This document shows, one piece after another, positions 1 to 64,000 of a DNA stretch of 64,000 nt. A model generated the notes under the pieces. The model saw nothing but the letters and a program-made list of their open reading frames with translations. It was not told the origin of the DNA and searched no databases. The translations under genes were made by a program, and so were the position numbers. Every line of letters begins with the position of its first letter. The stretch's first letter is position 1. Source of the stretch: Candidatus Uhrbacteria bacterium (GTDB lineage: Bacteria; Patescibacteriota; Patescibacteriia; UBA9934); contig CALRHE010000001.1 in NCBI GenBank assembly GCA_943359345.1, positions 1,995 to 65,994 of the forward strand, given 5' to 3'.

Positions 1-315
1 GCCTACAATTATATAAGCCAACAAAGCCCCCCACAAAGACCCAAAGTAGGCCAAGGTTGCTATCCAGCGACCAAACGGACCCAACTGATTGCTAACCACG
101 GCTACAAAGCGAACGTGTTGTTGGCTAACTTCCAACAAATCGGCGTAAACAAAAAAAGTCAGCAAGCTCAAAGCTGCTATGACCACGAGCACTACCAATC
201 CGAAAACAAAGCCCGCCTGCGAAAAGACATATGGCAAGCCAAAAATACCTACCCCAACAACAGTTCCAATGAGTGGCCGCGCCCCTGGCCACAACACTTG
301 CTTACGTTCCTCCAT
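1..315 (-). CDS. Partial N-terminus of an amino-acid-permease-like polytopic membrane protein; runs off the window start
   Basis: Not in the ORF track because it has no stop inside the window. Minus-strand translation from the ATG at 315 gives MEERKQVLWPGARPLIGTVVGVGIFGLPYVFSQAGFVFGLVVLVVIAALSLLTFFVYADLLEV..., strongly hydrophobic with a GxGIFGLPYxFSQAGF permease-like N-terminal motif and no stop down to position 1. Confidence 0.45.
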   Translation of the reverse strand, partial: MEERKQVLWPGARPLIGTVVGVGIFGLPYVFSQAGFVFGLVVLVVIAALSLLTFFVYADLLEVSQQHVRFVAVVSNQLGPFGRWIATLAYFGSLWGALLAYIIVG

Positions 316-320
316 AACGC

Positions 321-415
321 TAACATTATAGCAAGAGATATTAGAGTTCACGGGTTGGATCTAATGACTACTTTCTAATAGCTGCTAATATCTAATTTTG
401 TAATAACTAATCCTT
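321..415 (+). repeat. MITE-like palindromic intergenic repeat, copy A (left end diverged or truncated)
   Basis: Shares the exact 23-mer CTGCTAATATCTAATTTTGTAAT (382-404) followed by (G/A)ACTAATCCTT with copies at 21261-21383 and 61740-61864; internal GGTTGGATCTAAT...TTTCTAA segment is also similar to copy C. Confidence 0.6.
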
Positions 416-460
416 TAAAGACCTCCCGATAGTAGTCCCCACCCTATCCCCTTCTCCCCC

Positions 461-1984
461 TTGTCGGCATGGGTTAAGCTACTCTCATCTATGTCGTCTG
501 GTGCGAGAATCCCTCCACATAATCTTGAGGCTGAACAATCCCTGCTAGGGGCACTTCTGATTGATCAGGAAGCCATGCTCAAGGTGGGCGACACCGTTAG
601 GGCCGAAGACTTTTATAAAGATTCGCATCGTATTTTGTTTGAAACCATGATCGAAATTTTCAGCCGCCATCAACCGATCGATATTTTGACACTCGGCAAT
701 CGCCTAGAGGAGCGCAATGTCCTCAAACAGATCGGTGGTCGCACCGCTTTGGTCGAACTCACTAACGTCGTTACCACCTCTGCTCACGTGTCTCACTACG
801 CCGAAATTATTTCTAAAAAAGCCGCGCTGCGACGCCTACTACGCGCCGCCGGAGAAATCACTGAACTCGGTTTTGATGAAACTCAAGACGTTGACACGGT
901 CATCGACACCGCCGAACAAAAACTTTTCAACGTTTCCAATAATTTTATTAAACAGAGCTTTATTCCCTTGAGCTCAATCTTGACCGATGCCTTTGATAGG
1001 ATTGACGAATTACATAAAGACAAGGGCAGGTTGCGTGGAGTCCCGACTGGTTTTACGGGTGTCGACAACTTGTTGGCCGGCCTACAACGCTCTGACCTAG
1101 TGATTCTGGCTGCTCGTCCGTCAGTGGGTAAAACCTCATTTGCGCTCGACATCATGCGTAACGTGGCCTTGAAAACCAACAAACCCGTAGGCTTCTTTAG
1201 CTTGGAAATGTCCAAGGAACAGTTGGTGGATCGTATGATATGTGCGGAGGCTAATGTCGACCTCTGGAAACTTCGTACGGGTCGCTTATCAGAACATGAT
1301 GATGATTTTCCACGTATCGGCGACGCTCTTGGTCGCTTATCAGAAGCACCTATTTATATCGACGACTCCCCTGTGGCCACTATCATGACCATCCGTACCA
1401 AAGCTCGACGGCTACAAAGCGAACACGGCTTGTCCATGATCGTCATCGACTACTTACAGCTCATGGAGGCCAAAACCCAATCAGACAACCGCGTGCAAGA
1501 AGTGGCCGAGATCAGTCGCGGCCTCAAACAAATTGCGCGCGAACTCAACGTGCCAGTTTTGGCGCTAGCGCAGCTGTCACGTGCCGTCGAGCTCACTAAA
1601 CCGGCCATTCCACGCCTGGCTCACCTGCGTGACTCTGGATCTATTGAACAAGACGCTGACGTAGTCATGTTCTTATATCGCAAGGCCGCTGACCGCAACT
1701 ATCAGATCGATGAACTAACGCCGGACGAAAAAACCACGGCCGAACTGCACATTGGTAAACACCGCAATGGCCCGACTGGCATGGTCAAGCTATACTGGGA
1801 TGCAACTCGAGCGTCTTTCAAAAATCTGGACACGCGCTATCAATCCCCTGGTGCCGGAGGTGCCTCCATTCCTAGCACACCGTTTAATAGTCCGGGCCCA
1901 GTGACCTCAGGACCAAATCCAGATAACATCGGTCTACCACCTGGAGTGCCTCCCAAAGGCTTCCAACCTAGACCAGCGACCTAG
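461..1984 (+). CDS. dnaB: Replicative DNA helicase DnaB with a Pro/Gly-rich C-terminal tail
   Basis: N-terminal IPPHNLEAEQSLLGALL motif, Walker A ARPSVGKTSFALD, RecA-like core; roughly 50-aa low-complexity tail PGAGGASIPSTPFNSPGPVTSGPNPDNIGLPPGVPPKGFQPRPAT. Confidence 0.93.
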   Translation: MSAWVKLLSSMSSGARIPPHNLEAEQSLLGALLIDQEAMLKVGDTVRAEDFYKDSHRILFETMIEIFSRHQPIDILTLGNRLEERNVLKQIGGRTALVELTNVVTTSAHVSHYAEIISKKAALRRLLRAAGEITELGFDETQDVDTVIDTAEQKLFNVSNNFIKQSFIPLSSILTDAFDRIDELHKDKGRLRGVPTGFTGVDNLLAGLQRSDLVILAARPSVGKTSFALDIMRNVALKTNKPVGFFSLEMSKEQLVDRMICAEANVDLWKLRTGRLSEHDDDFPRIGDALGRLSEAPIYIDDSPVATIMTIRTKARRLQSEHGLSMIVIDYLQLMEAKTQSDNRVQEVAEISRGLKQIARELNVPVLALAQLSRAVELTKPAIPRLAHLRDSGSIEQDADVVMFLYRKAADRNYQIDELTPDEKTTAELHIGKHRNGPTGMVKLYWDATRASFKNLDTRYQSPGAGGASIPSTPFNSPGPVTSGPNPDNIGLPPGVPPKGFQPRPAT

Positions 1985-2019
1985 CACTTTCACCCCTTAA
2001 CCCCATCAACCCCCTAAAT

Positions 2020-2322
2020 ATGTTCAATAAGTTAAAGCAATTTAAAGACATGCGCGATCAAGGTAAGCAAATGAAGGCTATGCTCGACCAAATCATCGTG
2101 GTCGGTGGCGGCGCCAACAATGCTGTCATGATCACCATGAACGGCAGCCACGAGGTGCTCGGAGTTCAGGTCGAGGACGGCAAGGATAAAGCCACTCTTG
2201 AACGCGGCATTAAGGACGCCCTGGCAGAGGCCAACAAGAAACTCCAGCAAGAACTCGTCAAACACATGCAGGCCAACGGCGGCGGTATGGATGCAATCAA
2301 AAACATGTTGGGGGGAGAATAA
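2020..2322 (+). CDS. ybaB: Nucleoid-associated protein YbaB/EbfC family
   Basis: 100 aa, MFNKLKQ... N-terminus typical of the family, in the conserved position immediately upstream of recR. Confidence 0.8.
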   Translation: MFNKLKQFKDMRDQGKQMKAMLDQIIVVGGGANNAVMITMNGSHEVLGVQVEDGKDKATLERGIKDALAEANKKLQQELVKHMQANGGGMDAIKNMLGGE

Positions 2323-2324
2323 GC

Positions 2325-2924
2325 ATGCGAAAATTCCCTGCCCCCATTCACAATGCCATCGCAGCGCTTGGAAAACTTCCTGGCGTTGGACCCAAGACTG
2401 CGCTGCGGTATGCCTTTGCTTTGTTGCGGCTGCAACGCGGTGAACTAGAGCTCGTAGCCAAGAGCATCGAAGGACTCAAGTTTGTCACCACCTGCACACG
2501 CTGCTTCACCTATGCAGAAACTTCAATTTGCGATCTTTGCACTGATCAGAAACGCAACCAGAAGCTCTTGTGCGTCGTGGCTGAAGCCCGTGACATCGCA
2601 ACTCTTGAAGCTACGGGTATTTATTCTGGAGTCTATTTAGTCCTGGGTGGCGTCTTGAATCCGGTTGACGGCTACACTCCAGACCGCCTGAACGTCAAAC
2701 AACTCCAAGCTCGACTGGAGCAAGATCAAGATATTTTAGAAATTATTTTAGCCTTCTCACCTGACGTTCACGGCGAAACCACCATTTTGTATTTAAGCCG
2801 AATGCTCAAGTCTTTGGGCAAAAAAACTACCCGTTTAGCTCGCGGACTGCCGATGGGGGCTGACATTGAATACGCCGATGAAGTAACCCTAGCCAGTGCA
2901 CTGGCGGGACGCTCGGAAACTTAA
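2325..2924 (+). CDS. recR: Recombination protein RecR
   Basis: HhH motif LGKLPGVGPKTALRYAFALL, C4 zinc finger CTRCFTYAETSICDLC, Toprim region. Confidence 0.93.
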   Translation: MRKFPAPIHNAIAALGKLPGVGPKTALRYAFALLRLQRGELELVAKSIEGLKFVTTCTRCFTYAETSICDLCTDQKRNQKLLCVVAEARDIATLEATGIYSGVYLVLGGVLNPVDGYTPDRLNVKQLQARLEQDQDILEIILAFSPDVHGETTILYLSRMLKSLGKKTTRLARGLPMGADIEYADEVTLASALAGRSET

Positions 2925-2925
2925 A

Positions 2926-2972
2926 AACACTTCACCCCCAGCAGCCAAGCTGCCAGGGGTGGAATGCGTTTT
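2926..2972. terminator. Hairpin between convergent recR (+) and rplU (-); likely bidirectional terminator
   Basis: AAAAACACTTCACCCCCAGCAGCCAAGCTGCCAGGGGTGGAATGCGTTTT: GC-rich stem (CACCCC...GGGGTG with inner CAGC/GCTG) flanked by A-run and T-run. Confidence 0.45.
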
Positions 2973-3282
2973 AACCAATTTTCTCGATTTCGAGCAAAGT
3001 AAAGGGTTGGCGATGACCAACGTTGCGGCGATAGCGGACCTTGGGCTTAAACTTGATGATCGAGATTTTGTCAGCCCGGCCGTGCTCAAGCACCTTGGCC
3101 GTAACTTTGATGCCGGCCACAAACGGAGTGCCGACCTGGACCTTGGAGCCGTCGGATTCGGCTACGAGCATGGCGTCGAGTAACAACGTCTGACCAGGTT
3201 CGAGATCAAGTTTTTCAACCTGGATCTTCTCGCCTTGCTGGACGAAGTACTGCTTACCGCCAGTAGAAATAACTGCGTACAT
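2971..3282 (-). CDS. rplU: 50S ribosomal protein L21
   Basis: MYAVISTGGKQYFVQQGEKIQVEKLDLEPGQ... is a canonical L21 N-terminus. Confidence 0.9.
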   Translation of the reverse strand: MYAVISTGGKQYFVQQGEKIQVEKLDLEPGQTLLLDAMLVAESDGSKVQVGTPFVAGIKVTAKVLEHGRADKISIIKFKPKVRYRRNVGHRQPFTLLEIEKIG

Positions 3283-3403
3283 AAGCGTATGGCTGCTCAG
3301 GCGTCGACCCGGGGGTCGTACTTAGGGGCCTTTAACAAGCCTATCATGAATAATTCTGGCCGCAGCTTAACAGAAGCTGGGACTTACGTCAAACCTCTGG
3401 GAC

Positions 3404-3874
3404 CTATGGCAAATCAACTTTCAAACTTAATCCTCCCACCAGGCCAAAGACGTCTATATAGCCGGCCGGCAGCTCAAGCACCATATCTACAAGGACTGGC
3501 GCCGAGCTAAACTTGGCGGGCGCCTCACCTGCCGCCGGAGCCGGGACAGCGTGCTCAAGACCCACGATTTTACCCTCACGAATCCAGACCACATCCAAAT
3601 CAAGTTGCATACCCTTCATCCAAAAATCCTGAACCCGAGCCTGGTCGAAAACAAACAGCATACCCTGAGCTTTAACCTCCTTGGCCTCAAGACCAGATAA
3701 ACCTTGACGGCGTTCCCAAACATTGTCAGCGATACGCACCGCCAGAACCTGGTCATCGATAGTAACGGTGGCTCGTTCAGCAGCTTCTTGGCCACGCCAA
3801 ATGGTGATCACGATCAAGATAATAACCAGGCTAATAGCACCAAAAATAAGCAGCTTACTCAGATTTTTGTTCAT
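3404..3874 (-). CDS. DUF192-family protein (COG1430-like) with N-terminal transmembrane segment
   Basis: Core MLFVFDQARVQDFWMKGMQLDLDVVWI resembles the DUF192 conserved block; signal-anchor at the N-terminus. Confidence 0.5.
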   Translation of the reverse strand: MNKNLSKLLIFGAISLVIILIVITIWRGQEAAERATVTIDDQVLAVRIADNVWERRQGLSGLEAKEVKAQGMLFVFDQARVQDFWMKGMQLDLDVVWIREGKIVGLEHAVPAPAAGEAPAKFSSAPVLVDMVLELPAGYIDVFGLVGGLSLKVDLP

Positions 3875-4943
3875 ATGAAGGACGATGATATTTCTTATAT
3901 AACCAACTCACAGCCATACCGGATGTCACTACCAGAATACCAAGAGCAATTAACTTTTGCCAAGACTCAAAGATCAGTGTCGTAGCACCGAATAAGGTCG
4001 CGATCGATAAATACAGGCTCAGAATCCAGCGTTGTGATAAACCAGCCGCCAACAACAAATGATGCAAGTGAGTGCGGTCGCCACTCGTCATAGATCGGCC
4101 CTCCCACCAACGTCGCACTATCACAAACACCACATCAAGCATAGGTACACCTACCACAAGCAAGATGGTGGCCAGCTTGCTACCGGCAATCACGGCCAAG
4201 ATTCCAAGCGTAAACCCCAGAAAAGTACTCCCACCTTCACCCAGGAAAATCATGGCTGGATAACCATTCCAAAGTATGAAGCCAACTAAAGCAGCCGCGA
4301 ACATCAAAGCCAATACGGCCACGTCAGGCTGGAAAAAATCTTCAGATAGGGCCAGGAGTGCGATCATGACCGCGCCAATCATGGTCACGCCAGTGGCCAG
4401 ACCGTCTAGGCCATCAAGGAGTTTGGTGGTGTAGGTCATGCCGAGCAGCCACCCAAAAGTTAGCAGCACCGATAACCCCGAGGTCAGCACAAAGACCGAA
4501 CCAAATGGATTAGTAACCTTCTCGACCCCAATCCCAAAGCCTACAGCCGCCACAGCCGCCAAGAGCGGGAATAAAATCGTGTACCTAGGTGGAAGATCGA
4601 ACTTATCATCAAGCACGCCGCCTAGCAGGAGAACGATAGCTCCTACAAAAAAACCAAAAAAATGTTGCGGGTCGATTTCTCCGGCAGTTAGGTGATCGTT
4701 AGTGAACAAAACTATCAAGGTAGGCAGGGCAAAGGCTACAAAAATGCTCAACCCGCCAAAAAAAGGCACACTCCTAGCATGCAGCTTACGTCCAGCTCTT
4801 GGAACATCGACTATACCCCAACGCTTGGCTAATCCAGCCCACACAGGCGTCAGGCTAGCACATAGTACAAAGGCACCTCCCACTACAAATGGCCACCAAC
4901 TTGGCATAGTGCTAGCAGGGTAACTGAAAAACCTTAAAAACAA
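3855..4943 (-). CDS. Polyprenyl-phosphate N-acetylhexosamine-1-phosphate transferase (WecA/TagO-like, MraY superfamily)
   Basis: Polytopic membrane protein with DDxxD-like DDKFDLP and LLDGLDGLATG motifs of the MraY/WecA family; distinct from the bona fide mraY at 22492-23571. Confidence 0.75.
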   Translation of the reverse strand: MFLRFFSYPASTMPSWWPFVVGGAFVLCASLTPVWAGLAKRWGIVDVPRAGRKLHARSVPFFGGLSIFVAFALPTLIVLFTNDHLTAGEIDPQHFFGFFVGAIVLLLGGVLDDKFDLPPRYTILFPLLAAVAAVGFGIGVEKVTNPFGSVFVLTSGLSVLLTFGWLLGMTYTTKLLDGLDGLATGVTMIGAVMIALLALSEDFFQPDVAVLALMFAAALVGFILWNGYPAMIFLGEGGSTFLGFTLGILAVIAGSKLATILLVVGVPMLDVVFVIVRRWWEGRSMTSGDRTHLHHLLLAAGLSQRWILSLYLSIATLFGATTLIFESWQKLIALGILVVTSGMAVSWLYKKYHRPSYEQKSE

Positions 4944-4948
4944 AAGCT

Positions 4949-7630
4949 TTATAGCTCTGGAGCTTTTTGCAAAATAATCTTACCTCCTTGGTCGAAAATC
5001 AGCGTATCGCGGCGACTAACTTGTCCTTTTAGTAGATAATCAGCGATCGGGTTTTCAACTTTTTCCTGGATCACCCGGCGCAGTGGTCTGGCACCAAACT
5101 TAGGGTCGTAACCCTGTTCGGCGAGCTCGTGAATAGCCGCGTCAGTGACGCTGAACTCGATACCTTTAGCTTTGAGGCGTTCGACTACCTTTACAATCAT
5201 CAGATACGCAATTGCCACCACGTCTTCAAGCGTGAGCGGGGCGAAGACGATGACATCATCAAAACGATTTAGGAACTCTGGGCGATAAGTCGTGCGCAGC
5301 TCCGTGTCGAGTAAAGCTTGCTTAATGGACTCAAGCGCTGTTCCAGCCGCCACCTGATCTTGAATAAACTGAGTGCCGGCGTTTGAAGTGGCGATTAAAA
5401 TAAGATTGGTAAAATCAACTGTGCGACCAATGCCATCAGTCAGGCGTCCGTCATCCATGACCTGGAGGAAGAGGTTCAAAATATCGGGATGAGCTTTCTC
5501 CAGCTCATCAAGCAATAACAAACAAAAGGGATTCTTACGCACTGCCTCGGTCATCAGCCCGGCCTGACCGTTGCTACCAATGAGTCGCGTGATCGAGTTT
5601 TGATCCTGGTACTCTGACATGTCAAAGCGAATCATGGCCTGCTCATTCCCAAAGTAAACCTCGGCCGTAGCTTTAGCGAGTTCGGTTTTACCCACACCAG
5701 TGGGGCCCAAGAACAAAAAGTTAGCGATTGGACGCTTGCCGCTCCGCAGCTCAGTTCGTGCTCGTCTGAGGGCTGCAGCCACAGCCTTCACGGCTGGCTC
5801 CTGGCCAATCACCCGCTCATGAACGCGTTCCTCAAGATGCAACAGCTTCTCACCTTCGCCTTGCGAGACCTCGGTAACGGGAATACGTGTACGCTCAGAC
5901 AACAGCGTAGCCACGTCTTCTTTCCTGACCCAGGCTGGTTTTTCCCCACGTTTGCTAACCACCAAGGCCACTTCTTTTATGAGCTCTAAAGCTTTTTCGG
6001 GCAAGGCAATGTCATGCATGTAACGCGTCGACAGGTCTACAGCGGCTGCTAGCGCCGCGTAAGTGAAAATTACCTGATGCTTATTTTCAAGCACTCCGGC
6101 TTTGGCCTCCAAAATCCTAATGGCATCATTACGATTTGGTTCATCGATGGTGATTTTCTGAAGCTTAGGGGAAATCACGCTGCGCTCAATGACTTCGGCA
6201 TACGCTTGCGGTGTGGTCGTGGCGATCACAAAGGTATACCCACGGTTAAGCTCGCCAGCCAAAATTGAGGCCAAGTCAAGGCCCGTTCCCTGACCCACCA
6301 ATTCATGAATGTTTTCAATGACGAGGATAATGTTACCGGCATGAGCAACTTGATTGAGTGCAAACAAGCAGCGTTCTTCAGCACCCGTGCCACCCTCAGC
6401 GCTCACAATATGTGGGACAGAAAGCTTGAGCAGACGTTTATCCTGAAGCACCTCAGGCACCCGTTCCTCAACCATAAGATCAGCCAAGCCATCAATCAGC
6501 GCCTCTTTGCCAACGCCCGGCTGACCTACTAAGATCACGCTTTGATCACCGCCCTCGATGGCTCTAAGTATATTAGCCATTTCCGTGTCACGGCCAACCA
6601 AAAGGCCGGTCTGGCCCATAACCGCAGCCCGCGTCAGGTCGTAAGACACCGAATCTAAGAACGGAGTTGCCACCGCGGTCATAGAGCGATTCATGTTGCT
6701 CGTGGGCTTGTAAGCGGCGGCTTTACGGAAGGCTTGGTAACGCTGACGCAAATCATCGCTAATCCGTAACCAAGCCACAACGTTGTCTAGCTCTTCTGGT
6801 GTAATCGCCTTCGATGCAAACAACTCCGTCAAGAAAGGTTCAGCTTCAAAAGCGGCTACAAAAATATCCAGTGCAGATAAGCTGGCGCGATGATTAATCA
6901 TAGCGCCGTATAGCGCCTTTGCCAGCAGGCCGTGAGCTTGACTGCCAAAGACCGTAGTCCCCTGTTTAACAGTGGAAAAACGACGACGGAGTGGGTCGCG
7001 AATATCATCAAACGCCAAACCTAAGCGAGCAAATAAAATTTGCACCGGAGTGGTAGCTAAGCTGGCTGTAAATAAATGTAGAGCATTCACGTCAGCGTGA
7101 CTTGAACGCAAGGCTAAACGATAAGCTTCTTCAATCGCTTGCAGCGCCTCTGCATCAGCCGCGTCGGCAATGTCATGCCTACGCTCAACCGCCGCCGGTG
7201 AAGGTATAGATGACAGCTCTGGCGCGATTGTGGTTCCAAGCTGCTGCAGGGATAAGTACTTACGGTGATCGCTCGCCAACCGATACGGTACAAACAACCA
7301 TGACAGGATGGCTAAATAAATAGCCGCCGCTGTCCAGCTTGGGGTTGTCCAGAAATCTAAAGTCAGCACGTCAGCCGCGTGTACAAGTGCCGTACCTAGA
7401 GCAAAGACTCCAAACAATCCCAAACCAAGTGCTCCAGCAGCGTAGCGTTCAAACTTTCTTGCAGATCGCAGTGAGCTCGCAAAGTCTAAGCTGGCTTCAT
7501 CAATCGGCCGTTGCCAATACCAAAAAGCTCCGTCTACCAAAACGCCGGGGATGCTACCCTCATCGCTGTCATGCGATGACTGCTGCATAATCAAATCGGA
7601 AACGTCAGGAGACATACATAAAACTACCAA
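4949..7630 (-). CDS. ClpC/ClpA-like double-AAA+ chaperone with N-terminal membrane anchor; D1 Walker motifs degenerate
   Basis: Two Clp_N-like repeats, D1 with GQPGVGKEA and IILVIENIHEL instead of DE, short linker, D2 with GPTGVGKTELAK and LLLDELEKAH, sensor-2 GARPLRR; two predicted TM helices near the N-terminus (GALGLGLFGVFALGTAL, AAAIYLAILSWLFVPY). Confidence 0.85.
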   Translation of the reverse strand: MVVLCMSPDVSDLIMQQSSHDSDEGSIPGVLVDGAFWYWQRPIDEASLDFASSLRSARKFERYAAGALGLGLFGVFALGTALVHAADVLTLDFWTTPSWTAAAIYLAILSWLFVPYRLASDHRKYLSLQQLGTTIAPELSSIPSPAAVERRHDIADAADAEALQAIEEAYRLALRSSHADVNALHLFTASLATTPVQILFARLGLAFDDIRDPLRRRFSTVKQGTTVFGSQAHGLLAKALYGAMINHRASLSALDIFVAAFEAEPFLTELFASKAITPEELDNVVAWLRISDDLRQRYQAFRKAAAYKPTSNMNRSMTAVATPFLDSVSYDLTRAAVMGQTGLLVGRDTEMANILRAIEGGDQSVILVGQPGVGKEALIDGLADLMVEERVPEVLQDKRLLKLSVPHIVSAEGGTGAEERCLFALNQVAHAGNIILVIENIHELVGQGTGLDLASILAGELNRGYTFVIATTTPQAYAEVIERSVISPKLQKITIDEPNRNDAIRILEAKAGVLENKHQVIFTYAALAAAVDLSTRYMHDIALPEKALELIKEVALVVSKRGEKPAWVRKEDVATLLSERTRIPVTEVSQGEGEKLLHLEERVHERVIGQEPAVKAVAAALRRARTELRSGKRPIANFLFLGPTGVGKTELAKATAEVYFGNEQAMIRFDMSEYQDQNSITRLIGSNGQAGLMTEAVRKNPFCLLLLDELEKAHPDILNLFLQVMDDGRLTDGIGRTVDFTNLILIATSNAGTQFIQDQVAAGTALESIKQALLDTELRTTYRPEFLNRFDDVIVFAPLTLEDVVAIAYLMIVKVVERLKAKGIEFSVTDAAIHELAEQGYDPKFGARPLRRVIQEKVENPIADYLLKGQVSRRDTLIFDQGGKIILQKAPEL

Positions 7631-8048
7631 TCACGTGATAAGCCGCTTGCAAGCACAGGAAAATTGGCAGGGTGATGTATAAACCCAACGCACCAATCAC
7701 CATAATCGCAATAATCATTAAACCAAAGCTACGACCCACAATTTGTACCAAGCGCATGAAAATACTGATCAAACGGCTCTGCCAGTCATGCTGACCAAAC
7801 ATGGGCACGAACATATTCTGGATCCAAACTCCAATAGCCATGTACTTGGCATAGCCTTTCAGAGTATCTGCGGCTCGCCGCAACATCAAAATCAACCCGC
7901 GGGAGTACCACCACACGGGAAACATGACTATATCCAGCAAAACGTCCTTAATCACCGCTGGCTGCATATGGAGGTAGTATACCTCGAGATCTTCCACACG
8001 ATAGACCCTTCGTCGACACTCAGGGTCTTGGAGACAACTGCCGGCCAT
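7605..8048 (-). CDS. Hypothetical small membrane protein
   Basis: ORF packed between tgt and the clp gene; hydrophobic C-terminal half (LMIIAIMVIGALGLYITLPIFLCL); no recognisable family. Confidence 0.35.
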   Translation of the reverse strand: MAGSCLQDPECRRRVYRVEDLEVYYLHMQPAVIKDVLLDIVMFPVWWYSRGLILMLRRAADTLKGYAKYMAIGVWIQNMFVPMFGQHDWQSRLISIFMRLVQIVGRSFGLMIIAIMVIGALGLYITLPIFLCLQAAYHVIGSFMYVS

Positions 8049-8054
8049 CTACCA

Positions 8055-9200
8055 TCAACTATCTACAATGAGCTTCCGTAATTCCTCCATCATGCGCATA
8101 TAAAACCGCAAATTCTGCAGGGTGGCCAAACGTAGGCCAAGTATCTCACCGGCTTTAAACAAGTGGCGCAAATACGCCCGAGTGTACGTTTGCGAGCTTA
8201 CAACATCGTTATGAGCATCGATCACACCTAGATCAGAGGTAAACTCCTCGTTAGTAATTTGAATCTTTGTATACAGCGCCTCGGCAATCCTAAAATCCGC
8301 CGCGCCTTCTTGGGCTCGACTGAAAGCTTCTTTAACACAGATCGCAGGCTCCCCGGCCCACACAAACAGCTGACCATGACGGGCGTTACGTGTGGGCAGC
8401 ACACAATCAAACATGTCTATACCCACCGACACGTAATACACGATCTCTTCTGGCATTCCCCCGCCCATAAAATAACGCGGCTTATCAGCTGGCATCAGGC
8501 TCGCAACATGCTTGGCAATTCTAAACGTGTCAGCCCGCGACTCGCCAACTGACAAACCACCAATGGCGTAGCCGTCAAAACCGATGTTCACGAGCCCCTC
8601 AAGCGAGCGGTCCCGTAAGTCTTCGTGCGTCCCGCCCTGGATGATGCCAAAAATGCTCGATTGTGCATTTTTATCACGTTGGGCGGCCTTCGAACGCTCG
8701 GCCCAACGTAGCGAGCGCAACATCGCCTCCTCATAACGCTCACGCGTCGACACACCGGCCGCTACGTCATCAAATTGCATCATGATGTCAGCACCAATCG
8801 CAGCCTGAACGTCCATCGAGATTTCTGGCGTAATCTGCAAACTTCTGCCATCAATGTGCGAATTAAAAGTTACTCCCTGCTCTTCAATTTTATTCAATCG
8901 CGCCAAACTAAACACCTGATAACCACCGCTATCAGTTAACATTGGCCCCTGCCAATTCATGAGCCGTTTGATCCCACCTACCTGACGCAGCAGTTCCGGG
9001 CCCGGACGCAAAAGCAGGTGATAGGTGTTGCTCAGAATAATCTGAGCTCCAATACTCTTCACCTCTTCTGCCAGCAAGGTTTTCACCGATCCAACCGTGG
9101 CAATGGGCATGAAAACCGGTGTCTTAACGGCACCGCTTGGGGTCGACAGAAGTGCTTGTCGAGCTGTACCAGTCTTATTTAAGACTTCGAAATTCGACAT
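8055..9200 (-). CDS. tgt: Queuine tRNA-ribosyltransferase (tRNA-guanine transglycosylase)
   Basis: MSNFEV... with TPVFMP, LTDSGGYQVFSL and GGLSVGE motifs characteristic of Tgt. Confidence 0.93.
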   Translation of the reverse strand: MSNFEVLNKTGTARQALLSTPSGAVKTPVFMPIATVGSVKTLLAEEVKSIGAQIILSNTYHLLLRPGPELLRQVGGIKRLMNWQGPMLTDSGGYQVFSLARLNKIEEQGVTFNSHIDGRSLQITPEISMDVQAAIGADIMMQFDDVAAGVSTRERYEEAMLRSLRWAERSKAAQRDKNAQSSIFGIIQGGTHEDLRDRSLEGLVNIGFDGYAIGGLSVGESRADTFRIAKHVASLMPADKPRYFMGGGMPEEIVYYVSVGIDMFDCVLPTRNARHGQLFVWAGEPAICVKEAFSRAQEGAADFRIAEALYTKIQITNEEFTSDLGVIDAHNDVVSSQTYTRAYLRHLFKAGEILGLRLATLQNLRFYMRMMEELRKLIVDS

Positions 9201-9856
9201 AGCTCATACAGCACAATGCTCGTGGCCATAGCCACATTCAGAGACTCCAGAGTTGGGTTATGAGGAATCATGACCGAGGTCCCGTTGACCTGTAACTTAA
9301 TGCCCTTGCCCTCATTGCCCGCGATCAGAATCCTATGTTTGGGAGAAATTTCCTCTGGTGTCACCGCGCCCTGCTTAAGTTCAAGTCTGAAGACTGGTCG
9401 ATCAAAGGAGGCTAGGAGTGCGGGAGCTTCATCACGCGAAACGGTTTTCCAGGGTACTCGCAAAATCGCGCTGGCACTGGAACGCACAGTTTTTGGATTG
9501 GTGACCTCAGCAGATTCGACCAGCAACAACGAGGCCTCAAAGCCCAGACAGGCGCGCAAGACCGTGCCGACGTTACCGGGATCCTGAACACCATCGAGTA
9601 CGACGATAGTAGGCCGCGAAGCGAGGTCTTCCATGGTCCATTCAGGCACACGAGCCACAGCGGCAGTACCTTGGGGGGCCTCAGTCGAGATCACTTCCCT
9701 ATAAATGGTGGTGTCACGATCAGTAAACGTAAACTCGACTAAAGACCCTGCATCGCGTACAAACTTTTCGCCTTCAATGATAAACATGCCACGCTCTTCG
9801 CGCTCTTTACGTTTCTGGAGGGCTAGGAGCAATCGTTGTTGAGATTTTGATAACAT
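9179..9856 (-). CDS. TrmH/SpoU-family RNA 2'-O-methyltransferase; start probably the internal ATG at 9856 rather than the track's 9928
   Basis: SpoU methylase motifs VVLDGVQDPGNVGTVLRAC, IAGNEGKGI, ESLNVAMATSIVLYEL. The 5' extension to 9928 would translate across an intergenic hairpin repeat (see findings). Confidence 0.8.
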   Translation of the reverse strand: MLSKSQQRLLLALQKRKEREERGMFIIEGEKFVRDAGSLVEFTFTDRDTTIYREVISTEAPQGTAAVARVPEWTMEDLASRPTIVVLDGVQDPGNVGTVLRACLGFEASLLLVESAEVTNPKTVRSSASAILRVPWKTVSRDEAPALLASFDRPVFRLELKQGAVTPEEISPKHRILIAGNEGKGIKLQVNGTSVMIPHNPTLESLNVAMATSIVLYELCRISKS

Positions 9857-9954
9857 AGTCGGTGAGACCCTGAATGAATATGAGGGTCTAGAAAACTGGG
9901 AATGGAAGGCCTTAAATAACCGTTGCACTAGACCCTTCGCCTGCGCTCAGGGTT

Positions 9955-10869
9955 TTATATTTTTAGATACTTGCGCATTGCAAACAAGGTCGTGATCATA
10001 CTTAAGGCCGCTAAGGCCAAAAACTGAGCCCCAAAGATGAGCAGTGCCTTCTCCCAATAATACGTAGTCAAACTTACGTCAACCCCGGTGAAGAAGGAAC
10101 GAATCTGCGGTTCAAGGAATTTTAGGATAAATCCGCAAATGGCAGCCATAATCGTAGTCGCAGCGGCGCTGTAGAAAACCGCCTCTAGCAAAAATGGACC
10201 GCGCACAAACCAATCCTGTGCACCCACCAGCTTCATAACTGCAATCTCGTCCCGATGAACGTAAATAGCCACCCTAATGGTGTTAAACACGATCAGCACT
10301 GAAATCAAGACAAAAAAACCAGCTAATCCCAGGCCTCCCCAACGCACTTGATCGCTAAAGTCTGACAGACGGTCGATCACGGCTTGATGATCAGCAAAGT
10401 TTTTCTCTTTAATATACGGGGCGTACTCTGGGCTGCTGTCTAGGGCCGCCAAAATAAACTCGAAATCTGCGGGGTTATTAGCAGAAATCAGTAACGAATC
10501 CCCGATTGGATTGCCGCCTACCTCTGCAAGGGCTGCCAAGACTTCTGGGTCGTCAGCATGCAGAATTCTAAACGCCTCAAGTGAGTCTGCAGCAGAAATT
10601 ACGGCTACGTCTTTCACCTGTGGCAAGGCGGCCAGATAACCGTGTACCGACTTCTGAATATCTTCACTTGTACCTTGGTTAAAGTAGACTTCAACCTGAA
10701 CTTTGTCTTCAATCGAGTTAATCGTGGCGTCCGCTAAGACGTTCATGACAATCAACATGTTAACCGTAAACAAGGTCAACAATAAAACTGAGGTCGTGAC
10801 AAACGACAACCAAAAATTTCGTAACACACTTTGTCCGGCAAATTTGAGCAGGCGCGCAACAGATCGCAT
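9955..10869 (-). CDS. ftsX: Cell-division permease FtsX
   Basis: Four-TM FtsX topology with large extracytoplasmic loop, C-terminal MKLVGAQDWFVRGPFLLEAV block; immediately downstream of ftsE. Confidence 0.85.
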   Translation of the reverse strand: MRSVARLLKFAGQSVLRNFWLSFVTTSVLLLTLFTVNMLIVMNVLADATINSIEDKVQVEVYFNQGTSEDIQKSVHGYLAALPQVKDVAVISAADSLEAFRILHADDPEVLAALAEVGGNPIGDSLLISANNPADFEFILAALDSSPEYAPYIKEKNFADHQAVIDRLSDFSDQVRWGGLGLAGFFVLISVLIVFNTIRVAIYVHRDEIAVMKLVGAQDWFVRGPFLLEAVFYSAAATTIMAAICGFILKFLEPQIRSFFTGVDVSLTTYYWEKALLIFGAQFLALAALSMITTLFAMRKYLKI

Positions 10870-10871
10870 AC

Positions 10872-11555
10872 TTATCCAAGATGATATTTACCGTGCTCGA
10901 CGTCCGACACAATTTTTCCTTGCTGAATCGTAATCACACGACGACGCATAGCGTTAACGATCTCTCGATCATGAGTGACCAATAAGACCGTAGTCCCGAC
11001 ATCATTAATGCGCTTTAGGAGCTCGATAATCTCTCGCGAAGTGATGGCGTCCAGGTTACCCGTTGGCTCATCAGCCAGAATAATCTTAGGCCTATGCACC
11101 AAAGCCCGAGCTATAGCTACACGTTGCTGTTCACCACCTGACAGCTGACGTGGGTAACGATGCATTTTATCTGATAAGCCGACGATCTTCAAAACTTGCG
11201 GGACGACCTCACGAATGCGTGACGTGGCTGCGCCGGCTACCTCAAGCGCAAAAGCTACGTTCTCAAAAGCTGTTTTTTTGGGGAGTAATTTATAATCTTG
11301 AAACACTACCCCAATCTGTCTACGCAAAACCGGGATTTCCGCCCGTCGAATCTTAGAAATGTCCCAGTCCCCCAAATGAATACTCCCCCGGGTTGGGCTT
11401 TCTTCAGCAAATAAAAGCTTGGCGAGCGTGGTCTTACCAGAGCCGCTCGTACCCACAACCGATACAAATTCCCCGGGCCGGATATGAAAACTAACTCCAT
11501 CCAAGGCCTTGGTCTCAGGTTTATAGATTTTTGAGACGTTTTTAAAGGTGATCAC
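10872..11555 (-). CDS. ftsE: Cell-division ATP-binding protein FtsE
   Basis: ABC ATPase: Walker A GTSGSGKTT, signature LSGGEQQRVAIARAL, Walker B ILADEPTGNLD; 227 aa. Confidence 0.9.
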   Translation of the reverse strand: MITFKNVSKIYKPETKALDGVSFHIRPGEFVSVVGTSGSGKTTLAKLLFAEESPTRGSIHLGDWDISKIRRAEIPVLRRQIGVVFQDYKLLPKKTAFENVAFALEVAGAATSRIREVVPQVLKIVGLSDKMHRYPRQLSGGEQQRVAIARALVHRPKIILADEPTGNLDAITSREIIELLKRINDVGTTVLLVTHDREIVNAMRRRVITIQQGKIVSDVEHGKYHLG

Positions 11556-11618
11556 GGATTGAATTATAGCATGGACAGACTAAATCCTGCATGGTATAAA
11601 TTTCCGCGTTATTACCTT

Positions 11619-11693
11619 GCAGGAGTAGTTCAGTGGTAGAACATTTGCTTCCCAAGCAAAGGGTCGCGGGTTCGAATCCCGTCTCCTGCTCCA
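11619..11693 (+). tRNA. tRNA-Gly (anticodon CCC)
   Basis: Cloverleaf read by hand: acceptor GCAGGAG/CTCCTGC, D-arm GTTC-AGTGGTA-GAAC, anticodon stem TTTGC/GCAAA with loop TTCCCAA, T-arm GCGGG-TTCGAAT-CCCGT, encoded CCA. Confidence 0.85.
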
Positions 11694-11696
11694 TGA

Positions 11697-11817
11697 GAAA
11701 ACCCATTTAAACAGCTGACTACGTTGTCGCCGACCTCCGTCGGCCTCACCGTATTGCATATACGCCTCGGCCTTACTCGGTCGGACTCCTAGTAGCCAAC
11801 TGTTTAAATGGGTTTTC
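11697..11817 (+). ncRNA. Candidate structured RNA or palindromic element: about 120-nt rod-like stem-loop closed by an 18-bp perfect helix, between tRNA-Gly and tRNA-Thr
   Basis: GAAAACCCATTTAAACAG (11697-11714) pairs perfectly with CTGTTTAAATGGGTTTTC (11800-11817); interior has nested hairpins (GCCGAC-CTCC-GTCGGC; CCGACC...GGTCGG). Identity unknown. Confidence 0.3.
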
Positions 11818-11942
11818 GCGAACCGATTCATGAGCCCATGGCCGAACGTAGGGAGGCCAAGGCGAACGACGGATAGACGCAAGTGAGGGTGATCCAAGTT
11901 TATCGAGGACACCCGAACGATAGTCTATCTGGTAGTGAGCAT

Positions 11943-12018
11943 GCCATCTTAGCTCAGTTGGTAGAGCAATACTTTCGTAAAGTAGAGGTCCCGGGTTCGA
12001 ATCCCGGAGATGGCTCCA
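11943..12018 (+). tRNA. tRNA-Thr (anticodon CGT)
   Basis: Acceptor GCCATCT/AGATGGC, D-arm GCTC-AGTTGGTA-GAGC, anticodon loop TTCGTAA, T-arm CCGGG-TTCGAAT-CCCGG, encoded CCA. Confidence 0.85.
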
Positions 12019-12050
12019 AAAATACTCCCATACGCGGGAGTATTTTTGTT
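12019..12050. terminator. Rho-independent terminator after tRNA-Thr (usable from either strand)
   Basis: AAAAATACTCCCATACGCGGGAGTATTTTTGTT: 8-bp stem ATACTCCC/GGGAGTAT, loop ATACGC, T-run; A-run on the other side. Confidence 0.8.
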
Positions 12051-12086
12051 ATTCCGCGGCAGCATGAAGCGCTCGCGTTTTAAAGA

Positions 12087-12938
12087 CTACCAAATAAACA
12101 CCCAAGGCTGGTTGTCGGTCATTATCTGACCAACGACTGACCTAAAAGATTTTTTCTTAACTGCAATACCTCGGAAGTGAATGGCGGCTTGCTCCAAAAC
12201 TTCAGACGGGAAATATTCGATCAACGTAACTGACCAATAAGCATCAGACGCGGCCAGAATCTCAGACACTGTACCCACCTCTTCATCAACCAGTTTTACC
12301 GCTGGCTGTAACCAAGAGGCTAGCGTAGCTAGGCTCACGATACCTAAATCACCTCGTGATAAGGCTGAAGGATCTTGAGAAAAATTTTGGGCTACATCCG
12401 CAAACGGCATCCCCTGAGCAACTTTCTTACGCAGTGATTCCATGGCTGTCAGTGCCTGGGCCTGATAAACATCGTTGTCACTGACAGCTGCCTCAGTCCT
12501 CTGCGCTAGTAACAAAGGCTGAAGAATATATTTGCGATAATCTTTTTCTTGCCACTTAGCCAGCTCTAGGCCAGGACCAATGACTTCTAGATCAATCAGC
12601 TGAGCAGCAATTTCCGCCCGCGTCACGTCTACGTCTAGCTCTTCTGCCAGTGCCTCAACGTATAACCTATACACGCTCACGGATACAGCTCGATCAAAGG
12701 CCTCCGAGTTCTTAGTAGCTCCACCAAAGCCTTTCATGCCGTGAGCCAACTCAACCACGCTCCTATACGACAGGCTCTGACCGTTAGCCTGAACTGCCGG
12801 AATCAAAACCAGGCTAGATACAGGTCTAAATATCCCACCCATAGCATGGGTGATAAAGAAAAACTCACAAAAAATCAGATAAGCAACCAAGCTACCCAGC
12901 CCCAAAATGAGCCCCCGTCGCAAACCTAGGGAGGTCAT
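12087..12938 (-). CDS. Membrane-anchored PpiC/parvulin-type peptidyl-prolyl isomerase (PrsA/SurA-like)
   Basis: N-terminal TM helix; parvulin signature FSQDPSALSRGDLGIV in the C-terminal half. Confidence 0.55.
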   Translation of the reverse strand: MTSLGLRRGLILGLGSLVAYLIFCEFFFITHAMGGIFRPVSSLVLIPAVQANGQSLSYRSVVELAHGMKGFGGATKNSEAFDRAVSVSVYRLYVEALAEELDVDVTRAEIAAQLIDLEVIGPGLELAKWQEKDYRKYILQPLLLAQRTEAAVSDNDVYQAQALTAMESLRKKVAQGMPFADVAQNFSQDPSALSRGDLGIVSLATLASWLQPAVKLVDEEVGTVSEILAASDAYWSVTLIEYFPSEVLEQAAIHFRGIAVKKKSFRSVVGQIMTDNQPWVFIW

Positions 12939-13330
12939 AAATCACTGATAGCGTCAAAACGAGACTGGTTAAAAAAGTAGTACCACCAACGGGTGGGATT
13001 ACTAATACTCTGATCAGTAGCCAAGCTCTGCGCCTCGCCCATAGAGGCCTCTGCCTCAGGCAGCTCAACAATAATCAACTCTTCACCGGGCTCACCCATG
13101 CCACGTTTAGTCCGAGCCTCAGATTCTAAATAATATTCGCTTGAGAGGTCATTAATTAGCGCCAGCGACTCTAGTTTCTGACCTGCCAAACGCTCGTTCT
13201 CAGCTTGAAGAGCCGCGATATCGCGCTCGATTTCGATGTTTCTCCAGTACTCTCTCCCAAAACCCACAAACAAAAAACCTAGAATCACTAAGTTCACAAC
13301 AACTATCAGTGAAAGCTTGGGCCAAGACAT
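12935..13330 (-). CDS. FtsB/DivIC-like septum-formation initiator (single TM plus coiled coil)
   Basis: 131 aa, N-terminal TM (LSLIVVVNLVILGFLFVGF) followed by leucine-zipper-like IERDIAALQAENERLAGQKLESLALINDL; located in the dcw region. Confidence 0.4.
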   Translation of the reverse strand: MSWPKLSLIVVVNLVILGFLFVGFGREYWRNIEIERDIAALQAENERLAGQKLESLALINDLSSEYYLESEARTKRGMGEPGEELIIVELPEAEASMGEAQSLATDQSISNPTRWWYYFFNQSRFDAISDL

Positions 13331-13333
13331 AGA

Positions 13334-14674
13334 CTAGGGCGAAGTGTACCCTATTTTGCTCAAAGCTTTAAGGGCCGCATCTTTGTCATTCCAAGGAATT
13401 TGCCTGCCGCCGGCCACTGTCATAGCTACCTCAGAACCTTTACCTGTAATTACCACCGCGTCACCCGGCTGCGCCATGGCAATCGCCCTATCAATCGCCA
13501 ATTGACGATCTTCCACTACAAATAAATCTTGACCGTCGACCTTACCTGAGGCCCTAGCCCCATCAGCTATCTGCTCCATGATCACAACCGGGTTGTCATC
13601 GTACGGATCCTCGTTAGTCACAATCACAACCGCTTCGTCGGTGGCTGCCAGCTTGCCAAGCTGTGGTCGTTTAACCACGTCCCGTCCCCCGCCCGCAGAT
13701 CCATGCACGCCAATAATCCGCGTTGCTCCGGATGATTTGATCCCTGCCAACAAGGCTTTAAGAGCGTACGGCTCATGGGCGTAATCTATGATGACCGAAA
13801 ATGGTTGACCGGCCGCCAGCTGTTCGTACCTACCTGCCACACCTCGTAAAGTCTCAGCCGCTGCTACCACGTCGGTTAACGAAAAACCTAAGGCCTCAAC
13901 CGTCGCAATCGCTGCCAGTGCATTCAGACGCTGAAACTGGGCTGGCAGATTCAGCCTAGTCGGCACGTCGTTAATAACTGCATTGGTCCCGGCCTCGTCG
14001 CTATTTAGCTCCCGAGCGCGCAGGCACGAATCGCGACTACCCGTTAGGTCCGGCCTAGCGTCAGACCACGTAAAATAAACCTTCCTGTCCGCCGTAAAAC
14101 TTGCAAAATAGCTGGCGTGCTCATCATCGGCGTTAACGATGATCAGTTTGGGGATCTGGCGACCTGAGACTGTTTTTCGTTTACGAGCTGATAAGTGTGC
14201 AAATAAACGACCTTTAGCTTTTTTATAATTTTCAAAACCCCCGTGCGCCTCAATATGCTCGGGCGTCAGGTTAGTAAACACGGCCGCATCATAATTGATG
14301 CCTAAGTGTCGAGACTGCAATATACCTTGTGACGAGGTTTCAACAATCGCGTAAGTGCAACCAGCCTTGACCATGCGTCGCAACAAAGCCTGCAGAGCAA
14401 AGCGTCCCGGCATGGTCATTTTCATGGTGTTGATGATATCCTCCCCGGCAATATTAAAACCAGCTGTCGAAGTGTAGCCAACTTTCTCACCCAGCTCAGT
14501 CAAAAGTTGAGCGATGAAATTCACAGTCGACGATTTCCCGTTTGTACCCGTTACACCAATCACAATCATGTCGTTAGCCGGGGCTCGATACACAGCCACG
14601 GCCAGCTTAGCCAGCACAAAATGATAGACCGTGAGGATTGGCTCGGGAATGTACTTTTTGAGGTAATGGAGCAT
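13334..14674 (-). CDS. murE: Mur ligase, MurE-like (UDP-MurNAc-L-Ala-D-Glu : diamino-acid ligase)
   Basis: Mur ligase P-loop GVTGTNGKSST, NADDEH block, C-terminal TNEDPYDDNP reminiscent of the MurE DNPR region; N-terminal domain shorter than in E. coli MurE. MurE vs MurF not fully resolved. Confidence 0.65.
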   Translation of the reverse strand: MLHYLKKYIPEPILTVYHFVLAKLAVAVYRAPANDMIVIGVTGTNGKSSTVNFIAQLLTELGEKVGYTSTAGFNIAGEDIINTMKMTMPGRFALQALLRRMVKAGCTYAIVETSSQGILQSRHLGINYDAAVFTNLTPEHIEAHGGFENYKKAKGRLFAHLSARKRKTVSGRQIPKLIIVNADDEHASYFASFTADRKVYFTWSDARPDLTGSRDSCLRARELNSDEAGTNAVINDVPTRLNLPAQFQRLNALAAIATVEALGFSLTDVVAAAETLRGVAGRYEQLAAGQPFSVIIDYAHEPYALKALLAGIKSSGATRIIGVHGSAGGGRDVVKRPQLGKLAATDEAVVIVTNEDPYDDNPVVIMEQIADGARASGKVDGQDLFVVEDRQLAIDRAIAMAQPGDAVVITGKGSEVAMTVAGGRQIPWNDKDAALKALSKIGYTSP

Positions 14675-14792
14675 AAGCGACTGTGATCGGCACCCGACCC
14701 TGAGCAGAGGCGAAGGGTCTAGCGGACGGTGAAAAGCCGTGCCGATTGATGGATCCTTCCTTACGTCATGATCTTGGAGCGTCCAGCTCGTT

Positions 14793-16247
14793 TTACAGGT
14801 TTCTCACCTCCTCACGGAACTGTTCACCGCGATCAAACTCGTTCTTGAACATGTTGAAGCTAGCAGCACCCGGCGACAAAATTACGGTATCGCCGGTCTT
14901 GGCGATCGAACGAGCTTTCTGGACCGCCTCCTTCATTGAATCAGCTGTGTGCAAAGTTACTTTGCCAGCAATTTTTTCGCGAATCATGTCAGAGGCCGTG
15001 CCTGGGAACAGGATCACCGCTTTCGAGCTCGCCACCAAAGCCTCAGCCATGGTGTCGTAGGTCAATTTCTTGTCGACACCGCCGCAGATAGTAATCAGAT
15101 GCTCTTTGTCGCCAAAGCGTTTCATAGCAGCCACTACCGCTTCTGGAGCAGTTGCTGCCGTATCGTTGATGAAGCTAATCTCATCGACCTCGCGAATAAG
15201 TTCCTGTCGATCCGGAACGCCCTTGAAGTCTTTAAGCACTTTAGCGATCGCCTCGACTGTCACGCCACGCAACATGGCCGCACACGTAGCCGACAAAATA
15301 TTCTCTAGATTATGCTCACCGCCCAAGGCGACCTCACTCAAAGGTAAGATCGTAAACTCATCGCCATCGCGGCGGAACACGATCTTGTCTGCTTTAATGT
15401 AACAGCCGTTAGCGTCTTGATAGTTTTTTGAAAACCAGAAGAGCTGGCCCTTAACGCGCGGCGCCATGGAGCGCACCAGGTCATGATCTTGATTCAAAAC
15501 CGTGTACTGATCTCTCTGTTGGTACTCAAAAATAATTTCTTTAGACTTCTGATAATCCTCGTAGCTAGCGTAACGGTTCAAGTGATCGGGGAAGACGTTG
15601 GTCAGAACTGAAATCTCTGGTCCATGCTTGAGCTCGCTGAAAGCTCCCGGTAAACTCTCAAGCATCCATGATGACAACTCGAGCACAATCGGTGTTGAGG
15701 CGTTATGCGCTAGGAGATCATCAAGAAATTCCAGTGGCGAGACTCGGACATTACCTGCCGTAATCGCTTTGTCGTCGAGGCCCTTCAGCATTTCGCCAAG
15801 CAGTAAAGTTGTTGTTGTCTTGCCCTTAGTGCCCGTGACTGCACAAACTGGAAAATGGAAATAACGGAAAAACAAACTTACGTCAGACTCGATGTGAACA
15901 CCCTTGGCTTTGGCGGCTTGGATATACTCGGACTCACTCGGGACGCCTGGATTTTGGACCACCACATCCACGTTCTCAAAATCCTCTTTGCGATGCTCAC
16001 CTAGAACAAAAACCGGCTGGTAGATCGTCCGATCTGGATACATTTGACGATATTTTTCGTACCACTCCATCACCAAGTCAACCGAATCCTTGAGCTCAGT
16101 CGTGTCTTTCAGGTCCGTAATCACAGTTTGAGCCCCGTGGCGCATAAGCCACTTGGCGGTCCCAAGACCGCTGCCCTGTTTATAGATCCCCAAACCCATG
16201 ACCGTGACGACCGCATCTTTAAAGTTTTCGATTCGGGACAAATCCAT
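14793..16247 (-). CDS. murD: UDP-N-acetylmuramoylalanine--D-glutamate ligase MurD
   Basis: Rossmann-like N-domain (VMGLGIYKQGSGLGTAKWL), P-loop VTGTKGKTTTT, C-terminal Mur ligase domain. Confidence 0.88.
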   Translation of the reverse strand: MDLSRIENFKDAVVTVMGLGIYKQGSGLGTAKWLMRHGAQTVITDLKDTTELKDSVDLVMEWYEKYRQMYPDRTIYQPVFVLGEHRKEDFENVDVVVQNPGVPSESEYIQAAKAKGVHIESDVSLFFRYFHFPVCAVTGTKGKTTTTLLLGEMLKGLDDKAITAGNVRVSPLEFLDDLLAHNASTPIVLELSSWMLESLPGAFSELKHGPEISVLTNVFPDHLNRYASYEDYQKSKEIIFEYQQRDQYTVLNQDHDLVRSMAPRVKGQLFWFSKNYQDANGCYIKADKIVFRRDGDEFTILPLSEVALGGEHNLENILSATCAAMLRGVTVEAIAKVLKDFKGVPDRQELIREVDEISFINDTAATAPEAVVAAMKRFGDKEHLITICGGVDKKLTYDTMAEALVASSKAVILFPGTASDMIREKIAGKVTLHTADSMKEAVQKARSIAKTGDTVILSPGAASFNMFKNEFDRGEQFREEVRNL

Positions 16248-16295
16248 ATAACCCTAATAACTATTTTCGAATAGCTGCAGCCATTCCTTGCCTAG

Positions 16296-18902
16296 CTATG
16301 ATACCAGCACCTGCTTAGGCTTGCGAACGTCAAATAAGAACCAGGCTTTCCCGAGCTCGATCAAGATTATCTTGGCTAAAGTAATACCCGCCACGATGCC
16401 AATATCAAGGGGCCGTAAGCTAACAAAACCAAACAGCTCTTGGAGCTGCGGCATTACAAGCGGCGCAGCCAGCAAAACCAATCCCAAGGCTACGGCCAGC
16501 AACAATTGGGGATTTTTAAACGGCGGTAATTTCCAGAATGGGCGTCGCAAAGTGCGGAGTGGATAGATCGCCAATAACGAGTCTAGTCCAAGCGCCAAGA
16601 ACAGGATTGAACGTAAAAACTCGAGACTATAGCCCGCTTGATGCAACGGCACGTAAAGCAAGAGCAAGCCGAGAACAGCTATGCCGCCCGTAAAAATCAT
16701 CAAACGTCGCATGCCGTCCGTCACTATCTGCTCGTGCCGAGAACGTGGGGCCTCTTTCATAATGTCACGTTCACCGGGCTCGAAAGCCAGTGCTACGCTC
16801 GGTAAGCCGTCAGTCACCAGGTTGATCCACAAAATATGGAGCGGCGCAAATGGAACTGGTAAACCAAGCGCAAGTATGCCTGCAATCAAGGCTACCTCGC
16901 TCAACGAAAACGTCAGCAGATAAGCTACTACTTTGCGAATATTATCAAAGATAATCCGACCCTCACGAATAGCCGCCACAATCGAGCTCACATCGTTATC
17001 TAGAATCACCATGTCCGAGGTTTCTTTAGCAACCTCTGTACCGCTGCCCACGGCCACGCCGATATCCGCAGCTCTGAGCGCCGGCGCGTCGTTAACTCCG
17101 TCGCCAGTCATGGCTACTGAGTAACCAAGAGTTTGTAATGACTTGACGATGCGTAATTTGTGTTCAGGCAGCACACGCGCAAAAACAGACACGCGGCGCA
17201 AACGATCCAGGAACTGTTGCTCTTTCATAGCTTCGAGCTCACTCCCAAGCACAATGTTCTCGGGCTGCGTTGGCAAACCAAGCTCACGAGCAATGGCCGC
17301 AGCCGTGACGGGATGATCGCCGGTAATCATGACCACGCGCACACCAGCTTGGGTGGCCTGATCAACTGTCTCGCGGGCGTGCTCGCGCAGCGGATCACGC
17401 AAACCAACCAGGCCCACAGGCTTAAGGTCACCCAGTGTCTGAAGTGTAAAATTTCCAGATCCAGAAATAATTTTCTCAGCTAGTAAAATAACTCGTAAAC
17501 CCCGTCCCGTCATGTCCTCAAGTAAAGCTCTGTAAGCACGCTGCTGTTGGTCATCAAGGTCACACTTAACCAATAACACGTCGGGCGCGCCCATAACAAG
17601 CGCTCGCTCACGCCCACTCTCGCGAATTAGTTTAGCTGAATATTTTTTCTTGGAATCAAAGGGCAACTCGTCAATAACCTCTACTTGGCGTTCAAGCCTA
17701 TCCAGATATTCTAGCAAATATCGCATTATGGCCGTGTCAGTCAAAGAACCAGTTACAACTACTTGCCCTGAGCCGTCATCAACCTGCGCGGCGTTCACGG
17801 CGTACAAAGCCCGCAGCAAAGCTCGAGTCTTATCATTCGATCTGTCAGCCTCAACCAGCAGGGTTTCAGCTCGTAGCTCGGCCACAGTCATCTCGCCTGT
17901 AGTCAGGGTGCCGGTTTTATCGACGCACAAAATATTTACGCTACCAAGCGTCTCGGCAGCCACCAGACGGTGTACCAAGGCCCTACGCTTCAGCATATGC
18001 CGCATACCCACAGACAAAATCACAGTTACACTAATCAGCAAGCCTTCAGGTACGGCGGCTACCGCGAGCGCCGCCGAGGTCGAAAGCATATCCACAAATT
18101 CAATCCCCCGAGCTGCGCCCAGTAAAAAAATAAACGCCGAAGCTCCCAGCATGACCCAGACAAGTGAACGAGATAAGCGTAGTAGCTCGCGCTGGAGTGG
18201 CGTGGGCTGATTGGCAGTACCGACTACCATGGCGGTGACCTTACCAAATTCGGTCTGCTGCCCGGTCCCAATTACAACGGCTTCAGCCTTGCCCGAGACC
18301 ACTGTAGACCCCGCAAACACCATCGATAGCCGATCAGCCACACTCGCGTCTGACGACACCGGCTCAATCAACTTTGCCACTTCGTTCGACTCACCTGTAA
18401 GCGCTGACTCGTTGGTCGCAAAATCAAAGACTGACAATAACCGGGCGTCAGCCGTAATTTTGGCACCAGCTGCTAACAGCAATATATCTCCAGGCACAAT
18501 GTCTTCGGCAGCCAGACTTAGAGTCTTGCCGTCACGGCGCACATTAGCAAGCGACGGAAGAAAAGTTTTCAAAGCGTGTAAGGCTCGATCAGCCCGATAC
18601 TCCTGCACGAAGCCCATCAGTACGTTCACAGCTATGACCACGATCGTAAGCAACGAATCAGTCACCTTGCCAAGTATCAAACTCAAGGTCAAGGCAATCA
18701 TCAGCACCAGCATGAGTGGACTCCCAATCTGACGTACCAAAATACTCAGGGCTGAGGTAGGCTTCTCAACCTTGGGTTGATTACGCCCGTGTTCGTTAAG
18801 CCGACGCCTAGCCTCGTCGACCTTCAAGCCGTCTTTCGAGCTCCCCAACGCTAAAAGTACGTCTGGTGACGGCATGTGATGCCACGGCAATAGTTCCTGC
18901 AT
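16296..18902 (-). CDS. P-type cation-transporting ATPase (P2-type, Ca2+/Mg2+-ATPase-like)
   Basis: Phosphorylation motif CVDKTGTLTTGEMTV, hinge MTGDGVNDAPALRAADIGVAVG, TGES-like actuator loop, about 10 TM segments. Confidence 0.9.
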   Translation of the reverse strand: MQELLPWHHMPSPDVLLALGSSKDGLKVDEARRRLNEHGRNQPKVEKPTSALSILVRQIGSPLMLVLMIALTLSLILGKVTDSLLTIVVIAVNVLMGFVQEYRADRALHALKTFLPSLANVRRDGKTLSLAAEDIVPGDILLLAAGAKITADARLLSVFDFATNESALTGESNEVAKLIEPVSSDASVADRLSMVFAGSTVVSGKAEAVVIGTGQQTEFGKVTAMVVGTANQPTPLQRELLRLSRSLVWVMLGASAFIFLLGAARGIEFVDMLSTSAALAVAAVPEGLLISVTVILSVGMRHMLKRRALVHRLVAAETLGSVNILCVDKTGTLTTGEMTVAELRAETLLVEADRSNDKTRALLRALYAVNAAQVDDGSGQVVVTGSLTDTAIMRYLLEYLDRLERQVEVIDELPFDSKKKYSAKLIRESGRERALVMGAPDVLLVKCDLDDQQQRAYRALLEDMTGRGLRVILLAEKIISGSGNFTLQTLGDLKPVGLVGLRDPLREHARETVDQATQAGVRVVMITGDHPVTAAAIARELGLPTQPENIVLGSELEAMKEQQFLDRLRRVSVFARVLPEHKLRIVKSLQTLGYSVAMTGDGVNDAPALRAADIGVAVGSGTEVAKETSDMVILDNDVSSIVAAIREGRIIFDNIRKVVAYLLTFSLSEVALIAGILALGLPVPFAPLHILWINLVTDGLPSVALAFEPGERDIMKEAPRSRHEQIVTDGMRRLMIFTGGIAVLGLLLLYVPLHQAGYSLEFLRSILFLALGLDSLLAIYPLRTLRRPFWKLPPFKNPQLLLAVALGLVLLAAPLVMPQLQELFGFVSLRPLDIGIVAGITLAKIILIELGKAWFLFDVRKPKQVLVS

Positions 18903-18970
18903 ACTGGCACCATTTTACCATCCTGAGGAGCTTCAAAAAGAAAATCCCCAACTGAAGTTGGAGATTTTCT

Positions 18971-19045
18971 TGGTGCGCCGGGCGGGGATCGAACCCGCGA
19001 CCACGAGCTTAAAAGGCTCTTGCTCTACCGCTGAGCTACCAGCGC
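18971..19045 (-). tRNA. tRNA-Lys (anticodon TTT)
   Basis: Reverse complement reads GCGCTGG TA GCTC AGCGGTA GAGC ... anticodon loop CTTTTAA ... GCGGG TTCGATC CCCGC CCGGCGC A CCA; followed on the minus strand (18930-18968) by an imperfect hairpin AATCTCCAACT/AGTTGGGGATT plus T-run, acting as its terminator. Confidence 0.82.
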
Positions 19046-19110
19046 GAAGGAAAACATAGCGACAAAATAATATCAGAAATCAACGGTTTTGTGAAGGGGT
19101 AGCCCGACTT

Positions 19111-19449
19111 TTATACAAGTTTGACGCCAATTGCAACGACTCCGTACTTGTCTTCTTCCTGTTTAGTGTAATACTCGTGGACCCGTTTAAGATACTCCTG
19201 CTGCGTGGTCCCGAGCACGACTTCATGACAAGCAGCGTACAGTTCTGAAAAATTCTTGTAGGTGTCCAGGCTGACGATCTCCACGATCAGGCTGGTTTCG
19301 AGCTCTGGCAGCTTAGCGAACTCAATACGCTCCCCGACCCGTAGGGCCTTACGTTTTTCATCGTTCAGACGAGACTCAATTGTCTTGTGACCACTTTTTA
19401 GCTGCTCAAAATTCTCAGGCGTTAACTTCATGCGGTGACGGATGGGCAT
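19111..19449 (-). CDS. ASCH (PUA-like) domain protein; start uncertain (ATG at 19449 or 19431)
   Basis: M(PIRHR)MKLTPENFEQLKSGHKTIESRLNDEKRKALRVGERIEF resembles the ASCH GxKTxExR core. The track ORF extends to 19596 but overlaps the next gene, so an internal start is more likely. Confidence 0.45.
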   Translation of the reverse strand: MPIRHRMKLTPENFEQLKSGHKTIESRLNDEKRKALRVGERIEFAKLPELETSLIVEIVSLDTYKNFSELYAACHEVVLGTTQQEYLKRVHEYYTKQEEDKYGVVAIGVKLV

Positions 19450-19504
19450 AGAAAAATATAATTTTTTAACAATGGCGGATTTTGGGCGATCGCCTAAATT
19501 CTGC

Positions 19505-20140
19505 CTATTTACAAATCTGCTTAAACGCATCATCTTCAACCACAAAGTACCCCATCTGGCCCGCATCAAGCAACCAACTATCGACCACGAACTCATACCC
19601 GGTCGAGGTCATCCCGTATGACAATATCTTACCGGTCTCAGCGTTAATCACGGCTGAGCCTTGGCAATTATCACCACAACCCCATATCGACATTACATAT
19701 TTACCCGCAAAGTTTACGCCCGTAGCTACATCCTTAGTAATCGCCGTTCGATAGTGCCTAGCGGCTTGGTTAGTTGAAAAGTCGACCTTGGCTCGACCGT
19801 TAAAAGACTGGTCGGTGTGATAATCATCAAAACTTGGCGTCGGACTACATGACCCGACTGGTTGTGACTCGTCGGCCGCGGCCTCTGCGACCGCAATCAT
19901 GGCGACCTTGCCTGTATATGCAATAAACCCATCTTCAGCTGCGCTATATGCCAGTTTATTGCCGTCAGTCAGGTAACACAAAAGCTCAGCACTTCTATAC
20001 AGCCATTCCCCACCCAGCTCTGAACACCGTTCTGCCAGCGAGCGTGAGCCGTGCTGAGATTGATCTGCCAGCACAAACCCAGCCAGCCAGCACACAAACC
20101 CCAAACCAATAACACCCGTAACAATTTGTGTCTGGGTCAT
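19505..20140 (-). CDS. Hypothetical membrane-anchored, Cys-containing extracytoplasmic protein
   Basis: N-terminal TM (IVTGVIGLGFVCWLAGFVLA), several Cys (GCGDNCQG), no recognisable family; inserted between murG and the ASCH gene. Confidence 0.4.
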   Translation of the reverse strand: MTQTQIVTGVIGLGFVCWLAGFVLADQSQHGSRSLAERCSELGGEWLYRSAELLCYLTDGNKLAYSAAEDGFIAYTGKVAMIAVAEAAADESQPVGSCSPTPSFDDYHTDQSFNGRAKVDFSTNQAARHYRTAITKDVATGVNFAGKYVMSIWGCGDNCQGSAVINAETGKILSYGMTSTGYEFVVDSWLLDAGQMGYFVVEDDAFKQICK

Positions 20141-20143
20141 AAT

Positions 20144-21235
20144 TTATATCAACATCGATGTTTCTGTCGGCTGCAGCAAAGCCATGCAATCGTGCACAAT
20201 GCGTTCGTCAGCATTTAAAGGGAATAGGCCACGAATGTTGTGCGTCAATTGGTCACGTCGTTTCTGATTGTCCAGGACTCGGTCAATCGCCTGCATCAGT
20301 GTCTGCGGTGTTAAATAGGTGACAATTTCGGCCGCGTCGCGGTCTGCTAAAGCCTGAGCGTTAGCAATTTGATGTGAGCCCGGAATCGGAATCAAAACCG
20401 TTGGCTTCCCAAGCGCAGCTAGCTCTGCAATCGTGCCCATGCCGGCACGAGCCACGACCACGTCAGCGACTGCATAGGCATCAGCCATGCCTTCGTTCAA
20501 AAACTCTACAGCCACATAGTTCTCACCGGCCTGCGTGAGCGAGGCCAGCATCTTACCTTTGCCGGTAATATGCAGCACGTTGGCCTTGTTTAAAAGTTCA
20601 GGCGCCAGAATTGACATCATTTCATTAATCTTGGTGGCACCCGTCCCGCCACCCATAACCAGCACCGTCGGCTTGTTTGCTGCAAAAGCATAACGCTCAC
20701 GAGCCATTTGCTGCTCACCAACTTTGACAAACTTACGCGCCATCGCACCCACGAGCTCAGTTTTTTTGGCAGAAAAACTCGGCAGCGACTCTGACCAAGT
20801 CACGCTCACCCTGGTAGCCACGGTGGCCATGAGCTTGTTGGCTAGCCCAGCTACAACGTCAAGTTGATGTACCCAAATAGGGATACCTTTAAGCCGTGCC
20901 ATCCAGACTACTGGCAAACTCACGTAAGCACCGGCCGTGATGACGATGTCGGGTTGAATCTTTCCAAGCAAACTAAAAGCCTGCAGGCAACTCCAAAATA
21001 ACAATAATGGTACCATCGGCACTTTCCACAAACGCGTACGATCAAACTTGGGCGCGCGTAAAGGGTAAAAATCGATTTTAGCGGCTTCGACTAAAACTTT
21101 TTCTGGTCCAGACCGAGTCCCGATCCAGGAGATTTTGACGTCTGAATCACGTTTACGCCACTCAGCCACAACCGCAAGTAAAGGGGTCACCGGACCCAGA
21201 GTACCTCCGCCAGTCATGAGGACGTGATGTGCCAT
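20144..21235 (-). CDS. murG: Undecaprenyldiphospho-muramoylpentapeptide beta-N-acetylglucosaminyltransferase MurG
   Basis: GT28 N-terminal MTGGGTLGPVTP, C-terminal MGGGTGATKIN plus donor-binding region; dcw context. Confidence 0.9.
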   Translation of the reverse strand: MAHHVLMTGGGTLGPVTPLLAVVAEWRKRDSDVKISWIGTRSGPEKVLVEAAKIDFYPLRAPKFDRTRLWKVPMVPLLLFWSCLQAFSLLGKIQPDIVITAGAYVSLPVVWMARLKGIPIWVHQLDVVAGLANKLMATVATRVSVTWSESLPSFSAKKTELVGAMARKFVKVGEQQMARERYAFAANKPTVLVMGGGTGATKINEMMSILAPELLNKANVLHITGKGKMLASLTQAGENYVAVEFLNEGMADAYAVADVVVARAGMGTIAELAALGKPTVLIPIPGSHQIANAQALADRDAAEIVTYLTPQTLMQAIDRVLDNQKRRDQLTHNIRGLFPLNADERIVHDCMALLQPTETSMLI

Positions 21236-21260
21236 AACGCTTCAACCAGAATACTACGGA

Positions 21261-21383
21261 TTAGAAATTAGGTGTTAGTCATTAGCAGCTATTAGAAAAG
21301 AGTAATTAGATCCGACCCGTAAGCATCTAATATCTACTTCTCAAATTACTGCTAATATCTAATTTTGTAATGACTATTCCTTA
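21261..21383 (+). repeat. MITE-like palindromic intergenic repeat, copy B (between ftsW stop and murG start)
   Basis: TTAGAAATTA...ATTAGCAGCTATTAGAAAAG...CTGCTAATATCTAATTTTGTAATGACTATTCCTTA; right 23-mer (21349-21371) identical to copies A and C, left TIR partly diverged. Confidence 0.65.
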
Positions 21384-22486
21384 TGTCTAACACCCGACAC
21401 ATTCAATACTACACCAACCGCGGTCAGTGAAATAGCCAAAGCCGTACCACCATAACTGACAAACGGCAGCGGTACACCGGTAATCGGCATGAGTCCGACC
21501 ATGGCGCCAATGTTTACAAAGGCTTGAATCCCCAACCAGGCCATAATCCCGATCACCAGATAACGACCGAAGCTGTCAGGGGCAAGATCAGCAATCTTGA
21601 ATCCGCGGAACAAGCAAGCAACGTAGAACAAAATAAAAGCACTCACCAACACAAAACCCATTTCTTCCGCCATAACCGCAAAAATTGAATCGCCAGCCAC
21701 TTCAGGCAAATATTGAAACTTCTGGAGGCTGTGTCCGTAACCACGACCAAATAAGCCACCTGAACCAATTGAGAGCAGCGCTTGGTTGATGTGATAACCA
21801 ACTCCAAGCGGATCAAGTTCAGGGTGCAAGAACGTTAAAACACGGTCGGCGCGATACGGAGAAAATTTAATCAAGGCCGCTAAAGTTCCAACCCCAACAA
21901 CACCAAGTCCTAGCAAATGATGCAAAGGGCCACCAGCTATAAAATAAACAGTAAAGGCTGTCAGCACAATGATACCTAGACTGCCAGTGTCAGGCTGGAG
22001 GATCAGCAGAGTCGCTATGATTCCAAGCACCGTAAGAAACGGCGCTAGGCCTTCAGCTACGGTTTTGAGCTCATGACGCGAACGCTTTTCAAGCCAGGCA
22101 GCCAGATAGATCAAAAACGTGAGCTTCACAAGTTCGGAGGGCTGAAATGAAAAGCTGCCAATCCCAATCCAGCTGCGCGAGGTTCCAAACTCAGCACCTA
22201 TGCCTGGAATAAAGACGAGAATGAGTAGAAAAATTGAAAGCGCCAACATGTGCGGCGCCAGGTAACGCAATTTTTCGTACGGAACCCGCATCGCCACCAG
22301 GCACCCAATCACGCCCGGCAACAGGCCAAAAATCAACTGATGCTTTAAAAAATAATAACCATCATCAAAACGATCAAAGCCCATGGGCCACGAGGCTGAG
22401 GCCAACATGACAAGCCCAATAGCCGTCAAACCAAAGACTAGGGCTAAAAAGGTGCGGTCCAGATAAAAACCCCCACGGTTTGTCAT
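21374..22486 (-). CDS. ftsW: SEDS-family peptidoglycan glycosyltransferase FtsW/RodA
   Basis: 10-TM SEDS protein in dcw context. Start taken at the internal ATG (MTNRGGFYLDRTF...) at 22486, because the longer ORF to 22567 would overlap mraY by 76 nt. Confidence 0.85.
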   Translation of the reverse strand: MTNRGGFYLDRTFLALVFGLTAIGLVMLASASWPMGFDRFDDGYYFLKHQLIFGLLPGVIGCLVAMRVPYEKLRYLAPHMLALSIFLLILVFIPGIGAEFGTSRSWIGIGSFSFQPSELVKLTFLIYLAAWLEKRSRHELKTVAEGLAPFLTVLGIIATLLILQPDTGSLGIIVLTAFTVYFIAGGPLHHLLGLGVVGVGTLAALIKFSPYRADRVLTFLHPELDPLGVGYHINQALLSIGSGGLFGRGYGHSLQKFQYLPEVAGDSIFAVMAEEMGFVLVSAFILFYVACLFRGFKIADLAPDSFGRYLVIGIMAWLGIQAFVNIGAMVGLMPITGVPLPFVSYGGTALAISLTAVGVVLNVSGVRHKE

Positions 22487-22491
22487 AATGA

Positions 22492-23571
22492 CTATTGAAG
22501 CATTGCCGCCACATCTAGCAAAGCCACAATCAAGCCTACGCCAGCACCAATCCAGGAGATAACCCAAAAACGCATAACCACCTTTGGCTCAGGCCATCCC
22601 CTAGCTTCAAAATGGTGATGAATGGGTGCAATCAAAAAAACTTTTTTCTTAAAAAGTTTTTTTGAAGCCAGCTGTACAATCGTCGTGACTGCTTCAACTA
22701 CAAACACAATCCCAATAATCGGCAACAATAAAGCCGAATTAGTCAGCAACGCCACTATGCCAAGGGTGACGCCCATACTCATAGCTCCAGTGTCACCCAT
22801 GATAAATCGAGCTGGATAAATATTGAACCACAAAAAGGCCAACAAGCTACCCACAATCACCGCACACAAAGCGGCTAAATCGTAACGGCCCTGAATCAGC
22901 GAAATAACCGCATAAGCAGAAAAAGCTGAGGCTAATGTGCCGCCAGCCAAACCATCGAGACCATCAGACTGATTTACTGAAAACGAGGTCGCGACAATCA
23001 CCAGAATAAAAAATGGTACGTACCACCAGCCTATAGATAAATCACCGTAGAGCGGAACGTGTAAAACATCCCAACCAAGTTTGACGTAAAACCACCAAGC
23101 GCCAACGGCCGCAATCAAGGCGTAGAGCACCAACCGATGTCGAATGTCGATACCTCCTCCATGGCTCCCCAGTTTGCGGATATTCATGAAGTCATCAGCC
23201 ATACCCACCAGGCCCGCGGCCACCAGGGCCGCTAGGGGCAGCCAGGTTTGTGAGCGCGACAAAAAATTCAGCTCGCCAAGCGCCGAATCGGGCCAGGCCC
23301 AGGCCATGAGTGCAAACACCGCTGCCACCACACACGTGGTTACCCACATGAGCAGTCCCCCAAGCGTTGGTACTCCAGCCTTCTTCTTATGCAGCTCCGC
23401 AAACATGGGTGCAGTCACGGCACTGCGAATAGATTTGCCAAGTTTATATTTATACAAAAAATGGGTTAGGAGTGGCGTCCAAAGCATAGCCACTACAAAA
23501 GCCGTGGTCGAAAGTAACAAAATTTTTATCATCACAAAACTCTCAAGCATATTGGAGCGACAAATAAACAA
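22492..23571 (-). CDS. mraY: Phospho-N-acetylmuramoyl-pentapeptide transferase MraY
   Basis: MraY family membrane protein (DDxxN-like MADDFMNI, LDGLDGLAGG, HHHFE motif APIHHHFEARGW). Confidence 0.9.
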   Translation of the reverse strand: MFICRSNMLESFVMIKILLLSTTAFVVAMLWTPLLTHFLYKYKLGKSIRSAVTAPMFAELHKKKAGVPTLGGLLMWVTTCVVAAVFALMAWAWPDSALGELNFLSRSQTWLPLAALVAAGLVGMADDFMNIRKLGSHGGGIDIRHRLVLYALIAAVGAWWFYVKLGWDVLHVPLYGDLSIGWWYVPFFILVIVATSFSVNQSDGLDGLAGGTLASAFSAYAVISLIQGRYDLAALCAVIVGSLLAFLWFNIYPARFIMGDTGAMSMGVTLGIVALLTNSALLLPIIGIVFVVEAVTTIVQLASKKLFKKKVFLIAPIHHHFEARGWPEPKVVMRFWVISWIGAGVGLIVALLDVAAMLQ

Positions 23572-23932
23572 TAAAAACCGTGGCTGTGAGCAGAACTATC
23601 TGGAGCAACAAAGCTGTGATACCAGCCACGTGCGACAAAACTGGATCACGCGACCACATAAACCGCGCCAGGAATATGTTAGTCACGATGATGATCAATC
23701 CGATCACAGGCACCAAATAAATCCGCCACCAAGGGCCGACGGTATCAACTCCAATGTGGATGTTGTAATGGAGCGGCACCGCGGTTTTGCCGTAAATAAT
23801 TGGCAGGACTCGCACCGACAGCAAGGCTACGCTAGCTAACCAAGTTAACAACGACAAACTTGTCACCACCCTAAAAAAGGGGTGTTGCCACATGTCTCTA
23901 AACGCGGATAGATGTTTAACAGCTAAGGACAT
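23543..23932 (-). CDS. Hypothetical 4-TM membrane protein
   Basis: 129 aa, highly hydrophobic, no recognisable motifs; upstream of mraY on the same strand. Confidence 0.4.
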   Translation of the reverse strand: MSLAVKHLSAFRDMWQHPFFRVVTSLSLLTWLASVALLSVRVLPIIYGKTAVPLHYNIHIGVDTVGPWWRIYLVPVIGLIIIVTNIFLARFMWSRDPVLSHVAGITALLLQIVLLTATVFIVYLSLQYA

Positions 23933-23935
23933 GTA

Positions 23936-24160
23936 TTAGACCGCGATAACTTCGCGCACTTCAGGAATCGCTTGGCAAAGAGCACTTTCGACCCCTTGTT
24001 TCAGGGTAATATTCGATAAAGCACAACCATCACAAGTACCTGTCAAACGAACCTTTACCACCCCGCGTTCTGGTTCAATATCCACAAGCTCAATCCCCCC
24101 GGCATGCAACCGAAGTGCCACTCTAACCTGATCTAAGACCTTTTCCACGGCCTCGCGCAT
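23936..24160 (-). CDS. NifU/Nfu-like Fe-S cluster scaffold domain protein
   Basis: 74 aa; HAGGIELVDIEPERGVVKVRLTGTCDGCALS matches the NifU C-terminal domain with its CxxC pair. Confidence 0.75.
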   Translation of the reverse strand: MREAVEKVLDQVRVALRLHAGGIELVDIEPERGVVKVRLTGTCDGCALSNITLKQGVESALCQAIPEVREVIAV

Positions 24161-24215
24161 ACTAATCGAGTATACGCCTAATTTTTCCTTAAGAAAAGGT
24201 GGTATTTGCCAAGCT

Positions 24216-24244
24216 TGACGATCATAAGCTTTTCGGCTATTCTA
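24216..24244 (+). promoter_or_regulatory. Putative sigma-70-type promoter for rpmA
   Basis: TTGACG, then 17 nt, then a TAT-rich hexamer; about 155 nt upstream of the rpmA ATG, preceding a structured leader. Confidence 0.35.
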
Positions 24245-24271
24245 GTGCCAAAACTAGATCATTCTCGTCAA

Positions 24272-24398
24272 GAAAACGATTTTATTCGTGACGAGTTTGG
24301 TCGAGCGGGATGTTTTGGCCGAGGCGTAAGTAAACCTACGGTGAGGTCAAAACAGGGGCCCGCGAGGCCGAAATCGGCCGAATAAAATCGTTTTCTAT
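24272..24398 (+). promoter_or_regulatory. Structured 5' leader of rpmA (candidate r-protein autoregulatory element)
   Basis: GAAAACGATTTTATTCG (24272-24288) is perfectly complementary to CGAATAAAATCGTTTTC (24379-24395), which ends 4 nt before the ATG; additional internal GGCCGAGGCG / CGCGAGGCC / GCCGAAATCGGC helices. Confidence 0.45.
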
Positions 24399-24683
24399 AT
24401 GGCACATAAGCTAGCCCAAGGCTCTACCCGTAACGGACGTGATTCGCAGGCCAAACGCCTGGGTGTTAAACGTGCCGACGGTCAGTACGTTAAGACCGGT
24501 CAGATTATTGTTCGCCAGCGCGGTACAGTTATTCACCCTTCAGACAACGTTCGTGCCGGCAAAGACTACACTATCTACGCTTTGACCAACGGACTGGTAA
24601 AGTTCAACAAAAAGCGCATGTCAAACTTCATTGGCAAGCTCCAGTTACGCACTTACGTCTCGGTGGTACCCCGAACCAATTAA
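24399..24683 (+). CDS. rpmA: 50S ribosomal protein L27
   Basis: [25 protein letters not shown]...VRQRGT... is canonical L27. Confidence 0.92.
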
Positions 24684-24725
24684 CACAGATAGTGAGTCGG
24701 TGACTACAGATTCAACGCAGATGCG

Positions 24726-24754
24726 AAAACGAGCCCATGGGCTCGTTTTCGTTT
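24726..24754. terminator. Rho-independent terminator shared by convergent rpmA (+) and pyrG (-)
   Basis: AAAACGAGCCCATGGGCTCGTTTTCGTTT: palindromic stem CGAGCCC/GGGCTCG flanked by A-run and T-run. Confidence 0.8.
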
Positions 24755-24785
24755 AGTTCTGTGTAAAATCTGTAAATTGTTTTTA

Positions 24786-26414
24786 CTATCTGTGTAAATT
24801 TTTAGCTGCCTGCAATAACCCCACAAACAGTGGGTGTGGCGCCAGCGGACGAGACTGGAACTCTGGATGAAATTGTACTCCAACAAAGAATGGATGATTT
24901 TTAACTTCGATGATCTCAACCAAGCGATTATCTGGCGAGGTGCCAGCAATCACGAGTCCGGCCTGCTCAAGTTCGGCTTTATACTCGTTGTTAAATTCGT
25001 AACGATGACGGTGACGCTCGGAGATTAAATCTTCACCGTAGACTTGACGTGCAATCGACCCGGTCGCCAACTTACACTTATACGCTCCAAGTCTAAGGGT
25101 GCCGCCATACTTCTTGCCCTTGACGTTATCTTCCTGCCCAGCCATGAGATCGATGACCGGGTGATCACTCTTGGGGTTGATCTCGGTGGTGTTGGCCTGC
25201 TTCCAGCCCAGCTCATTACGTGCAAACTCAATGACCGCACATTGCATGCCGTAACACAGACCAAGGTACGGAATCTTATGCTTACGCACATAATTAATAG
25301 CTGCGATCTTGCCTTCAATGCCACGGGATCCAAAACCGCCTGGAATAATCACAGCCTGAAGCTTATCGAGTTCCTTCAGCTTCTTCGGATTGGTTTCGAA
25401 TTCCTCTGAATTCAACCATTCGATCTTGGGCATGACTCCAGCCTTGGCGCCAGCGTGCTTGATGGCCTCAAGAACTGAAATGTAAGCGTCAGAGAGTGTA
25501 AAATCACCGGTGGAGAAATACTTACCGATAACGCCAATACGAACTTCTTTATGACCGTTCTTGCGAGCCATGACAAACTTCTTCCAAGCCGACAGGTCGT
25601 TCTTCTTAGCGCGCAAGCCAAAGCTCTTCAAAACTTTTTTAGAGAATTCCTGTTTCTCAAACATGTCTGGAATGTCATAAATCGAACTCACATCGGGCGC
25701 GGAAATGATGTGCTCGACTGGAACTTGGCAAAACTGGGCAATCTTCTCCTTGCGCGGCTTATCCATAGCTTGCTCAGATCTACCAATCACAAAATCTGGC
25801 AGGATACCAGCGCTATTCAAGGTACGCACAGCATATTGCGTCGGTTTAGTTTTCATCTCACCTACAGATGGTGGCACTGGCAAATAACTGACCAGAGCGA
25901 ATTGCACGCTCTTGCCGTGCTTGACCTGGAGCATGCGTCCAGCCTCTAGAAACAAAATATTTTGATACTCACCCACCGTACCACCAACTTCGATCAGGGT
26001 AATGTCAGCTTTGGCAGCCTTAGCAGCAGTCTCGATACGTCGAATGACCTCCTCTGGCACGTGAGGTACGACCTCCACACACCGCCCACCGTACTCAAGA
26101 TTGCGTTCACGCTCAATGACCGACTGATACACCCGCCCAGTGGTCATGTAATTAATCTTAGTGATGTCGACACCCAAATAACGCTCGTAAGTGCCGATGT
26201 CTTGGTCAGTCTCATCACCGTCAACGGTCACAAACACCTCACCGTGCTCAACCGGATTCATAGTCCCTGCATCGACGTTAACGTACGGGTCGATTTTAAT
26301 GGCCGTCACTTTGTAACCCTTGGCTTTGAGCGTTAATCCAAGCGCAGCGGTAGAAGTTCCTTTACCGACGCCACTCATGACTCCCCCGACTACGAACAAG
26401 AAATGGTGCCTCAT
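24786..26414 (-). CDS. pyrG: CTP synthase
   Basis: N-terminal synthetase domain VVGGVMSGVGKGTSTAALG, C-terminal glutamine amidotransferase (GLCYGMQ, HPEF) motifs; 542 aa. Confidence 0.95.
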   Translation of the reverse strand: MRHHFLFVVGGVMSGVGKGTSTAALGLTLKAKGYKVTAIKIDPYVNVDAGTMNPVEHGEVFVTVDGDETDQDIGTYERYLGVDITKINYMTTGRVYQSVIERERNLEYGGRCVEVVPHVPEEVIRRIETAAKAAKADITLIEVGGTVGEYQNILFLEAGRMLQVKHGKSVQFALVSYLPVPPSVGEMKTKPTQYAVRTLNSAGILPDFVIGRSEQAMDKPRKEKIAQFCQVPVEHIISAPDVSSIYDIPDMFEKQEFSKKVLKSFGLRAKKNDLSAWKKFVMARKNGHKEVRIGVIGKYFSTGDFTLSDAYISVLEAIKHAGAKAGVMPKIEWLNSEEFETNPKKLKELDKLQAVIIPGGFGSRGIEGKIAAINYVRKHKIPYLGLCYGMQCAVIEFARNELGWKQANTTEINPKSDHPVIDLMAGQEDNVKGKKYGGTLRLGAYKCKLATGSIARQVYGEDLISERHRHRYEFNNEYKAELEQAGLVIAGTSPDNRLVEIIEVKNHPFFVGVQFHPEFQSRPLAPHPLFVGLLQAAKNLHR

Positions 26415-26434
26415 AGCTCAAATAAATCTATTCT

Positions 26435-26872
26435 CTATGGGCTACTTTCTACCACAACCCTGATAGTAGCTTCAAACCCGGAATCAAAGTTTATGGGGAC
26501 ATCTTGAGAACCTAGCGAAGTTATTGGCTCAGTCTTGATGGCGCTCTTGGAGAGCTTATAGCCCAGCTCCTTTAAAGCAGCTCTGATCTCGGTAGCCGTC
26601 ACGGGGGCAGCCATCTTGCCTTTCTTCATTTGAGCCTGAACCACCACCTCCATACCATCGATCTCGCCAGCCAGCTCTTGCTCGGGCGAGATAGCCTCGT
26701 GCTTCATCGACTTCAGCCGCTTGGCTTCGTCTTTATCCGTAGCTACAGAGTTAGCGACCTTAACGGCTAAATGTTGGGGGAACAGAAAATTGAGGGCATA
26801 ACCCTCCGGTACATCCACTGTGGCGCCCTTAGGACCAAGTGCCTTTATGTCTTCGAGGAGGGAGACATGCAT
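26435..26872 (-). CDS. rplI: 50S ribosomal protein L9
   Basis: MHVSLLEDIKALGPKGATVDVPEGYALNFLFPQHLA is a typical L9 N-domain; C-domain present. Confidence 0.85.
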   Translation of the reverse strand: MHVSLLEDIKALGPKGATVDVPEGYALNFLFPQHLAVKVANSVATDKDEAKRLKSMKHEAISPEQELAGEIDGMEVVVQAQMKKGKMAAPVTATEIRAALKELGYKLSKSAIKTEPITSLGSQDVPINFDSGFEATIRVVVESSP

Positions 26873-27375
26873 ACCCGCAAAGCCTTCTTGATAATACTAA
26901 TCATATCCCGATAACTGGAGCGCTTCAGCAATTCATGCGCAGGCACCCAAGCCACTGCCCTAATGTTCTCTCCGCCTTTCACTGGCTTCGGACGAACTAA
27001 GTGAGCTGTATCCTGAGCTTCAAACAAGAAATAATGGATGTACTTATGGATTAGCTTGCCTTTGTGAACAAAGCGGTCCCGGAACCAAATATCAATGCTT
27101 TCTAACCGGCAAACGTAACGTAAGTGAGTCAAACCCATCTCTTCACGAATCTCACGAATAGCCCCGTCACGATACTTTTCACCTTCACGCACGTGACCTT
27201 TGGGAAAAGCCCATTTCCCGTACGAATCTACCACCATAGCGAACACCACACCGTCTTTGGTGCGTTTAAAAACTAGGCCTCCGGCTGAGACCTCGGTGCG
27301 ATGACGTTCGCGCTCACCCTTATTGCGTCGCGAGGAAATCGACTGCCGCTTCGAGTTGGGGGTCGGTGTCGGCAT
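26845..27375 (-). CDS. NUDIX hydrolase
   Basis: Nudix box GHVREGEKYRDGAIREIREEMGL (GX5EX7REUXEEXGU). Confidence 0.8.
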   Translation of the reverse strand: MPTPTPNSKRQSISSRRNKGERERHRTEVSAGGLVFKRTKDGVVFAMVVDSYGKWAFPKGHVREGEKYRDGAIREIREEMGLTHLRYVCRLESIDIWFRDRFVHKGKLIHKYIHYFLFEAQDTAHLVRPKPVKGGENIRAVAWVPAHELLKRSSYRDMISIIKKALRVCMSPSSKT

Positions 27376-28561
27376 GTGCTGCGTCCAATGAATAAGGGAC
27401 TACTTGATCAGGGACTATACCTTCGGCATCAATCGATCTACCAAGCGGCGTTAACCAACGGGCCACCGTAATTTTTAAGGCGCTCCCGTCCGGCAATTCG
27501 TGGTATTCCTGAACTGAACCTTTACCAAAGGTTTGCTCACCAATGACGGTGGCTTGCGCGTAATCCTGCAGAGCTCCGGCTAAAATTTCTGAAGCCGAGG
27601 CCGAGCCTCCGTTAACCAAAATCGCCGTCTGTGTATCCGCTAAAAGCGGGATACCTTGACCAAAGATATCGATTTTGTCCTCGCCTGTGTCCTCGATGAC
27701 CACCACCTTATCACCAATCCAATAACCCGCCAAGATGATTGAGCCATCAAGCAAGCCACCGGGATTATTCCGTAGATCTAGAATCAATTCATCCACACCC
27801 TGAGCCTGGATTTCACGCACCGCCTCAGCGAACAAAGGCGGAGTGTCGGTATTGAAAACGTTCACGCTAATTAGGCCGATACCGTCGTCACGCACACTCC
27901 AGGTGACGCTATCAATCTTGATCTCATCCCGCACAATCGGCACCTCAAATGGTTCCTGTTCTGGTCGACCTAATGTCAGTGTTACGGTAGTACCCTTGTC
28001 ACCGCGAATCTTATCAACAGCTTCATTCACTGCCATGCCAAGGGTGTCGACGCCATCGATAGCCAAAATCCGGTCACCTGGACGCAAACCGGCTCGAGCG
28101 GCTGGGGTGTCGTTAATCGGTGAAACTACCACCACATTAGCTGCGTCATCCAGTCCAATCTCGGCTCCAATGCCAAAGAAAGTATTCTCAAGTTGTTGAT
28201 TAAATTCTTCAGCTAGCTGTGGCGTAAAAAAGGTCGAGTATGGATCCTCAAGTCCCCAGACTAAACCCTGTAAAGCCCCGTAAAATAAATCTTTATCGAG
28301 CGCGGGGCTGTCCACATACTCAGATTGGATTAAGTTCCATACGGTCCAAAAGAGTTTGAAATTAACGTCGTCATCTAGCCATTCCGGTGCTGGTGTTTGT
28401 AAACCCTCAACGTCACCGGGCACAACCGCTCCGCTAACTTGGCGGTCAGGGGTTTCACCCAAGGTATAGCCAAAAACGAAAAAAAGGGCTGCGCAGCCTA
28501 GATAGACAAGTACTTTAAGGGGGGTCTCCAAGGGAGATTTGGATTCAACGTTTCTAAACAT
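27320..28561 (-). CDS. Carboxyl-terminal processing protease (S41, CtpA/Prc-like) with PDZ domain
   Basis: N-terminal TM, PDZ (GIGAEIGLDD...GLRPGDRILAIDGVDT), S41 catalytic region ILVNGGSASASEILAGAL. Confidence 0.85.
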   Translation of the reverse strand: MFRNVESKSPLETPLKVLVYLGCAALFFVFGYTLGETPDRQVSGAVVPGDVEGLQTPAPEWLDDDVNFKLFWTVWNLIQSEYVDSPALDKDLFYGALQGLVWGLEDPYSTFFTPQLAEEFNQQLENTFFGIGAEIGLDDAANVVVVSPINDTPAARAGLRPGDRILAIDGVDTLGMAVNEAVDKIRGDKGTTVTLTLGRPEQEPFEVPIVRDEIKIDSVTWSVRDDGIGLISVNVFNTDTPPLFAEAVREIQAQGVDELILDLRNNPGGLLDGSIILAGYWIGDKVVVIEDTGEDKIDIFGQGIPLLADTQTAILVNGGSASASEILAGALQDYAQATVIGEQTFGKGSVQEYHELPDGSALKITVARWLTPLGRSIDAEGIVPDQVVPYSLDAAHADTDPQLEAAVDFLATQ

Positions 28562-28605
28562 ATGTCAGAATTGTAACATGCTGGCTTGGAGCTGAAAAAT
28601 CTGTT

Positions 28606-29604
28606 ATGGTAGGTCACATGCATATCGTGGTCCGCCGATTTTTATTCACCTTTTTCGTGCTGTTTTTCCTAGTCGCAGCTCCTTTAGTGGTGCTGTATAC
28701 GGCTGGATATCGGCTCAACATCTCTAACCGTCGCCTGCAACAAACCGGGGTTTTAGCCATCACCACTTTTCCTAGAGGCAGTAATATCCTTTTGAACGGC
28801 CAAAATCTAGCCCAAAAATCACCGTTTCTAGTCCAGCGCGTCATGCCCAATACTCATGCTATCGTCCTTTCAAAAAAGGGTTACCACGACTGGAGCCAAC
28901 GCATTCGCGTTGATGAAGGCCGGACAACCTATATAACTGCCCGTTTGTTTGCCAATAGCCAACCCAGTCTTTTAAATGCTAACGCCTCGGCCCTAGCCCT
29001 GCGCTCACGCTTGGCCGCCAATCTGATTACCGTAGACACGGCCAGCGTCACTTTTACTAACAATGGAGCAAACGTAGAAGTGCATTCCGGTAGCGGTAGC
29101 ACTGATCAACTGATCGCACTCCTACCGATCAACGATTACGAGTTACTAAGAGATGACGCCGAGTATTTATTACTGCGTGACGCACGTAACGTCGCCTTTG
29201 TGGTAGCCAGGCAAGGAGGTAAAGTTGTAAAGCTCCCAACTGAGCTAACCGCTTATGATTGGCTGGCCAATGAAGATATGCTCCTGTGGACTGACGGGAC
29301 TGAGATTCATATTTACGCGGCCGCTCTTGAGAACGACACTTTTGTGACCCGCGACGGACAGTCAATTGTAGACGTAGCCTGGCACCCTGAGGCTGATAGC
29401 TTTTTTGTGGCTGGAAGTATGCGCATCGATGCTTATGATATGTCTATCCATGAAACCCGTGAGGTCACTAACCTGCTGACTGACACTCAAATCGTAGATA
29501 TCTGGACTGATAGCTCCGGTAAAAATCTTTATTACCTTGATCACGAGCTCACAGACAATCGCGGAGATACTCCCCTGGTTTACAAGTTGCCGTTAAGTTT
29601 GTAA
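28606..29604 (+). CDS. PEGA-domain secreted/membrane-anchored protein
   Basis: N-terminal TM; PEGA-like block LAITTFPRGSNILLNGQNLAQKSPFLVQRVMPNTHAIVLSKKGYHDW. Confidence 0.5.
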   Translation: MVGHMHIVVRRFLFTFFVLFFLVAAPLVVLYTAGYRLNISNRRLQQTGVLAITTFPRGSNILLNGQNLAQKSPFLVQRVMPNTHAIVLSKKGYHDWSQRIRVDEGRTTYITARLFANSQPSLLNANASALALRSRLAANLITVDTASVTFTNNGANVEVHSGSGSTDQLIALLPINDYELLRDDAEYLLLRDARNVAFVVARQGGKVVKLPTELTAYDWLANEDMLLWTDGTEIHIYAAALENDTFVTRDGQSIVDVAWHPEADSFFVAGSMRIDAYDMSIHETREVTNLLTDTQIVDIWTDSSGKNLYYLDHELTDNRGDTPLVYKLPLSL

Positions 29605-30444
29605 AAATTCTTTCAAGGCCTCAAGACGTGATCGCAGTGGAGGAAACTTGGTATTTTTTAAAACGGTGAACTTCGGTCGCGCTGCGGGCTTAGGAAAAGC
29701 CGCGGCCGGGACTGGCTTACGAGGTGTGGTAACATTTTTTAATTTGAAAAACTCTTCCGTAAAGGCAAACCAGGTCACGCCTTCACCCGAGTTTACGAGG
29801 TGATAAATGCCGTAAGGATGACCGTCGGCAACAAGATCGTGAATAGCTAGAGCTAGATCCGGTGTGTAAGTTGGCATCCCAACTTCTTCATCAATGATCG
29901 ACAATTCAGGCTTACTGGCCGCGAGCCTCAGCATCAGGATAACAAAACTCTCTTTAGCGTCAGCTGATGAAGCTGGCCTCCCAAAGAGTCGTGAAGTTCT
30001 TGCAATGTAGTAATTCCCCCCAGCTTGTGCAACCAGTTGCTCGCCGGCCAACTTGCTCTCGCCGTATTTAGAGATTGGGTGTGTTTGATCTGTCTCGAGG
30101 TAACCCTCAGGCTTATCACCAGGAAAGACACAATCAGTACTCACATGCACAATCGTGGCCCCGATGCTCAGAGCGGCTTCTGCCAAGTTACCTGGCCCAG
30201 TGGCATTGATGGCGTAGGCCAAAGGATAAACAGCCGGATCCTCAGCCTGATCCATAAGATTGTAGGCCGCGCAATTCACAATCACCTCAGGCTTGAGCTC
30301 GCTAACTAACCTCATTACCTGATCGCGATTAGTAATATCCAGCCCTTCGCGATCCAACCCTGTGACCTCATGACCTTTGGCAACAAACACATCCCGTACG
30401 TCTTGGCCGAGCGCACCCTTACCTCCAGTAACTAAGACTTTCAT
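29593..30444 (-). CDS. rmlD: dTDP-4-dehydrorhamnose reductase
   Basis: MKVLVTGGKGALGQDV Rossmann start, RmlD-family length and motifs (YxxxK in AAYNLM region); adjacent to rmlC/rmlB. Confidence 0.85.
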   Translation of the reverse strand: MKVLVTGGKGALGQDVRDVFVAKGHEVTGLDREGLDITNRDQVMRLVSELKPEVIVNCAAYNLMDQAEDPAVYPLAYAINATGPGNLAEAALSIGATIVHVSTDCVFPGDKPEGYLETDQTHPISKYGESKLAGEQLVAQAGGNYYIARTSRLFGRPASSADAKESFVILMLRLAASKPELSIIDEEVGMPTYTPDLALAIHDLVADGHPYGIYHLVNSGEGVTWFAFTEEFFKLKNVTTPRKPVPAAAFPKPAARPKFTVLKNTKFPPLRSRLEALKEFLQT

Positions 30445-30504
30445 ATTTTTCAGTCCACTAACGTGCCGATCGGCACGTTAGTGGATCATTGCAAAAATGC
30501 AATG

Positions 30505-31044
30505 TTAAAACGGTAATTTCAAATCCTTAAATAGTGGTGCGGCCTGATCACGAGCGGATAGCATTGGCGTACCCATCACCGGCCAAGACACTTCCAGCTC
30601 AGGATCATTCCAAGCCACGTTACCATCACCGGCCTGATCGTACGTCTCAGTACACTTATACAGCACATCACAATCCTCAAGTGCGTAAAAGCCGTGCGCA
30701 AAGCCAACCGGCAACCACAACATCTTTTTGTTCTCAGCTGAAAGCTCAAGACCAAAAGACTGTTTATAGGTCGACGAGCCTGTGCGCAGATCAACGGCCA
30801 CATCCCAAACTCGTCCACGAGTACAACGCACAAGTTTCCCCATGGCCTTAGGCGGCAATTGAAAATGCAAACCGCGCAGCACACCTTTTACAGAGGCCGA
30901 GTGGCTGTCTTGTTTAAATTCAGTTGGCAAACCCAGGGCCGCAAACTTATCGGCGTTAAAGGTCTCCATGAAGAAACCCCGTTCATCACCAAATATTTCC
31001 GGTTCTACAACTAGCAGGCCCTCAAAGGGATAAAGAATTTTCAT
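30505..31044 (-). CDS. rmlC: dTDP-4-dehydrorhamnose 3,5-epimerase
   Basis: 179-aa cupin; MKILYPFEGLLVVEPEIFGDERGFFMETF is the characteristic RmlC N-terminus. Confidence 0.9.
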   Translation of the reverse strand: MKILYPFEGLLVVEPEIFGDERGFFMETFNADKFAALGLPTEFKQDSHSASVKGVLRGLHFQLPPKAMGKLVRCTRGRVWDVAVDLRTGSSTYKQSFGLELSAENKKMLWLPVGFAHGFYALEDCDVLYKCTETYDQAGDGNVAWNDPELEVSWPVMGTPMLSARDQAAPLFKDLKLPF

Positions 31045-31047
31045 AAG

Positions 31048-32064
31048 CTAAAGCACGCGACCAAATTGCAACTTAAACCACTCACGGTAAGCGGCACTTT
31101 GTCGGATGGGGCGCCACCAGGCTTCGTTTTTGCGGTACCAGGTAACCATGTCACGCAAACCCTCCTCGAAGGTCTGGCTCGGCTGCCAACCCAGTTCACG
31201 GTTGATCTTGGTGTAATCAATAGCGTAACGACGGTCCTGACCAGGACGATCTTTCTGATACTCCAGCATGTTTTCGGTCAGGCCCATGACGTTTAAAAGC
31301 GCCTTGGCAGTATCAAGAACGCTGTACTCAGCGTTGCCACCCATCATGTAGGTCTCACTAAGCTTACCTTTTTCGATCACCGATATCACACCCTGAGCGT
31401 GATCGTGAGCATGAATCCAATCGCGAATCTGCCGGCCATCGCCGTGAATAAAGATCGGGTCACCGTCGATGAGGTTCGTGATCGCAATCGACAAAAACTT
31501 TTCAGGATACAGAAACGGGCCGTAGTTGTTGGTACAGTTTGAAATGGTAGCCTGAAGTTGATGCGTATCTATGGCGGCCCGTACCAAATGGTCAGCTGCA
31601 GCCTTGGTGGCGCTATATGGATTGCGCGGGCCGTAGGGGGTCGACTCGTTGAACTTTGCATCATTTAGTCCGAGTGATCCAAACACCTCATCAGTGCTCA
31701 CGTGGTGCAGACGCTTACCGTGCTTCACGCAGGCGTCAATCAAACGCTGGGTGCCGAGCACGTTAGTTAAAATAAATGGTTCGACGTCAACAATAGAACG
31801 ATCAACGTGCGTCTCGGCGGCAAAGTGGGCCACGATATCAACATCCTGTACAAGGGTGTCCACCAATTTCTTATCAACGATCGAGCCGTAAACAAAACGA
31901 TATTTCGGTTGTGTCTGGATATCAATAGTATTCGCTAAATTACCAGCGTAGGTAAGCGAATCCAAATTAATAATCTCCCACTCGGGACGCTCTGCCAAAA
32001 CCGTACGGATAAAATGCGATCCTATAAAGCCGCAGCCACCAGTTACGAGCACTTTCATAGTCAC
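31048..32064 (-). CDS. rmlB: dTDP-glucose 4,6-dehydratase
   Basis: MKVLVTGGCGFIGSHFIR, catalytic YSATKAA, extended SDR. Confidence 0.9.
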   Translation of the reverse strand: MTMKVLVTGGCGFIGSHFIRTVLAERPEWEIINLDSLTYAGNLANTIDIQTQPKYRFVYGSIVDKKLVDTLVQDVDIVAHFAAETHVDRSIVDVEPFILTNVLGTQRLIDACVKHGKRLHHVSTDEVFGSLGLNDAKFNESTPYGPRNPYSATKAAADHLVRAAIDTHQLQATISNCTNNYGPFLYPEKFLSIAITNLIDGDPIFIHGDGRQIRDWIHAHDHAQGVISVIEKGKLSETYMMGGNAEYSVLDTAKALLNVMGLTENMLEYQKDRPGQDRRYAIDYTKINRELGWQPSQTFEEGLRDMVTWYRKNEAWWRPIRQSAAYREWFKLQFGRVL

Positions 32065-32130
32065 TACCCACCTTACAGGAACCAGCCAAAACAGGTCAAC
32101 AGTTTTTAAACTGCTAACTTTAGCTTAATT

Positions 32131-32553
32131 TTATATGGCTAATCTGATCATCTCAGCGACTTTGGAAAGCTCCTCTTGCGATACAGGCTGCTTCACAAAA
32201 TTTCTTGGCTCGCCGTCTTTGCGCGGCATGATGTGCAAGTGCGTATGGAGAACGTCCTGACCAGCAACTTCGCCGTGATTCATGCCGAGGTTGTAACCGC
32301 TACCGCCGACGGCTTTGGTGATTTTGGGTGCGAGATCGTGAATAGCGGTCATGAGGGCGCAGGCATCCTCGACCGAACCGGCCGCGAGATTCTCGGCGTG
32401 CTGTTTGGGAACGACAAGGGTGTGACCCGTGCTTACAGGACCGATATCGAGAAAAGCCAACACGCTATCGTTCTCGTACACTTTATGCGCAGGAATTTGG
32501 CCGGCGATAATTTTGCAAAACAAACAGTCAGACATATAGCTATTCTTTAACAT
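32131..32553 (-). CDS. HIT-family (histidine triad) nucleotide hydrolase
   Basis: CLFCKIIAGQIPA N-terminus and HTHLHIMPR histidine triad. Confidence 0.85.
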   Translation of the reverse strand: MLKNSYMSDCLFCKIIAGQIPAHKVYENDSVLAFLDIGPVSTGHTLVVPKQHAENLAAGSVEDACALMTAIHDLAPKITKAVGGSGYNLGMNHGEVAGQDVLHTHLHIMPRKDGEPRNFVKQPVSQEELSKVAEMIRLAI

Positions 32554-32881
32554 CGCTCAAAGCTTTGAGCAAGAGCAGTGGCAGGACCAGGACAATGATC
32601 GCGAGCACCAGTCGGAAAGCCCCGAAGGCATCGGCAGCCTGAAAAACGAGCAACGAGCCTATGATACCGATGGCGACGGCCACAATTTGGCAGCGGCGAT
32701 GAGGGGCACGCGCTCCCGAGCTCGTCACGAGAGCGCCGATGCCACATACCAATGCGATCAAGAGCACGATGTAAATTGGGAAGACCGAACTGACGAAACC
32801 AGGTACCTGCCACTCTACGTATACCAACGCCAAAAACGTCAGGCTCGAGACAACGTATCCGGTATACCAAAGACTACGCAT
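32540..32881 (-). CDS. Hypothetical small membrane protein
   Basis: 113 aa, 3-4 hydrophobic helices, no motifs. Confidence 0.35.
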   Translation of the reverse strand: MRSLWYTGYVVSSLTFLALVYVEWQVPGFVSSVFPIYIVLLIALVCGIGALVTSSGARAPHRRCQIVAVAIGIIGSLLVFQAADAFGAFRLVLAIIVLVLPLLLLKALSDVKE

Positions 32882-32882
32882 A

Positions 32883-34352
32883 TTAGGGTAGCAACAACTT
32901 GATGAGACGCTTTAGATCGGCCAAAGTCTCATGTATGGACACGTGTGACTTTTGAAACGTCACCTTAACTGCATGAACCGAGACCTGGCCCAAGTTATCA
33001 TGAATACCTGGCGCTGAGAGCGCAAACTTGTAGGCGTTGTTCTCAACCGCTAGCGTCGAGGTTTCAAACGCAGCACTCGCCACGCGCCAACCATCAGCTT
33101 CTCGCACGGGAGCAAGATTTGCGAGCACATGTTCAACTTCGCTCGACTCCAGATCAGTAAAGGCCGTCAGAGCAATCGGGTCTGGATCAAAAAACGATTC
33201 ACGGCTAAAGGCATACTTTCCTTCCCCGGTAATTTTTACATCGCCTACGGGACTCCTGAGTTCGATCACGCCGGTCCCTGGCACCAGGCTAGAGTATTTT
33301 GCACCGACTTCGTTGATGACGATGGGTGATCCGCCAGCCGAAATGGTTTGCAGACCCTCAGTATGCCGAGTTTCAAGCGTAATCCGTTCTGCATTAGTAA
33401 ATAAACTCGTAGCTTTAGGTGTTGGCAAAAAACCAACATCATCTCCAATAAAAACTTGATTTTTTGCTACCACATAACGCTGAGAGGTTTCAATTGTCCG
33501 CCAAATAATATCGGAAGTCCCTGACAAGGCTATCCGATACACCCCTTCCGGCCAGTCATGTCCAGCCAACTTGAGCGGTGTTCGATCTCTGGGTTGTTGG
33601 TTAGCGTAAATATTTCCGTCGTCTTGACCTACGAACTCGGTCATAAGATTCCCGTTCTCGTCATACACCCGCACCGAAACGCGATCAGGGCCGTAAGTAC
33701 GATTAACGTCGGCGTAGAGTATATCCAAAGAGAAATCTTCGTCCTTGATATAGGTCAACAGCTCATGCGGACCCCGAAGACTCACATCAAACTTTTGTCG
33801 ACCTCCAAGTGGCTCATAGTTTGTTAGACGAAAAGGCGTTGGGAAGTCGGCTCGGTAGGTGGCCACAATCGACCGATCAGGCGGCGTTTCGAGAAAAGTT
33901 TGATAAGCGTCACTCTGGGCATCACGTGAAAAAATCGCTAGACGACCATCCAGGTCATGTCGCGTCCAATCAAGATCCTCGAGGAGCGAGTTCGACAAAG
34001 GTTGAAAATCAAAGGCTTGAGCCGCTACATCTTTCAGACCACCAATTTCGAAAGTCGGCGTTCCGTCAGGATCGAAGGCGACCTCAAGCTTTACGCTTTC
34101 AAAATTTCCCGGCGGCGGCGTCACCGAGAAATACACGGGCTCGTCGAGCAAAGTCACGTAATCATCACCGTTACGCGTCGCGAGCTCGCTCACACGTTCG
34201 TCGGGCAATGGTCGCTGTACAAACGGCGAGACGTCGCCCATTTCGTAACGAACAACTCGCTCACCCGACGGCACAAGATAATTCCAAAGCAGGCCTCCGA
34301 ACAGGAAGATAGGCAAGCTCCAAATAACTAGGCGAGCCAGGCGAATATTCAT
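32883..34352 (-). CDS. Hypothetical exported protein (signal-anchor), partner of the adjacent GT-C enzyme
   Basis: N-terminal hydrophobic anchor LVIWSLPIFLFGGLLW, otherwise hydrophilic 489 aa, no recognised domain; 2-nt gap to the GT-C gene. Confidence 0.4.
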   Translation of the reverse strand: MNIRLARLVIWSLPIFLFGGLLWNYLVPSGERVVRYEMGDVSPFVQRPLPDERVSELATRNGDDYVTLLDEPVYFSVTPPPGNFESVKLEVAFDPDGTPTFEIGGLKDVAAQAFDFQPLSNSLLEDLDWTRHDLDGRLAIFSRDAQSDAYQTFLETPPDRSIVATYRADFPTPFRLTNYEPLGGRQKFDVSLRGPHELLTYIKDEDFSLDILYADVNRTYGPDRVSVRVYDENGNLMTEFVGQDDGNIYANQQPRDRTPLKLAGHDWPEGVYRIALSGTSDIIWRTIETSQRYVVAKNQVFIGDDVGFLPTPKATSLFTNAERITLETRHTEGLQTISAGGSPIVINEVGAKYSSLVPGTGVIELRSPVGDVKITGEGKYAFSRESFFDPDPIALTAFTDLESSEVEHVLANLAPVREADGWRVASAAFETSTLAVENNAYKFALSAPGIHDNLGQVSVHAVKVTFQKSHVSIHETLADLKRLIKLLLP

Positions 34353-34353
34353 G

Positions 34354-35928
34354 TTATTCGGCTACGAAACGATATAAGGACTCTTCACTCATGGTCTCCA
34401 CAAACTCGATCCGAACTCCTTGAAGTAAAACCTCGTTCAAATGCTCGATATCTTTCTCCGGCAAGGTGATTCCAAAATAATACACCGGCACCTGTTCGAG
34501 CATGGCTGGCAAGGTCGCGTACGTCGTCTCGCTTCGTAATGGAACGACGACTCGACGCTCTGGATAGAGGTATTTGTCGGCTCGGTCAACGATAACGATC
34601 GCTTCCGACTCGGTCAATGTTAGAATTCGAGCTTCCTTATCAACAAACGTCGCCAGGGCAGCTCGACTCGGTAGATACCCGTCGTGACCAAAGAAGACGA
34701 GCTCGAGCGACAGCAGCGTAGCGAGTATGACAATGCCGCCGGTAAAAACTTTTCTGAGTAACGATCGATCACCGAGCATGTAAACCAAGGTGCGAGCTCC
34801 AAAGACGCTCGCCAGCGCGAACAGTGGCAACCAGTAACGTACGTGGGAGTTGCCGAGAGAAATAATCGATGGGTCTGGGTTGTCGATAATTTTCCAGCTG
34901 CCGTATACAATGCCAAGCCAAGCTGCGAGGACTAACGTAAATACAGCTAACGTACGCCAGAGCTTTTTGTGTTCATCACGTTCAGCCAAGGCGAGTATGA
35001 GGCCAGCGACAGCGAGCACGCTCATCCAGGGATACAACTTCCAACCGTAATCTATGATGTTGTTGAGAATGACACGCTCGTGAAAACCAAATGGGAGTAA
35101 GAAATTTCTCTTCGGCTCGTCAATAGCTGTCGTAGCTGCATCGTCACTGATAACGATAGCCGCGTAGGGATACTGAGCCGTGTAACCATTCACAAATGGA
35201 CTACCGTACATCGTGGCGTTGATAACACCGAGCAGGCCTAGCATGGCCACAAAACCCACCGCCAAGCTCACCATCGACCTCCAACCAATCACGGCTCGAT
35301 AGAGCGCAAATACGGCCACGATAGCGGCCGTTAGCCAGATAATTTCTGACGTTCTGACGATCAGGGCAGCACCAAGGAACGCGCCAGCGATAGCAAAACT
35401 CAATGGTCGACGAGAACGTAGACTGAACCACACGCCAGCAATCACCAACGTCAAAAAGGCTACATTATGCATCATGACTCGACCGGAGTAGTACCAAAAA
35501 GCGGGATGAATCATGAGCAAAAATGCGGCTGCATCTGCTAAGAACTCGTTCTTGAAAACTCGCCGCACGCTGTCGCGCCAAAGAATGATGGCGATCACTG
35601 CAAGTACTGGCGTCACGAAATACATGGCGTAATTACCAAGGACAGCGCCAATCACGCCAAGTACGAACACGAAACCTACAAAACTCGCCGACACGATCGC
35701 TCCCCCGTAACCAATCGTACTGCGGGGATGCAACAAGCCACCCAGCTCGTCATTCAAGGCTTCAGAGGTCGATAAACGACCGGAGTCGGCAAAGGTTTTC
35801 GCGAATACATAAGCTGCGTTCTCATCCGGCGACACGAAAAGTTCGCGACTAAACGGCCAGCTCAAGGTTAAGGTCGACGCAAAAAAGAGGACGAGCACAA
35901 CCCCCCAGACCAAACGTCGAGTGGTCAT
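34354..35928 (-). CDS. GT-C fold glycosyltransferase (PMT/ArnT-like; candidate protein or lipid glycosyltransferase using polyprenol-P-sugar)
   Basis: About 12 TM helices; Asp-Glu pair in first extracytoplasmic loop (SPDENAAYVFAKTF), the position of the catalytic DE/DExRY motif in GT39/GT83 enzymes. Confidence 0.5.
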   Translation of the reverse strand: MTTRRLVWGVVLVLFFASTLTLSWPFSRELFVSPDENAAYVFAKTFADSGRLSTSEALNDELGGLLHPRSTIGYGGAIVSASFVGFVFVLGVIGAVLGNYAMYFVTPVLAVIAIILWRDSVRRVFKNEFLADAAAFLLMIHPAFWYYSGRVMMHNVAFLTLVIAGVWFSLRSRRPLSFAIAGAFLGAALIVRTSEIIWLTAAIVAVFALYRAVIGWRSMVSLAVGFVAMLGLLGVINATMYGSPFVNGYTAQYPYAAIVISDDAATTAIDEPKRNFLLPFGFHERVILNNIIDYGWKLYPWMSVLAVAGLILALAERDEHKKLWRTLAVFTLVLAAWLGIVYGSWKIIDNPDPSIISLGNSHVRYWLPLFALASVFGARTLVYMLGDRSLLRKVFTGGIVILATLLSLELVFFGHDGYLPSRAALATFVDKEARILTLTESEAIVIVDRADKYLYPERRVVVPLRSETTYATLPAMLEQVPVYYFGITLPEKDIEHLNEVLLQGVRIEFVETMSEESLYRFVAE

Positions 35929-35930
35929 AT

Positions 35931-36515
35931 CTAGAGCGAGTAGGTAGCTACGGCAATACCGGCAAACACTAACGAGGCCACAAACACATACTCAGCCAGC
36001 TGAATCAAGGCCGGGACATTGAAAACGATACCCAGCAAAAGCAGTGTGAGAGAACTAAATTGTAAAAACATCTTAAGCTTGCCCCAAACGTTAGCTGCCA
36101 TGATGGTTCCAGCGTAACGGGTTGAGGCCCAACGCAATGACGGTAAGATATCCAGCATGAGGGCGATGAACACGATCAGCGGATTAAAATGTTGTAGCGC
36201 CACAAGTAAGGCCACCGAACCAATCAGAAGCTTATCAGCTACAGGGTCAAAGAAAATCCCCCACGGCGTCACCTGCTTGCGGACACGGGCCACCGAGCCG
36301 TCGAGCGCATCCGTAAACGCAGCCAGAATAAATAGCGGCACCGCCCAGGTGTATTGCTCTGTAAACAACAACCATAAAACGATTGGCGTCATCAAAAAAC
36401 GTACCACCGTAATGTGGTTGGGGTGAACAAATTTGGGAACAAGCGGCAAAATAACCACCCTCATGACATAGTCATGGGGGTAGAGTTTTGTCATGTCTCG
36501 ATGCGTGCCAATCAT
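35931..36515 (-). CDS. CDP-alcohol phosphatidyltransferase family protein
   Basis: Motif DALDGSVARVRKQVTPWGIFFDPVADK = D-x2-DG-x2-AR-x8-G-x3-G-x3-D. Confidence 0.75.
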   Translation of the reverse strand: MIGTHRDMTKLYPHDYVMRVVILPLVPKFVHPNHITVVRFLMTPIVLWLLFTEQYTWAVPLFILAAFTDALDGSVARVRKQVTPWGIFFDPVADKLLIGSVALLVALQHFNPLIVFIALMLDILPSLRWASTRYAGTIMAANVWGKLKMFLQFSSLTLLLLGIVFNVPALIQLAEYVFVASLVFAGIAVATYSL

Positions 36516-36548
36516 GCTATAGTTCTAGCAAATATTCGCTAAAATACC

Positions 36549-38576
36549 ATGTCTCGTCGATTTTTACCACTCCTGGCGCTGATCCCGGTCATCATCAACG
36601 CTTATGCCATATCTGAAGCCTGGTTTGGGGTGCTGGCCCTGCTGGCTTATCTTGTGGGCTGTGGCCTAACCTTGGGGCCGCGACTCGCGCCCCTGTCCCC
36701 GCGCCCGCTCCAGCTTGGTCTAGGCATGATGTCAACTCTGGCTGGAATCAGTATCTTAGGCAGCCTGGTCTATTATAGCGCGACCGTTACCACCGAAAGC
36801 CTATTAGCTGTAATCGTTGTCATTGCCGGTCTAGCTTGCGTAGCCTCACCAAATAACCCTACCACCTCCTCCCTACCACCTACCACTTCCTCTAAAATTG
36901 ATCTAGCCCTCTTCGTTTTGGGCTTGCTGTCCCTGTCTGGCTGGTGGATAACTATCTTCTCAACCCCCATTACTGAACCTATTCGTTCAGTCTGGCTAGC
37001 ACTTGATCCCTTGGTACTTGTAGCGCTTGGTCTCTCAAGCCTGTGTGCGCTCACGCTGTGCGTACGTAATCGCTCCTTAGATTTAGCCCTGGTGTTGACG
37101 GCTGTGATTTTGTTCTCAGCCACCTCAGTCGTAGCCGTCACTTACGACCTGGGTTACGGCTTTGATCCATTTCTGCACCGAGCCAGCGTTGCCCACATAT
37201 TAGACCACGGTACTATCACGCCAAAACCCCTGTACTACATCGGGCAATACGCACTCGAGCTAACCGGAGTAAAACTTTTCTCGCTCCCAGTTTTTGCTCT
37301 TGATACCTTACTCGCTCCCGTGCTCGCAGCCTTTGGCATTGTCATGGCTTTAGCCAATCGGAATGCCAGCATTAAGTCTCCGAGCATTGTGCTCGCCAGC
37401 CTCGTGTTCTTACCGCTCGCAGCCTTTGTGCAAACCACACCTCAAGCCCTGGCCTTTGTATTCACAGCTTGGGCATTATTTACAAGTACCAGGCCCCGGC
37501 TAGCACCAGCCATCTTCGCCCTCGCAGCCGTAATCACCCACCCACTAGCCGGTATTGGCGCCGTCGTCTACGTGGTTCTCTTAGCACTCGACGACATTCC
37601 CAATCATTATCAACCTTGGCGGGTTGCGAGCCTGGCCTTAGTCACACTGGCAGCCGCCGTGGCTATCCCCATGGCTTTTGTGGTTCAAGCCAACCTCGCC
37701 CAGCTCTCAATCGAATTCTCGCTCAGTAATGTTTTTAAACTCTGGCGACTGCCAATTGATAGCTTCTTAACTACGCAATACAACGCCTGGGGGGACACCG
37801 CCTACTTTTTCATTGGTAACGCTTTTCTGATCGTGCTCGTGCTTGCAATCATCGGAATCACGCTCACCCCAAAAACCACTTACGGCTGGTACGTACCCGG
37901 CTTGGTGGCGCTCGCAATGTTTATAAACTTTATCATCATTAGTCTAGGCTTTGATTTTACTTTCTTGATCGCTTACGAACGGACGGATTTTGCACTGCGA
38001 CTTTTGACTCTCACAACGCTTTTCTTGCTTCCCTACGTAGCTGTCTTGCTCACGACCATCTGGAAAAAACTCCACCACTCACCAGTCGGCTTACGTCTCG
38101 GTTTCACGGTTGTGTTGTCGCTCGTATTTGTGACCAACGTCTACGCCGCCTATCCGCGTCATGACAATTACGCTCGCTCAGCCGGTTTCAATCTCGGCCC
38201 CTCAGATTTGGACGCTGTTTCAGGCATTGAAACCTCGGCCCAAGGTGAGCCTTACATTGTCCTGTCTAACCAAGCCCTGGCGGCCGCAGCCGTTTCAGAA
38301 CTTGGCTTCAAAGCTTATTACCACGAAGATATTTTCTTTTATCCTATCCCGACCGGCGGTCCTTTGTATCAACATTTCTTAGCCATGGTGGAGGATAAAC
38401 CAACCACAACCACCATGCTTGAGGCCATGGATCTGGCTGGTGTTGATCTAGCTTATTTTGCAGTTCACAGCTACTGGTGGCAGGCCCCCGAAATTATTGA
38501 AAATGCCAAAGCTATCGCCGACGACTGGTTTGGCGTGGGCGATAACGCTGTCACCGTGTTTATATTCCGTCGTTAA
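36549..38576 (+). CDS. Large polytopic membrane protein of unknown function (possibly a GT-C/polymerase-like enzyme)
   Basis: 675 aa, more than 12 predicted TM helices, Pro/Thr/Ser linker SPNNPTTSSLPPTTSSK; only + strand gene inside the glycosylation block; family not recognisable by eye. Confidence 0.45.
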   Translation: MSRRFLPLLALIPVIINAYAISEAWFGVLALLAYLVGCGLTLGPRLAPLSPRPLQLGLGMMSTLAGISILGSLVYYSATVTTESLLAVIVVIAGLACVASPNNPTTSSLPPTTSSKIDLALFVLGLLSLSGWWITIFSTPITEPIRSVWLALDPLVLVALGLSSLCALTLCVRNRSLDLALVLTAVILFSATSVVAVTYDLGYGFDPFLHRASVAHILDHGTITPKPLYYIGQYALELTGVKLFSLPVFALDTLLAPVLAAFGIVMALANRNASIKSPSIVLASLVFLPLAAFVQTTPQALAFVFTAWALFTSTRPRLAPAIFALAAVITHPLAGIGAVVYVVLLALDDIPNHYQPWRVASLALVTLAAAVAIPMAFVVQANLAQLSIEFSLSNVFKLWRLPIDSFLTTQYNAWGDTAYFFIGNAFLIVLVLAIIGITLTPKTTYGWYVPGLVALAMFINFIIISLGFDFTFLIAYERTDFALRLLTLTTLFLLPYVAVLLTTIWKKLHHSPVGLRLGFTVVLSLVFVTNVYAAYPRHDNYARSAGFNLGPSDLDAVSGIETSAQGEPYIVLSNQALAAAAVSELGFKAYYHEDIFFYPIPTGGPLYQHFLAMVEDKPTTTTMLEAMDLAGVDLAYFAVHSYWWQAPEIIENAKAIADDWFGVGDNAVTVFIFRR

Positions 38577-39811
38577 ACTTCACTGGTATCAGAAACTACT
38601 TGGATTTGATGTTTATGCACAATTGACTGAATAATTTCAACCAGCCGCAGAGCATATTTATCCAAGGCAAAATCAGCTACTGTGGCTCTAATGTTTTCAC
38701 CTGAGGCGATCAATTGGTCCTTATGAAAATCCAGTTCATCAATGGCTCGAATAAAATCTTGGTCATCACCCGGCGTAAATAAATAGCCAGACACGCCTTC
38801 TTGAATCAACTCCCCTACTCCACCAATACGTGCAGCGACTACCGGCAAACCTGCGTTTAAGGCTTCGTAGATTACCGTCGGAGAATTTTCGTAACACAGT
38901 GATGGGACTACTAGGGCATCAACAATCGAAAAAAACTTACTCAACTCCTCCGGCGGCATGTAACCAAGATAACGAATACTGTTGTCATGGGCGGCAGCGG
39001 CCTCAACTAACGGCCGCAATTGGCCGTCACCAACTATTAACAACCTACGGTCTCGTTTCAAATTCTTATAGGTTTCCAACAAAAATTTAATCCCCTTGTG
39101 GCTAGCCAATTGGCCAACGTATAGCAGCTGGAGTGGACCAGGAGCTCGTTGCTCCGGTCGAGGAGAACTGTGTACCGGCGGTGGATTGCGTAAGACACGA
39201 ATTTTTGTGTGTTGAAAAAAACCAGCCTCAAGATAAACCTGCTTTAAATACTCGGAGGGTGAAATAACCATGTCAGGGTTGCCAATTCGGTTCTGACAAA
39301 AATATTTATACACTTTATAAAACGGCTGAGCCCAGCGTGAAGCTTGCTCTTGACCAACTATCAGCAGTCCCGAGGGATAGATCAGCTGTAAATCATGAAG
39401 TACATGAATGTGGGCAATACCTTCAGCTCTAATCACTCGTGGAATATTTAAACCTAGACCTTTCAAGTTGTGAGTGATGACTACATCTGGACGTTCAGCT
39501 TGAAGAATAGTGCGAACGCGAGTAGTGGCGTGCCAAGTTAAGGCGTCGATGGCGTGCCATAACAAGCGCACCCAAGCTGGGTATTTATAATCGTCAAGCG
39601 TGAAATATAAATTAGGTGGGAAGAAACGATACACCCGTTCAGTGCTCGAACGATCAAGGGTGATGTGTTTACCTAATTTTCTAGGCTGTCCGGTAATCAC
39701 AAACACATCATGACCCATGGCCAGCAATTGGCCAACGGTTCTAACGATGACATTTTCGGCTCCGCCACGGGTATGCGGTGGATACAAATTGGTAACAATG
39801 CCGATCTTCAT
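38573..39811 (-). CDS. Glycosyltransferase family 4 (GT-B, glycosyl transferase group 1)
   Basis: MKIGIVTNLYPPHTRGGAE N-domain start; C-terminal E-x7-E region (ENSPTVIYEAL). Confidence 0.85.
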   Translation of the reverse strand: MKIGIVTNLYPPHTRGGAENVIVRTVGQLLAMGHDVFVITGQPRKLGKHITLDRSSTERVYRFFPPNLYFTLDDYKYPAWVRLLWHAIDALTWHATTRVRTILQAERPDVVITHNLKGLGLNIPRVIRAEGIAHIHVLHDLQLIYPSGLLIVGQEQASRWAQPFYKVYKYFCQNRIGNPDMVISPSEYLKQVYLEAGFFQHTKIRVLRNPPPVHSSPRPEQRAPGPLQLLYVGQLASHKGIKFLLETYKNLKRDRRLLIVGDGQLRPLVEAAAAHDNSIRYLGYMPPEELSKFFSIVDALVVPSLCYENSPTVIYEALNAGLPVVAARIGGVGELIQEGVSGYLFTPGDDQDFIRAIDELDFHKDQLIASGENIRATVADFALDKYALRLVEIIQSIVHKHQIQVVSDTSEV

Positions 39812-39817
39812 AAACTG

Positions 39818-40933
39818 CTAAAGCGCAGTCATCCTGTTGTACACCTCCACTAATCTGTCCGCAAGTATAGCCTTGGTGTAGCCACTCAAAAGGCGTTCTC
39901 TGGCTTTGTCTCCCAAAGTCTTGGCTAGCCCTGGCTCATCTAAAAACTTCTGCATGGCTACCTCCAGAGCTTCGTCTACCCCTGATGCGACCACAACACC
40001 CGTCCTCCTATGCTCCACGAGCGTACGCATACCCGGCAAATCTGAAACTATCGAAGGTAAACCGCTAGCGGCCGCCTCTAAGGTAACCAATCCAAACGCC
40101 TCACTCTTACTGGTCGAGGGTAGAATATGAACATCGGCCGCCCGGTAGGCTCGTGGCAGCTCTGCGTCTCTGACTGCACCAGCAAAAGTCACTCGATCAG
40201 CAATACCGAGTGTCTTAGCCAACTCGGTGTAGGCGGTGCGCATATCGCCGTCGCCGACGATCAATAAACGCCAGTCCTGATTGAAGTCCAAATGCGCTGC
40301 GGCTCGGATCAAGACATCAACCCCCTTAAAAGAGTGAGCTCGGTCGAGTCCACCCACAAACACAAACACGAGTGACGAGCTTGGAATGTTGTATTTAGCC
40401 CTGAACTCATCATCACGACCCGGTGCAAAACGTTGCTCGTCAACGCCGAAAGGCATCTCGATCAGCTGATCATGTTTCAGACCGATCGACTGAGCATAAT
40501 CAAATGAGCTTACGAGCACGGCCCTGGCCTGTCTGACAATCAAGGGCTCGATGATTAAGCGATGCAAGCGGAAAATGAGATCGCGCCAGTCGCTGGTTTT
40601 AGGCTGCATGTGATAGGTCAACACATACGGTTTACGTCGCAATACTGACCATAACCACACAAAAATATCGGCACCATAAAAAGTGTAGTGCAAATGTGCC
40701 AAATCATGTCCATCGAGTTTCTTCACGAGCTGCGGCAGCACTGCTGCGTTCCCGAAAGCCAACACCGGCGTCAGATACTCAGCCTCAGGCTGCTTACCCC
40801 GATCACGATAAGCTGGGGTATAAACGGTAACCTCGAAACCGCGTATCTTAAGCTCGGTGGCGTCATGAGCGGCCACCGCTCCCATGCCGCCTTTATAGGG
40901 CGGAAACACCGGCGTAACAATTGCGATTTTCAC
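39818..40933 (-). CDS. Glycosyltransferase family 4
   Basis: MKIAIVTPVFPPYKGGMG; C-terminal GT1 domain with SEAFGLVTLEAAASGLP. Confidence 0.85.
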   Translation of the reverse strand: MKIAIVTPVFPPYKGGMGAVAAHDATELKIRGFEVTVYTPAYRDRGKQPEAEYLTPVLAFGNAAVLPQLVKKLDGHDLAHLHYTFYGADIFVWLWSVLRRKPYVLTYHMQPKTSDWRDLIFRLHRLIIEPLIVRQARAVLVSSFDYAQSIGLKHDQLIEMPFGVDEQRFAPGRDDEFRAKYNIPSSSLVFVFVGGLDRAHSFKGVDVLIRAAAHLDFNQDWRLLIVGDGDMRTAYTELAKTLGIADRVTFAGAVRDAELPRAYRAADVHILPSTSKSEAFGLVTLEAAASGLPSIVSDLPGMRTLVEHRRTGVVVASGVDEALEVAMQKFLDEPGLAKTLGDKARERLLSGYTKAILADRLVEVYNRMTAL

Positions 40934-40934
40934 A

Positions 40935-42014
40935 CTACCAAAAAATCACCTTACGCCCGGCCTTAAAAGCTTCATCTACAACCGGGTTGATGAGCTGATC
41001 CATCAGCGGACTAGCTGTTTCTTGATGTTCGATCTTACCAACTACAAACCGTAAAAACTCACGATCAGGTATGCTGCGTAAGGTCTGTGCTCGCGCGCGC
41101 ATGCGCCACAATAACTGCCAGGTTCTAGGCAGAAACCACTGACCAAAAGCCCAAACCTTGGCCTTAATCCAACCACCCTTGAGAGCCAGCGGCCAACTGC
41201 CAAGCTCGATCGCCAGCAACAAGGGGGAGAACAAGATCAGAGTCGCGGGTTTGTAATAAGCATAAGTGACAATATTCCGATACAGCTCCATCCAGGCAAA
41301 CTTTTTAGGATTACGGCTGAATTTATAGTCGTGATAAGCAAATGACTTGGCTGCTAGTACATTCCTATAGCCAGCAAAACGCAGACGCATCCCGAGCTCG
41401 AGATCCTCGTGATACATAAAGAAGCCCTCCTCGAGCAGTCCGACCTTCTTCAAAGCAGTAGCCCTATACAGCACAGCTGCCCCACTGGCGTAAGCAATGT
41501 CTTCCCCGTCGATCACCTTAATCTCAGACATCAACTTGCCGTTGTCACGAGCAAACCCGTAACCGGCGATGTGAATAACGCCGCCCGTCACATTCACCTT
41601 TTCTTGCTCATGCCAGTATCGAACAAGACATTGGACCGAGCCGACCTCAGGCGACGATTCAGCAATCCGTACAGCTTCCGTCATCGAGTCTGGAGCTAGC
41701 TTGAGATCACCGTTATGCAAAAAAACGTAATCAAAGTCCCGCTCGAGTGCATAGCGTATGGCCAGGTTATTGTTGGCTGCGAAACCTCGATTCTGACCAT
41801 CATCAAGCAGTACGACCTCGGGTAAATCTTGGCCGGATCTAGGCACAACGTCGCTCCGAATAGCGTCAGCAATTCCGTCCGGCGAGCCAGCTGGCACCAA
41901 AATAAACGTCAGACGATCTTTGGGATAATCTAACTTGGCAATTGCATCAACAATGTCTTCCAAATACACCTTCATCCCCCAACATAAATACACGATCGCA
42001 ATTTTAGGCTGCAT
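40935..42014 (-). CDS. Glycosyltransferase family 2 (rhamnosyl/galactofuranosyl-transferase-like)
   Basis: GT-A fold: IAIVYLCWG, DDGQNRGFAANNN, DxD-like HNGDL. Confidence 0.8.
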   Translation of the reverse strand: MQPKIAIVYLCWGMKVYLEDIVDAIAKLDYPKDRLTFILVPAGSPDGIADAIRSDVVPRSGQDLPEVVLLDDGQNRGFAANNNLAIRYALERDFDYVFLHNGDLKLAPDSMTEAVRIAESSPEVGSVQCLVRYWHEQEKVNVTGGVIHIAGYGFARDNGKLMSEIKVIDGEDIAYASGAAVLYRATALKKVGLLEEGFFMYHEDLELGMRLRFAGYRNVLAAKSFAYHDYKFSRNPKKFAWMELYRNIVTYAYYKPATLILFSPLLLAIELGSWPLALKGGWIKAKVWAFGQWFLPRTWQLLWRMRARAQTLRSIPDREFLRFVVGKIEHQETASPLMDQLINPVVDEAFKAGRKVIFW

Positions 42015-42020
42015 ATATGT

Positions 42021-42389
42021 TCAGGGTTTATCAACTCTATGAATGGCGATCTGGCGAACAAGTTCGGTGATCTCCTCAGATACTTGTTGCTGTTTTAGTA
42101 ATAAACGATGAACGATGTAAAACAAGACCACGATGCCAATGTAAACTAATAAGTCGGCCCCTCTGCCAACACCCACCTCGGCGGCAATAATGTCCGTGGT
42201 TTGAGGTGTGATGGCCACGCCTGCCACCACTAGCCAGAAAAAACTAACGGCCACCAACCAGTACTTTGAAACTTTACGGGCTGTATAGTCCTTCCAAGTT
42301 TTAAACACGGCGTAGACCGCAAAGACTACCAAAGCAATTTGAAAAATCATATTAGCGGACGAATTTCTTCTTGAGTAAGTCCTTGGCAA
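42021..42389 (-). CDS. Small 2-3 TM protein, DUF2304-like partner of the DPM1-like glycosyltransferase
   Basis: 122 aa, N-terminal TM helices plus C-terminal charged helix; overlaps the upstream GT2 gene by 38 nt, the usual arrangement for DUF2304-GT2 pairs (recalled, not searched). Confidence 0.4.
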   Translation of the reverse strand: MPRTYSRRNSSANMIFQIALVVFAVYAVFKTWKDYTARKVSKYWLVAVSFFWLVVAGVAITPQTTDIIAAEVGVGRGADLLVYIGIVVLFYIVHRLLLKQQQVSEEITELVRQIAIHRVDKP

Positions 42390-43029
42390 TCACCAAAGCC
42401 CGCCAGGTTGAAGGACTTTTCTTTAAAGTATCTTGTGAATAACGAATAGTCACTGGCTGCTCCTGGTAACGTAAGGACTTAACCTTAATTAAATCTAGAA
42501 TTTCCGAAGCGTGTGCCATGCGATCAAGCGTAATGCGAATATCCTGTGCCGCCTGACGTGATAAAGCTCGAAAACCGTTTTGTGAATCAGTTAACCAAAT
42601 TCCGGACACGGAGTAATTAAATAAGACTCCGGCCCGCAACACCAGGCGACGAGCACGTGGCATGTTCAAGGCTACCTGACCAAGAAAGCGTGAACCAAGT
42701 ACGATATCGGCCTGTCCTAACAAAATCGGAGTAATCAAGGCCTCAATGTCACAGCCCTGCATCTGGCCGTCAGCATCAAAATGCACAATTACATCTGGGT
42801 GTAGATGCAGGATGGCGTAGTCGGTAGCTGTTTGCAAAGCCGCTCCCTGACCGCGATTAATGGCGTGCCTCAGCACTGTCGCTCCAGCCGCCCTAGCCAC
42901 TGCTCCAGATCGATCTCGACTACAGTCATCAACCACCACCACCGCCTGAGTGTAAGTCAAAGCATCAGCAACAGCGGCCCCAATTCGGGTTTCTTCGTTA
43001 TACGCAGGAATAACGGTAACTATGCGCAT
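42352..43029 (-). CDS. Polyprenol-phosphate glycosyltransferase (GT2, DPM1/Ppm1-like)
   Basis: 225 aa soluble GT-A: VIPAYNEE, VVVDDCSRDRS, DADGQ. Confidence 0.85.
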   Translation of the reverse strand: MRIVTVIPAYNEETRIGAAVADALTYTQAVVVVDDCSRDRSGAVARAAGATVLRHAINRGQGAALQTATDYAILHLHPDVIVHFDADGQMQGCDIEALITPILLGQADIVLGSRFLGQVALNMPRARRLVLRAGVLFNYSVSGIWLTDSQNGFRALSRQAAQDIRITLDRMAHASEILDLIKVKSLRYQEQPVTIRYSQDTLKKSPSTWRALVIAKDLLKKKFVR

Positions 43030-43106
43030 AGTTGAGAGTAGTCGGTAGATAGTAGCTAGTTAGCACCAAAAACAAATTCTGTCTATGTAGATCACCTACT
43101 AGCTAC

Positions 43107-44111
43107 CTAACCAGCGTTCGTCAACAAAAGTTTATTAGCCCGTACGTAATCAATAGTTTTCTTAAGCCCGTCATCAAGTCTGACCAACGGTATCCAACCA
43201 AGCGTTTCGCGCGCCTTATGCAAATTTGGGAGCCCGAGCGGAATCATGTAAGCCAGCGGTGGTTCATATTCTAGCTTAACCTCGTTTTCGGCTAAGGCCA
43301 TGATTTTGTGCGCCACGTCTGAAATTTTCAAATTAACATCACTCCCCAGGTTAACCGGTCCGATCCCCTTATCGGCTTTCATTAAGCGCAATAATCCATC
43401 AACGACATCAGTGACATAAATCAAGGCCGTCGTAGTTGCAGCATCACCCATAACCAAGAGTGGTTTACCATCCAGTACATTTAAAACAAAGTCCTGAATC
43501 TGATGGCCATGAAAGAGCGGCATGCGCGGGCCATAAGTTCTAAAGATACGCGCGATCTTGGCATCCAAACCATACACGTCAGCGTAGGTAGCAAACATGG
43601 TTTCGGCAAACCGCTTGCCTTCATTTAAGGCAGCGCGCGGGTTCAGGTGGTCGACTATGCCAAGCTCTGTTTCATCAACGCCATCGGAATCGGCCGGTCG
43701 CGCCCCGTAAACTGTACCCGCCGAGGCCAGCAAGACGCGCGCCTTGTATTTAACCGCTGTATCAAGCACGTGCCGGGTACCAACCGAATTAGCCAACAAA
43801 ATTTGCAGCTTAAACTGCTCGTAACCCTTCACGGCCGTAGGCATGGCCAAGTGATAAATTTCCTGGATACCAAGAAACTTCACCTGAAAAGGTTCAAGCT
43901 CAGGAAAAGATTCTAGATCAAAAGGTTCATTAATATCGAGCCTGAGAAATTGAAAATCTGGGTTACGTAACATGGGTTCAAGATTACGCACGTGACCAGT
44001 TGAAAAATTATCAATACAAATCACCCGACAGCCGTCTCTTAACAAAGCCTCGCACAAAAACGAACCTATAAAACCAGCCCCACCTGTGACTAAAACTGTT
44101 TTTTTCTCCAT
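43107..44111 (-). CDS. NAD-dependent sugar-nucleotide epimerase/dehydratase, UDP-glucuronate decarboxylase (UXS)-like
   Basis: VLVTGGAGFIGSFLCEALLRDGCRVICIDNFSTGHVRNLEPMLRNPDFQFLRLDINEPF closely follows the UXS/ArnA-C N-terminal pattern. Confidence 0.75.
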   Translation of the reverse strand: MEKKTVLVTGGAGFIGSFLCEALLRDGCRVICIDNFSTGHVRNLEPMLRNPDFQFLRLDINEPFDLESFPELEPFQVKFLGIQEIYHLAMPTAVKGYEQFKLQILLANSVGTRHVLDTAVKYKARVLLASAGTVYGARPADSDGVDETELGIVDHLNPRAALNEGKRFAETMFATYADVYGLDAKIARIFRTYGPRMPLFHGHQIQDFVLNVLDGKPLLVMGDAATTTALIYVTDVVDGLLRLMKADKGIGPVNLGSDVNLKISDVAHKIMALAENEVKLEYEPPLAYMIPLGLPNLHKARETLGWIPLVRLDDGLKKTIDYVRANKLLLTNAG

Positions 44112-44112
44112 A

Positions 44113-46197
44113 TTACCAAGCGGCTAAATATCCACCTCTGTCCCCGACCAAGTTATCACCCACACTACTCAATAAGTCACCCGTGTGCGAATACACACTA
44201 ACTGGCCCAGGCGTAGCTTGCGGAGCCAGGACTATATCAGGTTCACCGCTCACATCAATGTCAGCTACGCTCAGACGTAACTCCACACCGTCAGCCTGAG
44301 GAGTAGCAAAACCACCCCAATAAGCCCCGATCTTATTATAGATGCGCACGGCAGCCTCATCACCCTTGCCACCCACAGTTATAATTTCATCGCGATAGTC
44401 GTCGTCCAGATCAGCCGTATCTACCCTAACTCCGCTAAGTTCACCAGGAAAAGCTATAAAATCAACCACTCGTGTACCGTCGATATTATAAACGGCCACG
44501 CGTGATTCTCCGGTCTCTGAGAAAACTACAATTTCTTTCTCCCAGTCGTTATCAACATCAGCAATAGCCACTGACAGTGGCGCCTTATCTGCAAAGCCAG
44601 TCACCGTAAAACGGCTTTTCTCTTGCCCAGTTTGTGACCACACCACTACATCATTGCTCACACCGGCCCCAACCGCAGTCACCACATCCATTTCAGAGTC
44701 AGCGTCAACATCACCTATGGCAATATTTACACCCTTGTCAGAAGCTTTGTCATATGCAAAAAACTCAGATACAACCGCGCCGTATGGCTTAAATATACGC
44801 ACATGTGGCCCGCCACTTGGACCAGCCCCTGTAATAATTTCTGGCACGTTATCACCATCAAGATCTTCGGCCACCACCCGCACGCCGCCGGTAAAGTTAG
44901 TGGTATAAGCCGTAAACGTAGCGTAGGCGGTACCATCGGCCCGATACACCTCAACCGTCGGCAAGTCTCCGGCTGGCGCCCCCAAGGCTACAAACGAGTA
45001 ATAAGCAGAATCAAGGTAATGCTCATCTGCAATCGGCTGGGTGGACTTTGGCTCAGTGCTCACGGGCTTTGTACTATCATTGTCGGCAATGGCTTCTGCA
45101 AAAGATGGTGCCAGGGCTAGAGCTTGTTCGATATTCAATCTGCCAACGCCGATCGAACCGGCCCCACTTAGAGTGGCTTTAATTGGATCCACTGACAGTT
45201 TCAAAATCGTAAACACTTGGGCTGGTGTTAAGCTTGGATATTCTGATAACAACAAACCAGCGGCACCGGCCACGAGCGGGCTTGAAATCGATGTTCCGTT
45301 CCAAGGTCCACCATAAGCTTCGTCGGTTCTATTGGCCGCATCTTGATAATCCAGTCCTGTAATATCTACGCCGGGAGCGCTTAAGTCAGCGCAAGTCGCA
45401 CCGTAATTAGTGAAGTCAGTTTCTTCGTCAGCCAAACCAGTCGCGGTTACGCCTAAAACCCAATCTTCAATCTCAGAATGGTAACAAGCTGGGTAAACTG
45501 GCTGATCGTCCACGTTGACACTATCATTTCCAAGCGCAGCCACAATCACTACCCCGGCCTCATAAGCACGCAGTACCGATGTACGTAATTGCGAACCAGT
45601 GGCCGTACCTGCAAAACTCATGTTAATAACCCTAGCTCCGTTAGCCACGGCGTAATCAATAGCCTCGGCTGTAGTCTCCTCATCACCCACACCGTTCTCG
45701 TTTAAAACTCTAAGCGGCATCACGTCTACCTCCCACAACAAACCAGCATAACCAATGTCATTGTCAGCCTGAGCACCAATCAGACCGGCAATCAAAGTGC
45801 CATGAGACATGGCCCCGGATTCATCGGTAGCCGGCTCTTCAGGTTCTGGAACAGCATCATCATCAACAAAATCCCAACCCTGCACGTCATCAACAAAGCC
45901 ATTGTCATCGTCGTCTCTACCGTTATTAGCTACCTCTGCATCATTGTTCCACAAATTCTCTAATAGATCCGGATGATCCAGATCAACACCAGTATCCAGC
46001 ACCGCAATGATCAAATCGTCAGCGCCGGTTGTGATGTCCCAAGCAGACTCAGCCCCAATCGGACCAAGGTACCACTGATCCCTAAAAAATACGTCATTAG
46101 GCGTTCTGGCCTGCACCCAGGAAAACGGTAACGATAACAAAATGGAAACCGCCAGTAGCAATTTATGCATACTAGATAAGTATACAGGATTAGTCAT
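44113..46197 (-). CDS. Secreted subtilisin-like serine protease (S8) with C-terminal FG-GAP repeats
   Basis: Signal peptide; catalytic triad motifs AVLDTGVD (Asp), SHGTLIAGLIGA (His), GTSISSPLVAGAAGLL (Ser); C-terminal repeats like DLDGDNVPEIITGAGPSGGPHVRIF. Confidence 0.85.
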   Translation of the reverse strand: MTNPVYLSSMHKLLLAVSILLSLPFSWVQARTPNDVFFRDQWYLGPIGAESAWDITTGADDLIIAVLDTGVDLDHPDLLENLWNNDAEVANNGRDDDDNGFVDDVQGWDFVDDDAVPEPEEPATDESGAMSHGTLIAGLIGAQADNDIGYAGLLWEVDVMPLRVLNENGVGDEETTAEAIDYAVANGARVINMSFAGTATGSQLRTSVLRAYEAGVVIVAALGNDSVNVDDQPVYPACYHSEIEDWVLGVTATGLADEETDFTNYGATCADLSAPGVDITGLDYQDAANRTDEAYGGPWNGTSISSPLVAGAAGLLLSEYPSLTPAQVFTILKLSVDPIKATLSGAGSIGVGRLNIEQALALAPSFAEAIADNDSTKPVSTEPKSTQPIADEHYLDSAYYSFVALGAPAGDLPTVEVYRADGTAYATFTAYTTNFTGGVRVVAEDLDGDNVPEIITGAGPSGGPHVRIFKPYGAVVSEFFAYDKASDKGVNIAIGDVDADSEMDVVTAVGAGVSNDVVVWSQTGQEKSRFTVTGFADKAPLSVAIADVDNDWEKEIVVFSETGESRVAVYNIDGTRVVDFIAFPGELSGVRVDTADLDDDYRDEIITVGGKGDEAAVRIYNKIGAYWGGFATPQADGVELRLSVADIDVSGEPDIVLAPQATPGPVSVYSHTGDLLSSVGDNLVGDRGGYLAAW

Positions 46198-46886
46198 TAC
46201 TCACAGTTCCGTTTCAACGATTCCAGATCATCCTTCAAAGCCTGATTATCAGGCAACAAAACCACCGCTACTTCATAATGGTCAACCGCTTTATCACACT
46301 CGCCCTCGGCTACATACCAGTCACCAAGCCCGGTCATGTTCCAGACTGTTTGACCACGACGAAGTAAATCTTCCTCATAGACCGTCTTTAGATCATCACG
46401 TCGCTCCGGGAAATGATCTAATAAGAAATCAGCATAATCCTCGTAATACTTGGCCACACCTTGACCGACTTCGATGGTTTTAATAAAGGCTGCCTCAGCC
46501 GCCTCCCAGTCCTGCATGTCTTCCAGCACCAAAGCGTAGTTATTCCAAGCTACGTAGTTAATCGAATTAACGGCTAACTGTTTTTCGAGTTGCTCACGGG
46601 CCGTTACCAAATCACCCAAACTATAGGCATCCGAAGCGGCGCTTAAGTACAGGTTTAAATCAATGTCACCTCCGGCGTCTTCCGTGGCTTCAATAGCTGC
46701 CAGCGTAGTGGTCATACGTTGTTCAAAATATTCGCGCGTAGCTTCTTCGAGATCAACCTCAATTGTGGTCACCAAGCCTTTATACGGGTTAACTGGTAGC
46801 CCTGCTAGCCAGAATCCATAACTTGCCATTACTACAATAACCACACCCACCAAACCCTCTATTATCTGCTGTCGAGATAACGTCAT
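46197..46886 (-). CDS. Membrane-anchored TPR-like repeat protein
   Basis: N-terminal TM; helical repeats with AWNNYALVLEDMQDWEAAEAAFIKTIEV and YYEDYADFLLD; ends with Cys pair. Confidence 0.4.
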   Translation of the reverse strand: MTLSRQQIIEGLVGVVIVVMASYGFWLAGLPVNPYKGLVTTIEVDLEEATREYFEQRMTTTLAAIEATEDAGGDIDLNLYLSAASDAYSLGDLVTAREQLEKQLAVNSINYVAWNNYALVLEDMQDWEAAEAAFIKTIEVGQGVAKYYEDYADFLLDHFPERRDDLKTVYEEDLLRRGQTVWNMTGLGDWYVAEGECDKAVDHYEVAVVLLPDNQALKDDLESLKRNCE

Positions 46887-47017
46887 ATGTCACCCAGGGT
46901 AGCCGATGCCAACATTTTTGCCAACAGCCCACCACCTCAAACCCGCCCTTGCGGGCGGGTTTGAGTGTCTAAACACTTCGGTAAAGAAGCAGAGACGCAG
47001 TCTGAAATCCCTCAGGA

Positions 47018-50000
47018 TTAGAAGACGAGCGTACCACCGCTAACCGTGGTGTTGTCGATAAGGTAGGAACCCCAGAAGTCGTCAGCGCTGCCGGTATGAC
47101 CGGTAACACCATCGTCCTTCCATAGGAACGAACCTGGGATGCGGAAGATACCGTCAGTTACTTCGTATTCATCCGAGTCTGCATCAGCGTCAGCAGCTTC
47201 CATGACAGAGCCAAGGTAGCCACGAACCACTGTCAGATCATTGGTTGTTACAAGTGTAACCAACATGTATTCCTCATCGCTGTCAGGACTACCGCTAGTG
47301 CCACCGGTTGCGCTGTCATCAGCGTCATAGCTAAGGACATCGCCGATAGCGTATTCCGTACCATCGTCAACGGTGATAGTGGTGTCTGTGAGAGCCACAT
47401 CGGCTTCATTAGAACCGTTGTCATCGTAGATGAATGTCCCCGTGATTGGGTCTGAAGGAATGTCCAAGCGGATGGAGTCATCCGTAGTTGCACTAGCACC
47501 TGTGCTGTCCAGGTAAATAGCGAAGGTCTTGGTTTCACCCTTAGGAATAATCTCTGTTGTTGGCAAACGTAGTTGAACGAAGCCAACATCAGCTTCTGTG
47601 GAATCACAAATTGCGCCGGTGGCCTTCAATAAGGTCCATGGGCTATCAGTGCCAGCCAACATTTCCGCCAGACTGTCGTTCTGATCTGAGTCAGAATCAA
47701 GGTCGAGCGTGGTAGTTGTACCGTCGTCGGTAAGGTTGTAGATATCGAAGTCCTGTGGCGCCATTTCACCGGCGTCAGCTGCGTTATCACAAGCGTTCCA
47801 ATCGTTGGTACCCACGTTGGCGTTGTCAGTGGCATTAACCTTGAAGGTCATGCGGCTCAAGACTACGTCCTCGTTAGAGGCTGCAGCCACGTTGAAACGC
47901 AGAACTTCTGAACGGCCAACCACTGAGCTGCCAGACGGACTAAGCGCTGACAAGGTAACTGTCGGTTTGGACTCACGAACTACGAAAGTATGAATGCCAT
48001 CCGTGGTAACGATATCGTCACCGAGAGCACCTTGATCGTCGTCGTCTAGAGTTGCACCTGAACCAATACCGACAGCCTTATAGTTGTCATCATTGGTGGT
48101 ATCAACGAACAGACCAAGACGTACCTTTTCACCAGACGTAGCTGAACCGCCAGCATCACGAGCAATGAGAGGTACATCAACGAAGACCTCAACATCAGAC
48201 GGCGTGCCAACGCTCACATGCATATCAAGTGTCGAGAACTTAGCCTCGTTACCTGACATAGACACGCTCTTGGTACCCGTAGTGCCATCAGCCTTAGGGT
48301 ATTCAATCGTGACCATCTCAACGTTGTTAGCGTAGTTGGTCGATTCACTTGAAGCTGCATCGTCCTCAGCCTGCTCTTCCGAGAAGGTCAAGGTTTCAAC
48401 GCTGAAAGCTTCGTTAGTACCGGTGAAGCGGAAGGTACCCACATGGTTGTCATCACTTGAAGACAAGATGAAGTCAGCCGAAGGCGTACCTGAACCAGCC
48501 GTTATGGCCAATGAACCGCTATCAAGCAAGTTAACGGAGTTGGTTGAGTCAGTAGCGCCGTTTGGAACGTCACCAAGCACTGAAGCGGCGGCCAAAGTAT
48601 CACCGTCGTCATCTTCAGCAACAACATCTGCATCCTCATCAGCGATATCGAAGGAGAATAGGGCGCGGCCAGAGGTGCTGGTGTTGGCAAAGTTACACTT
48701 TACCGTCAGCAAACCGGTGTTACCAGCCTCAATTTCCCAAACAATATCAGCAAAACGAATAGTCTGACCGTTGCTGGCAGGACCTTCTGGGCCATCAAGC
48801 AAGGTAGCGCCATCGTAGAGAGAACAAGACTCAATGTAATCATTGATGTCAGAGTTGGCATCGCCACCAATCACGTACGTTTCAGCCACGTCTCCGTCAT
48901 CACTGGCATCATCAACGCCGTAAGCGCTGAGGGTGAGATCAGTGATGGTTACGTCTGAAGCATCGTTCACAGCGGCGTTCATAGCCAAAACCGTAACACC
49001 GTCAGTACCGTCAACCGTGGTTACGTCACCAGGACTGCTGGCAACGGAGAACGTCAAGGTAGCTGAACGTGCGGTCTGGTTGTAACCAGTGATGTCAGAG
49101 CCTGGCACAATATCGGCAGTTGCCAAGGCATCGCCGTTAACGTCCTCAACTGACAAGCCACTAATGTCAAGAATGACAACTGCGGTTTCGCCAGAGGTCA
49201 GACCGTTATCAACGTCAGCGGTAACCATCAAGTTGAGGGTTTCACCAGCGGACATTGAGAAGTCATCAGTGAAGTCAATGATCTGAAGAGCGTCTTCAGC
49301 CGCACCAGTCAAGCTGGTTTCGTCTGCAGCGTCATCAGTCACGGTATCAAGTTCAAGTGGACCCATGACCACAGCGCCGGTATCGGCATTAATGATCTTG
49401 ATGTCCTTGAAGTTGGCTTCCGAGCCAGTGTTGATCAAACCGTCATCATCGGTAGTTGCACCACCACCTTCTTGACCTTCAGTCGCATCCGGGGTGGCGT
49501 CACCATCGTCGTCAGCACCAATCTGGATGTCCAGATCCTTGACGACTATATCCTGAGCGGCTGTAACAGAGAAGCTGAAGAACTCTTGATCCTGGCTATC
49601 GATTTGAACATCGCTAGCTGAAGGACCGTTGAACGCGATTGTCAATTCACCACCCACGATGGTGCTGAACGAACAATTGCTAGATGACGAAGTACATGAA
49701 CCACCAGTAGCACCGTAGGTACCGTTGGTAGCAATGTCAACCGTCATACCGAAACCGAAGTCGGTTCCAATAGATAGCACATCCACTGCGTTCTCGATAC
49801 CGACCTTGATGGTGTCAGCATCCTGACCGCCAATGTCAGCCGAAACCGTAAAGATGTTGTTACCACCTTCCTCGATTTCAAATGGTGAGTCAGACAAGTC
49901 AAAGACCACCAGGTCTCCGCCAATGTCCTCTCCCATAGCAAGTTCAGTGGTGCCGTCCCACAACTTGAAGTTGTCATGATCTGAAGCTTGGTCGATGTTC

Positions 50001-51343
50001 AAGGTAACCATCTCGATAGACGCACCTTCGGTGCCGCTAGCGGTGGCCTTGAACATACCAATCTCAGCATCAACAGCGCCAATGGTTGGATCAGCAATGG
50101 TACCGGTCTTGTCAATTTCAAGCGTACCGGAATCAGAACCCGTCAAGGTAAAGGTGTTACCTTCAATCGGGAACGAACCATCAACATCGCCAGAACCCAC
50201 GACATCCGCCTCGGCTGCGATTTCGAAGCCAAAGGTATCAGCAGCGGTCTGAGAAGTTGAGATCGTTACACGCACGGTGTAGGTGTGTTCGTCGCCAGCA
50301 CCAATCTCGAGACCGAGATTAGAGAAGGTGACATCACGGGTAGAAGCGTTGACGGTGCGAGACTCAGTCAAACGCGTATTGCCCTCGTACAGGTAAACAG
50401 CGCTGATGTTGGTAGTTGCACCAGCACCGGTCATGCCGAGCACCAATGAATCGAGAGTTGCATCTTCTGAACCAGCCTCAACATCGAAGCTGAAAACTTC
50501 TACCGAGTTGGAGCCACCAGTTAAGGAGACGCCAGCTGGCATAGAAGAAGCCTCAGAAATCTCAAGATCGCCGACCACTTCGGTCATGCCATCTTCAGTC
50601 TGAGCATCGTCAACCAGGGCGAGCTCTTCGCCGCTGATCTCAGAACCCATGGTGAGAGCACTGTCATCAATATTGCTGCCATCCAAGACGAAGGTGTCCC
50701 AGATGTTGTTGGCAGTCATACCAGCTGCAGTAACTTCACGCATTTCACCATCCCAAGACAAGTAGGTTGCCCCACCCATCTCGTAAACAGCACCCTCAAA
50801 AGCAGTTGCGCTCATGAGAGAAGTCCCCACGGTGTAATCATCGAAGAATACGTCCGGTACGTCGATAGTGTTAGCGGCCCAGTTTGAACCAGCAAGATCC
50901 GTAGCTACGGTCTCGGTTTCAATCCAGTGCAAATCACCGTCGCGGCCTACAGCGTAGACCTTAGCGTCGGAAGTCACCTTAATGAAGTGCGTACCATTAC
51001 GAACGACAACGTTGCCGCCCAGGGTGTAGCCAGCGAGCTCGGTGTCCGAGATCGTCATGACATCATCAAAGTCTGCGTGCCATGAGAAGAAGGTCTTCTC
51101 GTTCGGAAAAGCGTAACGCAAGCCATCGTAGCCCTTGTAGTAAACCGTGCTCAAGGAAGTACCCTTGATCAAATCACCAGCTGAAACAGCTTGTGCGGCT
51201 ACTGGACTAACGAGAGCGGCGGCGCCAATAGAAAAAGCGATCGTCGCAGCTGCAATTGCGGCTGAGAAGACGCGCTTTCCTGTGTCTAATACGTGTTGCA
51301 TAATTACCTGAATCCTTTTTTTCCTCTTGAAGGGTTTCCCCAC
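47018..51343 (-). CDS. Giant secreted cell-surface protein, 1441 aa, Thr/Asp/Gly/Ser-rich (candidate glycosylated surface-layer/adhesin protein)
   Basis: Signal peptide (FSAAIAAATIAFSIGAAALVSPVAAQA), strongly acidic, very high Thr/Ser/Asp/Gly content and beta-rich repeats; strong SD GAGGAAAAAAAGGA upstream; preceded by a long 5' UTR and an ECF sigma/anti-sigma operon. Confidence 0.8.
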   Translation of the reverse strand: MGKPFKRKKRIQVIMQHVLDTGKRVFSAAIAAATIAFSIGAAALVSPVAAQAVSAGDLIKGTSLSTVYYKGYDGLRYAFPNEKTFFSWHADFDDVMTISDTELAGYTLGGNVVVRNGTHFIKVTSDAKVYAVGRDGDLHWIETETVATDLAGSNWAANTIDVPDVFFDDYTVGTSLMSATAFEGAVYEMGGATYLSWDGEMREVTAAGMTANNIWDTFVLDGSNIDDSALTMGSEISGEELALVDDAQTEDGMTEVVGDLEISEASSMPAGVSLTGGSNSVEVFSFDVEAGSEDATLDSLVLGMTGAGATTNISAVYLYEGNTRLTESRTVNASTRDVTFSNLGLEIGAGDEHTYTVRVTISTSQTAADTFGFEIAAEADVVGSGDVDGSFPIEGNTFTLTGSDSGTLEIDKTGTIADPTIGAVDAEIGMFKATASGTEGASIEMVTLNIDQASDHDNFKLWDGTTELAMGEDIGGDLVVFDLSDSPFEIEEGGNNIFTVSADIGGQDADTIKVGIENAVDVLSIGTDFGFGMTVDIATNGTYGATGGSCTSSSSNCSFSTIVGGELTIAFNGPSASDVQIDSQDQEFFSFSVTAAQDIVVKDLDIQIGADDDGDATPDATEGQEGGGATTDDDGLINTGSEANFKDIKIINADTGAVVMGPLELDTVTDDAADETSLTGAAEDALQIIDFTDDFSMSAGETLNLMVTADVDNGLTSGETAVVILDISGLSVEDVNGDALATADIVPGSDITGYNQTARSATLTFSVASSPGDVTTVDGTDGVTVLAMNAAVNDASDVTITDLTLSAYGVDDASDDGDVAETYVIGGDANSDINDYIESCSLYDGATLLDGPEGPASNGQTIRFADIVWEIEAGNTGLLTVKCNFANTSTSGRALFSFDIADEDADVVAEDDDGDTLAAASVLGDVPNGATDSTNSVNLLDSGSLAITAGSGTPSADFILSSSDDNHVGTFRFTGTNEAFSVETLTFSEEQAEDDAASSESTNYANNVEMVTIEYPKADGTTGTKSVSMSGNEAKFSTLDMHVSVGTPSDVEVFVDVPLIARDAGGSATSGEKVRLGLFVDTTNDDNYKAVGIGSGATLDDDDQGALGDDIVTTDGIHTFVVRESKPTVTLSALSPSGSSVVGRSEVLRFNVAAASNEDVVLSRMTFKVNATDNANVGTNDWNACDNAADAGEMAPQDFDIYNLTDDGTTTTLDLDSDSDQNDSLAEMLAGTDSPWTLLKATGAICDSTEADVGFVQLRLPTTEIIPKGETKTFAIYLDSTGASATTDDSIRLDIPSDPITGTFIYDDNGSNEADVALTDTTITVDDGTEYAIGDVLSYDADDSATGGTSGSPDSDEEYMLVTLVTTNDLTVVRGYLGSVMEAADADADSDEYEVTDGIFRIPGSFLWKDDGVTGHTGSADDFWGSYLIDNTTVSGGTLVF

Positions 51344-51435
51344 TCAAGGGGTAAAGAATAGAGGTGACACCCGACCGTGCGGTCCCGACCTTTTGAAGGT
51401 ATCCACCTGGGGAGATGCGATTGCAATCCCTTTGT

Positions 51436-51473
51436 CCCGCACCTTGCTAACATCGGTGTCAGCAAGGTGCGGG
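51436..51473 (-). promoter_or_regulatory. Perfect 13-bp stem-loop in the 5' UTR of the giant surface-protein gene
   Basis: CCCGCACCTTGCT-(12 nt)-AGCAAGGTGCGGG; not followed by a U-run, so more likely an attenuator/processing/stability element than a simple terminator; GGAAC-containing ECF-like -35 candidates lie just upstream (51455-51480 region on the minus strand). Confidence 0.35.
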
Positions 51474-51482
51474 GTGAAGGTT

Positions 51483-52559
51483 CTACAATATTGGTTCCTG
51501 AACACCAACAGGTGTTTGGATGCGAGCGTTCATGATCATGATTTCGATCTGAGCGAGCTCGGCCTCGATGTCTAAAAGCGAGCTATCAATTGTCTGAAGT
51601 GTTGCAAAGGCGGTCCGAAAGCCTCCAATCGCAAAACTGCTCATAGCCTGTGACAACAGCGAGTCAACAGCTACTATTGGGTACTCATATCCAATCAACT
51701 GCTCGCTAGTCGGTACAGTGAGACCATCGTAAGTAATGCTGGTGTCGGCCAAGGCGGCCCGGACAACCTCAATGCGCTCCAGATCAAAGCGTTGGCGAGC
51801 CTCCACCTGACCTAGCTCTGTCTTAAACATCTCCTTAAGCTCACGTTCACTCAAGGCTGACTGTTGCTCTTCATGCACCTCCATCACGACCGTGGTAGCA
51901 ACTTCGCTGACCTCACTAGTAATTTCCTTAGCTACTAAAACATCTTGGGTGGCTTCAGCTGAGGCGCTGTCGGCTACAACTTGATCAATAGCGGCTCCGA
52001 TATCCTGGAGATTTTGTGATACTGAGCTGGCTGTTGCTAAAGCACTCTCGCCACCCTCATCTTTAAGCTGGCGCAGGTTGTCACCAGCCGAGGCCACTTC
52101 TTGCTTGTAAGCCTCAATGGCGTTACGAACAAGTTCAGCATTCTGAGAATTATCCTCGGCACCCTGGAGATCAGTTGCTTCCTGAAGTCTACGACCAGCG
52201 AATTCCGTGTGCAAAACCGCACGTCGATCAAGCGAAGCTAATTTAAGCTGAGCTTTCTCCGTTAGCATTTTTACAGAGTAAAGTTTTTCGCCCGGTAAGC
52301 TATCGGCTGCACTCACAGTCGTAATCCAACCACCAGCCACAATCACCAAACTAAACGCACCCGCCATAACGGGTTTTGATAAAAATTGCGCCATGTGCCA
52401 TTTCAAATATTCGAAATACATCTCCGAAACACTAGGTGTCGGCGTTTCTTCGATCGCTTCATGTAGGCGAGCACGAATTTTTTGGAACGAAGCCTCACTC
52501 ATAGCCCCGAGTCTGGGCTCGCGCTTTAGAGCTTTCATTTTAGCTTTGAGGCTTTTCAT
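51483..52559 (-). CDS. Putative anti-sigma factor (single-TM, long coiled-coil extracytoplasmic domain; DUF5667-like)
   Basis: Overlaps the ECF sigma gene by 20 nt (translational coupling); cytoplasmic N-terminus, one TM helix (AGAFSLVIVAGGWITTVSA), helical extracytoplasmic region. Confidence 0.5.
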   Translation of the reverse strand: MKSLKAKMKALKREPRLGAMSEASFQKIRARLHEAIEETPTPSVSEMYFEYLKWHMAQFLSKPVMAGAFSLVIVAGGWITTVSAADSLPGEKLYSVKMLTEKAQLKLASLDRRAVLHTEFAGRRLQEATDLQGAEDNSQNAELVRNAIEAYKQEVASAGDNLRQLKDEGGESALATASSVSQNLQDIGAAIDQVVADSASAEATQDVLVAKEITSEVSEVATTVVMEVHEEQQSALSERELKEMFKTELGQVEARQRFDLERIEVVRAALADTSITYDGLTVPTSEQLIGYEYPIVAVDSLLSQAMSSFAIGGFRTAFATLQTIDSSLLDIEAELAQIEIMIMNARIQTPVGVQEPIL

Positions 52560-53079
52560 ACTTTTGCAGCGCCTGACGCGCTCGATGAATGAGAACTCGG
52601 ATATTGTTTGGGGTCTTCTGAGTAACGGCGGCGATTTCCTCTACTGTCATTTGGTCAAAGAACCGGAGCGTTATAACTTCAACTTGATCTGGAGACAACC
52701 TCTTGATATTTGCTCTCAGTTGCTCGATCTCGAGTTTGTTGGCCACGTCCTCACTCAACGACCCGGGTTGAATGGCTGCCGGACTGGTTTCAACTAGTTC
52801 TGTTGTAACCTTACGCTGCCTATAAAAGTCAGCTATCAGGTTGCGAGCAATTTTGAAGTACAAGCCACCAACCTCTTGGACATCGCTCGCCACCATATAC
52901 TCCCAGGCGCGCAGAAGAACCTCACCTGTCAACTCGTCGGCGTCCTCGTCCCTAGGCAACTTGAAGGCCAGGAAACGATATAGCTTAGGACCAAAATAGG
53001 CATACAAATCATCATAAGCCTGCCGATCTCGGAAGCGATAAACGCGAAAGGCTAGAAATTTTATGCGTGTCGGTGACAT
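52540..53079 (-). CDS. ECF-type sigma-70 family RNA polymerase sigma factor
   Basis: Region 2 (DADELTGEVLLRAWEYM, YFKIARNLIADFYRQRK) and region 4 HTH (LSPDQVEVITLRFFDQMTVEEIAAVTQKTPNNIRVLIHRAR). Confidence 0.85.
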   Translation of the reverse strand: MSPTRIKFLAFRVYRFRDRQAYDDLYAYFGPKLYRFLAFKLPRDEDADELTGEVLLRAWEYMVASDVQEVGGLYFKIARNLIADFYRQRKVTTELVETSPAAIQPGSLSEDVANKLEIEQLRANIKRLSPDQVEVITLRFFDQMTVEEIAAVTQKTPNNIRVLIHRARQALQKYEKPQS

Positions 53080-53167
53080 GCATGAGTCAAGAAAAATCTG
53101 TAAATCATTACTTTGACCTGAATTTCAGCCTATCTAACACTTATTTACCTATGAAAGCAACGGGTCG

Positions 53168-53196
53168 TTGACGAAATACTGACGTTTGGCTACACT
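53168..53196 (+). promoter_or_regulatory. Putative sigma-70 promoter for the small HTH gene
   Basis: TTGACG, 17 nt, TACACT; 75 nt upstream of the ATG at 53272, in the divergent region shared with the ECF sigma gene. Confidence 0.35.
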
Positions 53197-53271
53197 AGAG
53201 TAGACAAAAAGTCTTACGCTGTATTTACAGTCATTGTAAAGTCGCACTCCCTAGCCTTTCATTACAAGCTT

Positions 53272-53556
53272 ATGCAAACCCCTGTCCGACTGTCTGTGTC
53301 CGAGGCCGCTAAGCTCTTTGGCGTGAGTCCACGAACCATCCGTCGAGCTCTGGCTGACGGTGATATCACCTACATCGTAGTTCAAGGTCGTTACAAACTA
53401 AATTTTGAATCGCTTCTGAAGTGGTCACAGGAAACTACGACCGTACGCAACAAACTCGCCAAGTCAGGTATCGGACAATTTGTAGATAGATGGAAAATAA
53501 AAAATCGCCTCTACTCCCCTAACCCAGAAGCTCTCAAAAGTAAACCTGACGCTTAA
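53272..53556 (+). CDS. Small helix-turn-helix DNA-binding protein (MerR/excisionase-like HTH)
   Basis: LSVSEAAKLFGVSPRTIRRALADGDI is a classic HTH; 94 aa; divergent from the ECF sigma operon. Confidence 0.5.
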   Translation: MQTPVRLSVSEAAKLFGVSPRTIRRALADGDITYIVVQGRYKLNFESLLKWSQETTTVRNKLAKSGIGQFVDRWKIKNRLYSPNPEALKSKPDA

Positions 53557-53561
53557 CCAAA

Positions 53562-53600
53562 AACAAAAAGACCCAGGGCGTGAGCCCTGGGTCTTTTTGT
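53562..53600. terminator. Bidirectional rho-independent terminator between the HTH gene (+) and a GT4 gene (-)
   Basis: AAAAAGACCCAGGGC-GTGA-GCCCTGGGTCTTTTTG: perfect 15-bp arms including A/T runs. Confidence 0.85.
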
Positions 53601-53606
53601 AATTAC

Positions 53607-54755
53607 TTATTCAAGTGCTAGCAAACCCTCAGGTACCAGCGTGTGCACGCGGTAGATGGACAAAATTTCAGCCGCGATATCATCCCAATTGAAGGCGTCC
53701 TCTACAAAGGTACGGGCCACATGGCCAAGGCCAGCGGCCTGCATGGGGTCTCGGGCAAGCTCGACAATTTTATCAGCCAGATCCTGAACATCGTTGACCT
53801 TGAAGGTCACACCGTAGTCGCCGACAATCTCCTGGTTCTCAGGAATGTCTGAAGCAATCACGGCCTTGCCATAGCTCATGGCCTCAAGCACCGCAATCGG
53901 TAAGCCCTCGCTCGTTGAAGGGTGGACCACAAAACGGGCACCGGCAAACACAGCTCCAAGTGTCTCACCAGACTGATAGCCAGTCATGACAATCGAGGGG
54001 TCAGAAGCAGCCTGAGCTTCAAGCTGACGAACATAGTCATCAGTGAAGGCCGAACCGCCGACAATGGCAAGCTTCAAGCCCTTAGGCTTAGCAAGTTTCC
54101 AAGCCTCGATCAGCGTGTGAGCCCCCTTGTGAGGAACAAGACGCGATACCATCAGCACATAACCAAAGGGTTCAAGACCAAAAGGTTCGAGCAAAATGGG
54201 GTCAGTCGAAACGCGCTGCGGAGTAATACCGTTTGGAATATACACGGCCGTGCCGTTGTATTCAGTTTTGGCGTACTGCGCGATAGTCTTGCTCACGGCA
54301 ATAGTCGTGTGAGCAAAGGTCAGCGTAGCGCGCTCACCGAGCTTAAGCATGAAGCGAGCTAGCGGTCCCCACTTAGCGTGCCAGCGATCCACGGAGTGGA
54401 AAGTGGTAATCACGGTAGCGCGAGGAGCCAAGATGCGGGGCATCCAAGCCAGCAATGAGGGGCCGACGCCGTGGAAGTGGTAAATATCCGGACGAACAAA
54501 TATGACAGCATGAACAATCGCTATCAAGGTGTGTGTGATAGTGTCAAAGCACTTGGTGTGGAGGCTTGGCAGGCGGACCACCTGAATGCCATTAAACATA
54601 GCAGAACCCACAGTTCGTGGGGTATACCAGCGACGGGCATAAGCAATAACACTATGACCAGCGCGCACCAGACGCGTCGAAAGCTCAGTCACGTGGGTTT
54701 CCACGCCACCAAACTTACCCGGCACGCCCTTTTGTCCAATCATGACAATTTTCAT
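53607..54755 (-). CDS. Glycosyltransferase family 4
   Basis: MKIVMIGQKGVPGKFGGVETHV start (GT4 with bound-sugar-donor N-domain), C-terminal GT1 domain STSEGLPIAVLEAMSYGK. Confidence 0.85.
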   Translation of the reverse strand: MKIVMIGQKGVPGKFGGVETHVTELSTRLVRAGHSVIAYARRWYTPRTVGSAMFNGIQVVRLPSLHTKCFDTITHTLIAIVHAVIFVRPDIYHFHGVGPSLLAWMPRILAPRATVITTFHSVDRWHAKWGPLARFMLKLGERATLTFAHTTIAVSKTIAQYAKTEYNGTAVYIPNGITPQRVSTDPILLEPFGLEPFGYVLMVSRLVPHKGAHTLIEAWKLAKPKGLKLAIVGGSAFTDDYVRQLEAQAASDPSIVMTGYQSGETLGAVFAGARFVVHPSTSEGLPIAVLEAMSYGKAVIASDIPENQEIVGDYGVTFKVNDVQDLADKIVELARDPMQAAGLGHVARTFVEDAFNWDDIAAEILSIYRVHTLVPEGLLALE

Positions 54756-54888
54756 AACCGGCTAGAATACCAAAAAATCCCCATTTTGTCCACCGTTCGA
54801 CAGGCTTGCGGTGGACCCTGAGCGTAGCCGAAAGGGTCAATAAAATTGGCCAAAATATGGCTAGTTTAGACCTGTGTTTAAAGGCCTT

Positions 54889-56124
54889 TTACTTGTGGAT
54901 AACTACACCATCGTAAACCTCAAACAGTTTAGATATGTGCTTATTAGGGTCGGCGTTGGCCTTAGCGTATCGAAACGCCCCCTGCCCCATCCGTTCTAAG
55001 TCCTCAGGGTGTTTTAAGGCCCTTTTAAGCAGAGTGTTTAAATCCTGAATATCTCCAGCCTTAAAGATCAGGCCATTAACACCATCTTTAACCTTTTCAG
55101 GTAAACCACCAGCGTCGCTCACGACGACCGGCGTCCCACAGGCCATAGCCTCGATGGCCACGAGCCCATACGGCTCAGCCCAGCGTGACGGAACCATGAC
55201 TAACTGAACCCTCGCCATCAAGGCCCAAAGTTCTTGACTGCTCAAATAACCCAAGTATTCAAAATTATCTAACCTAGCCTGAGCATCCCGTACCTGAGTT
55301 TCGAGCGGACCGGTGCCGGTCATAAAAAATTTGGTCTTAGGGAAAGTTTCCGCTGCTTGTAAAAATAAATCTACACCTTTGTAAGTCTCTAGCCGTCCAG
55401 AAAATAATATCCCCTCACGAGCAGTCGAGCTGACTGATGGTGGTGCCTCAACGCCTGACAAAAAATTTCCAGCAAACAAGGGCAAGACCGTCATTTTATT
55501 GGCTGGGTAGCCTGCTTTCACGAGCGTCTGCTTCACAAATTCTGACGACGGCAAGTACACATCTATAGCTCGATCATAAAGTTTAAGGGCTTTATGAAAA
55601 CGATAAATTAATTCAAGTGCCAAGGTGGCAATAAATGAATTTTTGATATAACGGCTTCTAGCCACCGTCAGCAGCTTAAGATTTTCTGGCTTGAGTGGGC
55701 GTTGACCGCTCCACAAACCATAATTGGCGCTCACAAGCGCGTAGTCGTGCACGGTCATGACGACTGGAACACACTGGGCCCGACAAGCTGCCAAGACTGA
55801 TGGCGATAAATGTGTGTAGGCATTATGCAGATGCACTACATCCGGCCTGAAGGCTTTTAGCATGGCTTTCATTTTACGCCTGGCCTCAAACGACCATAAG
55901 GCCCGCCCCAATTGTCGAAACATGTCGATCCCATAACCCACGTGCGAGGTGTCGAGTGAGGATACGAAATATTTGTCCCAGGCGCTCGGAAGATTACGTG
56001 GATCGTGCATGGCAAAAATAGCCACGGCGTGACCCGCCTGCTCCTCAAGCCGCATAACATCAAACAGGTAGCGACCTGCGCCGTCATGATCATGGTAGTA
56101 CTTGTGGACGTGGAGAATGCGCAT
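54889..56124 (-). CDS. Glycosyltransferase family 4
   Basis: MRILHVHKYYHDHDGAGRY N-terminus; C-terminal EPYGLVAIEAMACGTPVV. Confidence 0.85.
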   Translation of the reverse strand: MRILHVHKYYHDHDGAGRYLFDVMRLEEQAGHAVAIFAMHDPRNLPSAWDKYFVSSLDTSHVGYGIDMFRQLGRALWSFEARRKMKAMLKAFRPDVVHLHNAYTHLSPSVLAACRAQCVPVVMTVHDYALVSANYGLWSGQRPLKPENLKLLTVARSRYIKNSFIATLALELIYRFHKALKLYDRAIDVYLPSSEFVKQTLVKAGYPANKMTVLPLFAGNFLSGVEAPPSVSSTAREGILFSGRLETYKGVDLFLQAAETFPKTKFFMTGTGPLETQVRDAQARLDNFEYLGYLSSQELWALMARVQLVMVPSRWAEPYGLVAIEAMACGTPVVVSDAGGLPEKVKDGVNGLIFKAGDIQDLNTLLKRALKHPEDLERMGQGAFRYAKANADPNKHISKLFEVYDGVVIHK

Positions 56125-56144
56125 ATCGGCTCACTTTTCCGGGT

Positions 56145-57677
56145 TTACAACACTTTTTCTCGTTGACCAAGAGCGATGACCACGCCCGCCATGGTCCATA
56201 AATATGGGGCTAACGTACGCACTTCAAGGAAGGTGGCTAAACACGCGTTCAGCCCGACCGCTAACATGGCCGCACATACGCCCAGCGCCAGTGCTCGTGT
56301 TTCAGCATCTGACGACTTGTGATACACGCGTAAACAAGCTGCAAACAAAGCTAGGTACAACCATAAATACATGGCCAGCCCCAAGCTGCCGACTTCGCCC
56401 CACAAACTAAACCAGTTGTTATCAATGTAGCCATCAGTTCCGTAAACACCAAAAGGTAAACTCAATTCGTCATACACCTGCGTGTTACCAAGCGCCGCCG
56501 CTGTACCGCCTCCATACATACCCGGACCGTGACCAAAAATCGGTGAGGCCGGTACAACTTCCGTGATGGTCTGCACCACCCAGTACAGTCTACCTAAGCC
56601 GTGATACTCACCTACCCAACGCTCGTAGGAGAAAGCCTCAAAGAAACGATTAGTGATCGACTGATCAGACACATCTACCAACTCACGCACAACCAGTCCT
56701 GTTAGAGCTATATACGACAAGAGCAGCGTGGGAATAATCATCGTAGCCGCGATGACACGTTTGTCGCGTTTGATGAAGGCAGCGATAAACAAAAAACCAA
56801 GTAAAAATCCAAACCAAGCCGAGCGTGAATACGTCAATGCGAGTACAGGTAAGCTAGCCATCAACACCAGCCAAACCCATAAACGATCTTTATCCTTGGT
56901 TGCTCGTTCGTAAATCACGGCCACCATCATCAGCATGATAAAGGCCATAAACGTTCCCAGTTGATCATACCGGCCGAGAGTACCAAACACGCGCTGACCA
57001 GGATCCCAAAACTGAACCGTACCAGCAGTTAATTGGATGTCTCCGAGTGTGTGGCGTTCGCCAGGCAATAAAAAAGTGTCCAAGCGTTCGCCAACAACTA
57101 TCTGAGCTGCACCCAAAAACACCTGGAACAACAAAACTGCGCCCAAGGCCATAAGTACAATTCTCGCCCACCTCTTGCTAGGTGCTAATTGCACGGTCAC
57201 AAAGAACAAAAACATGAAGCGTAAAATCTGGCGCACGCCGAGCACGGCCGGCATAATCGGCAAGAAATTGACAATTACTGAAGCAATCACCGCAAAGAGC
57301 AGAAAAGCAAACGGAACATCAATCGAAGTGCGCTTAAAACGTAATTCACCGGTAATCAACTTCCAGAGCGTAGCGGCGACTAACAAATAAATCAGCAATT
57401 CAGATCCGTACTTGGCATAAACGTATAATTCGTCCGGTATCCACTTTAAAATAAACGGCTCAAAGGGCAAGTATGTAAGTAAAAATGCCAAACTCCAGGT
57501 GGGACGAAAAAACGTAAACACCGCCGCCGTGGTAGCCCCCACCACCGCCACCACTAATCCCGGTGACACAAACACGACTCCCAAGATGGCGGCCGTGAGT
57601 AATAAAAATAATCCTCCCAGTGACCACTTGGCCCGCATTTCAGAGGCGTAATAAATAGAGTGCAGGTTCAAAAGCAT
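56145..57677 (-). CDS. O-antigen ligase/polymerase-family (Wzy_C-like) polytopic membrane protein; candidate O-oligosaccharyltransferase
   Basis: About 12 TM helices with a large extracytoplasmic loop near the C-terminal third. The track's start at 57722 is a GTG inside a terminator hairpin of the neighbouring island gene, so the ATG at 57677 (MLLNLH...) is more plausible. Confidence 0.45.
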   Translation of the reverse strand: MLLNLHSIYYASEMRAKWSLGGLFLLLTAAILGVVFVSPGLVVAVVGATTAAVFTFFRPTWSLAFLLTYLPFEPFILKWIPDELYVYAKYGSELLIYLLVAATLWKLITGELRFKRTSIDVPFAFLLFAVIASVIVNFLPIMPAVLGVRQILRFMFLFFVTVQLAPSKRWARIVLMALGAVLLFQVFLGAAQIVVGERLDTFLLPGERHTLGDIQLTAGTVQFWDPGQRVFGTLGRYDQLGTFMAFIMLMMVAVIYERATKDKDRLWVWLVLMASLPVLALTYSRSAWFGFLLGFLFIAAFIKRDKRVIAATMIIPTLLLSYIALTGLVVRELVDVSDQSITNRFFEAFSYERWVGEYHGLGRLYWVVQTITEVVPASPIFGHGPGMYGGGTAAALGNTQVYDELSLPFGVYGTDGYIDNNWFSLWGEVGSLGLAMYLWLYLALFAACLRVYHKSSDAETRALALGVCAAMLAVGLNACLATFLEVRTLAPYLWTMAGVVIALGQREKVL

Positions 57678-57704
57678 GGCGTCAGTATACCAAAAATGCA
57701 CGAA

Positions 57705-57739
57705 GGCCCAGCCTCTCCCCACGCGGGAGTGACTGGGCC
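57705..57739 (-). terminator. Terminator hairpin at the left edge of the high-GC island
   Basis: GGCCCAG-CCT-CTCCC...GGGAG-TGA-CTGGGCC, followed on the minus strand by a T-rich tract; lies only about 25 nt from the start of the O-antigen-ligase-like gene. Confidence 0.5.
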
Positions 57740-57746
57740 CAAGAAA

Positions 57747-58481
57747 CTACGCTGGCAAGCAGTCGAGGTCGCTGCCATCGCAGTCAAAGTCGACAGGCTC
57801 CGCTTCACATTCGCCAAGCGGGGCTGCGGGGTAGACATCAGCTCGCGTGTCGTTGCAGTCACGCGGATCGTTGTACTCGTCCCCGTCGCCGTTCTGGTCG
57901 GCCAGGATGAAACTCGCCGACGGCTTGTCGCACTGCCGGCTGTCGATAGCCTCGTTCCCGAACAAATCCTCGTCCAGGTCCTGAATCCAGAGCAGCTTGG
58001 CGGTGACATTGCTGTCCCAGTCATCCGGCTGGGCATCACAATCTTCGTCCACGTCATCCGGGTCACAGACCTCGGGAGCGCCAGGATGAACGTTGGCGAG
58101 CACGTCATCACAATCGCCAGGCAAGCTGGCGTCATCGCAAGCAAACTCATGCTCGCAGTAGCCGTCGCCATCGTTGTCGATGACGGTCTGGTCCACGTAC
58201 GGACCGGTGTCCGTATCTGGCGGCGTGGCCGAATCGGTCTCACCCGTGGAACCCGAGTCAACGTACGGCGGCGTGGCCGAATCGGTCTCCTCCGCGGTTC
58301 CCGAGTCAGGGTAAACGTACACAATCTCAGTCGGCATCTCTACTGCCGGCGGCGGCGCACAGCCAGCCAAGGTCAGCCAAATGAAGCCGAAGGGGCTAAG
58401 CAACTTGTTCATGTTTCCTCCAAGGAAAGAACCCACCCCTAGCATAATCCGCAAGCGCAGATCAGGTCTAGGGGTGACCAA
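57747..58481 (-). CDS. Lipoprotein with MopE-type Cys-rich putative metal-binding repeats (high-GC island gene 1)
   Basis: Lipobox LTLAGC after MNKLLSPFGFIW; two repeats of the DxDGDG...DCDD...PGAxExCDxxDxDCD pattern (Pfam Cu-binding_MopE-like, abundant in Myxococcota); codon usage strongly GC3-biased, unlike the rest of the window. Confidence 0.6.
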   Translation of the reverse strand: MVTPRPDLRLRIMLGVGSFLGGNMNKLLSPFGFIWLTLAGCAPPPAVEMPTEIVYVYPDSGTAEETDSATPPYVDSGSTGETDSATPPDTDTGPYVDQTVIDNDGDGYCEHEFACDDASLPGDCDDVLANVHPGAPEVCDPDDVDEDCDAQPDDWDSNVTAKLLWIQDLDEDLFGNEAIDSRQCDKPSASFILADQNGDGDEYNDPRDCNDTRADVYPAAPLGECEAEPVDFDCDGSDLDCLPA

Positions 58482-58561
58482 GCAAGATAATCTAAAAAAC
58501 GCATAAAAGCAAATCGACCCCCATCACCGCGTGAGCGATGTGGGGGTCGAAGAAGAAGACG

Positions 58562-59230
58562 CTACTGCCAGAACTCGTGCTCACACCCGCCCACGCCGTT
58601 GCTGACGGGCGTAGGCTCTGGGCCAGGTTCCCCATCCACGAGCACGGAGAACTCCCCGTGCTCGGTGAAGAGGTTGCCCTCGCAACTCCAGTGCGTGGCG
58701 CCGGCCGCGTCGGTGTAGCTCGCCGAGAGCTCCCAGCGGGAGCCGTCCGGCGTGCACACGTCATAAGCGGCGACCACGTCGTAGTTGACCACGGTAACCG
58801 TCATGCCAACGGGTGAACCCGTGTGAATGCCGGTGACGTACTCGAACCCACCGTACGTGGCCTCGAGCATGCCGGACAAGGTCACCATGACCGTACCGAC
58901 CGGCACGGTGTAGGTGATGGTCACCCGGGACTCGTCGCCCCAGCACTCGTCGTCGGACAGGGCTACGCCGGTATCCTCAGGCTCGGTCGAACCGTGCCCG
59001 GTGGTGACCGGCTCGCCGGCAGTGTCCTCGGGCTCGGTCGGATCGTCGGTGGTGACCGGCTCAGTCGGATCGACCGGCTCGAGTGCACCACCTCCGGGCT
59101 GGCCGAAGGCCGGAGAGTCGGAGCTGTCGCCCCGCTCCGGGAGGGTGGTGACCACCGGCTCGCTGCCTGGGTCGTTGGGCATCCGCTCCACGCCGCACGC
59201 GGCGAGGGTAACGAAAAACATGGAACGCAT
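58562..59230 (-). CDS. Lipoprotein, unknown function (island gene 2); start at the MRSMFFVTLAAC Met
   Basis: Lipobox TLAAC; acidic Pro/Thr/Glu linker then Cys-containing globular domain; terminator-like hairpin CGACCCCCATC...GATGTGGGGGTCG downstream (58505-58545). Confidence 0.55.
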   Translation of the reverse strand: MRSMFFVTLAACGVERMPNDPGSEPVVTTLPERGDSSDSPAFGQPGGGALEPVDPTEPVTTDDPTEPEDTAGEPVTTGHGSTEPEDTGVALSDDECWGDESRVTITYTVPVGTVMVTLSGMLEATYGGFEYVTGIHTGSPVGMTVTVVNYDVVAAYDVCTPDGSRWELSASYTDAAGATHWSCEGNLFTEHGEFSVLVDGEPGPEPTPVSNGVGGCEHEFWQ

Positions 59231-59502
59231 CGTATCCTCCAGGAAAGTCGCAAGACAGGTACTGCCAACCCGAAATTGGGTTATGCGATGCCGTGCCTCA
59301 ATCGGAAAGTTGGGTGCTTTCACGACATACAACTATAACAAAAATTAGCTTAAAAGTCAAGGCGCTATCAGTCAAAAATCAACAAATCATTGAGTTATTT
59401 CAAATAAAATTCATACCTAAACGCAAAGCCGACCCCCAACGCAGAAGCGTAGGAGGTCGGAGAGGCCGTTTAGCGTCCAGAGGGACGCAAGGTGGCCAAG
59501 AC

Positions 59503-60123
59503 CTAGAGGCAGGACTCGTCGGGCGGGGCGATGCCCTGGGTGAGCGGGAGGACAATGCCGTCCCGCACCTCCCACAGGTAGTGGGTGGACTCGCGGCTGC
59601 CCTCGGGACAGCCGGCGCCATCCAGGTGGTGGACGACGTACTGCTCGTTGTCCCAGGACGTGAGCCCCAGACCAACGTCCTGCCAGCCCGCGGCCCCGTA
59701 GGCCTCGAAGCTACCGGCATCGACGGCGACCACCTGGTACAGGCTGTCGCGCATCTGCCGGAAGGCCCAGCCTACGCGGACGTCCTCGACCACGTAGGGC
59801 ACAAGCGGTGCCCACGGATCGAACCAGGTGTTGGCTGCATCCGGCTCGTAGACGCCACCGCCGTAACCCACCAGCCACAGGTTGGTGGTGACGGCCGGCA
59901 AGCCGACGTTGTCGAAGATCACGAGGTACGGCTCGGAGCCGTCCTCGGTACCGAAGCCGAAGCTCTGGTAGGTGTCTTCGACACCGTCGTTGTTGCTGTC
60001 GCCGTCGGGCCCGGTGGGCTCGACCGCTGTCTGCTGCGGCGCGGCGCCGGTGTCGGCGGCGAGGTGACGATCTTCGACGCAGGCACCCATGGTGGCCGCG
60101 ACACAAACGAACAAGGAACGCAT
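59503..60123 (-). CDS. Lipoprotein, unknown function (island gene 3)
   Basis: MRSLFVCVAATMGAC lipobox; chosen over overlapping Arg-rich alternative frames because of the signal peptide. Confidence 0.5.
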   Translation of the reverse strand: MRSLFVCVAATMGACVEDRHLAADTGAAPQQTAVEPTGPDGDSNNDGVEDTYQSFGFGTEDGSEPYLVIFDNVGLPAVTTNLWLVGYGGGVYEPDAANTWFDPWAPLVPYVVEDVRVGWAFRQMRDSLYQVVAVDAGSFEAYGAAGWQDVGLGLTSWDNEQYVVHHLDGAGCPEGSRESTHYLWEVRDGIVLPLTQGIAPPDESCL

Positions 60124-60411
60124 GCTGTCTCCAGTGGCCCGAAGGCCGGTTGATTGTGAGCCGGTAACTACTCATGTTCCAGTCCCGAAGGACGAGACTG
60201 ATACACCGGTGGCTCTGATCCGGCGATGACAGTCTGCTAAGTGACGTAGATAAACTATCTACTATCTACCTACCGAACTATCATCGCTTGACCTTTTATT
60301 AAAGACGGAGGTTGTAAAAGTATTTCAGGGAAGAAGTGTCTGAGCGGGGCAGGTTCCAGGCAGAAGCCATGAAACCCGCCCCACTCACGTTTGATCGGTA
60401 GACCTGTTGGC

Positions 60412-61284
60412 CTACTTGGACCGGCGGCGATCACCGAGTCCGATTCGGAGCTCGGTGTGAAGGCCTCCGGACCAGAAGCGGTCCGGGTCACGCACGAACC
60501 CGCCGTAGCCCACGAAGGGCATGACGAGAACCCGCATCTCCGCTTGGCTCCCACGCTGGGGAACGTCCAGACGGAACATGGGACCCATGCCCAGGTCGCC
60601 GCCGATGTAGCGGGCGGCCCAGGTGTTGTCTTCCACCAGGAGGTCACGCCCCCCGATGTTCAGCTGGGTTCCGAGACCGACTTGGTCGGCGACCATGAGG
60701 CCGGCGTCCAGCCCACCGCCGTAGCTGCGGGAGGTGAGGGACCCGGTCCCGATGACGGCCCTGGCACCAAAGTACGGGGTGCCCTGGGCATCCTCCGCGT
60801 ACATGGTCCAAAGACCCAGCTGGACCTCGCCGCCCCAGCTGACCATGGGGTCAGGGGACAACAGTCCGGCCTGCACCGGCACCTGCCCGACGTTTCCGCC
60901 GGCCAGGAAGCCGATGTGGAAGAGCTCGTTGCCCTTCTCTGGCACTGGTACGGGCGGCGCTGCCACCGGTGCGTGAACGGTGATGTTCCGCACGACCGCT
61001 GCTGGCGTCGGCTCGACGGCCGGAAGCTCGGGTGCGGGCTCGGGCGCGGGTTCCACGACCGGAGTCATGGGTTCCGGCTCGGGCGTCGGCTCAACAGGCA
61101 CAGGGACCTGATCGACAACGGCCGGGGGCACGACAGGCGCTGCCGGTGCGGGCGTCGAGCTGCGCTTGGCGCAGGACCGACAGCCCTCGTCAATCGGTCG
61201 CGGGTCAGGGTTTGTCCAGTCATCAGCTTGCGCCGACACTGGGATCAAGGCCGCAATGGCGGCCAACAGATTGAAAGGACGCAT
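60412..61284 (-). CDS. Secreted protein with Pro-rich linker and Gly-rich C-terminal beta-domain (island gene 4)
   Basis: Signal peptide MRPFNLLAAIAALIPVSAQA; (P-E/V-P)n linker; C-terminal domain with alternating Gly/aromatic pattern ending in F/Y-rich strands (possible beta-barrel). Confidence 0.5.
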   Translation of the reverse strand: MRPFNLLAAIAALIPVSAQADDWTNPDPRPIDEGCRSCAKRSSTPAPAAPVVPPAVVDQVPVPVEPTPEPEPMTPVVEPAPEPAPELPAVEPTPAAVVRNITVHAPVAAPPVPVPEKGNELFHIGFLAGGNVGQVPVQAGLLSPDPMVSWGGEVQLGLWTMYAEDAQGTPYFGARAVIGTGSLTSRSYGGGLDAGLMVADQVGLGTQLNIGGRDLLVEDNTWAARYIGGDLGMGPMFRLDVPQRGSQAEMRVLVMPFVGYGGFVRDPDRFWSGGLHTELRIGLGDRRRSK

Positions 61285-61739
61285 TGGTGTCTCCTATTCA
61301 AGCCTGACGGCTTGGGAATGGGGTGGGCTCGCTTCCGAGTCCCGGTTGTTTTTTTCAGAGCCCGGGACTCGGCGCTCCAAGGGCCTTGCGTTATCCGTCA
61401 TTGGAGGAGGACGACAGATAACTCAAGTGCCCTTGGAAAGTCGATCCCTAGGCTAACTTCACCTGAAAAGAACTGAGTAATCTACCAGATTTTTGCCAAA
61501 AAGTCAAGACCAGGCACGACTGAGAGTAACAAAAAATGGCCTATATTAGCCAATATTACTCATGCAAACAATTCATCCGCAGGCTTTCTTGACGCCCCCT
61601 TCGCTGATTGCTAAAATTCTGCTTACAAAATCCCCTCCGGGGACCCGATGGAACGGTTGTGACGCCTCCTCCTCGTTGCAACTCGTGACCGTCGGGTCTT
61701 CAGAGAGGGTTTTTTGATTGTTTTAAAGTGTATATAGGC

Positions 61740-61864
61740 TTAGAAATTACAAAATTAGATATTAGCAGCTATTAGAGAAGTAGATATTAGACTTCTGACG
61801 GATTGGATCTAATTACTATTTTCTAAGTTCTGCTAATATCTAATTTTGTAATGACTAATCCTTA
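61740..61864 (+). repeat. MITE-like palindromic repeat, copy C (complete; 23-bp perfect terminal inverted repeats)
   Basis: ATTACAAAATTAGATATTAGCAG (61746-61768) is the exact reverse complement of CTGCTAATATCTAATTTTGTAAT (61830-61852); about 60-bp core; overlaps the stop of the CpsC-like gene and lies about 260 nt right of the high-GC island edge. Confidence 0.7.
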
Positions 61865-62506
61865 AACCTCTGTGTGGACTAACTGATGCCTCCGACGCAA
61901 ACGATCTGATTGGATAAATACGAAAGCTGCCCCACCTAAAGCACCCAAGAACAAACCCGACACAGCATTAACTGGAATATTTGGTCGCACTGGATAACGC
62001 GAATTCAAGGGATCATCAACCACTTGTACGGTAATATTTCCGCCAGAGGTATAGGTCCAACCTTGGGTAGTGATTACAAAAGCTACTGCTTGAGCTATCT
62101 CTTGAGCTTGCTCAACATCAACGTGATAAGCCTTAATGGCTAGCAGACCACTGCTCCGTGACACCGAAGCAGAAATAGTTTTTTCCCATTGCTTACGTTC
62201 TTTAATGGGATCGTCTGGAAAATAAGTGTCGTCGATCAGAAAACCTGAATTGATAACCTTGTCAAAAAAAGTCGAAGTATAAACAATGCTAGACAAATCA
62301 TCAGCGATACGTTCAGCCGAACGACTAGCAGTGTAAGCGTCCACCACGCCTAATTCTTGGGTGATCAAAATCCGGGTGGTTGAACTGTATTCAAGAGGTC
62401 GCAAAAGTGATAACAAAACTGCGAGTACCAATCCACACGACGAAAACAAAAGCACAGTTGGCCAGGCCTGTAGGAGTGGTGTTATTTGTGTGTACTTATC
62501 GGTCAT
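61862..62506 (-). CDS. Polysaccharide co-polymerase / chain-length determinant (CpsC/Wzz-like, two TM)
   Basis: N-terminal TM, extracytoplasmic domain, C-terminal TM with the PNIPVNAVSGLFLGALGGAAFVF motif (P-x2-P-x4-G-x-x-LG pattern of Wzz/CpsC proteins). Confidence 0.5.
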   Translation of the reverse strand: MTDKYTQITPLLQAWPTVLLFSSCGLVLAVLLSLLRPLEYSSTTRILITQELGVVDAYTASRSAERIADDLSSIVYTSTFFDKVINSGFLIDDTYFPDDPIKERKQWEKTISASVSRSSGLLAIKAYHVDVEQAQEIAQAVAFVITTQGWTYTSGGNITVQVVDDPLNSRYPVRPNIPVNAVSGLFLGALGGAAFVFIQSDRLRRRHQLVHTEV

Positions 62507-62513
62507 GTTGAGA

Positions 62514-63632
62514 TTAGTATATCAAACTGCTGGCATCAGCGAGCACGACTGAAAGTTCAATCAAGGCTCCACCCCGCAACACGTTCAATCGAACTGTTTG
62601 ACCAGGATCATAAGTAGCTAATAACTCAGCTAAAGATGTATCCGCGGTTATGGCTGCGTCATCTACGGCAGTTATAATGTCATGATTCAAGACTCCGGCC
62701 TCCCCAGCAGGACCCCGGGCTGGCACTGGTAAGCGACCGCTCGGAGCCACAACTAATGCCCCCGCACTCAGGCCCTGACGAAGATCAGGATCAAGATTAT
62801 AAACATCTGACAAATCAATTACATATGCTCCCAAGGCTGCATGCATAACTGTGTTGGCACGCAAAGTTTCCTGAATAAATGCCAAGCCGTGCTGCAACGG
62901 AGTAGCCAAACCATCAGCTGTCATAAAACCCAGCAAGTCACCACTGGCCGAAATCATCGGGCCCGTATAGTCACCGTTTAAAACTAATTTCCAAGCATCA
63001 ACATAATCTTCGGCTGGCTGAGGACCAGACAACAAGCTGTGTTTAACCACTTCAAGCGTGGTTGGCAATAACCCCAGGGCGCCATTCAACACAAACAAGC
63101 TATCACCGCTACGTACGTCTGCACTTGAACCAAAACCAACCGGGGTCAAGTTACTAGCGTGACCCAATTTTATAAGCACAAATGGGGACAGTTCATCGCT
63201 AACTATGTTTTCAATGCCATAACGTTCTCCCCTCACCCAAACCTGATTACTAACGAAGGGATTTTGACCGGCTGAGATTTCATCATAAGTGGTAAGTATC
63301 CAACCGTTGGCACTAACCACTACTCCTACACCTACAGCTTCAACCGGACCCACCCACTTACTGGGTACCGAGCTATCATCAACAGTCTTCATGATTACTG
63401 CCAAACTCCGACTTTGAGTTTCGCGCACTTTAGCTACAGCCTCGGCGTAATCTTGTGGATTGAGATTAGGTTTGCGCGGTTCAAGAGCTGTAAAACCTCT
63501 ATCGCCCAGCAAAGCAGCGGCGTAGCTTTCAAGCGTAGTTGAAGTAATCACACTAGCCAAAACGCCGGCACCAGCACCTACAACGAGTGAGGCCAGTACG
63601 GTAAGCACCGCGGTGCGTTGAGGGTTTTTCAT
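62514..63632 (-). CDS. HtrA/DegP-like trypsin-fold domain plus PDZ protein, apparently lacking catalytic His and Ser (predicted pseudo-protease)
   Basis: N-terminal TM; trypsin-like region aligns GWILTTYDEI (His position substituted) and NGDYTGPMISASGDLLGF to the GNSGGP...NGELIGI block with Ser replaced by Tyr; clear C-terminal PDZ (ALVVAPSG...VRLNVLRGG). Start taken at MKNPQRT (63632) to avoid a 130-nt overlap. Confidence 0.45.
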   Translation of the reverse strand: MKNPQRTAVLTVLASLVVGAGAGVLASVITSTTLESYAAALLGDRGFTALEPRKPNLNPQDYAEAVAKVRETQSRSLAVIMKTVDDSSVPSKWVGPVEAVGVGVVVSANGWILTTYDEISAGQNPFVSNQVWVRGERYGIENIVSDELSPFVLIKLGHASNLTPVGFGSSADVRSGDSLFVLNGALGLLPTTLEVVKHSLLSGPQPAEDYVDAWKLVLNGDYTGPMISASGDLLGFMTADGLATPLQHGLAFIQETLRANTVMHAALGAYVIDLSDVYNLDPDLRQGLSAGALVVAPSGRLPVPARGPAGEAGVLNHDIITAVDDAAITADTSLAELLATYDPGQTVRLNVLRGGALIELSVVLADASSLIY

Positions 63633-63634
63633 AT

Positions 63635-63985
63635 TTATGTCCAGGTAGCCGTACCAAAGATAAGCGCGAGCAGCATACACCCAATCAAGGCGTAGCGCCG
63701 AACAATCGCCGGCGTTAATTTTTCTAACACGTGTGCGCGTGAAATACCTAAATACACGTACCAACAGACTGTGAAAACCGCGGCGTGTGTTACAAAGCTG
63801 GTTGGCAACATGCTTAACGATACGTAAACTTCGGTCATCACAATCGCCCCAGTAACTGCAAACAAAATTCCAGTCTCAAAACCAATTTTACTAACCCAAA
63901 AGACCGCCACAGTGGCTAGTAAAACAATTAAGAAAGTAGCTATAGCTGGGATCCACAGGGGTAATTCCAAAAACAGTTGAGCCAT
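63635..63985 (-). CDS. Hypothetical 4-TM membrane protein
   Basis: 116 aa, hydrophobic throughout; start ATG at 63985 near the window end. Confidence 0.35.
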   Translation of the reverse strand: MAQLFLELPLWIPAIATFLIVLLATVAVFWVSKIGFETGILFAVTGAIVMTEVYVSLSMLPTSFVTHAAVFTVCWYVYLGISRAHVLEKLTPAIVRRYALIGCMLLALIFGTATWT

Positions 63986-64000
63986 GTAAGCGCTGCCCGT

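Follow-up and report, generated by a model that had tools for sequence, protein, structure and literature searches.

The systems closest to the locus described here are GacI/GacJ/GacL of S. pyogenes, which concerns the GlcNAc side chain of the group A rhamnose carbohydrate, and PpgS (Rv3631)/Rv3632/Rv3779 of M. tuberculosis, which concerns GalN on arabinogalactan. GacJ and Rv3632 are DUF2304-type proteins that stimulate their synthases, Rv3632 acting on PpgS, and a gacL mutant accumulates GlcNAc-P-Und. An earlier reading made from the sequence only had called this kind of organisation undescribed in CPR-like bacteria. No description of GT2, DUF2304 and GT-C together in CPR bacteria was found in the literature, which is consistent with that claim, but the organisation and its mechanism are well known from streptococci and mycobacteria. 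We consider it probable that a lipid-linked sugar is made inside the cell by the system described here and attached outside by two family-less GT-C-fold membrane proteins.

A conserved locus in Uhrbacteria-like Patescibacteria

The region belongs to an envelope-glycoconjugate locus of ∼15 kb that is conserved in Uhrbacteria-like Patescibacteria (CPR). Its genes, which are syntenic across these genomes, encode a UXS-like SDR, a GT2, a DUF2304 protein, another GT2, two GT4, two GT-C, two membrane proteins without family, HIT and RmlBCD. Synteny was counted in 80 species-level genomes, with denominators that vary by gene (for GT2 and GT-C, the genomes with enough flank). The 225-amino-acid GT2 (42352–43029) and the GT-C (34354–35928) are 6.4 kb apart with five genes between them, and intergenic gaps inside both operons are 1–6 nt. 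GT2 and DUF2304 genes were found within 10 kb of the GT-C gene in at least 45 of the 57 species-level genomes with enough flank, and this co-occurrence is far beyond chance. The window, meaning the whole 64-kb stretch of DNA analysed, also contains a WecA-like and a Wzy_C-like gene.

The end of the gene string is formed by rmlB, rmlC and rmlD (29593–32064, minus strand) for dTDP-L-rhamnose synthesis. RmlB matched TIGR01181 at 418 bits, above the cut-off, and lies downstream in 47 of 54 loci; RmlC matched PF00908 and RmlD PF04321. Next to them is a HinT-like nucleotide hydrolase/transferase of the HIT family (32131–32553, minus strand; PF01230, 6e-24; NCBIfam HinT, 2.4e-28), which was found in 57/63 loci and overlaps the preceding gene by 14 nt. 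That gene encodes a small membrane protein of 113 amino acids with 3–4 TM by hydropathy (32540–32881, minus strand). It matched no Pfam family, GtrA and EamA included, and a positional orthologue of ∼110–125 amino acids with 3–4 TM lies between the 489-amino-acid protein gene and HIT in 58 of the 66 loci examined. The 489-amino-acid protein (32883–34352, minus strand) starts one base past the GT-C stop and has one N-terminal TM and a large extracytoplasmic domain, with D215, N217, D223, D244 and D245 invariant. No Pfam, NCBIfam or PDB match was obtained for it, even with a 45-sequence profile, and it is kept in 60/70 loci.

The putative synthase and its DUF2304 partner

The 225-amino-acid GT2 on the minus strand matched PF00535 (3e-18) and contains no hydrophobic segment by hydropathy. 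Its predicted role is that of GacI, PpgS and DPM1, the synthesis of a polyprenyl-phosphate sugar. The best NCBIfam match was the PpgS polyprenyl-phospho-GalNAc synthase (E 1.7e-50, over 4–218/226), AglJ and dolichyl-P-hexose transferase models were matched as well, and several homologues carry the JGI name polyprenyl-phospho-GalNAc synthase. The PpgS score of 171.6 bits is well short of the 370 bits required for an equivalog, so the family match does not by itself fix GalNAc as the sugar. The sole PDB sequence match was the Pyrococcus Dol-P-Man synthase 5mlz, and DD34-35, D85-A-D87 and Q89 of GT2 align with its motifs VVVDDD and DADLQ. Judged by sequence, GT2 belongs to the polyprenyl-phosphate-sugar synthase clade and not to the processive synthases, and it is the only candidate for a polyprenyl-monophosphate-sugar synthase recognised in the window.

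The small membrane protein is located immediately downstream of GT2 and matched PF10066 (5.9e-20; 71.9 bits, cut-off 25.5), as a GacJ/Rv3632-type partner. A TTG start (42021–42389) gives a 38-nt overlap with GT2. The ATG at 42350 is the more likely start, giving a predicted protein of 109 amino acids with 3 TM (42021–42350, minus strand). This ATG sits one base past the GT2 stop (TAA-t-ATG), and in 47 loci the pair is adjacent with a gap of 0–182 nt. This partner would keep the soluble GT2 at the cytoplasmic face of the membrane and activate it. As its family and motifs suggest, GT2 would then load polyprenyl phosphate with one sugar taken from a UDP-sugar.

Immediately upstream of GT2, as in 41/57 loci, is a UXS-like extended SDR of 334 amino acids (43107–44111, minus strand; PF01370, PF16363). 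Its best PDB match was human UDP-glucuronate decarboxylase (1e-57), followed by one at 2.7e-31. In the alignment the catalytic positions are changed in the source genome (Y to L, TSE to AGT), and most orthologues keep Tyr and Ser with Val in place of the UXS Glu. The SDR may modify the nucleotide sugar for the donor, though it is without the catalytic Tyr here, a loss that counts against our explanation.

All three ORFs picked out by the sequence-only reading are present, on the minus strand and at the coordinates it gave. Its description of GT2 as short, soluble and of the dolichol-phosphate-mannose-synthase type agrees with the PF00535 match, the missing TM and the DAD..Q residues aligned to 5mlz, and the family matches are to the polyprenyl-P transferase clade and not to a processive nucleotide-sugar synthase. 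The name Ppm1 is too specific, since the best family match is PpgS (GalNAc) and this is below its cut-off. The tight coupling that had been claimed for the small protein holds with either start; it is a membrane protein with 3 TM (2–3 had been proposed), whereas the TTG start with its overlap is the less likely one.

The GT-C-fold proteins and the acceptor

The GT-C-fold glycosyltransferase of 524 amino acids (GT-C524, minus strand) carries an S-P-D-E motif in extracytoplasmic loop 1 and an 85-residue C-terminal alpha/beta domain. GT-C524 itself matched no Pfam family, no match to Pfam PMT (GT39) or NCBIfam ArnT was obtained in profile searches, and weak Pfam PMT_2 matches were seen for 16 of 47 homologues. 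All homologues are from Patescibacteria, with 477 species-level genomes encoding a relative. The AlphaFold (AF2) model has a pLDDT of 91.2 and a pTM of 0.91. Each of the 22 best fold matches in the PDB is a GT-C enzyme, 16 of them at E <1e-3. ALG12 and ArnT (5f15, E 5e-7) rank first and second, and Pmt1 and Pmt2 22nd and 28th (E 0.06–0.17, ∼285 columns), behind ALG12, ArnT, OSTs and AftA. About 12 membrane helices are seen in the model, in which the 418–438 helix is not hydrophobic. D35-E36 follows TM1, where the first loop helix begins, and S33-P34-D35-E36 does not vary among the 47 homologues, down to 39% identity. The fold and the motif mark it as a GT-C enzyme, the fold being that of a predicted structure.

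These results bear out the 12-TM GT-C with an Asp-Glu pair in its first loop that the sequence-only reading had proposed, and the protein appears neither as a transporter, the best 22 fold matches all being GT-C enzymes, nor by equivalog match as an ArnT enzyme. The label Pmt is too specific, as no profile places GT-C524 in GT39 or with ArnT, and Pmt1/Pmt2 are weak, low-ranked fold matches. The core of the lipid-carrier route, a DPM1-type GT2 with a small partner followed by a GT-C outside, is supported, but the Ppm1/Pmt labels and mannose are not. That reading had overlooked the second GT-C-fold protein, the near-universal coupling to a CDP-alcohol phosphatidyltransferase, the GT4, GT2 and Rml genes alongside, and the synteny of the locus as a whole.

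The rank of ArnT among the fold matches, together with a UXS/ArnA-like SDR adjoining an ArnC-like GT2, would fit an ArnT-type modification of lipid A. We regard this as extremely improbable: there is no NCBIfam ArnT match, ArnC reached only 19.5 bits, and no ArnB, ArnD, formyltransferase or LPS genes occur in the window. Patescibacteria are also generally regarded as having no outer membrane.

As judged from the model, the GT-C fold by itself does not choose between a polyprenyl-P-sugar and a polyprenyl-PP-glycan donor, OSTs being among the fold matches. GT2/DUF2304 and GT-C524 might not be a donor-user pair: GT-C524 and/or the second GT-C-fold protein could act on polyprenyl-PP glycans as ligase, polymerase or OST-like enzyme, with the GT2/DUF2304 product serving another enzyme or one GT-C only. 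The WecA-like and Wzy_C-like genes would suit this. In at least one lineage, and also at loci L024 and L027, none of the GT2, DUF2304 and GT4 genes lies within 10 kb of a minimal core (TM675, CDP-OH, GT-C, two small membrane proteins and HIT), so the GT2/DUF2304 pair is a frequent but separable neighbour. However, several genomes that lack the co-occurrence have insertions that displace the pair beyond the flank, and the two genes are mostly within 10 kb of the GT-C. GT-C524 also lacks the WWDYG motif, its C-terminal domain is only ∼85 residues long, and its two best matches, ArnT and ALG12, use monophosphate donors. We consider this alternative improbable.

In the preferred explanation, the lipid-linked sugar made by GT2 would be flipped and then transferred outside to an acceptor by GT-C524, with D35/E36 as the putative catalytic residues, and probably also by TM675. 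TM675 is the second GT-C-fold membrane protein, of 675 amino acids (36549–38576, plus strand), divergent from the CDP-OH/GT-C operon and conserved in 70/73 loci. Family searches recognised no flippase (Wzx, GtrA, ArnE/F or MATE) and no ABC exporter in the cluster. The 113-amino-acid membrane protein is, speculatively, a candidate flippase for the lipid-linked sugar.

The acceptor would most likely be a rhamnose-containing envelope glycan or glycolipid, the inner part of which may be built in the cytoplasm by two GT4 and a GT2 from nucleotide sugars including dTDP-rhamnose (RmlBCD). This GT2 of 359 amino acids (40935–42014, minus strand; PF13641, 1.3e-13) belongs to the same operon and is predicted to act in the cytoplasm as a Leloir glycosyltransferase, with weak NCBIfam matches to PgaC (1.6e-7) and a rhamnosyltransferase model (6.4e-7) and a C-terminal hydrophobic segment at residues 259–277; its gene is present in 35/57 loci. 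The retaining GT4 of 371 amino acids (39818–40933, minus strand; PF00534, 7e-37) is closest to MshA, BshA and PimA. It matched NCBIfam MshA at 7.2e-37, below the cut-off, and in the PDB C. glutamicum MshA (1.6e-24) and PimA and PimB' (∼2e-12). The second GT4 has 412 amino acids (38573–39811, minus strand; PF13692 and PF00534, ∼1e-29), and both are found in 52/57 loci. The glycan could be anchored on polyprenyl diphosphate and then on the wall, or on a phospholipid from the coupled CDP-alcohol phosphatidyltransferase.

The last enzyme (194 amino acids, 35931–36515, minus strand; PF01066, 1e-29) is PgsA-like and is the most constant partner of GT-C524, directly upstream in 78/79 loci and joined to it by a 2-nt spacer (TAG-at-ATG). 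Its motif D69xxDGxxAR..G..D..D94 is complete. These observations, and its retention in the core that lacks GT2 and GT4, would fit a PIM/LM-like pathway, in which the transferase makes the head group of a phospholipid-anchored lipoglycan, the GT4s add the first sugars at the cytoplasmic side and the GT-Cs extend or branch it outside after flipping, both supplied with polyprenyl-P-sugar by the GT2/DUF2304 pair. The relatives of the 371-amino-acid GT4 use inositol-phosphate, malate and phosphatidylinositol, the cluster contains neither an exporter nor, by Pfam-type family search, a phosphoglycosyl transferase, and having two GT-Cs for one donor synthase recalls the pairs that elongate and branch LM/LAM (PMC3123699). 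But the transferase is nearer to housekeeping PgsA (NCBIfam pgsA model, 78 bits, cut-off 109; S. aureus PgsA in the PDB, 5.9e-9) than to PIP synthase (37 bits; 4e-5), and it may be the genome's only pgsA within a conserved operon. The GT4 matches are of a kind common throughout that family, neither an inositol-phosphate synthase nor an acyltransferase turned up, and the Rml genes and the WecA-like gene would suit a wall glycan linked to polyprenyl-PP just as well. Such a pathway is possible, though we consider it less likely than not.

Transfer to proteins appears unlikely. In this alternative, resembling Ppm1/Pmt or GtrB/PgtC2, the GT-C would glycosylate secreted proteins on Ser/Thr, for instance a 1441-amino-acid acidic Thr/Ser-rich protein (11.2% Thr, 9.1% Ser, 17.6% Asp+Glu), whose composition and N-terminal hydrophobic segment would be suitable. 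The loop-1 DE pair resembles the PMT motif, and there is a precedent in streptococci, where GtrB works with the GT-C PgtC2 to glucosylate membrane-associated proteins in their Ser/Thr-rich regions. The 1441-amino-acid protein is encoded on the same strand as the operon, ∼3 kb upstream, the genes for TPR, S8 protease, SDR and GT2 form a tightly packed string (S8-SDR gap 1 nt), and a relative at 65–72% identity has the same arrangement. However, the Pmt1/Pmt2 fold matches are weak and partial and there is no Pfam PMT match; the 1441-amino-acid protein has no long Ser/Thr-only disordered stretch (peak 37.5% S+T in 40 residues) and is absent at the equivalent site in two more distant genomes keeping the whole cluster. 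The giant Thr-rich protein, once suggested as acceptor, is no conserved neighbour and is present near the cluster only in close relatives. Protein glycosylation also leaves the CDP-OH transferase, the GT4s and the Rml genes unexplained.

Comparison with known systems

Mycobacterial PIM/LM synthesis (PgsA1, PimA, PimB', the PimE/Mpt GT-Cs and Ppm1) uses the same enzyme classes, namely a CDP-OH transferase, two GT4, several GT-C and a polyprenyl-P-sugar synthase. Here a single locus contains them all, the transferase resembles PgsA more than PIP synthase, and orthology to Pim or Mpt enzymes is not demonstrated. Streptococcal O-glucosylation of Ser/Thr-rich regions by GtrB/PgtC2 and LTA glycosylation by CsbB/GtcA/YfhO share the three-part design of GT2 synthase, flippase and GT-C, but those synthases have C-terminal TM helices of their own and no DUF2304 partner, and their flippases GtrA/GtcA are recognisable, unlike any here.

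Actinobacterial protein O-mannosylation (Ppm1/Pmt) and the eukaryotic DPM1-DPM2/3/PMT system share with this locus the two-step logic, the DAD..Q motif aligned to Dol-P-Man synthase, a TM-less synthase reliant on a small membrane partner and the loop-1 DE pair in the GT-C. In contrast, GT-C524 gave no GT39 match and resembles Pmt1/Pmt2 only weakly in fold, a mannose donor is not indicated, and a protein acceptor is unsupported by synteny.

PpgS/Rv3632/Rv3779 provides the top family model for GT2, likewise has a DUF2304-type partner adjoining the synthase, and has a GT-C that uses the polyprenyl-P-sugar. The differences are the score of GT2 below the equivalog cut-off, a GT-C unrelated in sequence, and the host, a monoderm-like CPR bacterium without arabinogalactan. 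Compared with GacI/GacJ/GacL, the locus has two GT-C-fold proteins, a GT-C of another sequence family, a CDP-alcohol phosphatidyltransferase coupled to it, and neither a Wzx-like GacK nor an ABC exporter GacDE found in the cluster. Both have a short GT2 making (here, predicted to make) the polyprenyl-P-sugar, a 3-TM DUF2304 partner immediately downstream, transfer outside by a GT-C, as proposed for this locus, and a cluster with dTDP-rhamnose genes and further GT2/GT4.

A predicted polyprenyl-phosphate-sugar synthase and its coupled genes

The three ORFs of the proposed glycosylation module were confirmed on the minus strand at 42352-43029, 42021-42389 and 34354-35928. The first encodes a 225-amino-acid protein with a GT-A catalytic domain of family GT2 (PF00535, 3e-18, 66.8 bits against a cut-off of 23.3), in which hydropathy analysis showed no hydrophobic segment. 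Its top curated NCBIfam family was PpgS, the mycobacterial polyprenyl-phospho-GalNAc synthase (1.7e-50, model positions 4-218 of 226), followed by archaeal AglJ (1.6e-19) and dolichyl-P-hexose transferase (2.1e-14). The score of 171.6 bits is below the PpgS equivalog cut-off of 370, and the ArnC equivalog gave 19.5 bits, below its cut-off of 529. The sole PDB sequence match was the Pyrococcus dolichol-phosphate mannose synthase 5mlz, in whose alignment VVVDD (D34, D35) is kept and D85-A-D87-G-Q89 falls on DADLQ. Homologues number in the thousands (more than 100 clusters at at least 60% identity), and several of them are labelled polyprenyl-phospho-N-acetylgalactosaminyl synthase by JGI. On sequence grounds, the GT2 is assigned at family level to the polyprenyl-P-sugar synthase clade (DPM1/GtrB/ArnC/PpgS/GacI). 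The sequence-only reading, which had seen here a soluble enzyme of the dolichol-phosphate-mannose-synthase type, was borne out by the domain, the PpgS and AglJ matches, the 5mlz alignment and the lack of a hydrophobic segment.

The gene at 42021-42350 encodes a protein with three hydrophobic helices that matches PF10066 (71.9 bits against a cut-off of 25.5, model positions 2-104 of 106) and is, at the family level, a DUF2304 protein, a putative synthase partner of the GacJ/Rv3632 type. The two genes are joined as TAA-t-ATG with a 1-nt spacer, so the product is probably 109 amino acids long, starting from the ATG at 42350. The TTG start chosen in the sequence-only reading gives a 38-nt overlap with the GT2 gene. 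The coupling of a small membrane protein to the GT2, which that reading had described, is tight whichever start is used, and the two genes adjoin in 47 loci.

A UXS-like SDR is encoded directly upstream of the GT2 (43107-44111, minus strand), and its best PDB match by far was human UDP-glucuronate decarboxylase (1e-57). The copy in this genome has Leu where the catalytic Tyr is expected, and AGT where TSE is. Most orthologues keep the Tyr and the Ser and carry Val in place of the UXS-specific Glu; in six the Tyr is replaced by Phe. The SDR may be inactive or repurposed. Identifying the sugar through this adjacent gene was dropped, the Tyr being missing here and the Glu in most orthologues. Since the GT2 also scores below the PpgS cut-off, the sugar is not readable from these genes.

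Further upstream, genes for an ECF sigma factor, a DUF5667 protein, an acidic, Thr/Ser/Asp-rich secreted protein of 1441 amino acids without a Pfam match, a TPR protein and a mycosin-like S8 protease with FG-GAP repeats run into the glycosylation operon (44113-53079, minus strand; compare positions 1-8854 of L087, a locus from a relative). A single nucleotide (1 nt) separates the S8 and SDR genes. Distant relatives retain the TPR-S8 pair, but the giant protein is retained only in a close relative.

Two GT-C-fold proteins

No Pfam model matched the 524-amino-acid protein of the window encoded at 34354-35928 (GT-C524), and in NCBIfam it faintly matched a family of putative Leptospira glycosyltransferases. 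The PDB yielded no matches by sequence or by profile, and only fold comparison was informative. All homologues came from Patescibacteria metagenomes. S33-P34-D35-E36 is invariant in 47 of these homologues, down to 39% identity, and 16 of the 47 match only PMT_2 (PF13231), weakly. An AlphaFold model built from this alignment (pLDDT 91.2, pTM 0.91) was compared with the PDB using Foldseek. The 22 top matches were all GT-C enzymes, among them ALG12 (2.8e-7) and ArnT (5f15, 5e-7); STT3, PglB, AglB, AftA, DPY19, ALG3, AftD, PimE and Pmt1 were also matched, and unrelated transporters ranked beneath the GT-C enzymes with low probability. Because every one of these top fold matches is a GT-C enzyme, GT-C524 is placed in the GT-C superfamily by its predicted fold. 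The catalytic acid of GT-C enzymes is found just after TM1, where the first loop helix begins. In the model, D35-E36 lies just past TM1 and opens loop helix 34-49. From the fold we infer a lipid-phosphate-linked donor.

The sequence-only reading had likened this protein to protein O-mannosyltransferases and ArnT on account of an Asp-Glu pair in the first loop. The GT-C fold, the invariant D35-E36 and the similarity to ArnT in fold agree with part of that view, but profile classification assigned the window protein to neither GT39 nor GT83. For GT39/PMT there was no PF02366 or PMT_4TMC match, and Pmt1 and Pmt2 ranked 22 and 28 by fold. GT-C524 is not specifically a PMT, because the latter two gave E values of 0.06-0.17 over partial alignments. 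For ArnT (GT83) there was no NCBIfam match, the likeness being one of fold only, and ArnB, ArnD, ArnE and ArnF were absent from the locus neighbours; a lipid A reading, having neither profile nor context support, was dropped. An oligosaccharyltransferase (GT66) assignment was also rejected: the WWD[YWF]G motif is found in neither GT-C524 nor the second GT-C-fold protein, and the C-terminal domain of GT-C524 is small (about 85 residues in the model).

The second protein, TM675 (675 amino acids, 36549-38576, plus strand), is encoded between two gene groups and has no Pfam match. Its AlphaFold model (pLDDT 90) gave AftA, PglB and STT3 as best Foldseek matches, and hhalign of the two family alignments showed no sequence relation to GT-C524. 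The loop GYGFDPFLHR is invariant. D206 serves as the conserved acidic position of TM675 and lies in a loop beyond the first extracytoplasmic one. The packing around TM675 is unusually tight for opposite-strand genes: 33 bp (36516-36548) separate its start codon from the divergent one of the minus-strand gene for a CDP-alcohol phosphatidyltransferase, and its other end overlaps a convergent GT4 gene by 4 nt. In one Uhrbacteria genome (locus L085, 13404-15063) the TM675 orthologue is called as two ORFs of 240 and 284 amino acids, which may be a frameshift or a pseudogene.

We propose that the locus works by a three-component mechanism, because the arrangement of GT2, DUF2304 protein and GT-C has been worked out in S. 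pyogenes and M. tuberculosis. The GT2, tethered and activated by the DUF2304 protein, would make a polyprenyl-phosphate-sugar, which would be flipped across the membrane and used outside by one or both of the GT-C proteins. Resting on family and fold assignments, motifs and synteny, this mechanism is probably the right one.

Conserved gene order and the candidate acceptors

A pattern and tblastn scan of one genome per GTDB species gave 477 genomes with a GT-C524 relative. The best 80 of these are titled Candidatus Uhrbacteria, Patescibacteria or Parcubacteria, apart from some bulk-submitted records with other titles. Many public records with a Patescibacteria-type locus (L008, L012, L014 and others) are titled 'uncultured Gammaproteobacteria bacterium' and one 'Candidatus Kapaibacterium'; these look like bulk-submission mislabels because of their gene content. 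Neighbours were counted by tblastn with the proteins of the window in those of the best 80 loci with enough flank. A CDP-alcohol phosphatidyltransferase gene was found directly upstream of GT-C524 on the same strand in 78 of 79 loci, and TM675 on the opposite strand in 70 of 73. A single-pass membrane protein of 489 amino acids (P489) was near GT-C524 in 60 of 70 loci, a HIT protein in 57 of 63, the GT4 pair in 52 of 57 and RmlB in 47 of 54. The GT2 and DUF2304 genes lay within 10 kb in 45 of 57 loci; in several of the misses, insertions displace the upstream genes as far as the flank edge. The same order was found in called-gene tables with Pfam labels, an independent view. One lineage has a lone core of TM675, the CDP-alcohol phosphatidyltransferase, the GT-C, a 180-amino-acid protein, a 109-amino-acid protein and HIT, with no GT2, DUF2304 or GT4 gene within 10 kb. 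Given the counts and this core, the tightest partners of GT-C524 are the CDP-alcohol phosphatidyltransferase and TM675, and the unit of GT2/DUF2304 and two GT4 genes is a frequent but separable neighbour. The sequence-only module was thus incomplete, having overlooked these two partners and the conserved downstream and intervening genes.

The CDP-alcohol phosphatidyltransferase (194 amino acids, 35931-36515, minus strand; PF01066, 1e-29) has the complete motif D69xxDGxxAR..G..D..D94, and its stop codon lies 2 bases upstream of the GT-C524 start (TAG-at-ATG). Its best equivalog was pgsA (78 bits, cut-off 109), with 37 bits against the PIP-synthase cut-off of 170, and in the PDB S. aureus PgsA gave 5.9e-9 versus 4e-5 for PIPS. 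The putative enzyme is more like PgsA than PIP synthases. Between the GT2/DUF2304 pair and TM675 are a second GT2 (GT2_359, 40935-42014) and two GT4 genes (GT4_371, 39818-40933, and 38573-39811), all on the minus strand. GT4_371 is closest to MshA, BshA and PimA (MshA 1.6e-24, PimA/PimB' about 2e-12 in the PDB), a similarity at family level only. One Uhrbacteria genome other than that of L085 has an IS200-type Y1 transposase between GT2_359 and the GT4 genes (loci L003/L004, 3269-3967).

An acceptor analogous to PIM/LM, that is, a phospholipid-anchored lipoglycan, would fit the near-obligate coupling of the GT-C and CDP-alcohol phosphatidyltransferase genes, the GT4 that resembles MshA and PimA, and the pairing of a single donor synthase with two GT-C enzymes, but the phosphatidyltransferase resembles an ordinary PgsA. 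In its full form, this reading has a PgsA-like enzyme making the head group of the anchor, two GT4 enzymes priming in the cytoplasm and two hitherto unclassified GT-C families, one with P489 as its dedicated extracytoplasmic partner, polymerising or branching the glycan outside from a polyprenyl-P-sugar made by a GacI/GacJ-type pair, as a signature of Uhrbacteria-like Patescibacteria. We regard that full pathway as rather unlikely. If true, it would be the first defined CPR envelope glycolipid pathway and would found two new GT-C families.

Downstream of GT-C524, gaps of 1, 1 and -14 nt lead to P489, P113 and HIT, followed by RmlB, RmlC and RmlD. P489 (32883-34352, minus strand) has a large outside domain with invariant D215, N217, D223, D244 and D245 and no family match; a 45-sequence profile matched nothing in the PDB or Pfam. 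Some lineages have a single-pass protein of about 190-275 amino acids in its place. P113 (113 amino acids, 32540-32881, minus strand) has 3-4 TM helices; its G28 is invariant and the F-V after it nearly so. A small 3-4 TM protein was present between the P489 gene and HIT in 58 of the 66 loci examined. A Pfam scan (E up to 1) of 55 positional P113 orthologues gave no GtrA, EamA or SMR match, only scattered noise, so a flippase role for P113 stays a guess. The HIT protein, between P113 and RmlB, is HinT-like.

A rhamnose-containing wall glycan as acceptor, on the pattern of the Gac system, is supported by RmlBCD in the same gene string, by the extra GT2 and GT4 enzymes, and by two genes elsewhere in the window, one WecA-like (3855-4943) and the other Wzy_C-like; against this, the cluster has no exporter or recognisable flippase. 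The window holds two PF00953 phosphosugar transferases on the minus strand. The one at 22492-23571 is MraY (208 bits, above the cut-off) and belongs to a dcw-type cluster that also encodes FtsW, MurG and Mur ligases. The WecA-like one at 3855-4943 (114.6 bits, below the cut-off) is a possible priming enzyme for polyprenyl-PP-linked glycans. Downstream of the cluster, at 53607-57722 and 61862-62506 (minus strand), two further GT4 genes together with genes for a Wzy_C membrane protein (O-antigen polymerase/ligase-like) and a Wzz-like GNVR protein point to a distinct polysaccharide locus of the Wzy type, in which no Wzx was identified. The region 57700-61500 has a GC content of 0.58-0.62 versus about 0.50 elsewhere and encodes several small proteins whose N-termini look like signal or lipobox sequences (LAGC, LAAC, MGAC). 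Apart from a weak Cys/Asp metal-binding motif of the MopE type, these proteins have no Pfam family; the region contains no tandem repeats, gave no Rfam match and may have been acquired as an island of secreted lipoproteins.

The sequence-only reading had named the giant Thr-rich protein, or else a lipid, as a possible acceptor, the first of which would mean protein O-glycosylation. Streptococcal GtrB/PgtC2 gives a recent precedent, and the 1441-amino-acid protein is acidic, Thr/Ser-rich and encoded upstream on the same strand. Synteny does not support this acceptor: a close relative alone keeps the protein in this place, and it is missing there in two more distant genomes that have the whole cluster. 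Protein O-glycosylation also accounts for none of the other cluster genes. Between a protein and a glycan or glycolipid that the locus itself would make, we lean slightly towards the latter.

Comparison with known systems

CPR/Patescibacteria are tiny, mostly uncultured and often epibiotic, and their surface must mediate attachment to the host. To our knowledge, there is almost no experimental knowledge of their envelope glycoconjugates. A locus conserved in hundreds of Uhrbacteria-like species is a concrete, testable entry point to the CPR envelope. The donor synthase pair can be assayed in E. coli membranes, the two GT-C proteins without a Pfam family could define new CAZy families, and P489 and P113 offer two further conserved membrane proteins for study. 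In agreement with the sequence-only reading, no description of a system of this kind in CPR, Patescibacteria or Uhrbacteria was found in the open-access literature. Three-component extracytoplasmic glycosylation is already well established in Firmicutes, Actinobacteria and Proteobacteria, so its occurrence in Patescibacteria extends a known pattern and is not surprising. The unusual features are the near-obligate coupling of the GT-C and CDP-alcohol phosphatidyltransferase genes, the two unclassified GT-C families and the two conserved membrane proteins without a family, which could reflect a CPR-specific lipoglycan pathway.

The combination of GT2, DUF2304 protein and GT-C belongs among the widespread transmembrane glycosylation systems described as three-component or multi-component. 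In S. pyogenes, GacI makes GlcNAc-P-undecaprenol. GacJ, a DUF2304 protein of 113 amino acids with three TM helices, enters a complex with GacI, whose Km for Und-P it lowers and whose Vmax it increases from 54 pmol to 18.5 nmol/min/mg. GacL, the GT-C of this system, has been proposed to move GlcNAc onto polyrhamnose, based on the phenotype of a gacL mutant. PpgS, Rv3632 and Rv3779 have the corresponding roles in M. tuberculosis; complex formation with the synthase and its stimulation have been shown for GacJ and Rv3632 only. The locus of the window shares the GT2, DUF2304 and GT-C combination with both the Gac and the mycobacterial systems. Mycobacterial PpgS is the top family for its GT2, yet the equivalog cut-off was not reached, and whereas the PIM/LM pathway has a PIP synthase, the CDP-alcohol phosphatidyltransferase of the window scores nearer to pgsA.

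Follow-up and report, generated by a model that had tools for sequence, protein, structure and literature searches.

A GC-rich, strain-variable cassette of predicted exported proteins in a wzz/wzy slot of an Uhrbacteria-like Patescibacterium

The cassette and its genomic slot

A GC-rich segment identified in the window (the whole stretch of 64,000 nucleotides analysed) is a genuine chromosomal locus of an Uhrbacteria-like Patescibacterium (CPR), situated in a slot between wzz-like and wzy-like genes of a 30-kb envelope-glycan region. Judged from their N-terminal sequences, three of the predicted cassette products are lipoproteins and the fourth is secreted. In every case the slot is filled by a set of genes for exported proteins, and it is a replacement or recombination hotspot whose alleles are under purifying selection. 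Its high GC, which is really a high C3/GC3, is a property of the slot throughout the clade and is maintained, not decaying. Taken as a whole, the account given here is quite probable.

The segment is compositionally aberrant. It is delimited by cumulative-deviation changepoints in GC at 57,697 and 61,390, supported by z-like statistics, composition profiles and the identity mosaic, and it is also a hypervariable block between strains. The GC content is 62.5% within the island and 49.6% in the remaining window; 500-nt windows range from 0.562 to 0.706 inside it, against a background mean of 0.497 (sd 0.026, maximum 0.562). The four ORFs, ORF1 to ORF4, have GC3 values of 0.74, 0.85, 0.87 and 0.79, whereas every other ORF of at least 100 residues in the window lies between 0.38 and 0.66. 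The spacers inside the island (0.47-0.51) are not enriched in GC relative to host intergenic DNA (0.466). The sharp rise in GC and GC3 near 57,700 and the fall at the right, described in an earlier note together with a proposed sliding-window check, are borne out by these values. The right edge, which had been placed near 61,480, needs correction, since the GC-rich coding DNA ends at about 61,390/61,284 and is followed by a promoter and leader of 54% GC (61,285-61,480).

Both anchors of the slot are of host GC and lie on the minus strand. The upstream anchor (61,862-62,506, GC3 0.38) is a Wzz/GNVR-like chain-length-determinant protein that is syntenic in relatives, and the downstream anchor (56,145-57,701, GC3 0.54) is an O-antigen-ligase-like membrane protein with a Wzy_C domain. 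The closest relatives of the latter are found in MAGs of Patescibacteria and Ca. Uhrbacteria, in agreement with the CPR-like host proposed before. A palindromic element (61,736-61,862) separates the stop codon of the wzz-like gene from the island promoter; its arms of 44 nt are 84% complementary, and this copy varies between strains. This element, earlier regarded as MITE-like, is a real inverted repeat, but it is a dispersed repeat of the host because exact copies of its 23-nt arm are also present at 382-404 and 21,349-21,371.

Comparison with two related loci (L002 and L003) reveals an identity mosaic in which divergence is limited to about 57,750-61,900. Among strains that match at 99.7-99.9% in their flanks, the cassette alleles differ by 8-25%, as a mosaic of blocks. 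To the question whether related genomes carry the island, the answer is that related species have the cassette in the same wzz/wzy slot and that varied forms of it occur across the clade. Substitutions in the cassette, polarised by majority-rule singletons and not on a rooted tree, do not decay at the rate expected under neutrality. An excess of GC3 in the slot has been observed in 16 of 16 comparisons, with an ORF-picking rule that favoured high-GC3 frames; when regional GC is measured without such bias, only hosts below about 57% GC show a clear excess.

Flexible islands for envelope components are usually GC-poorer than the genome, whereas the present slot is GC-richer, with an excess that is clade-wide and seemingly actively maintained. 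It also differs in its content of lipoproteins and a stalked barrel in place of glycosyltransferases, and in its host, a CPR episymbiont. With replacement-type flexible ('metagenomic') islands, including O-antigen/glycan islands, the Haloquadratum walsbyi cell-wall island (PMC4535781) and those of Salinibacter (PMC2800850), the slot shares a fixed position between conserved genes, surface-exposed products, atypical composition, the lack of mobility genes and very different alleles or content among near-identical strains. The cassette proteins may form a cell-surface module of the episymbiont, and by analogy with the hypervariable envelope islands of other bacteria, phage or host-specificity pressure would keep this module diverse.

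Origin of the segment

The earlier note had offered two explanations, a recent horizontal acquisition or an assembly/binning chimera. The latter, in which DNA of a high-GC organism would have been joined to a CPR contig, has been rejected and retains a practically negligible probability. The shift in composition is indeed abrupt, and the end of a MEGAHIT contig is no more than about 3-7 kb away. However, host sequence is present on both flanks and host-like spacers alternate with the GC-rich ORFs; independent Logan and MEGAHIT assemblies from other runs repeat the allele and its junctions at 99.8-100% identity, and diverged syntenic copies are found in SPAdes, JGI and GenBank MAG contigs.

A recent, un-ameliorated transfer of a lipoprotein cassette from a high-GC donor outside the CPR (Myxococcota, Actinobacteria or similar) is very improbable. 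It would account for a composition strongly atypical of the host, for a codon use like that of a generic GC-rich genome, and for a MopE-type motif common to proteins that their sources name Myxococcota or Deltaproteobacteria. Against it, the same cassette occurs at the same site in several species, with variants across the clade, and the spacers and promoter are host-like and kept among low-GC hosts; nor do the substitutions decay neutrally. No integrase, adjacent tRNA or flanking direct repeats have been found at the cassette, and there is no phage, plasmid or PHROG match. A check of the taxonomic affinity of the four proteins gave no cassette homologue outside a CPR context in sets of 5.8 and 1.8 billion proteins, nor in phage or plasmid DNA; ORF2 to ORF4 have no detected relatives in such a context, and the non-CPR matches to ORF1 are confined to the motif, 15-27% of the protein.

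Cause of the GC3 excess

At about 30 points, the GC3 excess greatly surpasses the recombination-associated differences reported for bacteria. The leading explanation, put forward tentatively, is nevertheless a recombination-associated GC-ward fixation bias at the hotspot, similar to GC-biased gene conversion (gBGC). As in the gBGC described at recombining bacterial genes by Lassalle et al. 2015 (PMC4450053), GC is higher in recombining genes, the effect is strongest at GC3 and weak in intergenic DNA, and optimal codons do not explain it; the slot differs in that its gain of about +0.3 GC3 over 3.8 kb is seemingly far beyond the genome-wide effects described. The un-enriched spacers of the island fit gBGC only if they are functionally constrained.

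Two other processes have been weighed against this fixation bias. Cassettes from GC-rich members (60-65% GC) of the same CPR clade could have been imported repeatedly into low-GC relatives by homologous recombination via the wzz/wzy anchors, faster than amelioration, which we regard as rather unlikely. The slot has a GC of 57-68%, the same as the genomes of GC-rich members of the clade, in which it is unremarkable; the codon shift of the island correlates with the native genes of these members (r = 0.75), the mosaic alleles show frequent exchange, and horizontal transfer in Patescibacteria is reported to occur mostly within the phylum (PMC12455944). Yet all detected relatives of ORF2 to ORF4 with readable flanks are in low-GC hosts (L011, L034-36, L042/43), cassette divergence between species tracks that of the flanks, and G-ending four-fold codons (GCG, ACG, TCG) stay near host levels, unlike those of GC-rich relatives. 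The promoter, leader and spacers are also low in GC and conserved, so that each ORF border would need its own breakpoint if the genes had been imported. Less probable again is codon adaptation, whereby selection for C-ending codons in extremely highly expressed envelope proteins would have raised C3 and GC3. Host ribosomal-protein genes shift in a like manner (GC3 0.58-0.63 and C3 0.34-0.39, against 0.51 and 0.25), Tyr, Asn, Phe and His are encoded with a strong preference for NNC, the spacers lack enrichment, and the consensus promoters with extended -10, strong SDs, stabiliser-like leader and individual terminators are in keeping with it. But the island shift is much larger than that of the ribosomal proteins and correlates with their bias only at r = 0.50, and at the discriminating codons (GCT, ACT, CAA, GAT, TAT) the island opposes their preference.

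Expression signals

All signals described here are on the minus strand. At least two cassette genes have their own strong consensus promoter and a hairpin ends each of the four genes. The promoter of ORF4 (61,479-61,507) is TTGACT-17-TAGATT with a TG extension; across 7 sequences from about 4 lineages, CTTGACTTTT and TGnTAnnTT do not vary. The promoter of ORF2 (59,332-59,360; TTGACT-17-TATAGT with TG) shares the -35 block CTTGACTTTT, of which these are the only two exact copies in the window.

ORF4 has a structured 5' leader (61,285-61,472) that has been modelled with RNAalifold and matches no Rfam family. It comprises a 26-bp hairpin (61,375-61,438) with an invariant, anti-SD-like apical loop CCUCCUCCA (61,402-61,410) and a second hairpin of 11 bp (61,335-61,372), upstream of the SD AGGAG (61,291-61,295). 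Covariation is evident, as both partners are altered in 14 pairs, compared with 3.3 +/- 1.5 in shuffles (0 of 500) and with 1-3 when the controls were slid. Low-GC hosts share the promoter and the leader in conserved form. This leader, in which the apical CCUCCUCC loop is able to cover the GGAG ribosome-binding site, probably governs the expression of ORF4.

The 3' hairpins have computed folding energies of -28.4 (ORF1, 57,705-57,740), -30.0 (ORF2, 58,494-58,549, with a T-run and intrinsic-terminator-like), -17.0 (ORF3, 59,464-59,497) and -29.6 kcal/mol (ORF4, 60,346-60,382). The ORF1 hairpin abuts the Wzy_C gene, at a distance of 4 nt from its called GTG start (57,701) and 29 nt from the next ATG; the earlier note had given about 25 nt.

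The three lipoproteins

Signal or lipoprotein signal peptides are present on all four minus-strand ORFs with the N-termini quoted earlier, the lipoboxes being LAGC, LAAC and MGAC in ORF1 to ORF3. ORF1 (57,747-58,412) is a lipoprotein of 221 residues, with its start at 58,412 in correction of 58,409. It contains a tandem 16-residue TDSATPP repeat together with Asp/Cys-rich motifs of MopE type, of which one is degenerate. The exact protein is found on 5 contigs and dN/dS is 0.08-0.13; the AF2 model (pLDDT 49) is unusable. Two MopE-like copies had been claimed, of which one is clear: Pfam PF11617 recognises one stretch only, at 22.1 bits and hence below the gathering score of 27, and the ORF1-family profile matches the solved MopE* structure 2VOV (E 5.5e-6).

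Proteins with the PF11617 'putative metal-binding motif' are abundant in Myxococcota. The motif carries no donor signal for ORF1, because multi-repeat PF11617 lipoproteins that pass the Pfam threshold are resident as paralogues in the slot of CPR relatives, and it is no pointer to a Myxococcota origin. ORF1 shares with MopE of Methylococcus capsulatus and PF11617 proteins the DxDGDG...DCDD...PGAxExCDxxDxDCD repeats in an exported protein, and differs in its one clear, sub-threshold repeat and its nature as a 221-residue lipoprotein. Lipoproteins of this Asp/Cys-rich MopE type probably serve as surface modules with Ca2+/metal stabilisation and an anchor in the membrane of the symbiont itself.

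ORF2 (58,562-59,230) is a 222-residue lipoprotein whose Cys is invariant in the family alignment. A Pro/Glu/Thr-rich repeat linker is followed by a C-terminal domain of about 125 residues with 4 conserved Cys. ORF2 has no sequence match in Pfam, NCBIfam, PHROG or PDB and varies most among the cassette genes, with 68-77% amino acid identity and dN/dS of 0.30-0.47 between strains. ORF3 (59,503-60,123; 206 residues), also with an invariant lipobox Cys, has no family or PDB match; it is kept adjoining ORF4 in four relative loci (L009, L011, L034 and L042).

A stalked barrel protein

ORF4 (60,412-61,284, minus strand) is a 290-residue secreted protein with a signal peptide (1-20) ending at a signal-peptidase-I site, AQA/DD, a CxxC motif (35-38) and a spacer at about 43-117 that is Pro-rich here, coiled-coil in sister-species alleles (P0014/P0015) and distant slot proteins, and collagen-like in one distant relative. 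Residues 120-287 (60,424-60,927) are predicted to form a C-terminal 8-stranded β-barrel in one AF2 model from a 6-sequence alignment, the outward-facing side being deduced from composition only. ORF4 may be a stalked anchor, in which a rod-like spacer joins an N-terminal Cys motif to a C-terminal barrel of OmpA/NspA type lying in a lipid layer. An outer membrane is reportedly absent from CPR cells, so the most plausible candidate for this layer would be that of the Gram-negative host. Such a predicted outer-membrane-type barrel would occur in bacteria not supposed to need one; BAM is not known from CPR.

Small 8-stranded outer-membrane barrels (OmpA N-domain, OmpX/Ail, NspA, OmpW and Thermus TtoA) resemble ORF4 in predicted fold, size (about 168 residues), strand number and length, short turns and a Gly-rich, charged interior-type face. 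Unlike them, ORF4 has no terminal aromatic β-signal and no detected sequence link to any OMP family, its barrel is C-terminal behind a long stalk, and its organism belongs to a phylum regarded as monoderm. An unlikely but appreciable alternative is that the barrel is soluble or wall-associated, of the 8-stranded YceI, lipocalin or TbpB-handle type, and would bind a hydrophobic ligand on its stalk. One possible role would then be scavenging of host lipids, which CPR are not known to make.

With regard to the membrane-anchor reading, OmpM and SLH domains have been reported as lost in CPR. ORF4 lacks an SLH domain, having a short Cys motif only, its 8 strands differ from the large porin barrel of OmpM, and homology to OmpM/SlpA-type tethers has not been detected. 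The module order is nevertheless common to both, since these envelope tethers of diderm Terrabacteria (PMC10628300) have an N-terminal wall-binding domain, a coiled-coil stalk and a C-terminal barrel, corresponding in ORF4 to the attachment element, rod-like stalk and barrel, and their coiled-coil is matched in the sister alleles and distant slot proteins.

Composition and encoded proteins of the island

The high-GC island lies in the interval between a Wzz-like gene (61,862-62,506) and a Wzy_C gene (56,145-57,701), and this locus is a resident, clade-wide and hypervariable slot for predicted surface proteins, which has a maintained GC3 excess and encodes an unexpected, predicted stalked barrel of outer-membrane (OM) type. 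The window derives from the ENA metagenome contig ERZ27280223:k141_2173273 (64,756 bp). The sharp jump in GC content that an earlier note had claimed is borne out by changepoint analysis, by GC in 500-nt windows and by the GC3 of the ORFs. Changepoints of GC fall at 57,697 and 61,390; the DNA between them has 62.5% GC and the rest of the window 49.6%, a compositional deviation of the kind by which classical genomic islands are recognised, and this is the only step of its kind within the window. The 500-nt windows of the background have a mean of 0.497 (sd 0.026) and a maximum of 0.562, and those of the island range from 0.562 to 0.706. GC3 is 0.74-0.87 in the island ORFs versus 0.38-0.66 in all the other ORFs of the window of at least 100 aa. 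The third positions of the island are made up of C 0.49, G 0.32, T 0.14 and A 0.05, and those of the host of C 0.25, G 0.26, T 0.32 and A 0.17. The spacers inside the island alternate with the GC-rich ORFs and have a GC content of 0.47-0.51, versus 0.466 for the pooled intergenic DNA of the host.

Four ORFs are encoded on the minus strand. In the order of transcription these are ORF4 (60,412-61,284), with a signal-peptidase-I site AQA/DD, and three lipoproteins, namely ORF3 (59,503-60,123; lipobox MGAC), ORF2 (58,562-59,230; lipobox LAAC) and ORF1 (57,747-58,412, the start being corrected from 58,409; 221 aa, lipobox LAGC). The signal and lipoprotein N-termini described in the earlier note are confirmed as three lipoboxes and one signal-peptidase-I site. 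The cleavage site of ORF4 and the lipobox Cys of ORF2 and of ORF3 are invariant among the homologues. Conservation of the signal peptide and the lipoboxes, together with the location of the genes within a glycan-synthesis region, would fit a localisation at the cell surface.

Genomic context and conservation of the slot

The island is the terminal part of an envelope-glycan region, which extends over about 30 kb and includes genes for GT2, GT4, an epimerase, an S8 subtilase, Wzy_C and the Wzz-like protein. The order of genes around the cassette of exported proteins is HtrA/PDZ, Wzz-like, ORF4, ORF3, ORF2, ORF1, Wzy_C, GT4, GT4, HTH_17, sigma-70 and DUF5667. Just downstream of the sigma-70/DUF5667 pair is an ORF of 1,441 aa with no Pfam match (47,018-51,343, minus), adjoined by the gene of an S8 subtilase that has a signal peptide as well as FG-GAP repeats (44,113-46,197); both proteins are large and exported and belong to the envelope-glycan region.

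For the adjacent Wzy_C protein, the best relatives come from MAGs of Patescibacteria and Candidatus Uhrbacteria, with identities from 74% down to 47%. The Wzz-like, Wzy_C and GT4 genes are syntenic in ten relatives, usually along with HtrA, and the length of the slot in these ten is 2.2-9.0 kb. The slot has a fixed position between conserved core genes, the Wzz-like and Wzy_C genes serving as anchors in all the relatives, and it is filled in every relative with a readable locus, so that the empty site associated with a classical genomic island is not found. A signal-peptide protein is encoded first and lipoproteins follow, with two to six genes depending on the species. In local searches with jackhmmer, ORF4 and ORF3 are connected to proteins of two other loci (L011 and L009), and ORF1 and ORF2 to a large number of slot proteins. 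The entire cassette recurs in diverged form, and in the same context, on contigs L002-L008, L034-L036, L042 and L043, which derive from MEGAHIT, SPAdes, Logan and GenBank metagenome assemblies.

The GC content of the slot is 57-68% irrespective of a host-flank GC of 48-65%, and regional GC shows a clear excess in the slot only where the host is below about 57% GC. The GC3 of the slot is higher than that of the flanks in all 16 loci that could be delimited, by 0.22 on average and mainly at C3, in a comparison where the rule for picking ORFs favours high-GC3 frames. A sister species, with a Wzz-like protein 91% identical (77% at the nucleotide level) and a host GC of about 0.47, has all four of these genes, at a GC3 of 0.79-0.92. 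It follows that the GC excess has outlasted a saturating synonymous divergence of the flanks.

A number of MAGs titled 'uncultured Gammaproteobacteria bacterium' (L015, L016, L018, L020, L022, L024 and L027-L029) also carry a Wzy_C/GT4 locus of the Uhrbacteria type, several of them with Wzz and HtrA. They include a complete chromosome of 1.0 Mb (OZ246408.1). These genomes are almost certainly mislabelled Patescibacteria of the same clade.

Chimera and recent import

The earlier note had offered a choice between a recent horizontal acquisition and an assembly or binning chimera, and this choice is largely wrong. The exact ORF1 protein is present on five contigs. The junction of ORF1 and Wzy_C is spanned by L038, a Logan assembly of ERR3719144 that is 100% identical to the window over 55,862-60,629, by L039 (ERZ27280297; 100% identical over 54,747-58,812) and by L040 (99.84%). 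The interleaving of AT-richer spacers with GC-rich ORFs is not a pattern expected of a join of two genomes. The junction reproduced in other assemblies, the diverged syntenic copies and the host-like spacers together effectively rule out a chimera. Import from a foreign donor would have the compositional deviation in its favour, and the hallmarks of mobility are missing: no integrase or transposase was found among the window ORFs in or beside the island, no tRNA adjoins it (the nearest is about 39 kb away), no direct repeats flank it, and searches of phage and plasmid DNA gave no match to it. The search for the taxonomic affinity of the four proteins did not point to a donor lineage either. 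The matches of ORF1 outside CPR (the Patescibacteria symbionts) cover 15-27% of the protein, which is the motif alone, and searches of 5.8 and 1.84 billion proteins and a metagenome scan detected no relative of ORF2-4 in a non-CPR context. With a GC excess long-standing across species and a diverged cassette at the same locus in many relatives, recent acquisition is not supported either. A sharp GC island of seemingly foreign genes can thus be an old, resident hotspot of recombination, and tools that call HGT from composition or decontaminate MAGs would misclassify an island of this kind or even delete it.

Strain divergence and recombination

Comparison of the window with three contigs (L002, L003 and L004) reveals flanking genes that are 99.7-99.9% identical (dS 0.003-0.04) and island genes that are 75-92% identical (dS 0.15-0.58, dN/dS 0.08-0.47). 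The divergence between strains is confined to about 57,750-61,900. The identity per 100 nt is a mosaic in which blocks of about 100% (60,200-61,000 and 58,400-58,500) alternate with blocks of 64-80%. Such a mosaic is the signature of old alleles at a fixed locus that recombination has shuffled. The hypervariable envelope islands of other prokaryotes likewise have divergent alleles at a fixed locus, and the mosaic alleles and the content of two to six genes are those of a replacement flexible envelope island. The kind of locus is already known, as the flexible envelope island, and the variant described here is new.

A diversity-generating retroelement was considered and rejected, since no RT-like ORF is located near the island, no long pair of direct repeats (TR/VR) occurs in 57,000-62,600, and the alleles differ by indels and in a mosaic of blocks.

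Cause of the GC3 excess

Three explanations of the excess have been weighed, of which GC-biased gene conversion (gBGC) is ranked highest. Polarised synonymous singletons of the island number 64 GC>AT and 34 AT>GC, where about 81:19 is expected of a neutral decay towards the composition of the host (p = 2.5e-4); the same count in the flanks is 14:12. Because the island singletons deviate from the neutral-decay expectation, a GC-ward bias acts at the locus, with an implied equilibrium GC3 of about 0.72. The pattern reported for gBGC is associated with recombining genes, is most marked at GC3 and faint in spacers, and has no relation to optimal codons (PMC4450053). The qualitative GC pattern of the island, at a hotspot of recombination, is as gBGC predicts, and an effect of this size would be exceptional. 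Selection on codons is a possible explanation placed below gBGC. The ribosomal-protein genes of the same species have a weak shift in the same direction (GC3 0.58-0.63), with which the codon shift of the island is correlated at r = 0.50; the correlation with native genes of the GC-rich members of the clade is r = 0.75, and in the discriminating codons the island opposes the preference of the ribosomal proteins. Translational selection as the sole cause has been downgraded by this codon-shift regression. Repeated import from GC-rich relatives, to whose native codon usage the island is thus the closer, is also possible and is likewise ranked below gBGC. If true, the recombination-linked bias at this locus would be an unusually strong example of gBGC among bacteria. 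A block of 3.8 kb that stays about 30 points above the genomic GC3 across species provides a natural test bed for distinguishing gBGC from selection in bacteria.

A second, small patch of high GC (0.61-0.65) has been identified in the same species next to rplT, at 1942-2953 of L002, about 8 kb past the window on the side of the island. It encodes a Cys-rich lipoprotein-like protein (LFSC; GC3 0.83) and a protein of 126 aa (GC3 0.73). By gene coordinates only, the corresponding interval in L036 seems too short to hold the patch. GC3-rich islets of exported proteins may therefore recur in these genomes.

ORF1 and the MopE motif

The MopE-like repeats attributed to ORF1 in the earlier note find partial support, at the level of the family. 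The profile of the ORF1 family (A11) matches the solved MopE* structures 2VOV/2VOW/2VOX (E 5.5e-6, 42 positions). In ORF1 itself, PF11617 (Cu-binding_MopE) matches one stretch with 22.1 bits, under the gathering threshold of 27, and the two repeats claimed are reduced to this one; matches to the orthologues of ORF1 are flagged as weak or faint. Lipoproteins with 2-13 PF11617 repeats (51-398 bits) are common in the slots of the relatives. An AF2 model of ORF1 from an alignment of eight sequences has a mean pLDDT of 49 and is unusable.

Profile searches of PDB with ORF2 and with ORF3 gave nothing significant, and the PHROGs search gave no match. A weak match of ORF2 to the phiSA1p31 family of NCBIfam (E 0.0034), far under the family cutoff, has been disregarded. 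A literature search combining Uhrbacteria and lipoprotein found no papers.

The predicted stalked barrel of ORF4

ORF4 consists of a signal peptide, a CxxC motif, a Pro-rich spacer and a C-terminal domain that is modelled as a closed barrel of eight antiparallel up-and-down strands. Two faces alternate along the strands, one being 53% aliphatic or aromatic and the other 33% Gly and 18% charged; by this composition the former may be the lipid-facing exterior. The predicted fold is like that of the barrels of OmpA, OmpX and NspA in its eight strands, but without sequence membership in a known OMP family. The aromatic C-terminal beta-signal of OMPs is absent from ORF4, which ends in RIGLGDRRRSK. 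In Pfam searches at E up to 10 with six members of the ORF4 family, no match falls in the barrel and only coiled-coil noise is seen, in the two alleles with a coiled-coil stalk (P0014/P0015). Sequence and profile searches of PDB with the barrel gave nothing significant.

The first genes of distant slots encode proteins with an N-terminal Cys motif, a spacer and a C-terminal beta-domain (L024 5317-6390; L025, L029, L031, L014, L033 and L028). Their rod-like spacers vary, being coiled coil, Pro-rich or, in L024, collagen GXY repeats with DUF7151. Those of L025, L031, L033, L028 and L014 are analogous proteins ending in a C-terminal F like that of OMP beta-signals. Alignment by hhalign of the ORF4 barrel with the C-terminal domains of L025, L029 and L031 gave a probability of 0.3%, homology being undetected. 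ORF4 and these distant proteins have a predicted architecture in common, and homology between them is not demonstrable.

CPR are described in the literature as monoderm, without an OM. A far-reaching interpretation, which we regard as unlikely, is that a supposedly monoderm CPR clade devotes a hypervariable locus to stalked barrel proteins of OM type and their partner lipoproteins, with a local recombination-linked bias holding GC3 about 30 points above the genome. The barrel would then either enter the OM of a Gram-negative host, as an anchor or conduit made by the symbiont, or reveal an unrecognised outer lipid layer of CPR. The predicted barrel bears on the question whether any CPR contact or have an outer membrane. 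To our knowledge, little is known beyond pili of how CPR attach to and exploit their hosts, and the slot provides a concrete, clade-wide and fast-diversifying set of candidate attachment proteins.

Promoters, leader and intergenic repeat

ORF4 and ORF2 are preceded by near-consensus promoters that have the block CTTGACTTTT in common, of which the window contains only these two exact copies. A hairpin of -17 to -30 kcal/mol is located 3' of every gene of the cassette. The hairpin of ORF1 (57,705-57,740) ends 4 nt before the GTG at 57,701 that is called as the start of Wzy_C, whose N-terminal HFWYTDA is conserved in L011, and the T-run that would complete a terminator falls within the coding sequence of Wzy_C. 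This overlap suggests that the cassette may be coupled to wzy by read-through or attenuation.

The promoter of ORF4 and its leader of about 190 nt (61,285-61,507, minus) have diverged less between species than ORF4 has, with homologous regions in L002, L008, L009, L011, L034 and L036. The leader comprises a 26-bp hairpin with an invariant apical loop CCUCCUCCA, which is anti-Shine-Dalgarno-like, followed by an 11-bp hairpin; the leader spans 61,285-61,472, and its loop is also given as CCUCCUCC. Covariation is significant, with 14 pairs changed on both sides, versus 3.3 +/- 1.5 in shuffles (0/500) and 1-3 in slid controls. The loop might mask a GGAG ribosome-binding site, or the leader might stabilise the mRNA. 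Rfam searches, run both with the gathering threshold and with E values as high as 1, assigned no family to the leader and gave only sub-threshold miRNA noise on a palindromic repeat.

This palindromic intergenic repeat of about 80-125 nt, with the core ATTACAAAATTAGATATTAGCAG, occurs at 61,736-61,862, 382-404 and 21,349-21,371, giving at least three copies within the 64 kb. The copy adjoining the island varies between strains, and the repeat is a candidate REP-like or MITE-like element.
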